From Halomicrobium mukohataei DSM 12286 (GTDB taxonomy: Archaea > Halobacteriota > Halobacteria > Halobacteriales > Haloarculaceae), in the NCBI RefSeq assembly GCF_000023965.1, contig NC_013201.1:60001-92000 (forward strand): a stretch of 32,000 nucleotides of DNA. Direction: 5' to 3'. The position numbers and the translations under genes were made by a program. Positions 1 to 32,000 of this stretch are shown here, piece after piece. The notes beneath the pieces were generated by a model. That model was given only the letters and a program-made list of their open reading frames with translations, was not told the DNA's origin and did no database searches. Within the stretch, counting starts at the first letter, position 1. Every line of letters starts with the position of its first letter.

Positions 1-400
1 CCAGCGTGATCGTCCGCTTCAACTCGCCTTTGACCTCGTCGAGGCCCCCGATGTCGTCCCACGTGACCTCCGTCTGGGAGATGAACGATTCGACTTGCTC
101 ACGAAAGTCCGACTCCGGCTGTTCGGCGTCCTCTGCCCCGCCGTCGCGGTTCTCGCCGATGTCCTCTTCGGAGAGGGCCTCGCCGCTCTTTAGCTTCGAG
201 ATCGACGACTCCAGTTGCTCTTTGCGGTCCGGATACGTCGTTTCCCGGATCGTTTCGAGCTCTTCCAACCGATCGAGAGACTGTGAGAACGCTTTCGCGG
301 CCTTCTCGTGGTTCTCCTGATCGAGGTGTGACTTCCCCTTCTTGAGGTACTCTTCGTACTGTTCCTGTAGGATGTCCTCTTTGTACTGTCCGAGATCCAT
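1..400 (-). CDS. MIT-domain AAA+ ATPase, Vps4/CdvC-like (N-terminal ~133 aa; gene continues beyond window start)
   Basis: My own reverse-strand translation from the ATG at 400-398 gives MDLGQYKEDILQEQYEEYLKKGKSHLDQENHEKAAKAFSQSLDRLEELETIRETTYPDRKEQLESSISKLKSG (helical, MIT-like). This is followed by an acidic linker and then ...QTEVTWDDIGGLDEVKGELKRTITL, the conserved segment that precedes Walker A in Vps4/katanin/spastin-type AAA proteins. It is absent from the ORF track because there is no stop codon inside the window. Confidence 0.7.
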   Translation of the reverse strand, partial: MDLGQYKEDILQEQYEEYLKKGKSHLDQENHEKAAKAFSQSLDRLEELETIRETTYPDRKEQLESSISKLKSGEALSEEDIGENRDGGAEDAEQPESDFREQVESFISQTEVTWDDIGGLDEVKGELKRTITL

Positions 401-436
401 AGTTACAAAATTGGGTGACGGGACGCGGTGAGCGCG

Positions 437-1057
437 TTAGCGGCCCAGCTCCTCGTTGAAGATGTTCTCACTCTCGTCTTCTTCTTTCGTGAGCTCGCTC
501 AGCGAGACCGGGTCCTCGTTGGCGTCCTGGAACAGCGTGTCGATCTCCGACTCCTCCATCGTCGCCCCGAAGTCCTGCGAGACGCTGGTGAGGGTCCGGT
601 TGAGCTGATCGCCCTTGCGCTGGATCCACTCCGTGTCCTTGTTGCGCTTCTCGATCTCGCGGACGATGTCGTTCATGAACTCCTGTACGTCTTCCTCGCT
701 CATGTCCCGGAGCGACGACTGGGGCTGCTCTTCGAGCCGCTTCTTGGCGTTTTTGGCAGCCAGCAGGGTGGTGTACTCTTCCAGCATCTCCTGCCACGCG
801 GCTTCCTTGTTCTCGTAGTCCCGCTTGAGCTGCTTGGCCTTTCGCTTCAGTCGCTCTTTTTTAGGTCCGGCGACCTTTCGCCCCTTCTCGACCAGTTGCT
901 CGAACTGGTGATCGAGCCGTTCGAGCTCCTGTTCTTTCAGCTCGATCTGCGTCTCGAAGGTTCGTGCTTCGAGGTCGAGTTCGTCGGCGTCTTTCTCCAT
1001 GAGTTCGTTCGAACTGCCGCCCCAGCTACCTGGTATCCAGTCTCTGAACTGAACCAT
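437..1057 (-). CDS. ESCRT-III/Snf7-like coiled-coil protein (206 aa with preferred start)
   Basis: ORF track 437..1081 (-). I prefer the third in-frame ATG (1057). A TATA-like box (TTTTATTA on the coding strand, 1081-1088) lies ~25 nt upstream, and this start gives MVQFRDWIPGSWGG..., parallel to the N-termini of the paralogues at 1137..1805 and 10266..10940. The N-terminal half is basic and helical (KGRKVAGPKKERLKRKAKQLKRDYENKE). The C-tail is acidic and ends EEDESENIFNEELGR. The fold call is by pattern only. Confidence 0.6.
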   Translation of the reverse strand: MVQFRDWIPGSWGGSSNELMEKDADELDLEARTFETQIELKEQELERLDHQFEQLVEKGRKVAGPKKERLKRKAKQLKRDYENKEAAWQEMLEEYTTLLAAKNAKKRLEEQPQSSLRDMSEEDVQEFMNDIVREIEKRNKDTEWIQRKGDQLNRTLTSVSQDFGATMEESEIDTLFQDANEDPVSLSELTKEEDESENIFNEELGR

Positions 1058-1115
1058 ATACGAGTACATGGTAGGCACCATAATAAAACTTTGGCACTAA
1101 ACCCACTCTACTGGA

Positions 1116-1130
1116 TCTCCATATTGGAGA
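1116..1130. promoter_or_regulatory. Palindromic motif TCTCCA-TAT-TGGAGA, copy 1 of 3
   Basis: Perfect 6+3+6 palindrome read directly from the sequence. It lies 27 nt upstream of the TATA-like box of the 437..1057 gene. The same motif occurs at 20381..20395 and 27339..27353. Confidence 0.55.
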
Positions 1131-1136
1131 AAGCTG

Positions 1137-1805
1137 CTACGAAAACTCGACGGTCTCGTCGTCGCCGTCTTCGCTCAGTACGTCGGATTCCGTTTCGATG
1201 TTCCCCACCTCTGTGGGCTCTTCGCTCACTTCTTCGTCGGTCTCGGATGTGTCGTCGCTCCACTCCTCTTCGAGTTCGGAGCCGGTGTGGAGCTGGCTCG
1301 CGCCCTCACTGAACGAGTCCAGTGCGTTCGAAGAGAGCGTATCCGTCTGACCGAGCACGTCGTGTAGCTCCTCGTTTTTCATCTCCTCTTGCTGGAACAG
1401 TCGGACCAGTTCGCTCTGGTCCATCTCCCGGAGCTGGCTCCAGTAGTCGTCGCCCCGGCTCTCGCCGATCTCCTTGATGTTCGCCAGGTTCGAGGCCAGA
1501 TTCCGCTGTTTGCTCGTCTCGTCGATCCGCCCTCTTACGGTTTCGAGCTCTTCTTTGATCTCTTCTGCGTCGCGAAGGAAGTCCTGTGCTCGCTCTTCGT
1601 TACCGGCTTCCTTCGCCGACTCGTACTTCGAGCGCTTGTCATCGAGCGCTTCTTTCAGCTCCTCTCGGCGACTCTTGAGATCGTCTAGCTTCCGTTCGGC
1701 TTCCTGTCGCTTGACCTGATGGTCCTCCTTCGGACGATCGAGCAGGTGGCCGTCGTCACTGTCGCCAAACAGTGAGCCGAACCACGACTTCACGGTAGCA
1801 AACAT
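1137..1805 (-). CDS. ESCRT-III/Snf7-like coiled-coil protein (222 aa)
   Basis: ORF track. The N-terminus is MFATVKSWFGSLFGDS. A heptad-rich segment (...KYESAKEAGNEERAQDFLRDAEEIKEELETVRGRIDE...) resembles the Snf7/CHMP helical hairpin. The C-terminal third is very acidic. An ATTTAT box (1831-1836, coding strand) lies 25 nt upstream of the ATG, consistent with a leaderless mRNA. Confidence 0.6.
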   Translation of the reverse strand: MFATVKSWFGSLFGDSDDGHLLDRPKEDHQVKRQEAERKLDDLKSRREELKEALDDKRSKYESAKEAGNEERAQDFLRDAEEIKEELETVRGRIDETSKQRNLASNLANIKEIGESRGDDYWSQLREMDQSELVRLFQQEEMKNEELHDVLGQTDTLSSNALDSFSEGASQLHTGSELEEEWSDDTSETDEEVSEEPTEVGNIETESDVLSEDGDDETVEFS

Positions 1806-1867
1806 AGTTGCTATCTTTGGTCACAGGTGCATAAATGTGCGTGCAAGTAGCTATCACGCGATGACGG

Positions 1868-1882
1868 CCGTCTCGGAGACGG
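1868..1882. promoter_or_regulatory. Perfect 15-bp palindrome CCGTCTC-G-GAGACGG upstream of the 1137..1805 gene
   Basis: Read directly from the sequence. It sits 31 nt upstream of that gene's TATA-like box, about the same offset as the TCTCCA-N3-TGGAGA copies at sites 1 and 3. Confidence 0.3.
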
Positions 1883-1994
1883 CGGCCCGGGGCTCTTCGC
1901 ACAGCGCGCGAGCTGCCCGACTCCCGGGTCGACTCCGCGACGGACGCCGCCGTCTGTCCCGGAGTGTGACATCGACGGTACGCTGCTGGCGCGA

Positions 1995-2576
1995 TCACCG
2001 AGTGACGACTTCGATCGTTCTCTCGATCACCGCCCGGTAGAACGGCCCCGGATCGTTCTCCCGGAGTCGCGCAGTGAACGGTTCGATCCACGCTCGCGGG
2101 TGTTCGTCGAGGAACTGCTCGACCGTGTCGTCGTCCTCGGTGGCGGCGAGGTAGGCGGCGAATTCGAGCTCCGTCGCGATGTGGTCCGGCGGTGCCGATC
2201 TCGAGTCCCGCAACGCCAGTCCGTACTCGGCGTACCAGCGCGCAACCGCCTGTGTCGCCGGCCCGTACACCGGACCGACGTTCTGGCCGTCGCCGTCGTG
2301 GTCGCCGTCCCGATAGACGCTCTCGTAGGGCGGGCACTGTTCGGGGCCGGGGCCGATGAACAGTCGCGTGTACTCTACGCGCAGGTCGTCCAGATCGACG
2401 GCTGCCTCGCTCTCGTCGAGCCACGCGACTGCGCCCGACTCGACGGTACCACGCAACTCCTCGGACGGCTCGCGCCAGCACACTGCCAGGGTAGCGAGGG
2501 TGTCGGCCGTCGGCCGTCTCGTCTCCTCCGTCGCGTCGTCGACCGCCGTCGCGGTGTCGTCAGTCACACCCACCAC
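1995..2576 (-). CDS. dmsD: TorD/DmsD-family redox-enzyme maturation chaperone
   Basis: 193 aa. Carries the family signatures YTRLFIGPGP...PPYESVY...PDHIATELEFAAYL. It is the last gene of the molybdoenzyme operon and overlaps the end of the membrane-anchor gene. Confidence 0.85.
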   Translation of the reverse strand: MVGVTDDTATAVDDATEETRRPTADTLATLAVCWREPSEELRGTVESGAVAWLDESEAAVDLDDLRVEYTRLFIGPGPEQCPPYESVYRDGDHDGDGQNVGPVYGPATQAVARWYAEYGLALRDSRSAPPDHIATELEFAAYLAATEDDDTVEQFLDEHPRAWIEPFTARLRENDPGPFYRAVIERTIEVVTR

Positions 2577-3888
2577 CTCCGCCGTCTGCCGGGTATCTCT
2601 CCTGTTCGGTCCGCCGCTGGAGCGGGACGTATCGGAGCCCGACGGTGACGATCAGTGCGCCGAACGCGACGATTCCCGCGGTCACCACCAACTCGATCAC
2701 CGTCGGCGTGTACACCCCCGTCGTGGCCCAGACGTCCGTCGTGACGCCCGCGTACTCGCCGCCCAGCGAGATGCCCGGCGCGGCGTCGATGTTCACACTC
2801 TCGTAGCCGGTGAACACCAGTCGAACCCCTTCGAACAGGGTGCCGAACACGGCGAGTACGCCCGCGACGAATATCACGGACAGTCGCTTCCTGAGTTGCG
2901 GTGTCGCCAACAGCACCAGCGGTATTGCCCCGCCGACGCCGGTCCAGAGCCAGAAGTAGACCGAGTCCCCGATGAGGAACTCGCTGGTGATCGCCCAGAA
3001 GCCGAAGTGGTCTGCCCAGGCGTGTGGCAGGCGCTCGGCAGCGAGGAGGTAGACGACGTGAAACGCCAGGAAGATCCCCAGCATCTTCCCCAGACTCGTC
3101 AGCTCGTCCCGGTCGGCGTCGAAGCCCGTGTAGCGGTCGGCGAGTATCGAGACCACGAGCAGGAGGCCCAGGCCGGAGACGAGCGCTTTGGCGATGAACA
3201 CCGGTGCAACGAGCGGGCTGAACCAGTCGCCGCGGCCGACCTGTGTCGCGAAGATCCAGCCGGTCACGGAGTGGAGCATCACCGCCGTCGGCAATGCGAC
3301 CGCGGCCGTCCAGAACAGCAGCGTCCGGTCCCGATCCCGGCCGGCCTGTGTGTCTTCGGCTCCGAAGGCCAGTCGCGATCCGCGGGCAGCGAGGTCTCGC
3401 CGAGTGAGCAGCCAGAGGTACCAGACGTTCAACACGCCGTACAGGACGACGATCCCGAAGTCCCAGACCATCGGCGAACGAAAGTCCGGCGACGTGAAGA
3501 ACTGGTACAGCCGCTCTGGCCGACCGATATCGGGCAGGATGAGCAGTCCTGCGACGATGATGCAGGCCAGACTCACGAGGACGCCGAGCCGTGCGAACCC
3601 CTCGTACCGGTCCGAGTGGAAGAACTTCGGCGCGCTCGAGATGATGAGCCCGCCCGCAGACAGCCCGACGAACATCACGAACAGCATGATGTACAGCCCC
3701 CAAGAGAACACGTTCCGCATCCCGGTCACGACCAGACCCTGCTGGAGCTGGTACGCCCACGCCCCGAGTCCGGCGACCAGGAGCACACCCAGGAGGCCGA
3801 GCCAGACCTTCGAAACGGTCCCGAACGAGGACACCACGGGGCTCCGCACTGTCGACGTCGCCGATCTCTCGGTCACTTCACCACTCAT
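2560..3888 (-). CDS. dmsC: NrfD/PsrC-type integral membrane anchor subunit of a molybdoenzyme
   Basis: 442 aa with many hydrophobic helices throughout. ATGA start/stop overlap with the upstream FeS-subunit gene. Its operon position matches the anchor subunit. Confidence 0.85.
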   Translation of the reverse strand: MSGEVTERSATSTVRSPVVSSFGTVSKVWLGLLGVLLVAGLGAWAYQLQQGLVVTGMRNVFSWGLYIMLFVMFVGLSAGGLIISSAPKFFHSDRYEGFARLGVLVSLACIIVAGLLILPDIGRPERLYQFFTSPDFRSPMVWDFGIVVLYGVLNVWYLWLLTRRDLAARGSRLAFGAEDTQAGRDRDRTLLFWTAAVALPTAVMLHSVTGWIFATQVGRGDWFSPLVAPVFIAKALVSGLGLLLVVSILADRYTGFDADRDELTSLGKMLGIFLAFHVVYLLAAERLPHAWADHFGFWAITSEFLIGDSVYFWLWTGVGGAIPLVLLATPQLRKRLSVIFVAGVLAVFGTLFEGVRLVFTGYESVNIDAAPGISLGGEYAGVTTDVWATTGVYTPTVIELVVTAGIVAFGALIVTVGLRYVPLQRRTEQERYPADGGGGGCD

Positions 3889-4661
3889 CAGTCATCACCC
3901 CACACTGCGTCGGCAGTAGCACGTCGCATCGATTCCTCGCTGTCGGGGTCGTCGGCCTCCTCGGGGGTCGGCTGTTCGTCGAGTTCCGATTCGAGTTCTT
4001 TGCCCTTCCAGGGCCGACCGGGTGACATCTCGCCCTGGATATAGTACGTTTTCGGATCGGTGTCCTTCTCGTCGAGCAGTCGGTTGGTATCGTATTCGGC
4101 GACGTACTTTGAGACGGTGCTCTCATCGTCGTCGAGGTCCCCGAAGATTCGGGCATCGGCAGGACAGTTTACGACACACGCGGGATCGAGTCCTTCCTCG
4201 ACGCGGTGGCTACAGAACGTACACTTCTCGACGACGCCCTGGGGCCGTTCCTCGACGTCACCAGTGCCCTCTTCGGGGCGGTGCTGTGGCTCGTCCCAGT
4301 TGAACACCCGAGCGTTGTAGGGACAGGCGGCCATGCAGTACCGGCAGCCGATGCACTTGTCGTAGTCGATCTCCACGATGCCGTCCTCGCGCTTGTACGT
4401 CGCGTTGACCGGACAGACCTTCACGCAGGGTGCGTTCTCGCAGTGCTGACAGGCCGTCGGCTGATAGCTCATCTCCAGCGTTCCGTCGTCTCCATCCTCT
4501 GGATACGAGCCTTCGGGTGTATCGATGTGATCGCCACCGACGGTCAGTACGCGATTCCAGGCCTGTCCCATCGGGACGTTATTCTCTTGCTTACAGCTCA
4601 TGGCACAGGAGTGGCAGCCGATGCAGCGCTCTTGATCGATTACGAGTCCATAATTTGTCAT
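3888..4661 (-). CDS. dmsB: 4Fe-4S ferredoxin-type electron-transfer subunit of a molybdoenzyme
   Basis: The ORF track entry 3888..4667 starts at TTG. The ATG at 4661 gives MTNYGLVIDQERCIGCHSCAMSCK... There are several CxxCxxCxxxC(P) clusters (CIGCHSCAMSC, CQHCENAPCVKVCP, CIGCRYCMAACP). Two nt separate it from the catalytic-subunit stop codon. Confidence 0.9.
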   Translation of the reverse strand: MTNYGLVIDQERCIGCHSCAMSCKQENNVPMGQAWNRVLTVGGDHIDTPEGSYPEDGDDGTLEMSYQPTACQHCENAPCVKVCPVNATYKREDGIVEIDYDKCIGCRYCMAACPYNARVFNWDEPQHRPEEGTGDVEERPQGVVEKCTFCSHRVEEGLDPACVVNCPADARIFGDLDDDESTVSKYVAEYDTNRLLDEKDTDPKTYYIQGEMSPGRPWKGKELESELDEQPTPEEADDPDSEESMRRATADAVWGDD

Positions 4662-4663
4662 TT

Positions 4664-7174
4664 TCAATCACCTCCGGCCGAGCTGCCAGCCGTACCGTGT
4701 GGATTGTCCTGCGTGTACTGGTTGGACTGGTACTCATCAGCTGCGGGTTCGACTTCTACTCTGCAATCGTAGAAGGCGAACGTGCGTCCGACTTTTGCAG
4801 TCTCCGCGGAGATCGGGTCCTGGTAGTGCCCTTCAACGAAGTCCTCGGCCCACCATCCCTGGTCCGTGTTCACAAGTCCAGGACGAATCCCCTTGTTGTA
4901 CTTCGCACGGACAACCACCGAGCCACGGTCGTTGTGGACGCGCACGTAGTCTCCATCCGAAATCCCTCTGCGCTTGGCATCTTTCGGATGAATGTCCAAC
5001 TGTGGCTCCCGGTTGACCTCTCTGAGCCATGGGACATTGGCCCACTGGGAGTGGATCCGCCACTTCGAGTGTTTTTGCATGAACACCAGTGGGTACTCAT
5101 CTTGTTTCTCCCAGTCCTCGTCGGTTCTGGCTTCTAATGGTTCCGGAACTTCAAGCGAGACCCCCTCGTCGGGCAGTCCCGGCCCCTTCTCAGTTGGCGC
5201 GTCGTCGTCGTACACCGTGATCCGACCGGATTCCGTTCCAAACTCATCGGTGTACGCGACATCCGGGGTTTCGTCAGTGGCGACCGTTCCGGTCTCTTGA
5301 AGTTGTTCCCAGGAGAGGCGGTCGTCGTTTTGTACGAACTGGTCGAGTACTTCGTGTTTGTCATCGGGGAATTTGTCTCCGTGGTCGAGTCGCTCGGCTA
5401 ACCCAGCTATGATGTAGTAGTCGTCACGGGCCTCCCAGAGTGGTTCGTGGGCCTGCTGCCGGTAACTGAGATTGGGGTGGGTGTACGTCGTGAGCAAGTC
5501 CTCAGTTTCGAACCAGTGAGCGGCCGGCAAGATAATATCCGCTTGCTGAGTCGTCGGCGTGTGGTACATGTCCGCCCACACGATGGTGTCGAGATTCTCC
5601 ATCGCGTTCAGCCAGCGGTCCCTATCCGGGAACTGGTTCCCGAGCATATTCGAGTTCATTCCGTAGAGGAACCTGGGTTGGGCGGGGCCGCCGTCCTCAA
5701 GCAGATCGAGGACGCGTTGGTACCCATACGTTTCGACACCGACCGCATCGTCTGGACTTCCCCAATCGCCTTTCTGAAGGTAAGAGCCGTTGTACGACGG
5801 GTGCTGTGCGTGGATGTTTCCGTGACGGCCGTAGTCGCCGGTCAGTGCCAGTAGCGTCGCGTAGGCCTGCCCAAACACGTGTCCGTACAGGTACCGGCCA
5901 ACACCGTAACTCGGCATAATTCCGCCTGCGCCACGAGTAGCTAACCAGTCGGCTGCCGTCTCGATGTCTTCAGCGGTCAGTCCGGCGATATCGGCTACCT
6001 TGTCCGGGGGATAGTTCGCGGCTTGTTCACGGAGCGCAACCAGGCCGGGTCGGACGGTCGTCCCATCGATGGACCACTCGCCCGTGAGCGCGAACGGACC
6101 ACCAGTTTCAGCGCCGACAACCTCTGGCTCGCCAGTTTCCTCGTTCATCACGACGACTGCGTCATCGGCAGGATCGTCGACGACCCGGCTTGGGTCAAGG
6201 AGTGTTCCGTCGTCAGTGCGGACGAGTGCTGGTGCGTTCGTCCGCTGCCGGAGGAAGGACTCGTCGTAAACCTCGTTCTCGAAGATGTAGTGCATCATCG
6301 AGAGAGCGAGGTGCGTGTCTTTTCCCGGGCGGATCGGTAACCAGAGGTCCGATTTCTCCGCCGTGTTCGTGTACATGGGGTCGACGACGACAAGCTTCGC
6401 GCCGTTGCGCTTGGCTTCGAGGACCCACTCGGCGTCCATCTGGAACTGACTCGCGAAGATGTCCGACCCCCAGATGATGATCGTCCTGGCGTTGACCCAG
6501 TCTTCAGCGGTATTCGTCGGTGGCATGAAGACGCCACCTTCGCCGGTGACTCGGTTGAAGCCCTGGCCGACGTTAGTGTCGATCCCGAAGACGAAGCTGT
6601 CCTGAATGCCACCAACCAGTTGTTTCAGGCGACCGAAGCCAGTCGTCCCACCGTCACCCGATCCGGAGTGCCAAAAAATGCCTTCCGTCCCGTGTTCGTC
6701 CTTGGTGGTCCGTATCTGTTCAGCCACTAGGTCAAGTGCCTCGTCCCAACTGATTCGCTTGAAGTCTGCGTCTTCACCACGCTTGTCGGGCTGGGGGGTA
6801 TCCGGCGACCAGCTGGCGCGTTTCATCGGGTACTTCAACCGCTTCGCGTTGTACACCCGCTGTAAGTGTGAAATGCCCAGCGTACAGCCACGCTTGAACT
6901 CAGTTGCAGCGGGCACCTGCTGCTCGACTTTCTTCACCTGCCCATCCCGAATGTAAACGTCCAGCGGACACTTCCCGCGGCAGTTCGGCGAACAGGCGGT
7001 CTTTACGACTTGATCTTCTCCGAGGAAGCTGGTGACCTGACTGGCAGCTTCTCCCGAGTCGTCGGCGGGCTGGAGCGTCGAGAGAACGCTGTCAGCGCCG
7101 CCGAGTCCGACTGCGGCGACGACACCGCTCTTCAGAACGTCCCGGCGGGACGCCGTGAACTCTTGGTCAGTCAT
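4664..7174 (-). CDS. dmsA: Molybdopterin oxidoreductase catalytic subunit, DMSO-reductase family, Tat-exported
   Basis: 836 aa. Twin-arginine signal TASRRDVLKSGVVAAVGLGGA. N-terminal Cys cluster CSPNCRGKC (Cx3Cx3C). The gene symbol is assigned by synteny with the Halobacterium dmsREABCD operon, recalled from the literature. The true substrate cannot be read from the sequence. Confidence 0.9.
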   Translation of the reverse strand: MTDQEFTASRRDVLKSGVVAAVGLGGADSVLSTLQPADDSGEAASQVTSFLGEDQVVKTACSPNCRGKCPLDVYIRDGQVKKVEQQVPAATEFKRGCTLGISHLQRVYNAKRLKYPMKRASWSPDTPQPDKRGEDADFKRISWDEALDLVAEQIRTTKDEHGTEGIFWHSGSGDGGTTGFGRLKQLVGGIQDSFVFGIDTNVGQGFNRVTGEGGVFMPPTNTAEDWVNARTIIIWGSDIFASQFQMDAEWVLEAKRNGAKLVVVDPMYTNTAEKSDLWLPIRPGKDTHLALSMMHYIFENEVYDESFLRQRTNAPALVRTDDGTLLDPSRVVDDPADDAVVVMNEETGEPEVVGAETGGPFALTGEWSIDGTTVRPGLVALREQAANYPPDKVADIAGLTAEDIETAADWLATRGAGGIMPSYGVGRYLYGHVFGQAYATLLALTGDYGRHGNIHAQHPSYNGSYLQKGDWGSPDDAVGVETYGYQRVLDLLEDGGPAQPRFLYGMNSNMLGNQFPDRDRWLNAMENLDTIVWADMYHTPTTQQADIILPAAHWFETEDLLTTYTHPNLSYRQQAHEPLWEARDDYYIIAGLAERLDHGDKFPDDKHEVLDQFVQNDDRLSWEQLQETGTVATDETPDVAYTDEFGTESGRITVYDDDAPTEKGPGLPDEGVSLEVPEPLEARTDEDWEKQDEYPLVFMQKHSKWRIHSQWANVPWLREVNREPQLDIHPKDAKRRGISDGDYVRVHNDRGSVVVRAKYNKGIRPGLVNTDQGWWAEDFVEGHYQDPISAETAKVGRTFAFYDCRVEVEPAADEYQSNQYTQDNPHGTAGSSAGGD

Positions 7175-7406
7175 CGAACCCCTCCGGTTTCGTAGGTCGT
7201 TCGTCGGTTCCGAACTCCGCTTTGACCTCCTCGTGGTACTTCTCGTGGAACTCCTGCTCGGTTAGCTCACCGTTCGTGATCTTGATGGCGTCTTCGGCCA
7301 TCCGCTTCCCGAGATCCGGATCGTATCCACACCCATCGAGGATCTCGTCGGCAACCTCGTCCCACTCTGGTATCGGCTCGTGGGCGGATCGAGATTCTTT
7401 TGTCAT
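7167..7406 (-). CDS. Small acidic protein in the dmsE position of the operon (79 aa)
   Basis: An internal ATG of track ORF 7167..7505 gives MTKESRSAHEPIPEWDEVADEILDGCGYDPDLGKRMAEDAIKITNGELTEQEFHEKYHEEVKAEF... The upstream extension is basic and non-halophilic in character. There is an 8-nt overlap (ATGACTGA) with dmsA. Confidence 0.6.
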   Translation of the reverse strand: MTKESRSAHEPIPEWDEVADEILDGCGYDPDLGKRMAEDAIKITNGELTEQEFHEKYHEEVKAEFGTDERPTKPEGFDD

Positions 7407-7533
7407 ACAGTTCAATGTCGCCGCTTCTCGTCGATATCCCTTCGTGTGAATTATGAAGCGATTCAAGTGGGGGCCGGCGAAGCCTGCTACGGACGGCCGG
7501 CACACTGATCGTCATTCTCCCGGGGGACCTCCG

Positions 7534-8205
7534 TTAGCGGCTGGTGGTAGCGTTCGCAAATGCGCTGACAGCAAGCGTCGATTCTACGGCGTTCAAACGC
7601 TGCGAGCACGCCGACTTCGAGATGCCGAGGTCATCGGCTAGCGCTTCTAGCGAGGTTTCGCGTGGCGTCGCGTAGTACCCGGCGGCGACGGCCCTCGTAA
7701 CTGCTTCACGCTGTTTTTCCGTAACGTCGTCGAGAGCGAGTGTGATGGTCTGTCCGCCCGTCTCGCCCGTTCCCGCGTCGATTCGTTTCAACTGTCGCAG
7801 GTGCAACTCACGCGTTACGTCTCTCAACGACTCGACTAACTCGGTGAGCCGGTTCCTGTCCGGGAGATACGTCTCGACGCAGACCGACTCCTCGGTCACA
7901 TCGACGATCTCCGGAATACAGTCGAACGCACCGAAGACAGCACAGAAACAGGCTCCATCGACCTCACTCGCCGAGTGAACGATGTCTGCTTCCTCGCAAC
8001 CCGGAGATACGGGAGTCTCCTCCGACTGGATCGTCATCTCGGTCTGACACTGGTCGTGCAGCAGCTGTTGTCGTACCTCGACGACGTCGCCGTCGGCGTC
8101 CTCGAACTCGTCGAGTGGACAGTCACTGTCGAGCACGGGTTTGATCTCGAAAGCGACATACAGATCCCGGCCGTCGTCTCCCTGTTTTGTCGTGGAACCT
8201 TGCAT
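7534..8205 (-). CDS. dmsR: HTH_10 (Bat-type) transcriptional regulator
   Basis: 223 aa. C-terminal HTH_10 signature LDDVTEKQREAVTRAVAAGYYATPRETSLEALADDLGISKSACSQRLNAVESTL. It lies immediately upstream of, and co-oriented with, the molybdoenzyme genes. Confidence 0.8.
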   Translation of the reverse strand: MQGSTTKQGDDGRDLYVAFEIKPVLDSDCPLDEFEDADGDVVEVRQQLLHDQCQTEMTIQSEETPVSPGCEEADIVHSASEVDGACFCAVFGAFDCIPEIVDVTEESVCVETYLPDRNRLTELVESLRDVTRELHLRQLKRIDAGTGETGGQTITLALDDVTEKQREAVTRAVAAGYYATPRETSLEALADDLGISKSACSQRLNAVESTLAVSAFANATTSR

Positions 8206-8260
8206 ATCCTATAAGTGTCTCTACAGCTAGCGTCGGTATACGAACCCGGCTGGTTCTCAC

Positions 8261-8900
8261 TTACTGAGAACGAACGGGTGGCGTTGACGTGTCTCCACTG
8301 CCGCCGTCTGTCAGTGTCGCAGCCGCGACCTCGGCGCTCCAAACTTTCGGAAGTGACGGCCGCCAGTGTCTCTCTGAAGAGCCCATTGCAGCAGTCGTCT
8401 CGACGCAGGTTTCGTTGCGCACCCAGTCCCCGCCGTGTGTCACACGGATGCGATGGCAGTTCGTGCAGAACTGCGGGCTCTCTACGGGATCGACGACCTC
8501 GACCACACCGGTGCTCTCAGCGTCCGGAGACTGCACGTGGTTCCGCCGTCGACCGTGCATCTCGGGGTCTTGACGAAGTCGGCGCGGTCCTCCAACCAGC
8601 CGTGGACGCGGTCGATGCCGATCGCCCACTCGGGGGTGGCCGGCGAGTTCGGGCGTGGAATCGACGAGCTGGAGCCGGAGACCGGGCGGGCTGTGACGCG
8701 TTCGAGGCTCACGCCGACCGCGTGGTGACTCTCTGCGGCGGCGAGTCGGATGCTGCGCCGCAGGTCCGCGCCGATGGCGGGATTTCAGATCGACGCGACC
8801 GTACCGCTGCCATCGGATTCCACCGATCAGACGGTCGCGACCGGTCGGTTCAAACGGCGCAGTTCTGCCGACGGTCGGCCTATCGCGCGCACTTCAGGCA
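8261..8900 (-). pseudogene. moaA: moaA-like (cyclic pyranopterin phosphate synthase) remnant, frameshifted and 5'-truncated
   Basis: MoaA-like pieces lie in three different minus-strand frames. The pieces are ...RLQLVDSTPELAGHP, then PEWAIGIDRVHGWLEDRADFVK (track ORF 8482..8712), then PEMHGRRRNHVQ...GVVEVVDPVESPQFCTNCHRIRVTHGGDW (track ORF 8261..8629, with the C-terminal FCxxCxRxRxT cluster motif). There is no room for the radical-SAM N-terminus before the plus-strand gene at 9009. The comparison to MoaA is from memory. Confidence 0.45.
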
Positions 8901-8928
8901 GACCCGATGATGTTCACGCCAACGTATT

Positions 8929-8944
8929 TTTAGTCTCGCCTAAA
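8929..8944. promoter_or_regulatory. TTTAGT-CTCG-CCTAAA, imperfect copy of the TTTAGG-N4-CCTAAA palindrome
   Basis: Read directly from the sequence. It lies 65 nt upstream of the HTH_10 gene start at 9009 and has one mismatch to the palindrome at 10033 and 11676. Confidence 0.3.
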
Positions 8945-9008
8945 ACCTGGCCGTACACAGAACCGGAGCGGTCCTTTCGGACACGCCGGTGAGCACCTCG
9001 ATTCCACC

Positions 9009-9747
9009 ATGCCCTACGCAGAACTCACGATCACGGTTCCGGAGACGGTCTGGATCAGCGAACTGTCCCGTGCGTATCCCGACACGCGGTTTCGCGTGCT
9101 TGCGGCGACGGCCAGCACCGCGAGCGGCGTCGCCAGAATCGAAATTCTCGGCGACGCCTCTGATACGGATTATTGTAGCGATTTACCGGTGATCGTCGCC
9201 ACGGAGTAGACGATCACCGGTAAGCAACTACAATAAACCGTATGAGACGGTCTGTGCGGAGTTCCGGGAGTACGACGCCGTGACCGATCTGACGGTCTTC
9301 GACACCGAGGCCGAGGCGACCCGCGTGCAAGTCGAGACGACGGTCCCGCTGTTGTTGACCTCGCTGCAAGACTCCGGGGTACCGCTGGAGATGCCGTTCG
9401 AGGTCGTGGACGGACGGATGACGCTCGAAGCGACGCTCCCACAGGAGACGCTCTCGGAACTGGGTGAGACGCTCGACAACTTCGGTATCCGGTACACCGT
9501 CGAGCGCATCCAACAGGAGTCCGAATCGGATTCGCTCTTGACCGAACGCCAGGAGTGGGTGCTCGACGAGGCGATCGAACGGGGCTACTACGACACGCCC
9601 CGACGTACCACGCTCGTCGACCTCGCCGACGAGCTGGGCGTCGCGAAGTCGACCTGTAGCGAGATCCTTCACCGCGCCGAAGGACGGGTGCTGAAAGAGT
9701 ATCGGGACGACGAGGCCCCTTCCGAAGTCGTGGTGTCGTCCAGCTGA
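9009..9747 (+). pseudogene. HTH_10 family transcriptional regulator interrupted by a 79-bp palindromic element
   Basis: Track ORFs 9009..9209 (MPYAELTITVPETVWISELSRAYPDTRFRVLAA...ARIEILGDASD...) and 9280..9747 (...LLTERQEWVLDEAIERGYYDTPRRTTLVDLADELGVAKSTCSEILHRAEGRVL) are the N- and C-terminal parts of one HTH_10 protein in different frames. Deleting 9164..9245 (82 nt) joins them in frame as ...ILGDAS-ETVCAEFREYDAVTDLTVF... Confidence 0.75.
9164..9242. mobile_element. 79-bp palindromic MITE-like element, copy 1, flanked by TGA direct repeats
   Basis: The element reads TACGGATTATTGTAGCGATTTACCGGTGATCGTC, then an 11-nt loop, then GACGATCACCGGTAAGCAACTACAATAAACCGTA. TGA is present at 9161-9163 and again at 9243-9245. 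It has the same length and architecture as the copy at 27715..27793 and shares its left arm and loop with the copy at 17577..17655. Confidence 0.7.
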
Positions 9748-9792
9748 CCGCGCTCGGCCGTCGCTGGATCGTCGGGTCTCCGGATATCGACC

Positions 9793-10032
9793 TCACCGAC
9801 AGATGTCGCAGCCGATCGACCAGAGCGCGATCAGCGCGACGACGACCGGGACGTGAGCGACGACCAGCAGCGGGGTCGTCAGCCACCCCAGTTCGAGAGC
9901 CCGACCGACCGCTCGAACCGCCGTGCCAAGCAACGGCAGCGACAGGAGTGCCAGCACCGTGATCCCGACTCGCGTGGGAATCGACCGCCGATCCACCGCC
10001 GTCCTGATGTGTGTGACGTGTTCTCGAATCAT
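9793..10032 (-). CDS. Small membrane protein (about 79 aa, two predicted TM helices)
   Basis: An internal ATG of track ORF 9793..10065 gives MIREHVTHIRTAVDRRSIPTRVGITVLALLSLPLLG...LLVVAHVPVVVALIALW... An in-frame GTG 15 nt further downstream is an alternative start. Confidence 0.5.
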   Translation of the reverse strand: MIREHVTHIRTAVDRRSIPTRVGITVLALLSLPLLGTAVRAVGRALELGWLTTPLLVVAHVPVVVALIALWSIGCDICR

Positions 10033-10048
10033 TTTAGGCCGACCTAAA
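10033..10048. promoter_or_regulatory. Palindrome TTTAGG-CCGA-CCTAAA abutting the start of the 9793..10032 gene
   Basis: Read directly from the sequence. Same architecture as 11676..11691. It may be a symmetric TATA-like promoter element or a candidate operator. Confidence 0.4.
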
Positions 10049-10265
10049 TTATTGCGTCTTCGCATGGCGGCGGATCGAACCTGACTCTTTCCCCGAACTG
10101 GTTCGGACGTGCGATCGACCGAAGTCAGCCGTCAATTGGTCGGAACTGTTCGGGTGAACCCTCAAGAACGCCCTCGACGACGATTCAGACGAATCAGGGA
10201 TCATTATCACTAATCTAACATAACTATTATACTTCAAAATGATCAACTCTATTTAAGTAGGTCTC

Positions 10266-10940
10266 ATGTGGCGGAAATTGAGAACTTGGTTTACAGAATC
10301 AGGCCCCTCTAATGACATTCTAGAGGAACTTCCGTGGGACTTGGAGGATTTAAACTTAGAGATAAGGAAATATGAGACAGAGCTGGGGATAACTGGAAAG
10401 CAGCTCGGCAAATTAGAGGAGGAGTTTGAAGAAATGATCGATGCTGCAGAGTCTGCTTCGGAACCCGGACGGCTTAAAAAATATCGTAAAGCCAGAACAA
10501 TCCTAAGAGAGTTCGAACAGCAGAAGGCGAAATACGTCGAGCTATTTGAAGAATATGTGATGTTGTGCATTGTTAAAAATACGGCTGTATATCTGGATAA
10601 TAATGACTATCGTTCCTTGGCTGATGTGGGCCTCTCTGAATATGATGAATTTAAAGCGGAAATGGCCGAGGAACTACGTGACGATTTAGACGACCACCAG
10701 ACGTTTGAGACACAATTTGAACGAGAGTTAGATGGCGGCGCTATCCCCGATAGGACTGATTCTCAAGATACTATCCTTGATGGAGTTGCTGAATCAATAG
10801 AAGAACTAGACTGGGATACCTATGATCGAACATCGCATGAACAGAGTGAGCCCCAAATTTTCGAGGATGTCGCTGGTATGGTTTTCAGTGAGTCTATATT
10901 AAACGAACTCTCTTTTTGCTCTTCGGAAGCGGATTGTTGA
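10266..10940 (+). CDS. ESCRT-III/Snf7-like coiled-coil protein encoded in a low-GC islet (224 aa)
   Basis: ORF track. MWRKLRTWFTESG... N-terminus, a helical segment (...AAESASEPGRLKKYRKARTILREFEQQKAKYVELFEEY...), and an acidic C-terminal half. Third codon positions are A/T-rich, unlike all neighbouring genes. My hand count for the first 60 nt is 26 G+C. Confidence 0.6.
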   Translation: MWRKLRTWFTESGPSNDILEELPWDLEDLNLEIRKYETELGITGKQLGKLEEEFEEMIDAAESASEPGRLKKYRKARTILREFEQQKAKYVELFEEYVMLCIVKNTAVYLDNNDYRSLADVGLSEYDEFKAEMAEELRDDLDDHQTFETQFERELDGGAIPDRTDSQDTILDGVAESIEELDWDTYDRTSHEQSEPQIFEDVAGMVFSESILNELSFCSSEADC

Positions 10941-11072
10941 TCGGGATCGCTACTAATCGAGATCAGTCGAGATCGCCGAGATGGAGGCGGACCACGCGGA
11001 AACTGCGGACCGGCTCGATCGGCTCGCGCTTTGGGGCCGTCGGTCGACCACTACTGTGGCTCGCCGACGCTC

Positions 11073-11537
11073 TCAGGCCACACACTGTCCTGGGTCGCCG
11101 TCCGAATCCGGGCAGAGCCCGAGACAGGCCGAATCGGCGAGCGCACGCAGGCGGAAGACGCCGGTCTCTGGCAGCGCGAACCCGATGTCGAACGCCGTCT
11201 CCTCGTCGAGTGTCACGTCCAGTACCGAATCGAAGAAGGTCGCGACGACGCAGAGTCGCCAGCCGGCCTGCGTCGCGACCTGCTCTCCCCGCTCTGTCAG
11301 CGCCACGCCCTGATACTTCTCGTGTTCGACCAGCCCTCGATCGTCGAGCTTCGCCACCATCTCCGTGACGCTCGCGGCGGTCACGCCCATGTACTTCCGC
11401 AGGTCGCCGGTCGAAACCCGATCGGTCCGTGACTCGGCGAGGACGGAGATCGCGAAGAGGTAGCGTGCCCCACTCCGCTCGGTCTCCGACAGCGACGGCC
11501 CGAACGACGGGGGCTCCATCTGGGACTCCGAAGACAT
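11073..11537 (-). CDS. DtxR/MntR/SirR-family metal-dependent transcriptional regulator
   Basis: An internal ATG of track ORF 11073..11624 gives MSSESQMEPP...ARYLFAISVLAESRTDRVSTGDLRKYMGVTAASVTEMVAKLDDRGLVEHEKYQGVALTERGEQVA... This is a winged HTH followed by the dimerisation/metal-binding helix typical of DtxR-family proteins. Confidence 0.85.
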   Translation of the reverse strand: MSSESQMEPPSFGPSLSETERSGARYLFAISVLAESRTDRVSTGDLRKYMGVTAASVTEMVAKLDDRGLVEHEKYQGVALTERGEQVATQAGWRLCVVATFFDSVLDVTLDEETAFDIGFALPETGVFRLRALADSACLGLCPDSDGDPGQCVA

Positions 11538-11675
11538 ACCGTACGATTCCCCGGACACGTGTGAAAGCGTGGTGCCGAACCGATTCGTACCGTCTCGGAT
11601 ACTCCGCCGGCCGAACGACGCCACTCGCCGGACGTGCGTTCGGTCGAGCCGAACATCTCCCGACGCACCGTTTAG

Positions 11676-11691
11676 TTTAGGCGGTCCTAAA
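11676..11691. promoter_or_regulatory. Palindrome TTTAGG-CGGT-CCTAAA in the divergent regulator/CopD-like intergenic region
   Basis: Read directly from the sequence. Its last base is the A of the ATG at 11691. It is preceded by another TTTAG. Confidence 0.4.
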
Positions 11692-12563
11692 TGGGTGGTA
11701 TGGAGACGAGCGAAAACGAGCGCGACGGGCCGACGGTCCTGGGCAGGGCCGTTCCGATGCGGGCCCTCCGACCACGGCTCGTCCTCGGCTTGCTACTCGG
11801 CGGTTCCTTCGCTGGCGTCTGGCTCACGCACGCGGGCGATCCTCTCCGGGTTCGGACACTGTTCTGGCTGCTCGTCGTCACTGCGGGGTTGCTCGGCGGC
11901 GGTCTCTACTGGCGACTCGTCATCTTCGACCAGAGCAGATTCGAGGCGTCCGGCGATCGTCGGTACGTTCGCCGTCGGTGGCGACGGCTGGAGACGGTCG
12001 CAGTCGTGGGCTCTGCGCTCGCTGGCACCACTGCAGTCGTCACCGCGACGGCTGGCCCGTCGTTTGGAACTCGGCTACTCGGTACCGGTCTCGTCGCCGG
12101 ACTCCTGCCGTGGTTCGGCGTCCGATACGTCGGAGCGGACTCGGCTCTGACGAGGACACTTCGATCGGTGCTTCTGGGGACCGTTCTCGTCTCTCTCGGT
12201 AGCTTCGCCTGGATAGAGACGAACACGACGGTTCTGGACTGGGCGATCAGGGCGGGACACCTCGGGGCCTTCTCCCTCTGGATCGGTGGAGCCGGCTGGC
12301 ACAACTTCGTCGTCCTCCCGACGGTGCGATCCCGTCCCGACGCCGGTGACGCGCTGCGGTCACAGGCGCGAGCGTTCCGCCGCCACCTGCCGGCCGTGAT
12401 CGCGCTGGTGTTCCTGACCGGACTCTATCAGACCGACCGCCTCCTCGGGCTCGCACCGTCGGCGGTACTGGGTTCGCGCCTCGGCCACCTCGTGGGCTTC
12501 AAGCTCCTCGTTCTGACGACCCTGACCGCGATGGTCGCGGCGACGTACAGACGGACGGAGTGA
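11691..12563 (+). CDS. CopD-like polytopic membrane protein
   Basis: 290 aa with multiple TM helices. The motif AGHLGAFSLWIGGAGWHNF resembles the conserved H-x-W-x-GG helix of CopD-family proteins. The start could instead be the ATG at 11700. Confidence 0.6.
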   Translation: MGGMETSENERDGPTVLGRAVPMRALRPRLVLGLLLGGSFAGVWLTHAGDPLRVRTLFWLLVVTAGLLGGGLYWRLVIFDQSRFEASGDRRYVRRRWRRLETVAVVGSALAGTTAVVTATAGPSFGTRLLGTGLVAGLLPWFGVRYVGADSALTRTLRSVLLGTVLVSLGSFAWIETNTTVLDWAIRAGHLGAFSLWIGGAGWHNFVVLPTVRSRPDAGDALRSQARAFRRHLPAVIALVFLTGLYQTDRLLGLAPSAVLGSRLGHLVGFKLLVLTTLTAMVAATYRRTE

Positions 12564-12614
12564 GGCCTCTCACGCCTCTCTCCTCACGTGGGGACTGTGG
12601 CCGATACCGCGGCT

Positions 12615-13496
12615 TCACTCGCCGGTTTCGAGGACGATCTGCCCGGTCGCGAGCTGCGTCAGCTCGGGCGTCGCGTCGGCGTGTGGATCGAACGCGGTGT
12701 AGGCAAACGCCTGCCAGAGGGCGCGTTCGGGGTACGGTCGCCGTGATAGGTCGACGCCGAGCGCCGCCGCGAGCGCCAGATCGTCGAGTTCGCCGGTCGT
12801 CGTGGGGACCGAGAGCGGATTCGGGAGCGCTTCGAGGTCCAGACCGAAAGCCGGGAACAGTCGGTACGTCGCTCCCGGTGCGGGGTGGTGGAGTTCGCGC
12901 CGGCCGGGGAAGCGGACGACGAGCTCCGGAGCGATCGTCTTCGGGCGACCGTCCGTGCCGACGGGCTCGACGCGCTGCTCGCCGAGGCGTATTCGACGCC
13001 GTTGCCCCGGCGAGAGATCGTGCCGGGTCCCGTCGACCATCAGTTCGACCGCCGACTCGACGTGTCGCTCGATCGAGACGGCCGGCGGTACGTAGGCTCC
13101 GACGTGGCTCGTCGTCACGTCCCCGCCGATGGTGCCATCGACGACGACCGTCGTCCCGCTCGCACCTTCCGTGACGAGCGGTGGCCCCTCCGCTGGCAAC
13201 GAGTCGAACCCGACGAGTTCGTGCGTGGTCCCACAGGCCAGTTCCCAGTCTCGCGGCTCCGCAGTCGAGGACGCTACCGCGGGTCGCCAGTAGAAGACGC
13301 GCGACGTTCCGTCGAGTTCGTACGGCACCGCGTCCGGAAAGAACCGGTCACCGGTTTCGGTCGGTTCGAGCCCGGGATGTTCGAGTTTCAGTTCCAGATA
13401 CGGGTGCTCCTGGACGACGGGGGGCGACACCCCGTCTGGCGGGACCTGCCGCCACTCGACGGGGACTGCGTCGTCGACCGTGTTTGCTTCGTCCAT
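12615..13496 (-). CDS. Hypothetical acidic protein (293 aa)
   Basis: An internal ATG of track ORF 12615..13646 gives MDEANTVDDAVPVEWRQVPPDG... The upstream extension is R/S-rich and unlike a halophilic protein. I recognise no family. Confidence 0.55.
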   Translation of the reverse strand: MDEANTVDDAVPVEWRQVPPDGVSPPVVQEHPYLELKLEHPGLEPTETGDRFFPDAVPYELDGTSRVFYWRPAVASSTAEPRDWELACGTTHELVGFDSLPAEGPPLVTEGASGTTVVVDGTIGGDVTTSHVGAYVPPAVSIERHVESAVELMVDGTRHDLSPGQRRRIRLGEQRVEPVGTDGRPKTIAPELVVRFPGRRELHHPAPGATYRLFPAFGLDLEALPNPLSVPTTTGELDDLALAAALGVDLSRRPYPERALWQAFAYTAFDPHADATPELTQLATGQIVLETGE

Positions 13497-13801
13497 TGGT
13501 GGGGTGTTACGGGCCGGCAGACTCGTGTTCCGTGGTCTACACACGCGACTGCCCTCGTCGGTGTCGTGACCGCGTGACGGACTCGCCACGCGGTACCGAC
13601 TTTCGTCCGAGCGGCCGACGGCGTCGAACTCCCGACCGACGGACACCGTCTCCGTGTCGACGAGCTTCGAGCGAGACGGTCGAGTGTGTTCGGCCGAATA
13701 TCTCCGCCCGCGGGTCGCTCTCGACTGTCGGGTCCTCGATCACGGTCCCGAAAGGATTCGCCACGGAGGTAATGGGATCGGGGCGAAAACGGACCGTAGA
13801 C

Positions 13802-14866
13802 ATGGCAACGGAACTCGACCTGCGAGAGCACCCGGAAGACGAGCACCGCCGGACGCTGTTCGACACGCTGTCGGAGATAGAGACCGGGGACACCGTCGAG
13901 GTCGTGGCGAATCGGGACCTCGATCTCCACCTGGTCCGCTACCAGATCGAACGCGATCGGGAGATCGAGTGGACGTACGCGGATCCCGACGCGGAGCCCC
14001 GGGAACTCACAGTGACCAAGCGCGATCCGCTGGAGGCCGACCTGGGAACGATCGACGTTCGCGACCTGAAGCCCCAGCGCCGTCACGAGGCGCTGCTCGC
14101 GATCTTCGACGAACTGGGGGCCGACGAGGGGTTCGTCCTGCACAACGACCACGACCCCAAACCGCTGTATCACGAGCTCAGGTCGATGCACGGCGACGTG
14201 GTCGACTGGGAGTACAGAAGCCGCGGCGACGACGGCTGGCGCGTCGAGGTCGTCAAGACCGGCGAGTCCGACGCCGACGACGAGGGCGTCGTCACCCGCT
14301 ACGACGTTCGCGACATCCCCAAAGAAGAGCGCCATCCGACGATCCACCATCGCTACGGGATGATCCCCGAGGGCGGGACGATGGAACTGATCGCTCCCCA
14401 CGAGCCGCGACCGCTCCGCGGCGAGTTCCGGGAACGGTACGGAAACGCCTTCTCCTGGGAGGTCGTCGAGAGCGAGCCCGGTCGCTGTCGCGTCCAAATC
14501 ACGAAAGAGGCCGGCGGCGACGCCGACGGTTCCGGGGACACGAACGAGGCGGAGGCCGACGACGAGGCGGTCGAGATCCTCGAAGAGCTGGACGTGCGCG
14601 ATCTGCCGCCGGCCCAGCGCCACGAGCGTATCTTCGCCGCGTACGACGACCTGACGGAGGGAACGGGGTTCGTGCTGGTCAACGACCACGACCCCAAACC
14701 GCTGTACCACCAGTTCGAGGCCGAGACGGGGCCGGAGTTCCGCTGGGAGTACCGACAGAAAGAGCCCGGGGAATTCAGAGTGCTGATCGGGAAGACGAGA
14801 GTGGCCGGCAGCGAACCGTCCAGCGGGAAAGAAGCGGCCGGCGACGCGTCGAACGCGCCGTTCTGA
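13802..14866 (+). CDS. Protein with four tandem DUF2249 domains
   Basis: The ATG at 13802 lies inside track ORF 13181..14866. Four ~75-aa repeats carry the DVR(D/E)-LPP...(H/V)NDHDPKPLYH...W(E/R)Y pattern, for example IDVRDLKPQRRHEALLAIFDELGADEGFVLHNDHDPKPLYHEL and LDVRDLPPAQRHERIFAAYDDLTEGTGFVLVNDHDPKPLYHQF. Confidence 0.85.
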   Translation: MATELDLREHPEDEHRRTLFDTLSEIETGDTVEVVANRDLDLHLVRYQIERDREIEWTYADPDAEPRELTVTKRDPLEADLGTIDVRDLKPQRRHEALLAIFDELGADEGFVLHNDHDPKPLYHELRSMHGDVVDWEYRSRGDDGWRVEVVKTGESDADDEGVVTRYDVRDIPKEERHPTIHHRYGMIPEGGTMELIAPHEPRPLRGEFRERYGNAFSWEVVESEPGRCRVQITKEAGGDADGSGDTNEAEADDEAVEILEELDVRDLPPAQRHERIFAAYDDLTEGTGFVLVNDHDPKPLYHQFEAETGPEFRWEYRQKEPGEFRVLIGKTRVAGSEPSSGKEAAGDASNAPF

Positions 14867-15126
14867 CGGTCGCCGACGTGCTCGTCGAGGCGGAACCGAT
14901 CCCGACACGGAGACGGTCGCCGTCACGTTCTCCTCCCAGAGCGAGTCGACTCGCCGGGCGCATCCCACGATCGGATGCAACTCACCGATGTGTCTCTCCC
15001 CGAGAACCGATACAGATGACTCGCGGTCTGTCCGGCGGCCGAGGGGCGTTACACCTGCGTATCGTAGCCGGCAACACGAACGTAATCGGGAGAATATATA
15101 CCACTCGGCCGTGCTTACCCTCCCTC

Positions 15127-15360
15127 ATGAGTCTCGAACCGGCCGAGGCGGATCGTCGGCTCGATGTCCGGGAGATCGACGGCGAACCGTTCGGCGACAT
15201 CATGGCTGCCGTACAGGAACTGGAGGACGACGAGTCGCTGCTCTTGATCAACAGTTTCGAGCCCGAACCGCTGTACGACGTGCTCGAACAGCGCGGGTTC
15301 ACCTACGAGGCGGCCAACCCGGAACCCGATCTCTGGCACGTCGAAGTCGAACACGCCTGA
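15127..15360 (+). CDS. Single-domain DUF2249 protein (77 aa)
   Basis: ATG at 15127, 26 nt downstream of an ATATATA box (15094-15100). The sequence is MSLEPAEADRRLDVREIDGEPFGDIMAAVQELEDDESLLLINSFEPEPLYDVLEQRGFTYEAANPEPDLWHVEVEHA. Confidence 0.85.
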   Translation: MSLEPAEADRRLDVREIDGEPFGDIMAAVQELEDDESLLLINSFEPEPLYDVLEQRGFTYEAANPEPDLWHVEVEHA

Positions 15361-15511
15361 GCCGTCGATCCGTCCGGGAGTGACCTTCTTCGGGGTTCCC
15401 GGACACGACGGTACGCACCTATACGATGTGGAGTCCGTCCCCCCGGTCGACGAGCGCGTCCACGTCGGGCTGGTGATCGTCGCCAGTGGTCTCGAAATCA
15501 ACCGGGCGCGC

Positions 15512-15796
15512 TCACTCTCGACGTATCTCCAGGTAGGTGGTGTACTCCTTGCGGAGGAGGCGTCCGCGCTCGCTCTCGATGGCGAGCAGTTCGTGTGGCG
15601 TCTGCGCCGCGAGCTGTGGATACTCTCGTTTGGCTCGTCTGTCGGTGCTCCGGATGACCAGTACGGCACCGTCCGGCAAGTCTTCGAGCGCCCGCTGTAC
15701 CCGAGCGATCCCGCTCGCACAGCCACGACCTCGGTTGTCGACGGTCATCTCCGGCTCGACATCCGGCGCGGTGTCGGGGATCGTCGGTTCAGACAT
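15512..15796 (-). CDS. TusA/SirA-like small sulfur-carrier-fold protein
   Basis: 94 aa. VDNRGRGCASGIARVQRALEDLPDGAVLVIRSTD resembles the TusA active-site region, but it reads CASG instead of the canonical CPxP. It overlaps the upstream gene by 8 nt. Confidence 0.65.
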   Translation of the reverse strand: MSEPTIPDTAPDVEPEMTVDNRGRGCASGIARVQRALEDLPDGAVLVIRSTDRRAKREYPQLAAQTPHELLAIESERGRLLRKEYTTYLEIRRE

Positions 15797-16250
15797 CGCT
15801 CGTCACCTCCGTGTGCGGTTCGTCGTCCGTCGGTTCGTTCTCTCCGGGGTCGCTCTCGCCGAGGCCGTCGAGTTCACACACGCCTTCTATCGGCGAACAG
15901 GCCCGCCACATGGGGCAGAGCTTGAACATAACGACCAGCAGACCGATACACCCCACCTTCGCGAGGACGGCCACGCCGACGCCGCTCCCGAGATAGGACG
16001 TGACGGCGGTTCCCAGACTGTCTACGGCCTGGAAGAGGCCAGTCACGAGCAGCGTCGGGACGATGAACCGAACCGCCCACCGAAACCGTTCGAGCTGTTG
16101 GCCCGCCGCCCGGACGACGCCGATCGTCGGCCGCTTCTGTCCGGTCGGAACGGCGACGAAGATGTTCCACACCGCGCCGCCGACCCACACCGCAAACGCC
16201 GTGAGGTGAAGTATCCGAACGCCCGCGGCGACCGGGTCGAGACCGCGCAT
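15789..16250 (-). CDS. Small CopD-like membrane protein (153 aa) with Cys-rich acidic C-terminus
   Basis: An internal ATG of track ORF 15789..16544 gives MRGLDPVAAGVRILHLTAFAVWVGGAVWNIF... (an H-x-W-x-GG helix, as in the 11691 gene), followed by ...CPMWRACSPIEGVCELDG... Confidence 0.6.
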   Translation of the reverse strand: MRGLDPVAAGVRILHLTAFAVWVGGAVWNIFVAVPTGQKRPTIGVVRAAGQQLERFRWAVRFIVPTLLVTGLFQAVDSLGTAVTSYLGSGVGVAVLAKVGCIGLLVVMFKLCPMWRACSPIEGVCELDGLGESDPGENEPTDDEPHTEVTSDV

Positions 16251-16347
16251 CGCGACGTCTGCGGTGGCCGTAGCGAGACGCCCCCGTGTAACGTCCCGGC
16301 CCCCGAACAACCCCCCAGTCCGCCGTCCGGATCGAACGCGACCGCCG

Positions 16348-16593
16348 TCAGGCCACCAGCTTCTGTCGCAGCTCCCGTTCGTCGACGCGGAACTTGAACG
16401 CCGGCCGGTCGTCGACGAGCACGTAGGGGACGCGGTCGCCGTACTCCTCGCGCAGCGACGCCTCGTCGACGTCGACGACTTCGATGTCGACCGACCGAGC
16501 CACCGACTCGGCCACCGTCCGTATCGTCCGGAGCGCGTCGTCACAGAGGTGACACTCCTCCCGGGTGTACACTGTCACTGTCGTGTCCGCCAT
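16348..16593 (-). CDS. Glutaredoxin-like thioredoxin-fold protein (81 aa)
   Basis: An internal ATG of track ORF 16348..16752 gives MADTTVTVYTREECHLCDDALRTIRTV...DRVPYVLVDDRPAFKFRVDERELRQKL, with a CxxC motif after the first beta strand. Confidence 0.75.
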   Translation of the reverse strand: MADTTVTVYTREECHLCDDALRTIRTVAESVARSVDIEVVDVDEASLREEYGDRVPYVLVDDRPAFKFRVDERELRQKLVA

Positions 16594-16754
16594 CGTCTCG
16601 GTGTTGGTCCAGCGGGGTGAAAATCGATGCGATGGCCCGGCCACTGGACGCGCGTCGCCGAGAGCCAGCGGACCGTCGCTCCCTCGCCCGGCAGTACAGT
16701 TATCTGCGACGCGTGATAACCGATCGGTCACGATCCGTTCGTCGCCGCTCAACT

Positions 16755-17474
16755 ATGATCTCGTACTGCCACAGCAACGTCGGTCAGCAGCGTTCCGAAA
16801 ACGAGGATGCGTCCCGCTGTGCGTCGCTCGACGACGGGCGGGAACTCGTCGTCGTCGCCGACGGCATGGGGGGCCACCCGAAGGGTGCCGAGGCGAGTGC
16901 AACGGCTGTCGAGCGACTGTTCGAAACGGTCACCTCGGAGACGCCCGAAGACGACGGGCCAGAGGCCGTGCTCGAACGCGGCTTCCGGGCCGCACACGAC
17001 GCCGTGACCGATCTCGCGGCGGGCGAGCGCAAGACGCCGGGGACGACGCTCGTCGCCGCACTCGTCGCGGACGACACCGCGACGATCGCCAACGTCGGAG
17101 ACAGCCGCGCCTACTACGTCGACGACGCACTCCGGCAGGTGACCACCGACCAATCGCAGGTCCAGGAACTCGTCGAGGCGGGCGAGATCACGCCCGAAGA
17201 GGCCACGAACCACCCGATGAGCCACGTGCTGTCCCAGGCGGTCGGGACCGCCGACGACCTCGACGTCGACCTGTACACGCAGTCGCTCTCGGAGGGGTGG
17301 CTCCTGCTCTGTACGGACGGGCTCACCGATCCCGTTCCGGAGGACACGATCGAGGCGACCTGTCTCGACGCCGCGTCGCTCGAATCCGCGGGGACGGCTC
17401 TGATCCGGGAAGCCAACGACCGAGGCGGACCGGACAACGTCACCGTCGGTCTCTGCCGGACCGAAACGGCGTAG
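16755..17474 (+). CDS. PP2C-family Ser/Thr protein phosphatase
   Basis: The ATG at 16755 lies inside track ORF 16617..17474. PP2C motifs are present: NEDA, VVVADGMGGH, ANVGDSRAY, LLLCTDGL, GGPDNVTV. Confidence 0.9.
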   Translation: MISYCHSNVGQQRSENEDASRCASLDDGRELVVVADGMGGHPKGAEASATAVERLFETVTSETPEDDGPEAVLERGFRAAHDAVTDLAAGERKTPGTTLVAALVADDTATIANVGDSRAYYVDDALRQVTTDQSQVQELVEAGEITPEEATNHPMSHVLSQAVGTADDLDVDLYTQSLSEGWLLLCTDGLTDPVPEDTIEATCLDAASLESAGTALIREANDRGGPDNVTVGLCRTETA

Positions 17475-17576
17475 GCCACACTGCGGTGTCCGTTTCGTCG
17501 CCGCCTCGGGGACAGCGTCCGTCGGCAGTTCGCCGCCCCGGAGTGGCCGATGCCGTACACTCACAGCGCCATCTCA

Positions 17577-17655
17577 TACGGTGTATCGTCGTTGCGTACC
17601 GGCGATCGTCGCCACGGGGGTCGACGACACCGGTCTATCGTTCCACTCGCCAGTC
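17577..17655. mobile_element. 79-bp palindromic element, copy 2 (right arm degenerate), flanked by TCA triplets
   Basis: TACGGTGTATCGTCGTTGCGTACCGGCGATCGTCGCCACGG... shares the terminus, the TACCGG-GATCGTC arm core and the GTCGCCACGG loop with copy 1. The right terminal ~20 nt have diverged. TCA is present at 17574-17576 and at 17656-17658. The latter is the stop codon (reverse strand) of the 689-aa gene. Confidence 0.5.
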
Positions 17656-19725
17656 TCAGTCGGCGACGAAACAGAGCCCGTCAGCGGCGGCGGGGTAGCC
17701 GGTCGTCCCGTAGCCGTCTTCGGCCAGCCGTTCGAAGGCGGCCCGCACGATGTGTGGGCCGAAGTCGTGTTCGTCGACGACCGCGTGGTGCTGGACGACT
17801 TCGGTCATCGGGTCGTCGACGTAGTCGTCGCGCAGGACCTCGATGCAGTCGGCGACGCGCTCGCTGTCCACCGCACGCGTGAACAGATCGACGTTCTCGG
17901 AGACGAGGCGGTCGTTTCGGTCGTAGATCAGCTCGTTGGACTGGATGTCGACCAGACAGACGCTCACCTGCTGGTCGAACCGGGACCGCGCGGCGTCCTC
18001 GTTCTGGACGAACGCTTCCACGTCGTCGGTCCAGCCGGTGGGTGAGGCGATGCCGATCAGGTGGGTCGTGTCGTTCGACTCGGCGCGGGCGACCGTCTCG
18101 TTGACGACATCGATGAGGTCGTCGATGCCCGCGGGCCGCGCGTCGAAGCCGTTCACGGCGAAGGCTTCGAGGTTGGCGGCGACGACGGCCTCGACGACCA
18201 GTTTCGTCTCCGAGAACGCGACGAACTTGTTCGTCCGCACGCGGTAGGTCGAGAACCGTCCGACCGGGTACCGATCGGCCGTGGTCTCGTCGTCCAGTAC
18301 GTCTGCGACGATCGATCGGTGGTCCCCGGTGAAGTGTCGGCGTCGATCCTCCCAGAACCCCTCCGGGATCTCGAAGCGATCGCCACCGGGGAGCGTCAGG
18401 TGGGTCGCCTCCTCGACGGAGGTCTCGAACCGCGTGACGTAGTCCATCTCGTACAGCCGCGCCACTTGCGCGCGGATCGCCTTCCCGTCGGGCTCCTCGC
18501 GCTGACTCCGGACGGACTCGGCGATCTCTCCGACGCGCTCGTCCAGCTCGTCGACTCGGTCGACCCGCTGTTCGGCCGTCGCGACCCGTTCTTCGAGGTC
18601 GCCGAACTCCCGGTCCAGTCGATCCCCGGTCGTCTCCAGGCGCTCGCGTTCGTTCCGTAACCGCTGGATTTCGGCGCTGAGATCGCCTTTCCGCTCCGAG
18701 AGGCGGTCGAGTTCGTCTTCGAGCAGCGACGCGGCTTTCGACGCGGCCTCGTCCTGTAGCTCCTGGCGGGTCTCCTCGCGGGCCGCCTCCAGCTGCTCGA
18801 TCTGTGCTTCGAGGTCGTCTTCCAGCGTCGAGATCGTGTCGAGTTTCTCCGAGATCTCTCGTCTGTCCGCGGAGCGTTGCTCCGAGAGGGTCGCGATCTG
18901 GTCTTTGATCTCGTCGAGCTCGCCTTCGACGGCGTCCGTGTCGACGCCGCCGGTCGCCATCTCCGACTGGAGTCGGCTCATCTCGGTCCGGAGGGATCGC
19001 TCTTGCTCCTGGAGGCTGTGGTGGACCGTCTCCGAGAGCGACTCCAGCTCGTCCCGTACCGTCGCTTCGATGGCCTCTCGCTCGGATTTCGCGTCCCGGG
19101 CCGCTTCCGCGGCACTGACGATACCCTCGATGGTGTTCGGGAGCCCGTGGTGTTTGATGTAGAGGAAGACGGCCTCGTCGGCCAGTTCGAAGAACTCCTC
19201 GAACTCCCGCTGGAAGTACGAGATCGTCGCGCCGCGGATCTCGTTTGACGACGTGTCCAGCAGCGACTCCCGGAGGTCGGCTTGCGCTTCGAGTTCCTCG
19301 GTGACGAACTGGTGGACCTTCCCGTCCTTGTTCTTGATGTTGGTCTCCAGGTTCTCCTCGTCGATCTGCTTGAACTTCCGGCGGAAGTCGTCGAACTGCC
19401 TGACGAACTCGCGTTCTCCCGCCTCGAACTGGTCGACGAACCCCTTCGACTCGGGCTCGCTCTCGCCTGCCTCCTCGATCGCCGTCGCCAGGAGCAGCTT
19501 CGCGGCCTCGAAGGAGGCCACCTCGTTCTCTTTGGTGGCCTCGGGGATCGACTCCCGGTGTTCGGGGTAGAAGTCCCACTCGTACACCTCTTTGTTCTGT
19601 TCGAGCTGGTTGTACAGGTCTCGTCGGCGCTGTGCCGAGTAGTTCGCTAGTTCGACCAGGTCCTTCTGCAAGACCTGGTGGGCCGGATACGTCAGCTCTT
19701 CGCGTTTGTCTTTGATCGTTCCCAT
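17656..19725 (-). CDS. Large coiled-coil protein of unknown function (689 aa) with globular C-terminal domain
   Basis: ORF track. It has an acidic, halophile-type composition and a long central heptad region (about residues 220-420). No Walker A motif was seen. The C-terminal ~200 aa contain ...FVAFSETKLVV... and ...THLIGIASPTGWTDDVEAFV..., reminiscent of a PD-(D/E)xK/Mrr-like core (weak, by eye). Confidence 0.8.
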   Translation of the reverse strand: MGTIKDKREELTYPAHQVLQKDLVELANYSAQRRRDLYNQLEQNKEVYEWDFYPEHRESIPEATKENEVASFEAAKLLLATAIEEAGESEPESKGFVDQFEAGEREFVRQFDDFRRKFKQIDEENLETNIKNKDGKVHQFVTEELEAQADLRESLLDTSSNEIRGATISYFQREFEEFFELADEAVFLYIKHHGLPNTIEGIVSAAEAARDAKSEREAIEATVRDELESLSETVHHSLQEQERSLRTEMSRLQSEMATGGVDTDAVEGELDEIKDQIATLSEQRSADRREISEKLDTISTLEDDLEAQIEQLEAAREETRQELQDEAASKAASLLEDELDRLSERKGDLSAEIQRLRNERERLETTGDRLDREFGDLEERVATAEQRVDRVDELDERVGEIAESVRSQREEPDGKAIRAQVARLYEMDYVTRFETSVEEATHLTLPGGDRFEIPEGFWEDRRRHFTGDHRSIVADVLDDETTADRYPVGRFSTYRVRTNKFVAFSETKLVVEAVVAANLEAFAVNGFDARPAGIDDLIDVVNETVARAESNDTTHLIGIASPTGWTDDVEAFVQNEDAARSRFDQQVSVCLVDIQSNELIYDRNDRLVSENVDLFTRAVDSERVADCIEVLRDDYVDDPMTEVVQHHAVVDEHDFGPHIVRAAFERLAEDGYGTTGYPAAADGLCFVAD

Positions 19726-19727
19726 TG

Positions 19728-20252
19728 TTAGGCAATCATGTACCCGATCTCCTCTTCGATGAATTCACGGAGAAACTCCGGTGCCTCTCCGAAACCGTCG
19801 ATGACGACGTGGAGTCGGACGGTGTTCTGTTCTCGTTCTCGGATGTCGTACTGGATCTCGGCTCGTCCCTTCTTCGTGTAGACGGCCCAGAGACTCTCGC
19901 CGTCGGTCGTCGACCCCTGGTCGACGGCCTTTCGCTTTTTCATGATCGATTCCATCGCCCACTCGACGCGTTCGGCCTCGACGTCGTCGAACGTCTCGTC
20001 GATCGTCGCCTGGACCTGCGTCGCCTCGGTGTCGACGCGGTTCAGTTCGTACGCCGACAGCTCCTCTTCTGGCACCTTCGCCGCCAGCTGGTCGTACAGC
20101 TCGTCGATGTCGACGTCTCTCACGACGCGGGACATGCCGTCGAGGGACTCGATCGTCCCGTCCTCCCAGTTGTCGAGCAGGTACTCCGCGCGCTTTCGCT
20201 CGCGCTCGTCTTCGTAGTCGACGACGACGAGGTACGCACCGTCCTCGCTCAT
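19728..20252 (-). CDS. Hypothetical acidic protein (174 aa), translationally coupled to the 689-aa gene
   Basis: An internal ATG of track ORF 19728..20453 gives MSEDGAYLVVVDYEDERERKRAEYLLDNWEDGTIESLDG... Its stop codon lies 2 nt before the ATG of the downstream gene. A TATA-like TTTATAG (20369-20375, coding strand) is upstream. Confidence 0.65.
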   Translation of the reverse strand: MSEDGAYLVVVDYEDERERKRAEYLLDNWEDGTIESLDGMSRVVRDVDIDELYDQLAAKVPEEELSAYELNRVDTEATQVQATIDETFDDVEAERVEWAMESIMKKRKAVDQGSTTDGESLWAVYTKKGRAEIQYDIREREQNTVRLHVVIDGFGEAPEFLREFIEEEIGYMIA

Positions 20253-20380
20253 CTCGGTGCTGCCCTCCACTGGTCTGGGTGCTCCGTCGCGACGCCGACC
20301 GGCGTCGACCGACTCGCACACCCCTTCGTCGCGTCTCTCATCTCTCTGGCACAACGTTCCACCTCCAACTATAAACAATT

Positions 20381-20395
20381 TCTCCATATTGGACA
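20381..20395. promoter_or_regulatory. Palindromic motif TCTCCA-TAT-TGGACA, copy 2 of 3 (one mismatch)
   Basis: Read directly from the sequence. It lies 5 nt upstream of the TTTATAG box of the 174-aa/689-aa operon. Confidence 0.5.
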
Positions 20396-20487
20396 CAACT
20401 GTCCGTCGGAACCGATGGTCCGGACGCGACGCTTCGGTCTCCGTCGCGCTCACCCCTGTTTCGCGGTGGCGCTCGGAGGGCGTCGCG

Positions 20488-21202
20488 TCACTCGCCCAGG
20501 TCGATCACGTCGTCCAGCGTCCACTCGTCGTCGGCCCCTTCGAAATCGAGCGTCGGTTCGCCGTCGGCCTGTTCGAGCGGTTCGGGATCGAACGACGGAC
20601 CGTCGTCCCCGTCGAACGGCCCCGGCATCGGCTCCGGGTCGAGCGACCAGTCGGGGAGGTACCGATCGTCGATCTCCAGTGCGTCTGCGACGGCGGCGAG
20701 ATACTCGTCGGCCCGGCGCAACTCGACGCCGCAGTTCGCCTGTGCCCGGCTCACTCGTTGCTGTACGGCCTGGGGCGCTTCGCCCTCGACCGCACGGAGC
20801 GCGCGGACGACCTGTGTCGCGGTGAGTCGCCGCCCGTGCCTGTCGCGCCTTTCCGCTCGCTGCTCGTAGTTCTGCGTGAGCCGTGTGGCTCTCTCCTCGT
20901 GTCGTTCCCGCTCGTGGCCGTCGGCGTCGGCACCCGCCCGAAGCGTCTCCTCGAATCGCTCCTCTATAGTAACAATTGAAACGATTTACACACCGATCGC
21001 ACTGCTATCGTGCGATCGGGTGTGCATTGATTTTCAATGGCTACTATAGCTCGGCCATCTCCTCACCGACGAGTTCGTACTCGACCGCCTGCTCGCGTTC
21101 GAACAGTTCGAGGCGCTTTGCCTCCAAATCGGCGTCCAACAGCCGCTCGTCACGCGCGCCGAACTCGCTCTCGATCCACTCGCCGAGTTCCTGCCGGAAC
21201 AT
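20488..21202 (-). pseudogene. Hypothetical acidic protein gene (~208 aa if repaired) split by an 86-bp palindrome
   Basis: My own translation gives a 52-aa ORF at 21202->21044 (MFRQELGEWIESEFGARDERLLDADLEAKRLELFEREQAVEYELVGEEMAEL*). A downstream frame stays open from 20985 to 20488 with coding-like GC3, but has no ATG/GTG/TTG before the GTG at 20752 (...EERFEETLRAGADADGHERERHEERATRLTQNYEQ...). Deleting 88 nt (20965..21052) fuses them in frame. Confidence 0.5.
20964..21049. mobile_element. 86-bp palindromic element bounded by CTATAG...CTATAG (single copy in window)
   Basis: The left arm is CTATAGTAACAATTGAAACGATTTACACACCGATCGCAC. The reverse complement of the right arm is CTATAGTAGCCATTGAAAATCAATGCACACCCGATCGCAC. 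The loop is 7 nt. CT(C) is duplicated at both flanks. It is unrelated in sequence to the 79-bp family. Confidence 0.65.
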
Positions 21203-21235
21203 GGCACTCGGTTGCAGTGACTCCCATGTGAACTA

Positions 21236-21279
21236 CCCCACCCTACTCGCCAGCTACCGCTGGCTCCTTGAGGGTGGGG
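21236..21279. other. Nested GC-rich hairpin in a 285-bp non-coding region
   Basis: The hairpin reads CCCCACCCT-actc-GCCAGC-tacc-GCTGGC-tccttg-AGGGTGGGG, with a 9-bp outer stem and a 6-bp inner stem. It lies between the stop of kinase 1 (21497) and the start of the split gene (21202). Confidence 0.4.
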
Positions 21280-21496
21280 CTTCCTGCTTCTAAGACGCGC
21301 TTTGCAGATACAAGTGTATCTACAGTGAGCGCAGTCTCCACAGGCGTTCCTTCGGAGTGTCCCACTCCTAGCTGGCTCAGACCGCGAGAGAGGATATTGA
21401 TCGCCGCGTTCGAGTCTCTATCTGTCTAATACTGGCGGCTGTCCTCTCGTTCGTGTATTCCCCACCACGGGGCAGCGAAGTCGCTTTCCACGGCTG

Positions 21497-22639
21497 CTAC
21501 GGCGTGTCGTCGACGAGATCGTCCAGCGCGTCGGCGAGGTAGACCGCCCGACTGTACCGCTCCGAGGGGGCCGGTGCGAGCGCGGTCTGTACGACCTCGT
21601 CGACCGACGACGGCAGTTCTGGGCGCAGCTCCGACGGCGGCGTCGGCAGCGACCGCTCGGCGACCGACTCGCCCTCGGCTCCCGTCGCCGTCGGCACCCG
21701 TCCGGTCAGCAGTTCGTAGAGCACCGCGCCGAGCTGATAGATGTCCGTCCGGTGGTCGAGTTCCCGGTCGGACTCGAACTGCTCGGGGGCAGCGTAGCGC
21801 GGATCGAGCGCTGCCGGATCGCTGCCGCCGCGCTGAGTCTTCGCGACGCCCCAGTCGCCGATCTTGGGGAGGTCCCACGCTGCCTCCGGCGTCGGGGCGA
21901 AGAGGACGTTTTCGGCCCGGAGATCGAAGTGCCGGACCCCGAGGTGGTGTACGTCGGCGAGGGTCTCGGCCAGCACGCTCGCGATCCACAGCCCCTCGTC
22001 GATCGCGAGCCCGTCGTCGGCGTCGCGGAGGCGCTGGCGCAGGTCGCCGCCGGTCAGACGCTCCATCGCGATCCAGGGTCGGGGAACCTTCCCCCAGTCG
22101 ACGACGCTCACGACGTGGCGGTGGTCGTCACACTGGGCCCACAGCTTCCCCGCTTCGACGAACCGGTCGATCGTCGCTCCGGTCAGCGTCCCCTCGTCGG
22201 ACAGGCGCTTGACCGCGAGCGCCGCGTCCGGTTCGGACTCGACTGTCGCAGCCCTGACCTCAGCGAATCCGCCGTCGCCGATGCGCTCGCCGATCGTCAG
22301 CTCGCTGTAGGTGACCGACTCGGGCAGCGACGGCTCGACCGGCTCGGGCACCCTCTCGGCGGGTCTGGCGACCGTCGTCGGGGTGTCGGGCTCGTCGTTC
22401 GCTGCGGTGTCTGGGTCCTGTGGTTCGGCTGTCTGCTGTGAGACTGCCTCGTCGATCCCGACCGCCAGGTGACACTCGCCCTCGTAGATTTCGGTCGAGT
22501 AGACCCCGACGACCGCCCGGCCCCCTTCCCCTTCCAGGCTGTGGACGAGCACCGGCTCGGACTCGACCGTCGTCGTCTCGAAATCCCTCGAGAACTGTCC
22601 TGTCGTCGTCACGAACTGCGGCGGCTCGTCGTCCGTCAT
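21497..22639 (-). CDS. Hanks-type Ser/Thr protein kinase (K1) with ~100-aa unassigned N-terminal domain
   Basis: 380 aa. Motifs: IGDGGFAEV (Gly loop), LAVKRL, HFDLRAENVLF (catalytic loop, non-RD, K->R), KIGDWGVA (DWG in place of DFG), YAAPEQ. Confidence 0.85.
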   Translation of the reverse strand: MTDDEPPQFVTTTGQFSRDFETTTVESEPVLVHSLEGEGGRAVVGVYSTEIYEGECHLAVGIDEAVSQQTAEPQDPDTAANDEPDTPTTVARPAERVPEPVEPSLPESVTYSELTIGERIGDGGFAEVRAATVESEPDAALAVKRLSDEGTLTGATIDRFVEAGKLWAQCDDHRHVVSVVDWGKVPRPWIAMERLTGGDLRQRLRDADDGLAIDEGLWIASVLAETLADVHHLGVRHFDLRAENVLFAPTPEAAWDLPKIGDWGVAKTQRGGSDPAALDPRYAAPEQFESDRELDHRTDIYQLGAVLYELLTGRVPTATGAEGESVAERSLPTPPSELRPELPSSVDEVVQTALAPAPSERYSRAVYLADALDDLVDDTP

Positions 22640-22934
22640 CGCGTGCTCCGATGGAAACCGGCGGTTCCGACGAGGCCTGTTCCGAACGACGTTGCGAGCA
22701 TTCTGTCGTCGCCACTGTTTCCGGGCCAGCGTCTCAACTCTTCCGCTTCGTGGAGAGTTCTGGTTTTAACATCGTCCACTGGTTACCCACACCATGGTCG
22801 CTAACTTCGAAAATATCGAGGCCCGGAGGTTCGTCGGGGTCGCCGTCCTCACTGTGGATGGGGTGATCGATGTCACCGAGGAGTGAGCCGTTCGGCGACC
22901 GTCGAACGGCGTCGGGCGAGCAGAGGTGTGACTC

Positions 22935-25757
22935 GTGAGCGACACCGACGAGGACGAAGTCCAACTCGACGAGGCCCGGGCGTTCCTCGCGACGCTGCCC
23001 GACGACCCGGCCGCCTACACCGAGGCCGACCGGTGGCGCATCGAGGAGTTGCTGCTGTCTGACAACCACGGCGTCGTCCACGTCACGGCGCAACTGGTCA
23101 GAGAGGCGACGGCACGGGACGCAGAGGCGATGGCACCGCTGGTACAACCGCTGATCGACGCGGTCGTCCACACCGACGGGCTCCGCCGTCCGGAACTGGT
23201 GGCCGCGATCGCGGAGTTCGATCGCACACGAGTCGCGGCGGCCGATCCCCAGTTCGACCGGACTCCGGTCGCGCGGGCCGACCCCGTCGGCCAGTACCAC
23301 CGAACGCTGGCCGACACCGAAAACGAGGAGCTCGTCCGCTCGAAACGGGCGGCAGCACTCGCGGCGATCTACGACCTCTTTCCCCAGGAAGTCCGGGACA
23401 CGGTCCCGACGCTGCTCGACTGTCTGGAACCGGCCGAGGACGATGTCGGCCTGCTCTGTGAGGCCGCCGGGAAGGCCCTGGGGACGATCGCGGGCAAAGA
23501 CGATCAGGTGCGCGCACGGGTCATAGAACGGTTCGAGCGCGAACTCGACCGCGGGTCGCTCCCGAACAAAGGCGTGGTGTACGGCGTGGGGAACCTCGTG
23601 ACTTGCCGCTCGGACGCGGGGTTGACGCTCGTCGAGCCGCTGGTCGAGGCGACGAACCGGGCCGGCGTCGACAGTGCCGCCCACGAGGCGGAGCGCTGGC
23701 ACGTCGTCAGCGCGCTCGAGACGATCGCAGAGGAGCGCCCGGCTCTTCTCGATCACCACACAGACCGGCTCACGCTGCTCCTGACCGACGACGAGACGAT
23801 GGTCCGGAAGCAGGCGATCGGCCTGTTCGAGACGCTCGGCGAGACGGAGCCGGCCGTCCTCGACCGCGTCGCCGACGACCTCGTTGCCGCCGCCGACGAT
23901 CCCGACCCGAAGATACGACGCGCGGTCGTGAGCGCTCTCGCGCCGCTGGAGTCGCGACTGGCCGAGGCGGCCGAACCTGCGGCCCGCGCGCACCTCGCGG
24001 CTCTGGAGTCGGCGGCGGATTTCCGGAAGAGCACGGTGCTGGGCGAGCTGGGCCGGCTGGCCGAGCACTGTCCGGACCTGGTCGTCGGCGGGCTGGTCGA
24101 GATCGTCGCCCACCTCGATCACCAGTCGTGGGGCGTCAGGTCGAGTGCAGCGTCCGCGCTCGGCAGGCTGGGTAGCGAACGGCCCGACGCCGTTCGCCCG
24201 CTGGTCGAGCGGGACGCGTCGGGACTGATCGCTTCGACCGGGTCGACGCCCCTCCTCGGTCTCCTCGACGACGAGCAGGACTCGGTCCGTGCGGACGCTG
24301 TCCACGCCCTCGGACGGATCGGCGCGGCCGATCGGGAACTGGCCGACGTCGTGTTTCCAGCCGTTCTCGGGGCCGTCGACGACGGTGACTCACACGTCGA
24401 GCAACGGGCGCTCCGGGCTTTCGGACGGATCGGCGCGGCCCATCCCGACGCGGTGACCGACGATCACGTCTCGACGCTCGTCACCAGCGTGGGGCACGTC
24501 AGCGAGACGGTCAGAGCGGCGGCGGCCGAGGCGATCGGCGCGCTCGCGGCGAGCGGTCTGGATCTGCGTGTCGCTCGCGATCCGCTCGTCGACCTGCTCG
24601 ACGACTACTATCCCCGTCCCCGCGTCGAAGCCTGCGAGTCGCTCGCGGCACTCGGCGCGGAGCCGGCGGCTGCACGGATCGCGCCACTCCGCACACACTA
24701 CGACGACGACGTTCGGGAGGCCGCCCAGGCGGCACTCGCGGCGCTCGACTACGACCCCGACGGTTCGCCCGAGTCGGACTCGAAGTCGTCGGCTGACGCG
24801 GGCTCCGGTTCGGAGCGCCCGGCGGGAGCACGGTCCGAGGCGACCGGTCGCCGGGTCCGCGACGACCGGTCTGAGACCACCAGCGAGGCCGCTTCGACGG
24901 CGATACCGACCGGCCAGCCGACACAGGCCCCGTCGCTGTCGCTGGACTACGGCGACGTGGAGACCGGTCGAGTCGTCGGCCGTGGCGGCAACGCAGTCGT
25001 CCGGGAGGGGACCGTCGAGATCGACGGGGAGTCGCGGACGGTCGCCGTCAAAGAGCCCGTCACCGAGGGGACACAGACGGCAGACGACATCGCCGCCTTC
25101 GAGCGCGAGGCGCGACAGTGGGACCGACTCTCGGACCGTGCTCACGTCGTCGGCGTCGTCGACTGGGACGTCGACCCCCTCCCCTGGATCGCCCTGGAGT
25201 ACATGGACGGGGGCTCGCTGGCGGCCAGAGTCGGCGAGTGTGACTACCGCCAGACGCTGTGGATCTGCGAGCGCGTCGCGAACGCGGTCCGACACGACCA
25301 GACCGGGATGGCACACCTCGATCTCAAACCCGCGAACATCCTCTTCGAGTCGACGCCCGACGGCGTCTGGGACGTGCCGAAGGTCGCCGACTGGGGAATC
25401 GCCCGACTGCTGAACGAGCACGGTGCGACTGCCGGCGGGATGACCGCGACGTACGCGGCACCGGAACAGTTCGACCCCGACACCTACGGGACGCCCGACA
25501 GCAGGACGGACATCTACCAGCTCGGGGTCGTCCTCTACGAGCTGCTCGTGGGCGAGCCGCCCTTTACCGGCTCCGACGTGGACGTGATGCAGAGCGTTCT
25601 GTCCGACGAGCCCGCACTGCCGGGCGAGCGAGTCGACGGTCTCCCGGACGGGATCGACGACACCGTCGAGACGGCCCTCGCGACGGACCCCGAGCGCCGC
25701 TTCGAGACGATCGAACGGATGCAGTCGCGGCTGGGAGCCCACCTCGACGAGCTGTAG
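22935..25757 (+). CDS. HEAT-repeat protein fused to C-terminal Hanks-type Ser/Thr kinase (K2)
   Basis: 940 aa with a GTG start. There are about 8 or more HEAT/PBS-lyase-like repeats (VRKQAIGLFETLG, IRRAVVSALAPL, VRSSAASALGRLG, VRADAVHALGRIG, VRAAAAEAIGAL...). Kinase motifs: VGRGGNAVV, VAVKEP, HLDLKPANILF, VADWGIA, YAAPEQ. Confidence 0.9.
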   Translation: MSDTDEDEVQLDEARAFLATLPDDPAAYTEADRWRIEELLLSDNHGVVHVTAQLVREATARDAEAMAPLVQPLIDAVVHTDGLRRPELVAAIAEFDRTRVAAADPQFDRTPVARADPVGQYHRTLADTENEELVRSKRAAALAAIYDLFPQEVRDTVPTLLDCLEPAEDDVGLLCEAAGKALGTIAGKDDQVRARVIERFERELDRGSLPNKGVVYGVGNLVTCRSDAGLTLVEPLVEATNRAGVDSAAHEAERWHVVSALETIAEERPALLDHHTDRLTLLLTDDETMVRKQAIGLFETLGETEPAVLDRVADDLVAAADDPDPKIRRAVVSALAPLESRLAEAAEPAARAHLAALESAADFRKSTVLGELGRLAEHCPDLVVGGLVEIVAHLDHQSWGVRSSAASALGRLGSERPDAVRPLVERDASGLIASTGSTPLLGLLDDEQDSVRADAVHALGRIGAADRELADVVFPAVLGAVDDGDSHVEQRALRAFGRIGAAHPDAVTDDHVSTLVTSVGHVSETVRAAAAEAIGALAASGLDLRVARDPLVDLLDDYYPRPRVEACESLAALGAEPAAARIAPLRTHYDDDVREAAQAALAALDYDPDGSPESDSKSSADAGSGSERPAGARSEATGRRVRDDRSETTSEAASTAIPTGQPTQAPSLSLDYGDVETGRVVGRGGNAVVREGTVEIDGESRTVAVKEPVTEGTQTADDIAAFEREARQWDRLSDRAHVVGVVDWDVDPLPWIALEYMDGGSLAARVGECDYRQTLWICERVANAVRHDQTGMAHLDLKPANILFESTPDGVWDVPKVADWGIARLLNEHGATAGGMTATYAAPEQFDPDTYGTPDSRTDIYQLGVVLYELLVGEPPFTGSDVDVMQSVLSDEPALPGERVDGLPDGIDDTVETALATDPERRFETIERMQSRLGAHLDEL

Positions 25758-25758
25758 C

Positions 25759-27225
25759 TTAGCGCTGTGCCCGGAGCTGGGACTGGAGGCGCTCGACGGT
25801 GCTGAACCGCTCCGCTGGCTGCTTTTCCAGCGCCTTCATCACGGCGTCGCTGACGGCCTGCGGGACGCGATCGTCGACCGCCGCCGGTGGCTCGGGCTCC
25901 TCGGTGAGGATCGCGTTCATCAGCGCGACGCCGTTGCCCTCGAAGGGCGGCCGGCCGGTCAGCACCTCGTACATGAGGACGCCGAGCTGGTAGATGTCCG
26001 TCTTGCTGCTGGGGTCGCCGAACTCGTCGGCGTCGAACTGCTCGGGGGCGGCGTAGGTCGGCGACATGCCCTCGACGGTCGGTTGGTGTTCCTTGAGCGT
26101 GCGTGCCAGCCCCCAGTCGGCGACCTTCGGTACGTCCCAGCTCCCCTCTCCGGTCCGGCGAAACAGGACGTTCTCGGGCTTGAGATCCAGGTGGAGGACG
26201 CCGGTCTGGTCGTGGCGGACTCCCTGCGCGATCCGTTCGCACGTCCAGACGGCCTGCTCGATGGAAAACTCCGAGAGCCGCTCGCGCAGCGTGCCGCCGT
26301 CCATGTACTCTATCGCGATCCAGGGCTTGGGCCGCGTCCCGCTGTCGACGACGCCGACGACGTGGTCTCGGGGCGACAGCAGCGACCACGTCTCCGCCTC
26401 CTGCTCGAAGCTCTCTACCACCGACGACGTGATCGTTCCCTCGAAGTTCGGTACCTTCAGCGCGACCGTCGTCGTCTCTCCGTTGACGCGGTACTGTGCC
26501 TCGTGGACGACGCCGCTGCCCCCGTGTCCGAGCTGCCCCTCGATCTCGAAGTCGGCGTACGCAAGCTCTTCTCGGGCCGGACTCTGAACGCTCGCCACGT
26601 CGGGCACCATCGAGGCCGTATCGACGTTCGTTGCGGTCGACGACTGCGTGTCGGCCGACGCCTCGGCGGCTGCCGTCGATTCGGTCTCCCCGGTGTTCTC
26701 GGCCGCCGATTCCGTCTCGGTCGCCGATTCCGTCTCGGCCGTCGACGCGGATTCGCTGCTCGCTTCGCCCGGCGACGAGTCGGCCGCCTGCCGTCCTTCC
26801 GTCTGTGCTGTTGCCCGGTCTGCTGTCCCTTTCGTCTGTCTCTCTCCTTCGAGGGCATCCGCTCCCGTCGCCTCGATCGACTGCCCCTCGTCCGAGCCGA
26901 AGGCGGCTGCACACGCCCGGAGTCCGGACTGAAGCTCCTCGACTCCGGCGTTCGCCGCTTCGATCGTCCCGACAACGTCACCGGTCGTCACCGCGCCCTC
27001 TGCGGTCGGCTCGATGAGGTTCTCCTCTTCCAGCACTCGCAGCGAGTATCGGAGCTCGTTGTGGGGGTGGTCCAGCACGTCGGCGAGATCGGTGATGCCC
27101 GCGGGCTCCCGTTCGAAGACGGTTCGGAGCACGGTCAGATTCCGCCCGGTGAGCTCGGCCTCGCTCTCGACCGTCTCGAACATCTCCGTGAGCGTCGGCG
27201 TCTCCTCCTCCTCGGAATCCGTCAT
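25759..27225 (-). CDS. Winged-helix (HTH) domain fused to Hanks-type Ser/Thr kinase (K3)
   Basis: An internal ATG of track ORF 25759..27345 gives MTDSEEEETPTLTEMFETVESEAELTGRNLTVLRTVFEREPAGITDLADVLDHPHNELRYSLRVLEEENLIEPT..., a wHTH-like domain. This is followed by an acidic T/E/S/A linker. Kinase motifs: LGHGGSGVV, VALKVP, HLDLKPENVLF, VADWGLA, YAAPEQ. A CTATTA box lies 25 nt upstream of the ATG. Confidence 0.85.
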   Translation of the reverse strand: MTDSEEEETPTLTEMFETVESEAELTGRNLTVLRTVFEREPAGITDLADVLDHPHNELRYSLRVLEEENLIEPTAEGAVTTGDVVGTIEAANAGVEELQSGLRACAAAFGSDEGQSIEATGADALEGERQTKGTADRATAQTEGRQAADSSPGEASSESASTAETESATETESAAENTGETESTAAAEASADTQSSTATNVDTASMVPDVASVQSPAREELAYADFEIEGQLGHGGSGVVHEAQYRVNGETTTVALKVPNFEGTITSSVVESFEQEAETWSLLSPRDHVVGVVDSGTRPKPWIAIEYMDGGTLRERLSEFSIEQAVWTCERIAQGVRHDQTGVLHLDLKPENVLFRRTGEGSWDVPKVADWGLARTLKEHQPTVEGMSPTYAAPEQFDADEFGDPSSKTDIYQLGVLMYEVLTGRPPFEGNGVALMNAILTEEPEPPAAVDDRVPQAVSDAVMKALEKQPAERFSTVERLQSQLRAQR

Positions 27226-27338
27226 TATCACAGCATCCGCGTGCCAAAAGTAATAGCTTGTCCCGCGTGTCTGGTGCCCGTTCGGGGTTTCGACGCGCCT
27301 CTTTCGACGGTGGTCCGTCGCGTTTCCGAGCTCAATTG

Positions 27339-27353
27339 TCTCCACTTTGGAGA
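27339..27353. promoter_or_regulatory. Palindromic motif TCTCCA-CTT-TGGAGA, copy 3 of 3
   Basis: Perfect 6+3+6 palindrome, extended to GTCTCCA/TGGAGAC. It lies in the divergent region between K3 (start 27225) and the small membrane-protein gene, 29 nt upstream of the TTTAT box at 27383-27387. Confidence 0.55.
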
Positions 27354-27408
27354 CTCAATATTACATCTCTAAAAGCCAAATCTTTATGTGTCTGGTGCCC
27401 GTCGGACG

Positions 27409-27714
27409 ATGTACTGGGAGCGATCCAACATGGCACTATCACTGTGGACGCTGGCGCTGGCACTGCTCGTCAACCTCGTACTCGGTGCGGTCCTCGTACT
27501 GGGCGTGTTCACGCTGATGGAGCAGCGCATCCTGCTGGGGGCCATCGCGGGGCTGGTCATCGGCGGCATCGTCGTCTACGCAGAGGCGACCGTCGGCGCA
27601 CAGCTGTTCTCGCTGACGTTCGAAGAGAAGCGACTGATCGTCGTCCTGGCGGGCATCGGCGCGGCGCTGGGAATCTCGGGGACGATGCTGACCATCGAAC
27701 CGGAGATCAACTGA
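27409..27714 (+). CDS. Small membrane protein (101 aa, about three TM helices)
   Basis: ATG at 27409, inside track ORF 27388..27714 and ~24 nt downstream of TTTAT. The sequence is MYWERSNMALSLWTLALALLVNLVLGAVLVLGVFTL...GIVVYAEAT...VVLAGIGAALGISG... Confidence 0.6.
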   Translation: MYWERSNMALSLWTLALALLVNLVLGAVLVLGVFTLMEQRILLGAIAGLVIGGIVVYAEATVGAQLFSLTFEEKRLIVVLAGIGAALGISGTMLTIEPEIN

Positions 27715-27793
27715 TACGGAAACTTGTAGTTGCGTACCGGTGAGCGTCTATCCCGTAGCGACACTCACCGGTAAATGCCTACAACCGTCCGTA
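27715..27793. mobile_element. 79-bp palindromic MITE-like element, copy 3, flanked by TGA direct repeats
   Basis: The element reads TACGGAAACTTGTAGTTGCGTACCGGTGAGCGTC, then a loop, then GACACTCACCGGTAAATGCCTACAACCGTCCGTA. TGA at 27712-27714 is the stop codon of the upstream gene, and TGA is repeated at 27794-27796. Confidence 0.7.
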
Positions 27794-27878
27794 TGACGCC
27801 GTCGGCCGTCACTGCCTCACGAAAACGTTCAACACCCGTTCCGACGTACTCTCTGAGAGATGGGGCTTCGCTGAGAGC

Positions 27879-30770
27879 ATGATTGTCGATGCACTGCAAC
27901 GGGCGTCTCGTCTCCGATCCAAAGCCGACTCCGAGCGCCACACCGTCGCTACAGACGAGATCGAGGAACTCACTGCACTGCTGGAGTATCGCCGACCGAC
28001 GGCTCCAGCGTCGCCCGCGGAATCGGCCGAGGCTCCTCTGGACGACGGGGACGTTCGCGCCGGGGCGGCTCTGGCACTTGCGGCCGTCGCTCGGGACCGA
28101 CCGGACGCCGTCGTTCCTGCCGTGGATGGTCTCAGACAGTGTCTCACCGACACCCATCCGGGTTTGCGTGGGAACGCCGCTCTCGCACTCGCTGCGGTCG
28201 CCGAGGCACGTCCCGAGGAGATCCGACCGGCGGTTCCCGGCCTCCGGACGCTCCTTTCCGAGGCGCGTACCGAGACACGCGCCACCGTGACGCCAGCGGA
28301 GTATCCCGAATCGATCCGGCCGCTGGTCGCGGAGCTCCGGTCGCTGCGAAACGACGAGCGTGACACGGCGCGTGCCGCCGGTGCCATCGCGCTCAAAAAC
28401 GTCGCGAGAGCCGCTCCCGGATCGGTCGTCACCGCCGTCGACGCTCTTCTGACACTCCTCGACGAGGAGAAAGCCGCGACGCGCACCGCGGCCGTCGAGG
28501 CGCTGAAAAACGTCGCCAGCGAACGACCGGCTGCGATCGAACCGGCCGTCGACGACCTGCAGACCTCACTCGACGACGACGACCGGCGCGTACGCGAAGC
28601 GGCCGAACGGACGCTTGCGATGCTCGACGGTGCGTCCACAGAGAGCGCCGCCGTCGAAGACGCCGGTCGGACCGAGCCGAACCGACAGCACCAACGAACC
28701 ACGACTATGGACTCTGCTCACCAACCGGATCTCGACGAGGGAGAAGAGACGCCGTCGATGTCGCTCGACCCGTCCGCACTGCGCCACGACGACGTCATCG
28801 GCCGCACCGCGACGACGGTCGTGCATCGGGTCCGTCACCCCGGCGAGGACGGGCCGGACGGCATCGCCGTGAAACACCCCGCTCGACACGGGACGCTGAC
28901 CGAGGAGACCATCGACGGGTTCGATCACGAGGCCCGGCAGTGGGCCGGCCTCGACGACCACCCGAACGTCGTCTCGGTGATCGACTGGGGGTACGACCCG
29001 CTCCCCTGGCTCCGCGGCGATGCGTCGGTACCCTGGATCGCCACGGAGGTCGTCGACGGACCGGACCTTCGCGCCGTCGCCGAGGACGCGACGGTCGAGC
29101 AGTCGCTCTGGACCGCACAGCGACTCGTCGACGCGGTCTGGCACGCCCACCACCGCGGCGTCGTCCACCTCGACCTGAAGCCGTCGAACGTCCTGTTTGC
29201 CCCCGGCGAGCGGTGGCCGATTCCGAAGGTCGCCGACTGGGAGCTCTCCCGCTCGCTGCTGGGCCAGGGGGCCGCCGTCGGCATCTCGACGCCCGGCTAC
29301 TGTGCGCCCGAACAGGACGGCCAGGGCACGACGGACCAGCGGACCGACCAGTTCCAGCTCGCGATCGTCCTCTACGAGCTGTTCACCGGGACGCATCCGT
29401 TCGTCGACGACCTCGCCGCCACCCCACAGCGAGAGCGCATCGAGCGCGTCCTCGACGCCGATCACAGGTCGCCCAGCGAGCGCCGTCCGGAGTTGCCGGC
29501 CGCTCTCGACGACGTGTTCGAGCGCGCACTGGCGCGGGACCCGGCCGATCGGTACGAGGCGACGATCGACCTCCGTCGCGCCCTGGAGCGGATCGCCGAG
29601 GAGTGGGAGTCGACGCCGGACGACCCGCAGAGCGCGACCGAGCCCGCGACGGCAGACCGCGACCCCACCCCGACGACCGACCACTCCGCGCCGGAACCGA
29701 CGAGTACGGACCGCTCGCGGCCGACGGCCGACGACCGCGACTGGCCGACCCTCCACGGGAGCGCGTCGCGCTCCGGCCCTCGACAGCGTGCGGTCGGCCC
29801 CTCGCCACCCGTCACCGAACGCTGGACGTTCCAGGCGGGCGATTCGATCAGGGGCGGCCCGACCGTCGTCGACGACACGCTGTACGTCGGGAGCGACGAT
29901 GCGGCCGTCTACGCACTGGCGACGGAGTCCGGTGCGACGCGGTGGACCTACGAGACCGACGATCCGGTCCAGTCGCCGGCGACCGTCGTCGACGGGACGG
30001 TGTACGTCGGCAGCCACGACAAGCGCGTGTACGCGCTGGACGCCGAGACCGGAGCCGAGCGGTGGGTGGCCGAAACGGACGGGATGGTCGACGCTGCGCC
30101 CGCGGTGGTCGACGGGACGGTGTACGTCGGCAGCTACGACAAGCACGTGTACGCGCTGGACGCCGCGACCGGGGCCGAGCGGTGGGTCGTCGAGACCGAC
30201 GGCAAGACCGGCGCGGTCCCCACCGTCGTCGACGGGACGGTGTACGCCTCCTGTGGAACCGGCGTCCTCGCCGCGCTGGACGCCGACTCCGGCGAGCGCC
30301 TGTGGCGCTACCCCACCGGTGGACCGGCGATGTCGACGCCAGCGGTCTCTGACGGCGTCCTCTACGCGGGCACCAACGACGGGCGCGTCGTGGCACTCGA
30401 CGCCGACACGGGCACCGAGCGCTGGACGTTCGACGCCGGTGGGAACGGCCGGTCGGCACCGGCGATCTGCGGTGACACCGTGTACGCGGGCAGCATCGAC
30501 GGCTACGTTCTCGCGATCGACGCGGACAGCGGCACCGAACGCTGGCGCTACGACACGGCGGGACAGATCAACGGTGCGCCGGTCGCCGCCGACGACACGC
30601 TCCTGGTCGGGAGCTGGGACGAGTGTCTGTACGCGCTGGACGCCGCGACCGGCGACGAGCGGTGGCACTACCGGACCGGCAGTCTCATCGACGGATCGCC
30701 GGCAGTGGCAGACGGGACGGCGTACGTCGCCACGCACGACGGCGTCGTGTCCGCGCTCGGCGAGGAGTGA
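27879..30770 (+). CDS. HEAT repeats + kinase-like domain + 8-blade PQQ-type beta-propeller (K4)
   Basis: 963 aa. N-terminal HEAT repeats (LRGNAALALAAV, ARAAGAIALKNV, TRTAAVEALKNV, VREAAERTLAML). Kinase core: IAVKHP, HLDLKPSNVLF, YCAPEQ, but a degenerate Gly loop (IGRTATTVV) and DWE in place of DFG/DWG. Eight repeats of the ...G(T)VYVGS.D..VYALDA.TG.ERW type follow. Confidence 0.9.
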   Translation: MIVDALQRASRLRSKADSERHTVATDEIEELTALLEYRRPTAPASPAESAEAPLDDGDVRAGAALALAAVARDRPDAVVPAVDGLRQCLTDTHPGLRGNAALALAAVAEARPEEIRPAVPGLRTLLSEARTETRATVTPAEYPESIRPLVAELRSLRNDERDTARAAGAIALKNVARAAPGSVVTAVDALLTLLDEEKAATRTAAVEALKNVASERPAAIEPAVDDLQTSLDDDDRRVREAAERTLAMLDGASTESAAVEDAGRTEPNRQHQRTTTMDSAHQPDLDEGEETPSMSLDPSALRHDDVIGRTATTVVHRVRHPGEDGPDGIAVKHPARHGTLTEETIDGFDHEARQWAGLDDHPNVVSVIDWGYDPLPWLRGDASVPWIATEVVDGPDLRAVAEDATVEQSLWTAQRLVDAVWHAHHRGVVHLDLKPSNVLFAPGERWPIPKVADWELSRSLLGQGAAVGISTPGYCAPEQDGQGTTDQRTDQFQLAIVLYELFTGTHPFVDDLAATPQRERIERVLDADHRSPSERRPELPAALDDVFERALARDPADRYEATIDLRRALERIAEEWESTPDDPQSATEPATADRDPTPTTDHSAPEPTSTDRSRPTADDRDWPTLHGSASRSGPRQRAVGPSPPVTERWTFQAGDSIRGGPTVVDDTLYVGSDDAAVYALATESGATRWTYETDDPVQSPATVVDGTVYVGSHDKRVYALDAETGAERWVAETDGMVDAAPAVVDGTVYVGSYDKHVYALDAATGAERWVVETDGKTGAVPTVVDGTVYASCGTGVLAALDADSGERLWRYPTGGPAMSTPAVSDGVLYAGTNDGRVVALDADTGTERWTFDAGGNGRSAPAICGDTVYAGSIDGYVLAIDADSGTERWRYDTAGQINGAPVAADDTLLVGSWDECLYALDAATGDERWHYRTGSLIDGSPAVADGTAYVATHDGVVSALGEE
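29985..30224 (+). repeat. Two tandem 120-bp units (adjacent propeller blades) with near-identical first ~85 nt
   Basis: Comparing lines 30001-30060 and 30121-30180 gives 4 mismatches in 60 nt. Other blades are far more divergent at the DNA level. Confidence 0.7.
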
Positions 30771-30826
30771 ACCACGGTCGCTGTCGTCGCCAAGCTTGAT
30801 GTAGCTCTCTGGCCAACACCTGGCCA

Positions 30827-32000
30827 ATGACTGATCCTCGGATTCCCGACCGCTCGGCGGTCGCGAGTCCGCCGCGTCGGGACCTCGATTACCGGACGGT
30901 CGACGCCGCGAAGTCCCCGCTCGACGCCGGTGGACAGGCGCTCGTCTACGAGGCGGCCGTCCCGGACGACGAGCCGCCGGATCGGATCGCTCTCAAGGAG
31001 CCCGCAGACCCCGGAACGCTGACCGGTGACGTGGTCGAGACGTTCCTGGAAGAGGCCCGTACCTGGGAGCTGGTCGACCGCCGCGAGCGCGAGAAGCACC
31101 GGTGGGCGGACTCCGAGCACGTCGTCGGCGTGATCGACACCGGCGAGCGCCTGCCCTGGATCGCGATGGAGTACATGGACGGCGGCGACCTCGCCGAGCG
31201 CCTCGACGGCACCGACGGGCTGGCACTGGACGAGGCCCTGTGGGTCGGCGAGTGTGTCTGTCGCGGGATCGAACTCGCCCACAACTACGGGGTCGTCCAC
31301 CTCGACGTCAAACCGTCGAACGTGCTGTTTCGAACCACGCCGGGCGACGCCTGGGACGTGCCGAAGATCGCCGACTGGGGGCTCGCGCGCTCGCTCTCGG
31401 AACGCACGCGAACGATGGAGGGGCTCTCGGTCACCTACGCCGCACCCGAACAGTTCGAACCCGACGAGTTCGGCGATCCGGACATGCTGACCGACGTGTA
31501 CCAGGTCGGAGCACTGGTCTACGCGCTGCTCACCGGTCGCCCGCCCTACGTCGGCAACCGGATGAGCGTCATGCACGATGTCGTGTACGGTGATCCGCCA
31601 GCACCGCCGAGCGCGCACCGCGACGACGCGTCTCCGGCACTCGACGCCGTCGTCTCGACCGCCCTCGAAACGAGCAAGCGCGACCGCTACGACGCCGTTC
31701 AGATCTTCAGGCAGGCACTCAGGGCGGCCCGGACGGATCGCGCGCTCCCGCCGATCGTCGCCGACCGCCTCTCGGCAGACGACCGCTCGCCCCGTGTCGA
31801 CGCGGCCGAGAGCGCCTCCACGGACACTGGTTCGACCGACGCTGCCTCCAGCGACGGCGACTCGACAGACGCCGACACCGGCGACCCCGACGAGGACCTG
31901 ACGTTCAGGGAGCGCGTCGAGCAGATCAGGGCGGAGCGATCCGAGGACGACGGGTCTCCGGCAGACGACGACACGACGAACACCTCTGTGGCGGACGAGT
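30827..32000 (+). CDS. Hanks-type Ser/Thr protein kinase (K5) with acidic low-complexity C-terminal extension; partial, runs off window
   Basis: My own translation from the ATG at 30827 gives MTDPRIPDRSAVASPPRRDLDYRTVDAAKSPLDAGGQALVYEA...RIALKEP...VVHLDVKPSNVLF...KIADWGLARSL...YAAPEQ...LLTGRPPY..., followed by a D/S/T/A-rich tail. The frame is open to position 32000, so it is not in the ORF track. Confidence 0.85.
   Translation, partial: MTDPRIPDRSAVASPPRRDLDYRTVDAAKSPLDAGGQALVYEAAVPDDEPPDRIALKEPADPGTLTGDVVETFLEEARTWELVDRREREKHRWADSEHVVGVIDTGERLPWIAMEYMDGGDLAERLDGTDGLALDEALWVGECVCRGIELAHNYGVVHLDVKPSNVLFRTTPGDAWDVPKIADWGLARSLSERTRTMEGLSVTYAAPEQFEPDEFGDPDMLTDVYQVGALVYALLTGRPPYVGNRMSVMHDVVYGDPPAPPSAHRDDASPALDAVVSTALETSKRDRYDAVQIFRQALRAARTDRALPPIVADRLSADDRSPRVDAAESASTDTGSTDAASSDGDSTDADTGDPDEDLTFRERVEQIRAERSEDDGSPADDDTTNTSVADE

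Follow-up and report, generated by a model that had tools for sequence, protein, structure and literature searches.

A conserved palindrome in promoters of the Halo_FHA ESCRT system of Halomicrobium mukohataei is a predicted operator of a shared transcription factor

Does a short palindrome that recurs at three promoters of one plasmid locus of Halomicrobium mukohataei DSM 12286 place the genes behind these promoters under a common regulator, and which genes would that regulator control? The stretch of DNA that was analysed, hereafter the window, is 32,000 nt long; it corresponds to positions 60001-92000 of plasmid pHmuk01 (NC_013201.1) and matches NZ_CP039376.1 85420-117419 at 100% identity. 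A pattern scan with TCTCCANNNTGGAGA allowing at most one mismatch gave exactly three matches in the window: site 1 at 1116-1130 (TCTCCATATTGGAGA, no mismatch; TCTCCAATATGGAGA in the orientation of the gene), site 2 at 20381-20395 (TCTCCATATTGGACA, one mismatch; TGTCCAATATGGAGA in the orientation of the gene) and site 3 at 27339-27353 (TCTCCACTTTGGAGA, no mismatch). All three copies named in a preliminary description of this DNA were thus recovered, and their location between genes was borne out. The same description had held that the copies are not due to chance; in agreement with this, 100 dinucleotide-preserving shuffles of the window gave a mean of 0.08 matches and a maximum of 1, compared to 3 observed. 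Its TATA offsets were also correct. The 27 nt given for site 1 lead to TTTTAT, in a BRE/TATA-like element with a predicted promoter role (GCCAAAGTTTTATTAT, 1080-1095, minus strand) whose GCCAAA starts 20 nt downstream of the palindrome. At site 3, the 29 nt lead to TTTAT in a second putative element of this kind (GCCAAATCTTTATGT, 27375-27389, plus strand), with 21 nt to GCCAAA, and at site 2, 5 nt separate the palindrome from the predicted TATA box TTTATA (20370-20375, minus strand). The flanks of the three copies have no similarity to one another.

The genes of the locus form a known system. The pHmuk01 locus of strain DSM 12286 is listed as a 'Halo_FHA' ESCRT system by Makarova et al. 2024 (PMC10936438), with Vps4, two ESCRT-III genes, the FHA/CdvA-like arCOG13166, arCOG08177 and arCOG09748 as components, and with S/T kinases and a PP2C phosphatase given as neighbouring genes. 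At the level of genes, a connection of the ESCRT-III module with the coiled-coil operon had thus been published before; that study treats proteins only and makes no mention of promoters or transcription (PMC10936438). As listed in the tables of that study, the locus has the combination by which Halo_FHA systems are recognised, namely Vps4, ESCRT-III and arCOG13166, often together with arCOG08177, arCOG09748, a kinase and PP2C; gene identities in the window were established from Pfam and by comparison with the literature. Among 11 lineages carrying related loci, genes of the FHA family were found in 9 and Vps4 in all 11.

Site 1 is located upstream of an ESCRT-III/Snf7-family gene (437..1057, minus strand; WP_012807436, arCOG07402 according to Table S2 of PMC10936438) and of Vps4. 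The ESCRT-III gene has a conserved start, MVQFRDW, at 1057, and its ORF is extendable to 1081. Vps4 (WP_012807435), identified by tblastn, annotation and PMC10936438, continues beyond the left end of the window, which holds its first 133 codons (2..400, minus strand). The site directly follows the stop codon of a second ESCRT-III/Snf7-family gene (1137..1805, minus strand; WP_012807437, arCOG07402), upstream of which no motif was found. With about 27 nt between the GCCAAAGTTTTATTAT element and the ATG at 1057, the predicted transcript of the first ESCRT-III gene would be leaderless.

Site 2 abuts the TATA box of the arCOG08177/arCOG09748 operon. The arCOG08177 protein (19728..20252, minus strand; WP_012807457, 174 aa) consists of a ferredoxin/Cas2-like domain and a helix-grip domain, and arCOG09748 (17656..19725, minus strand; WP_012807456, 689 aa) is a coiled-coil protein that ends in a winged helix. 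The operon is preceded by a conserved, predicted upstream ORF of 30 codons (20249..20341, minus strand) at a leaderless position, whose stop overlaps the arCOG08177 ATG (ATGA) and whose frame is kept in the related loci L003, L004 and L007, also across a 3-nt indel. The PP2C phosphatase gene (16755..17474, plus strand; WP_012807455) is a conserved neighbour of arCOG09748, and no motif was found upstream of it. Site 3 is located in the divergent region between K3 (25759..27225, minus strand; WP_012807462, arCOG01345), a CggR/MarR-like winged helix fused to a Hanks kinase and one of five Hanks kinases in the window, and the gene of a small protein with three transmembrane segments (27409..27714, plus strand; WP_012807463, 101 aa), which is the first gene downstream of the site and for which the RefSeq start in strain JP60 is at 27430. 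K4 (27879..30770, plus strand), which combines HEAT repeats, a Hanks kinase and a PQQ beta-propeller, and after it K5 lie beyond the small membrane-protein gene, across a gap of 165 nt in which no motif was found; K4 may be co-transcribed with the small membrane-protein gene.

The preliminary description had proposed that the motif be sought beyond the window, and we scanned the complete 221,861-bp H. mukohataei plasmid. Over the entire 222 kb of this plasmid, only five sites with at most one mismatch were present. Perfect copies are limited to sites 1 and 3, and just two one-mismatch matches were found besides site 2, one within a CDS and one upstream of proC. With the degenerate consensus, 6 matches were obtained compared to 1.9 expected, half of them being the sites of the window. 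In the absence of further copies on the plasmid, the motif is not a dispersed repeat; the hallmarks of such a repeat or of a MITE (many copies, common extended flanks, any gene context) did not describe its distribution there. The plasmid scan also found no motif upstream of the many other Hanks-kinase genes, and the palindrome is therefore not a general feature of kinase genes. An extra motif-like site upstream of an HTH_20 gene of the plasmid is a weak lead, the degenerate pattern being expected 1.9 times by chance.

Relatives of the locus were gathered via protein homologs and their contigs, the genome-contig scan giving one relative and the metagenome scan seven. Conservation upstream of orthologous genes, suggested earlier as a check, was found: 12 further loci carry the palindrome, with a fixed promoter geometry, in their orthologous promoters, and protein identity falls as low as 35-42% among them. 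When 13 non-redundant loci (257 kb) were pooled, 20 sites with at most one mismatch were counted compared to 0.75 expected, and all 20 are intergenic and located in promoter regions of ESCRT-system genes.

The sites have the consensus T-C-T-C-C-A-W3-T-G-G-A-G-A with the invariant core TCC-N5-GGA. Over 21 unique 15-mers, T3, C4, C5, G11, G12 and A13 do not vary and T1 and A15 hardly do so; positions 2/14 and 6/10 are variable and the centre is A/T-rich. Two promoter geometries were observed. In class I, which includes sites 1 and 3, the motif is followed by 20-21 nt of unconserved sequence and then by GCCAAAnTTTTAT; this arrangement was found at operons led by ESCRT-III or by the small membrane-protein gene. 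In class II, which includes site 2, the motif is followed after 4-5 nt by the TATA box; this arrangement was found at the arCOG08177 operon and, in some lineages, also at the small membrane-protein gene and at Vps4. With TATA boxes assigned from sequence only, the length of the spacer (20-21 or 4-5 nt) is kept across all lineages while its sequence diverges. Relative to the predicted promoters, the centre of class I sites is at about -65 and that of class II sites at about -43, which places class I about 22 bp, or about two helical turns, further upstream. In some relatives, a site is located downstream of the TATA box. The palindrome thus combines two properties of operators, being an over-represented inverted repeat and lying between genes at a fixed distance from BRE/TATA.

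Each of the three sites of the window has counterparts in relatives. Site 1 has kept its place in IBSBa, H. katesii, LC1Hm, L003, L007, L008, L009, L014 and L019, always 20 nt from the GCCAAAGTTTTATTAT element, which hardly varies in 9 of 10 aligned orthologous promoters, while the flanks diverge until they are unalignable. The only relative without site 1 is L006, whose ESCRT-III gene is not preceded by the motif; in L008 and L029, only versions of it that deviate at two to three positions are present, those of L029 being the symmetric TTTCCA...TGGAAA. The geometry of site 2 is identical in LC1Hm, L003, L004, L007, L019, L026, L027, L029 and L030, and in the first four of these the palindrome adjoins TTTATAG. 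For site 3, homologous promoters were found in L026, L027 and L030, and related class II sites in L009 and L019. All three sites are kept in LC1Hm (~91% nucleotide identity), site 3 being identical. At the other end of the range, 9.3 kb of L019 (35% ESCRT-III identity, low G+C) contain 4 sites, which precede ESCRT-III, Vps4, the small membrane-protein gene and the arCOG08177 operon. In L026, L027 and L030 (42-46% arCOG08177 identity), a divergent promoter separates the genes of the small membrane protein, ESCRT-III and Vps4 from arCOG08177 and arCOG09748, and one copy of the motif is present on each side of it. The gene units are adjacent in L003 and L007 and ~16 kb apart in Halomicrobium, where the motif is retained. 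The regulon therefore appears to outlast genome rearrangement, and the motif behaves as a phylogenetic footprint, kept in orthologous promoters with diverging flanks.

Combined, these results argue that the palindrome is a cis-regulatory operator, the predicted binding site of one dimeric sequence-specific transcription factor that would coordinate the units of the Halo_FHA ESCRT system; we put the probability of this reading at about 0.8. Its symmetry could alternatively be that of a nucleic-acid hairpin, either an RNA stem-loop acting in termination, processing or stability or a DNA cruciform. The 6-bp stem and 3-nt loop fold at -6.5 to -9.8 kcal/mol in 30-nt contexts, site 1 lies directly after the stop codon of the upstream ESCRT-III gene, and one variant, TATCCATATTGGATA, has changed symmetrically. 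However, pair 2/14 is unpaired in 8 of the 21 unique sites and no covariation was detected, as every covariation measure was equalled by 37 to 125 of 500 shuffles. The motif is not followed by a T-run, class II sites are upstream of the TATA box and hence untranscribed from that promoter, and a fixed spacing to the TATA box is a property of the DNA; a search of Rfam gave no family at gathering score. An intrinsic terminator or other hairpin, rejected on the negative covariation test and the missing T-run, is highly improbable. Taken with the position of class II sites and the Rfam result, these findings led us to regard the symmetry as that of a dimeric protein site. It is also scarcely credible that the copies are functionless, being remnants of a mobile or dispersed repeat or alike merely by recent common descent. 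Further small insertions are indeed present in the region, and at the ~90% nucleotide identity found among close relatives part of the conservation is uninformative, but the window copies share no flanks, the plasmid-wide scan revealed no family of copies, and motif and spacing persist where flanks are unalignable and proteins are just 35-46% identical.

As an operator, the palindrome would be read by a dimer contacting TCC-N5-GGA on one face of the DNA, with half-site centres ~9 bp apart. With about two helical turns between the centres of class I and class II, the protein would sit on the same side of the helix, seen from the pre-initiation complex, in either class. A spacer of fixed length and free sequence is what is expected of a protein positioned relative to TBP, TFB and RNA polymerase. 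In archaeal promoters, a site adjoining the BRE on its upstream side typically belongs to an activator, and one on the downstream side of the TATA box to a repressor. By this analogy, we lean, by little more than an even chance, towards activation at class I and class II sites, because upstream sites abutting the BRE are the typical position of archaeal activators, and towards repression at the site downstream of the TATA box; the factor would then be a dual-function regulator activating the main units. The neighbouring kinases, PP2C phosphatase and FHA protein make control of the putative regulator by phosphorylation an attractive idea.

Three units would be coordinated by the factor: ESCRT-III together with Vps4; the short upstream ORF with arCOG08177 and arCOG09748; and the conserved small membrane protein. 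A single dimeric factor acting on three units had been put forward in the preliminary description, and the promoter copies are indeed non-random; the conserved geometry and the pooled count (20 compared to 0.75) strongly favour the shared protein operator on which that proposal depends. Its third unit, composed of the small membrane protein, K4 and K5, has to be redrawn: the small membrane-protein gene is conserved and its promoter at site 3 is shared with relatives, but the kinases do not define the unit, other kinase genes of the plasmid lacking the motif. Homologs of the small protein were found in L009, L019, L026, L027 and L030. In the last three loci, its gene is the first of an operon continuing with ESCRT-III and Vps4, and the promoter in front of it (motif, 21 nt, gccaaaattttatgtgtctg) is recognisably the same as at site 3; the GCCAAATCTTTATGT element of site 3 is the same element as in L026 (gccaaaattttatgtgtctg) and L030. 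Since the gene heads an ESCRT-III/Vps4 operon elsewhere behind a promoter of the site 3 type, the third unit is an ESCRT component and not a 'kinase array', and the small protein is, as predicted from these comparisons, a conserved and uncatalogued component of the ESCRT system. In Halomicrobium, its gene would have been split from ESCRT-III and Vps4 and now precedes kinase genes.

Which protein binds the operator was considered from the genes of the loci. The preliminary description had singled out the winged helix fused to K3. As the binder, K3 would connect phospho-signalling with ESCRT-regulon transcription in a single component. Its gene points away from site 3, in the divergent orientation, and its N-terminal 115 residues are confidently modelled (pLDDT 88) as a winged helix flanked by long helices, for which the top Foldseek matches are the DNA-binding domain of CggR on its operator and MarR-family repressors. 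A PDB profile search also matched SorC/CggR and ArsR proteins, the protein is assigned to arCOG01345, 'predicted transcriptional regulator', and the family of the N-terminal domain includes standalone winged-helix homologs of ~100 aa. A DNA-binding fold is thus probable from the model, but the domain does not co-occur with the motif across lineages: among motif-bearing loci it was found only in H. mukohataei and LC1Hm, and the motif is present without it in complete clusters of 13-20 kb, such as those of L003, L007, L026 and L030. Among the entries listed of the published ESCRT neighbourhood table, arCOG01345 has at least one, the one listed being K3 itself, and arCOG02795 at least two, all peripheral; neither family recurs consistently as a regulator there. 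As the domain is confined to Halomicrobium, K3 is not the conserved binder; a universal role was rejected on these phyletic grounds despite the DNA-binding-like fold, the proposal that K3 binds the palindrome is unlikely, and K3 is at most an extra or captured candidate binder specific to the Halomicrobium lineage. A further possibility is that a protein of the ESCRT module binds the operator and regulates its own synthesis, the candidates being the FHA/CdvA-like protein, arCOG08177 and, through its C-terminal winged helix, arCOG09748. The operator accompanies the arCOG08177/arCOG09748 operon over very distant lineages, including a remnant in a methanogen, and the loci have no conventional transcription factor gene in common: when all ORFs of the 11 lineages were clustered, the families common to the loci were Vps4, the FHA/CdvA-like protein, two ESCRT-III families, arCOG08177, arCOG09748, kinases and PP2C, and no shared helix-turn-helix regulator was found. 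However, the many invariant basic residues of arCOG08177, suggestive of binding, are set in a ferredoxin-like and helix-grip model whose structural neighbours (START, Bet v1, ACT, KA1) are not DNA-binding folds, which suggests binding of a ligand or a membrane rather than of DNA. The winged helix of arCOG09748 has an acidic, poorly basic putative recognition helix and is missing from the Methanomethylovorans hollandica remnant, in which palindromes are present, and it is an unlikely binder. The published analysis takes these domains as protein-protein adaptors (PMC10936438). Autoregulation by a module protein is, overall, very unlikely.

The predicted operator has counterparts among known archaeal regulatory sites. 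Upstream activating sequences abutting the BRE include the GvpE UAS of Halobacterium gas-vesicle promoters and the Ptr2 sites of Methanocaldococcus. Like class II sites, these are symmetric and directly upstream of BRE/TATA, and they are common to several promoters of one functional gene cluster. They differ in that sequence and regulon are unrelated, that activation by the present sites is proposed by analogy, and that here a second fixed position is used ~22 bp further upstream and some relatives have a site downstream of the TATA box. In Sulfolobales, the promoters of ESCRT/Cdv genes (cdvA) carry the aCcr1-box, bound by the ribbon-helix-helix factor aCcr1 (PMC9976878). The likeness lies in a short palindromic box at equivalent positions in ESCRT/Cdv gene promoters across an archaeal order, and in a dedicated regulator that binds and controls the machinery; binding was experimentally shown for aCcr1 (PMC9976878), whereas the regulator of the present sites is putative. 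The palindrome is not an aCcr1-box, from which it differs in sequence (15-bp TCTCCA-N3-TGGAGA compared to 9-bp A(T/G)G(A)TA(G)A(T/G)TACN) and in position, and the two occur in different phyla, with Cdv cell division in one case and an ESCRT system of the Halo_FHA type in the other. The N-terminal domain of K3 resembles SorC/CggR and MarR-type repressors (PDB 8r3g, 7oyk, 1lnw) in profile and predicted fold, and these are dimeric winged helices that read repeat operators; in K3 the domain is fused to a Hanks kinase and not to a sugar-binding or ligand domain, and outside Halomicrobium the domain and the motif were not found together. A search of the literature for the motif returned nothing relevant. 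For the locus described in PMC10936438, the gene system is known; the operator, its two promoter geometries, the small membrane protein and the upstream ORF are undescribed there and are new. The operator defines a new regulon of a familiar kind and not a new class of element.

Haloarchaea divide with FtsZ, and to our knowledge their ESCRT-like systems are known from comparative genomics alone. A conserved operator offers a first experimental handle on these systems and makes their regulation directly testable. The defined 15-mer can be used as bait for the regulator, by DNA-affinity purification or EMSA, scans with a position weight matrix could delimit the regulon and hence the components of the system, and reporter promoters could show when the system switches on. 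Through the motif, the list of parts has already grown by a short upstream ORF and a conserved small membrane protein.

The motif was also looked for in other archaea and in viral contigs. In a complete Main-type operon on a plasmid of Thermococcus peptonophilus, only a half-site was found at the corresponding position, which is not significant, and a scan of viral contigs for the class I architecture gave two chance matches in low-GC contigs without ESCRT genes. Plasmid pMETHO01 of M. hollandica encodes an arCOG08177 homolog with 24% identity, with an N-terminal piece of arCOG09748 behind it; the surrounding 18.5-kb stretch has no annotated Vps4. The 550-nt region upstream of this homolog contains two palindromes, CCTCCATTTTGGAGG and CCTCCATTTAGGAGG, the latter 5 nt from TTTTATTT and hence in class II geometry. 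The chance expectation for this locus is 0.14, and two palindromes were reached in 1 of 200 shuffles. There is a hint here, from a single methanogen locus, of an old operator that moves together with the arCOG08177 operon. A bolder reading, which we hold to be rather unlikely, is that the operator has been inherited with the arCOG08177/arCOG09748 operon from Halobacteria to the Methanosarcinales remnant, and that the euryarchaeal ESCRT module has a sequence-specific regulator of its own, either within it or in tight coupling to it. The regulator would be a moonlighting protein of the module or a small winged helix of the arCOG01345 type, which in Halomicrobium would have been fused to a Hanks kinase as K3. 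Either form would amount to a direct circuit from phospho-signalling to transcription controlling membrane remodelling.

The operon behind site 2 of the TCTCCA-N3-TGGAGA palindrome (20381-20395), which carries arCOG08177 and arCOG09748, is preceded by an upstream ORF of 30 codons (MRDATKGCASRSTPVGVATEHPDQWRAAPR, 20249-20341, minus strand). This ORF begins about 29 nt past the site-2 TATA box, a leaderless position relative to that box, and its end overlaps the start codon of the arCOG08177 gene in an ATGA configuration. The reading frame survives a 3-nt indel and is kept in the related motif-bearing loci L003, L004 and L007. In Halomicrobium, this operon and the ESCRT-III/Vps4 unit behind site 1 are split by ~16 kb of unrelated genes (1995-16750), including a Mo-oxidoreductase/NrfD/DmsR-like operon and metal and redox genes; L003 and L007, both metagenomic relatives, have the two units side by side.

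Downstream of site 3 (27339-27353) lies a gene for a small three-helix transmembrane protein (27409-27714, plus strand), which is conserved in loci of the Halo_FHA type of ESCRT system and is the first gene of the ESCRT-III/Vps4 operon in the related loci L026, L027 and L030. No arCOG assignment for this protein is present in the portion of the published table consulted (PMC10936438). Site 3 is flanked by a 15-nt direct repeat, GTGTCTGGTGCCCGT; the second copy (27388-27402) spans the region in which the small gene is predicted to start and is partially retained in the related strain LC1Hm and in L026, and the first copy (27267-27281) is not conserved.

Relative to the LC1Hm plasmid, a 210-aa ESCRT-III-like paralog is interrupted in the window by a 77-bp imperfect palindromic insertion (20967-21043), and just upstream of it lies a 197-bp insertion (21228-21424) similar to DNA that in many haloarchaea adjoins transposase genes; the window has also lost a second, 205-aa paralog. 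A third ESCRT-III paralog, WP_012807446 (10266-10940, plus strand), sits inside a low-GC island at 10001-11000 (45% versus about 65% GC), and the motif was not found upstream of it. A low-GC halophile, for example the organism behind the related locus L019, may have been its donor.

To the left of the window, at 6635-8767 of the plasmid stretch L020, the relatives IBSBa and L007 carry at the corresponding position an intact kinase + winged-helix + Fer2 gene adjoining the FHA gene. The PLSDB gene table, which is incomplete and leaves out pseudogenes, shows there for H. mukohataei and LC1Hm just a C-terminal 'ferredoxin Fer' gene; the gene may be a pseudogene here.

Motif-like palindromes also occur outside the window. 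One, TTTCCGAGCTGGAAA (NZ_CP039376.1:193764-193778, or 18764-18778 of stretch L024), ends 43 nt before the start codon of an ArsR-like HTH_20 gene, WP_012807528, that forms a pair with a DUF7521 membrane protein. Chance may account for this palindrome, since 1.9 matches to the degenerate pattern are expected on the plasmid. In a methanogen, Methanomethylovorans hollandica, two CCTCCA-N3-(T/A)GGAGG palindromes on pMETHO01 (L034, 8665-8679 and 8945-8959) both precede a remnant arCOG08177 gene and an arCOG09748 fragment, and the second abuts a TATA box as at window site 2.

Follow-up and report, generated by a model that had tools for sequence, protein, structure and literature searches.

Fused modules of non-RD Hanks-type kinases in a plasmid-borne ESCRT-like gene neighbourhood of Halomicrobium mukohataei

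To our knowledge, euryarchaeal ESCRT-like systems are known from comparative genomics only. Two of their types, 'Main' and 'Halo_FHA', are associated with Ser/Thr kinases and phosphatases, which have been proposed to serve the sorting of phosphorylated proteins (Makarova et al., mBio 2024; PMC10936438). The ESCRT-like locus considered here is already catalogued in Table S2 of that article, as H. mukohataei NC_013201.1 47476-87714. The entry covers Vps4, three ESCRT-III genes, the FHA-CdvA-like gene, arCOG09748, arCOG08177, PP2C and the first three (K1-K3) of the five kinases described below; K1 carries no flag as a system component, K2 and K3 are named after their non-kinase domains (K3 as arCOG01345), and K4 and K5 are absent.

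The stretch analysed, called the window, comprises 32,000 nucleotides of H. mukohataei plasmid pHmuk01 (NC_013201.1, 60001-92000), and coordinates are counted from its first letter. The locus, the partner set and the proposal of marking by phosphorylation are the same as for the published euryarchaeal ESCRT-associated kinases and phosphatases of the Main and Halo_FHA types (PMC10936438). On balance, K1-K5 are probably the phosphorylation arm of a plasmid-borne ESCRT-like system for membrane remodelling and sorting of this Halo_FHA/Main type.

ESCRT-like genes and other neighbours of the kinases

The genes accompanying the kinases in the window are as follows.

2..400, minus strand: N-terminal ~133 aa of a Vps4-like AAA ATPase (arCOG01307, WP_012807435); the gene continues beyond the window start
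437..1081, minus strand: ESCRT-III/Snf7-family protein (arCOG07402; family alignment; hmmsearch on the plasmid, E = 1.8e-57)
1137..1805, minus strand: second ESCRT-III/Snf7-family paralogue (arCOG07402; hmmsearch E = 8e-50)
10266..10940, plus strand: third ESCRT-III-family paralogue, in a stretch of 45% GC (hmmsearch E = 1.5e-47)
16755..17474, plus strand: PP2C Ser/Thr phosphatase (arCOG05302; NCBIfam Stp1/IreP model 220.6 bits; Pfam PP2C and PP2C_2)
17656..19725, minus strand: arCOG09748 ESCRT-associated protein, 689 aa (homologues; Table S2)
19728..20252, minus strand: arCOG08177 ESCRT-associated protein, ~174 aa (Table S2)
20488..21232, minus strand: broken fourth ESCRT-III-family gene (clusters with the p22x family in blastp)
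21213..21440, no strand assigned: IS (transposase-end) fragment, ~80% identical to transposase regions in >140 haloarchaeal plasmids
27409..27714, plus strand: small, very hydrophobic, probable membrane protein, ~94-101 aa

The Vps4-like fragment is 83% identical to the AAA protein of another locus, L080 (tblastn), and its full-length homologue matches Cdc48 D2 and Vps4 structures. Table S2 calls this gene Vps4 and likewise gives the ESCRT-III label to 437..1081, 1137..1805 and 10266..10940 (PMC10936438). The 437..1081 product has a coiled coil, an N-terminal M..RDW..G motif and an acidic tail, and two annotated ORFs of 88 and 52 aa are the fragments of the broken fourth gene (hmmsearch E = 4e-9 and 7.7e-6). 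An FHA-CdvA-like gene adjoins Vps4 just outside the window (NZ_CP039376.1 83710-84420; hmmsearch E = 4e-72) and is listed in Table S2 as arCOG13166, WP_012807434, the Halo_FHA signature. A profile of its N-terminal domain had as its only PDB matches the FHA proteins OdhI and GarA, over one region and at non-significant E-values of 0.15-1.4. Because this FHA match is weak and our Pfam and PDB sequence searches detected no Snf7/ESCRT-III or MIT homology, the ESCRT-III, MIT and FHA assignments rest mainly on the published article (PMC10936438).

The arCOG09748 protein has an N-terminal helical or coiled-coil part, an alpha/beta domain and a C-terminal winged-helix-like domain; in an AF2 model of its C-terminal part (pLDDT 71), just the last ~70 aa match winged-helix proteins. 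In the arCOG08177 protein a Cas2-like ferredoxin-fold domain is followed by a helix-grip (TBP/START-like) domain. None of 52 arCOG08177 homologues had a Pfam domain, and a Foldseek search with an AF2 model (pLDDT 88.9) matched folds of the ACT and START/Bet v 1 types with E-values of ~1e-3. These predicted structures of both proteins agree with the folds reported for them (PMC10936438). Homologues of the small membrane protein, which has no arCOG in the published table (PMC10936438), occur in L012, L016/L041, L078, L079, L081 and L083 and recur beside ESCRT-III and arCOG08177 genes in other genera; its dN/dS is 0.13-0.19.

The partner genes of the Halo_FHA/Main neighbourhood (Vps4, ESCRT-III, arCOG09748, arCOG08177 and FHA-CdvA-like) are thus all found at this locus. 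The Vps4 N-terminus and three ESCRT-III-family genes lie 11-21 kb from K1, the arCOG09748 and arCOG08177 genes 1.2 kb from it, and PP2C 4.0 kb to its left. An earlier note on this DNA, made from the letters alone, had rightly recognised the phosphatase and overlooked the ESCRT-like context. PP2C orthologues adjoin the module in L012, L041, L078, L080 and L082. On pHmuk01 the two blocks of ESCRT genes are ~16 kb apart, with a molybdoenzyme operon and redox genes between them; unrelated redox, metal and transport operons are also found there. The plasmid neighbours include a restriction endonuclease, Fic, TnpB, a PIN/AbrB pair and a MoxR-vWA-HEAT cluster, and a truncated thermosome gene adjoins K5.

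Catalytic cores and fused modules of K1-K5

The five kinases, with their Pfam Pkinase scores, are laid out as follows.

K1, 21497-22639, minus strand, 380 aa, 92 bits: 64-aa leader, Pro/Asp/Thr-rich linker, non-RD kinase domain at aa ~105-380
K2, 22935-25757, plus strand, 940 aa, 97 bits: HEAT repeats at aa ~240-620, acidic linker, C-terminal kinase domain at aa 666-940
K3, 25759-27225, minus strand, 488 aa, 118 bits: N-terminal winged-helix-like domain (weak match), long acidic Ser/Thr/Glu-rich linker, C-terminal kinase domain
K4, 27879-30770, plus strand, 963 aa, 86 bits: HEAT repeats, central kinase domain, linker, 8-blade PQQ-type beta-propeller
K5, 30827-32000 in the window, plus strand, 92 bits: N-terminal kinase domain and acidic tail; the full gene encodes 539 aa and ends at window-equivalent 32446

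All five ORFs stand at the coordinates first claimed for them and exceed the Pfam Pkinase gathering threshold of 31.7 bits. Their kinase domains share 35-54% pairwise identity in the alignment. The view that the five are paralogues from a single family, Hanks-type and non-RD, and differ in their non-kinase modules is supported. They are non-RD because the HFD or HLD loop has no arginine before the catalytic Asp (HFDLRAEN in K1; HLDLKPxN or HLDVKPSN in K2-K5). The other motifs ascribed to the family hold for most members, the exception each time being K4: DWG is found in K1, K2, K3 and K5 and is DWE in K4, and YAAPEQ is found in four kinases and reads YCAPEQ in K4. The VVGV(V/I)D...PWIAxEYMDGG block is exact in K2, K3 and K5, with variants in K1 and K4. 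HLD and DWG extend across the haloarchaeal members of the family, HLD being the dominant form there, whereas bacterial relatives have HRD and DFG. DW formed part of one of our two scan patterns, which makes the count of DWG circular to some extent; HLD stood in neither pattern.

The possibility that K1-K5 are largely decaying paralogues or pseudokinases, now functionless on a dispensable plasmid, has several observations in its favour: the DWE motif and degenerate Gly loop (GRTATTVV) of K4, the loss of a domain from K1, the adjacent ESCRT-III paralogue broken by an IS remnant, the apparent frameshifts in some H. katesii paralogues, and the truncated thermosome gene beside K5. We nevertheless regard it as highly improbable. 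The VAxK Lys, alpha-C Glu, catalytic Asp and Asn, and DWG Asp are retained in all five kinases, as are the further residues of the Hanks-type set including APE, with DFG replaced by DWG (DWE in K4). The five ORFs remain intact across three strains, with nucleotide identities of 91-97%, GC3 of the called frames is 0.84-0.86, and dN/dS of the kinase domains, measured against two sister strains, is 0.11-0.36; these domains are under purifying selection. No membrane span was detected in K1-K5, the highest 19-residue hydropathy mean being 1.32. We conclude that they are soluble Hanks-type Ser/Thr kinases and, judging from their residues, probably active. Since they are non-RD, they probably do not need activation-loop phosphorylation, and control might instead be exerted through docking or localisation.

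The accessory modules had been described as HEAT repeats (K2, K4), a PQQ-like propeller (K4), a winged helix (K3), an acidic tail (K5) and an unassigned N-domain (K1). Pfam confirms the HEAT repeats, and the propeller scores 224 bits with PQQ_2, eight G..(R/L)W repeats being countable in the translation. The winged helix is weakly supported (HVO_A0114 at 24.2 bits, under the cut-off of 27.6; HTH_20 at E = 8e-4). The K5 tail is indeed acidic and also carries, from ~31892 onward, a repeat of 111-117 bp in 2.6-2.8 copies. The supposed N-domain of K1, by contrast, is the 64-aa leader and linker remaining after a 189-aa indel: K1 of a sister strain has a CDC48_N domain, absent here through a 189-aa in-frame difference. 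The kinase domain of K1 has a dN/dS of 0.24, and this N-terminal remnant one of ~1.0; over the accessory regions as a whole it is 0.3-1.0, with the highest values in the remnant and linkers. Most of the modules (HEAT, beta-propeller, wHTH) are scaffolds that bind proteins or nucleic acids and not classical small-ligand sensor domains; the earlier description of them as putative ligand-binding modules is not supported.

Kinship, recurrence and possible roles of the kinases

A tandem expansion had been suggested for the array. This is right in part, and the five as a whole are not a local tandem expansion: K2 and K3, at 54% identity, are their only mutual best pair on the plasmid, and even K3 has nearer relatives (64-65%) in other sequence sets. 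The nearest plasmid paralogues of the other three lie outside the array: P2 (43%) for K1, P3 (55%) for K4, and P4 (66%) and K7 (61%) for K5. K1-K5 form the middle part of a 12-kinase stretch, and all 12 plasmid kinases and every ESCRT part fall within 79 kb of pHmuk01.

Beyond Halomicrobium, the ESCRT-like locus is found beside family kinases in no fewer than seven genera or lineages of haloarchaea. Searches anchored on the kinases recovered ESCRT parts in Haloglomus, Halobaculum, Halovenus, Halonotius, A07HR60 and A07HN63. When arCOG09748 or arCOG08177 homologues served as the anchor, family kinases were found within 10 kb in 5 of 6 distinct loci, four of those five also having PP2C; no kinase was seen in the sequence examined of the module-anchored locus L081. 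In Halonotius the order is ESCRT-III, Vps4, FHA and then a kinase ORF directly after the FHA gene, their stop-to-stop frames overlapping, and in L034 an FHA-like domain is fused in frame to a family kinase.

These observations bear on a competing explanation, which we regard as rather unlikely, namely that K1-K5 are general-purpose cytoplasmic signalling kinases from a haloarchaeal stress- or nutrient-sensing expansion, that accessory-gene clustering on a megaplasmid placed them near ESCRT genes, and that PP2C is a shared phosphatase; they would then be an ordinary lineage-specific kinase family co-resident with the machinery. The family is a large one, with 771 of the scored candidate proteins reaching E <= 1e-30, and ESCRT parts lie within 10 kb in about 10-12 of 51 kinase-anchored haloarchaeal loci, so that most family kinases are not beside the machinery and are solitary in this sense. 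Unrelated operons separate the ESCRT blocks of pHmuk01, and IS elements rearrange the layout between close strains: the alignment to H. katesii stops at 21425, with the IS fragment at the synteny break, and in that strain the array is bordered on its K1 side by IS debris and trp genes, not by arCOG08177 and arCOG09748. Against mere clustering stand the retrieval of kinases and PP2C by non-kinase anchors in 5 of 6 loci and several genera, the tight FHA-kinase pair in Halonotius, the FHA-kinase fusion, and the confinement of 12 of 12 plasmid kinases to the 79-kb stretch.

Gene neighbourhood and fusion suggest that phosphorylation may be coupled to ESCRT action, and we propose the following course of events. 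Every kinase would have a different set of cellular proteins to dock on and phosphorylate, by way of a protein- or nucleic-acid-binding module particular to it: HEAT solenoids (K2, K4), the beta-propeller (K4), the winged helix (K3), the repeat tail (K5) and formerly CDC48_N (K1). The resulting phospho-threonine marks would be read by the FHA-CdvA-like protein encoded beside Vps4, which would connect marked proteins to ESCRT-III filaments and work with Vps4, arCOG09748, arCOG08177 and the small membrane protein in what may be vesicle formation or sorting; the single PP2C would reset the marks.

The variation in fused domains is real, both between strains, as CDC48_N in K1 illustrates, and across the family, where members carry, above Pfam thresholds, a near-complete Hsp70 with GrpE, aEF1A domains 2/3, four CSD copies, GCV_H, the ribosomal stalk P1/P2 N-domain, CDC48_N or Fer2. 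This range of fused protein-binding modules (HEAT, PQQ, wHTH, Hsp70-GrpE, EF1A D2/D3, CSD, GCV_H) appears to be new; in the portions of the published article available to us, no mention was found of non-RD/DWG status or of housekeeping-derived fusions (PMC10936438). It invites an extended reading, which we put forward tentatively and think unlikely: the HLD/DWG kinases may be a modular 'client-tagging' set whose modules are borrowed from or mimic core cellular machines. Hsp70 with GrpE, CDC48_N, aEF1A domains 2/3, cold-shock domains, glycine-cleavage H protein, the stalk P1/P2 N-domain, ferredoxin, adaptin-like HEAT solenoids and beta-propellers would each bind one client class, such as misfolded proteins held by chaperones, ribosomes or RNA; once phosphorylated by the kinase, these clients would pass by way of the FHA-CdvA-like adaptor to ESCRT-III/Vps4 for export or sequestration.

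The same module anatomy could instead supply built-in decoys for the sensing of viruses. A non-RD kinase is an established hallmark of innate-immune receptors in plants and animals. In a conflict or immune system, 'bait' domains copied from virus-targeted host machines would be integrated into such kinases, and disturbing the bait would set off mass phosphorylation together with dormancy or abortive infection. The non-RD status of K1-K5, the housekeeping origin of domains fused within the family (each above its Pfam threshold), the patchy, plasmid-borne distribution, and the restriction endonuclease, Fic, TnpB, PIN/AbrB and MoxR-vWA-HEAT genes of the plasmid all fit this idea. It nevertheless seems to us improbable. 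PADLOC and NCBIfam defence models match the generic kinase domain alone, far under their cut-offs and with partner genes absent, viral contigs hold no close relatives, and none of these three sources gave specific support for virus defence. The accessory dN/dS values show no sign of diversifying selection, and the conserved module has no recognisable effector gene, its partners being membrane-remodelling genes and neither nucleases nor toxins.

If K1-K5 and their relatives select and mark cargo, ESCRT sorting would proceed by phosphorylation where eukaryotes use ubiquitin, and fused modules such as Hsp70-GrpE and EF1A D2/D3 would predict substrates directly; the client-tagging variant, if true, would amount to a prokaryotic cargo-selection system with phospho-marks in ubiquitin's place. 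A dozen soluble kinases that differ in their binding modules, one PP2C and one FHA-CdvA-like reader on a plasmid of a cultivable haloarchaeon offer handles on ESCRT cargo choice, and the locus renders the published sorting hypothesis testable (PMC10936438).

Comparison with known systems

The anti-phage kinase systems PD-T4-6, Stk2, MADS (Mad6) and BREX (PglW) have a Hanks-type kinase domain in common with K1-K5, and PADLOC models align there, spanning that domain alone; no partner genes of these systems are present. K1-K5 are not Mad6 (NCBIfam 63-100 bits against 460) or PglW (48-56 against 990), nor are they PknB/Stk1 PASTA kinases (124-162 bits against a cut-off of 450, over the kinase domain alone, and with no transmembrane segment). 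In AfsK-type actinomycete kinases the kinase domain is followed by a PQQ beta-propeller, as in K4 and in K7 and P3 of the plasmid; at 194 bits against an NCBIfam cut-off of 1300, K4 is not a member, and it differs in its additional N-terminal HEAT domain and non-RD/DWE core.

Bacterial Hanks kinase/PP2C/FHA modules include PpkA-PppA-Fha1, which controls type VI secretion, and PknB-PstP-FhaA/B of mycobacteria; their kinases are usually RD with DFG and are often membrane-spanning sensors. They share the logic by which kinase, PP2C and FHA reader together gate how a large machine with an AAA+ ATPase is put together, but here that machine is ESCRT-III/Vps4-like and each reader is accompanied by many kinases. 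The Sulfolobus archaellum regulatory network (ArnA with FHA, ArnB with vWA, kinases ArnC and ArnD, and phosphatases) is an archaeal precedent for regulation of a cell-surface machine by Hanks kinases and FHA proteins, although its target machine is another one, it has no array with variable fused modules, and its kinases are not closely related to K1-K5.

The closest system is that of the euryarchaeal ESCRT-associated kinases themselves. Typical Main-clade kinases are anchored in the membrane and combine Ig-like repeats and a PCI-like domain with a transmembrane segment (PMC10936438), whereas K1-K5 are soluble and carry HEAT, PQQ or wHTH modules; that architecture is typical of the Main clade and not defining. 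Unlike the typical Main description, too, the kinases here number five in the window and 12 on the plasmid.

Non-RD kinases and their accessory modules

Six-frame ORF listing and translation gave five long ORFs where the earlier note had placed kinase genes:

21497-22639 (-), K1, kinase behind an N-terminal leader and linker
22935-25757 (+), K2, kinase with HEAT repeats
25759-27225 (-), K3, kinase with a possible winged helix
27879-30770 (+), K4, kinase with HEAT repeats and a PQQ-like propeller
30827 onward (+), K5, kinase with an acidic tail

All five lie above the Pfam Pkinase cut-off of 31.7 bits (86–118 bits), have GC3 values of 0.84–0.86 in the called frames and match the gene calls of the public contig, which give K5 a full length of 539 aa and place its end ∼446 bp past the window. 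Alignment of the kinase domains, which are 35–54% identical in pairwise comparison, showed the VAxK lysine, the alpha-C glutamate, the catalytic Asp/Asn and the Mg-binding Asp in every one. The catalytic loop reads HFD or HLD, so K1–K5 are all non-RD, as had been noted. Other motifs ascribed to the whole set are less uniform. DWG replaces DFG in K1, K2, K3 and K5, while K4 has DWE together with a degenerate Gly-rich loop and YCAPEQ in place of YAAPEQ; the block VVGV.D...PWIA.EYMDGG is matched exactly in K2, K3 and K5 only. In the haloarchaeal members sampled, HLD and DWG characterize the family as a whole, in contrast to HRD and DFG in its bacterial relatives; since one of the two scan patterns included DW, there is some circularity in the DWG count. 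No hydrophobic segment was found in K1–K5, the highest 19-residue Kyte–Doolittle mean being 1.32. We conclude that the feature is real and that its first description was largely accurate.

Pfam solidly identified the HEAT repeats of K2 and K4 and the propeller of K4, whose eight blades can be counted in the translation, and the acidic tail of K5 contains 2.6–2.8 copies of a 37–39-aa repeat; these modules are as first described. The winged helix of K3 drew a weak Pfam match. The ∼100-aa N-domain that had been left unassigned in K1 proved to be something else. The orthologue in assembly GCA_012726095.1 is a 569-aa protein whose first 64 and last 301 residues match K1 at 89–91%, and which carries an in-frame 189-aa block with a CDC48_N domain (57 bits, cut-off 35). 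Because K1 lacks this block, its supposed N-domain is a leader plus linker, a region with a dN/dS of ∼1.0 against Halomicrobium katesii. Of the copy-number and domain variation between strains that had been envisaged, the block is an instance of the latter. In the wider family, Pfam domains that pass their thresholds include CSD (four copies), aEF1A domain 2/3 (two units), wHTH together with Fer2, GrpE, GCV_H and the helical N-terminal domain of ribosomal stalk protein P1/P2. Domain flux is real.

Age and extent of the kinase array

Searched with a profile built from the K1–K5 kinase domains, the 222-kb plasmid yielded 12 kinase ORFs, all of them at 53.7–132.9 kb.

Table. Kinases on the same plasmid outside the window
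P1: near-complete Hsp70 + GrpE + kinase
P2: HEAT-kinase
P3: kinase-PQQ
P4: kinase-wHTH-Fer2
K6: kinase only
K7: kinase-PQQ
K8: HEAT(weak)-kinase

In the 1158-aa protein annotated as 'GrpE' at NZ_CP039376.1 53800-57276 (locus L086, 3801-7277), near-complete Hsp70 (529 bits) and GrpE are fused to a family kinase. Directly after P2 and P3, at 72895-80187 (L086 22896-30188), genes for a MoxR-like ATPase, a vWA protein and a 1485-aa HEAT protein are clustered in a manner resembling MoxR–vWA ternary systems. Straight after K5, at 117859-122566 (locus L085, 33860-38567), come a thermosome fragment, a TnpB gene, a restriction endonuclease and a Fic protein, and then K6 and K7. The thermosome gene overlaps the K5 stop and was considered as a functional partner of K5; this idea was dropped because the gene encodes a 278-aa C-terminal fragment and is followed by TnpB, so that it is more likely debris.

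The array had been read as a tandem expansion of sensors, which is right only in part. In a neighbour-joining tree of 111 kinase domains, the haloarchaeal domains formed one clade separate from the bacterial ones, with the plasmid's kinases scattered inside it, a pattern that does not bear out local duplication. Best-hit analysis leaves one pair for that reading, K2 and K3, which are mutual best paralogues (54%), with relatives of K3 at 64–65% in other sequence sets. The remaining three are closest to kinases outside the five: K5 to P4 (66%) and K7 (61%), K4 to P3 (55%) and K1 to P2 (43%). On these scattered positions and outside paralogues, K1–K5 are an old assembly of several subfamilies and not the product of a recent local burst.

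The window is 100% identical to NZ_CP039376.1 85420-117419, a plasmid of H. mukohataei JP60, and, judged by coordinates in a published table, equates to NC_013201.1 60001-92000 of the type strain DSM 12286. Close versions occur on a plasmid of Halomicrobium sp. LC1Hm (∼92% identity), in GCA_012726095.1 (91–95%) and, at 97%, in H. katesii on a scaffold of 2.96 Mb. The H. katesii alignment lacks 74 bp (27721-27794) that here lie between K4 and the gene for the small membrane protein. A reading of the array as decaying paralogues is contradicted by purifying selection on the kinase domains between strains (dN/dS 0.11–0.36); linkers and accessory regions are more relaxed (0.3–1.0). The same comparison gave no sign of diversifying selection in linkers or accessory regions.

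The ESCRT-like gene neighbourhood

In kinase-anchored loci from Haloglomus, Halobaculum, Halovenus, A07HR60 and Halonotius, tblastn revealed a set of genes that recurs beside the kinases: a 689-aa coiled-coil protein, a ∼175-aa protein encoded upstream of it, a ∼100-aa hydrophobic (probable membrane) protein, whose gene here sits between K3 and K4, and PP2C. A second round was anchored on the 689-aa and ∼175-aa proteins, and the contigs found were then examined. Other partners proved constant as well: an AAA ATPase with a single domain; one to three coiled-coil proteins of ∼200–220 aa that bear an M..RDW..G motif at the N-terminus and end in an acidic tail; and a ∼225–240-aa protein with the pattern G...SR(K)...S.N...G in its N-terminal domain. 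The window contains:

2-1805, N-terminus of the AAA protein and two coiled-coil (ESCRT-III-family) proteins
10266-10940 (+), third ESCRT-III-family copy
16755-17474, PP2C, confirming the phosphatase gene already noticed beside the array
17656-19725 (-), 689-aa protein (arCOG09748)
19728-20252 (-), ∼175-aa protein (arCOG08177)
20488-21232, fourth ESCRT-III-family gene, between the 175-aa gene and K1, broken into annotated ORFs of 88 and 52 aa

The third copy lies in a stretch of 45% GC (10001-11000) as against 58–73% elsewhere in the window, which suggests a separate, recent acquisition. Next to the broken fourth gene, a ∼230-bp IS fragment (21213-21440) resembles the ends of transposase genes carried by over 140 haloarchaeal plasmids. 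Two other clusters lie among these genes. A molybdoenzyme operon (1995-8205; TorD-like, NrfD-like and 4Fe-4S subunits and an 836-aa molybdopterin oxidoreductase, adjoined by a DmsR/HTH_10-type regulator) separates the Vps4/ESCRT-III block from the other ESCRT genes, and a redox or sulfur-handling cluster (13802-16593) encodes a 354-aa protein with four DUF2249 repeats, a single-DUF2249 protein, TusA and a glutaredoxin-like protein.

These families have been described by Makarova et al. (2024; mBio 15:e00335-24, PMC10936438); they include Vps4 and ESCRT-III. For arCOG09748 the authors give a partly helical and coiled-coil protein with a globular domain of unknown type and a winged helix at the C-terminus, and for arCOG08177 an inactivated Cas2-like domain and a TBP/helix-grip domain. 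From sequence features we had suspected Vps4 (with an MIT-like N-terminus), ESCRT-III and FHA, and our own tests were no more than suggestive. Matches of the AAA protein were to Cdc48 D2 and Vps4, with a weak Vps4_C match in the Pfam scan (E = 0.03). A Pfam scan at E ≤ 5 gave no informative match for the ESCRT-III-like, FHA-like or arCOG08177 proteins. Among PDB sequences, the N-terminal domain of the FHA-like protein matched FHA proteins only, weakly (E = 0.15–1.4), and the ESCRT-III-like family matched generic coiled coils only. The ESCRT-III identity is unproven by our sequence searches, and the assignment is taken mainly from PMC10936438.

In an AlphaFold2 model of the 175-aa protein (pLDDT 89), a ferredoxin-like domain precedes a helix-grip domain. 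The START-like fold of this protein led us to consider a receptor pair with PP2C like the plant PYL–PP2C pair, which was dropped given TM-scores of 0.27–0.40 and the published TBP/adaptin-appendage-type assignment. In the C-terminal model of arCOG09748 (pLDDT 71) the terminal winged helix alone is recognizable, and Foldseek matched only this helix, with no significant whole-domain match.

On the Halarchaeum sp. CBA1220 plasmid (CP054709.1 365612-387699, locus L078) the same module includes four kinases: two have HEAT repeats, a third has four cold-shock domains and the last a pair of aEF1A domain 2/3 units. The module's PP2C is accompanied by two Metallophos phosphatases. In Myxococcota and other bacterial MAGs (L058, L061, L054, L068, L075), tandem arrays of three to four large RD-type Hanks kinases, several with adjacent PP2C, parallel the haloarchaeal arrangement.

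Kinases and the published ESCRT-like system

Family kinases lie within 10 kb in five of the six distinct loci anchored on non-kinase genes, four of these five also having PP2C. In Halonotius the gene order is ESCRT-III, Vps4, FHA and then, directly after the FHA gene and with overlapping stop-to-stop frames, a kinase ORF. In the MAG Halobacteriales QS_8_69_26 (L034 3438-5330), a family kinase carries at its N-terminus, through an in-frame fusion, an FHA-like domain of the arCOG13166 type. Against a link, and in keeping with unrelated general signalling kinases, ESCRT parts occur in only ∼10–12 of the 51 kinase-anchored loci, the plasmid's ESCRT genes are split by the molybdoenzyme operon, and in H. 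katesii, where synteny ends at 21425, the arCOG08177/arCOG09748 side is replaced by IS1595 debris and then trpD/E/G. Alternatively, the kinases could form an immune system with their fused modules as integrated decoys. PADLOC and NCBIfam defence models returned generic kinase-domain similarity only, so that assignment to a defence system was rejected, and a kinase-profile scan of viral contigs found only generic kinases of 23–34% identity; the virus-defence option of the earlier note finds no specific support here.

The best current framing is that K1–K5 are the phosphorylation arm of the catalogued haloarchaeal ESCRT-like system. Non-RD kinases are typically independent of activation-loop phosphorylation, and for this reason we propose that K1–K5, as soluble kinases, would be controlled by docking. 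Beyond the anatomy and associations observed, we infer that the diverse protein- and nucleic-acid-binding modules would choose substrates, that pThr marks would be recognized by the FHA-CdvA-like protein, which would link them to ESCRT-III and Vps4, and that PP2C would erase the marks.

A link between kinases and this system is already published as a prediction (PMC10936438), which states that many 'Main' loci, and some of the Halo_FHA type, encode Ser/Thr kinases and phosphatases. Table S2 of that paper lists this very locus, in a neighbourhood that stops before K4, with K1 as arCOG03682 without a system-component flag, K2 as 'HEAT repeats containing protein' and K3 as 'predicted transcriptional regulator'. 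In the parts of the paper used here we did not find the five- and twelve-kinase arrays, the non-RD/DWG character, kinase solubility, the housekeeping-derived fusions or the conserved small membrane protein, and a literature search for haloarchaeal Hanks or non-RD kinases and PP2C turned up nothing specific. To the published sorting hypothesis, the kinase repertoire and its fused modules add concrete, testable substrates.
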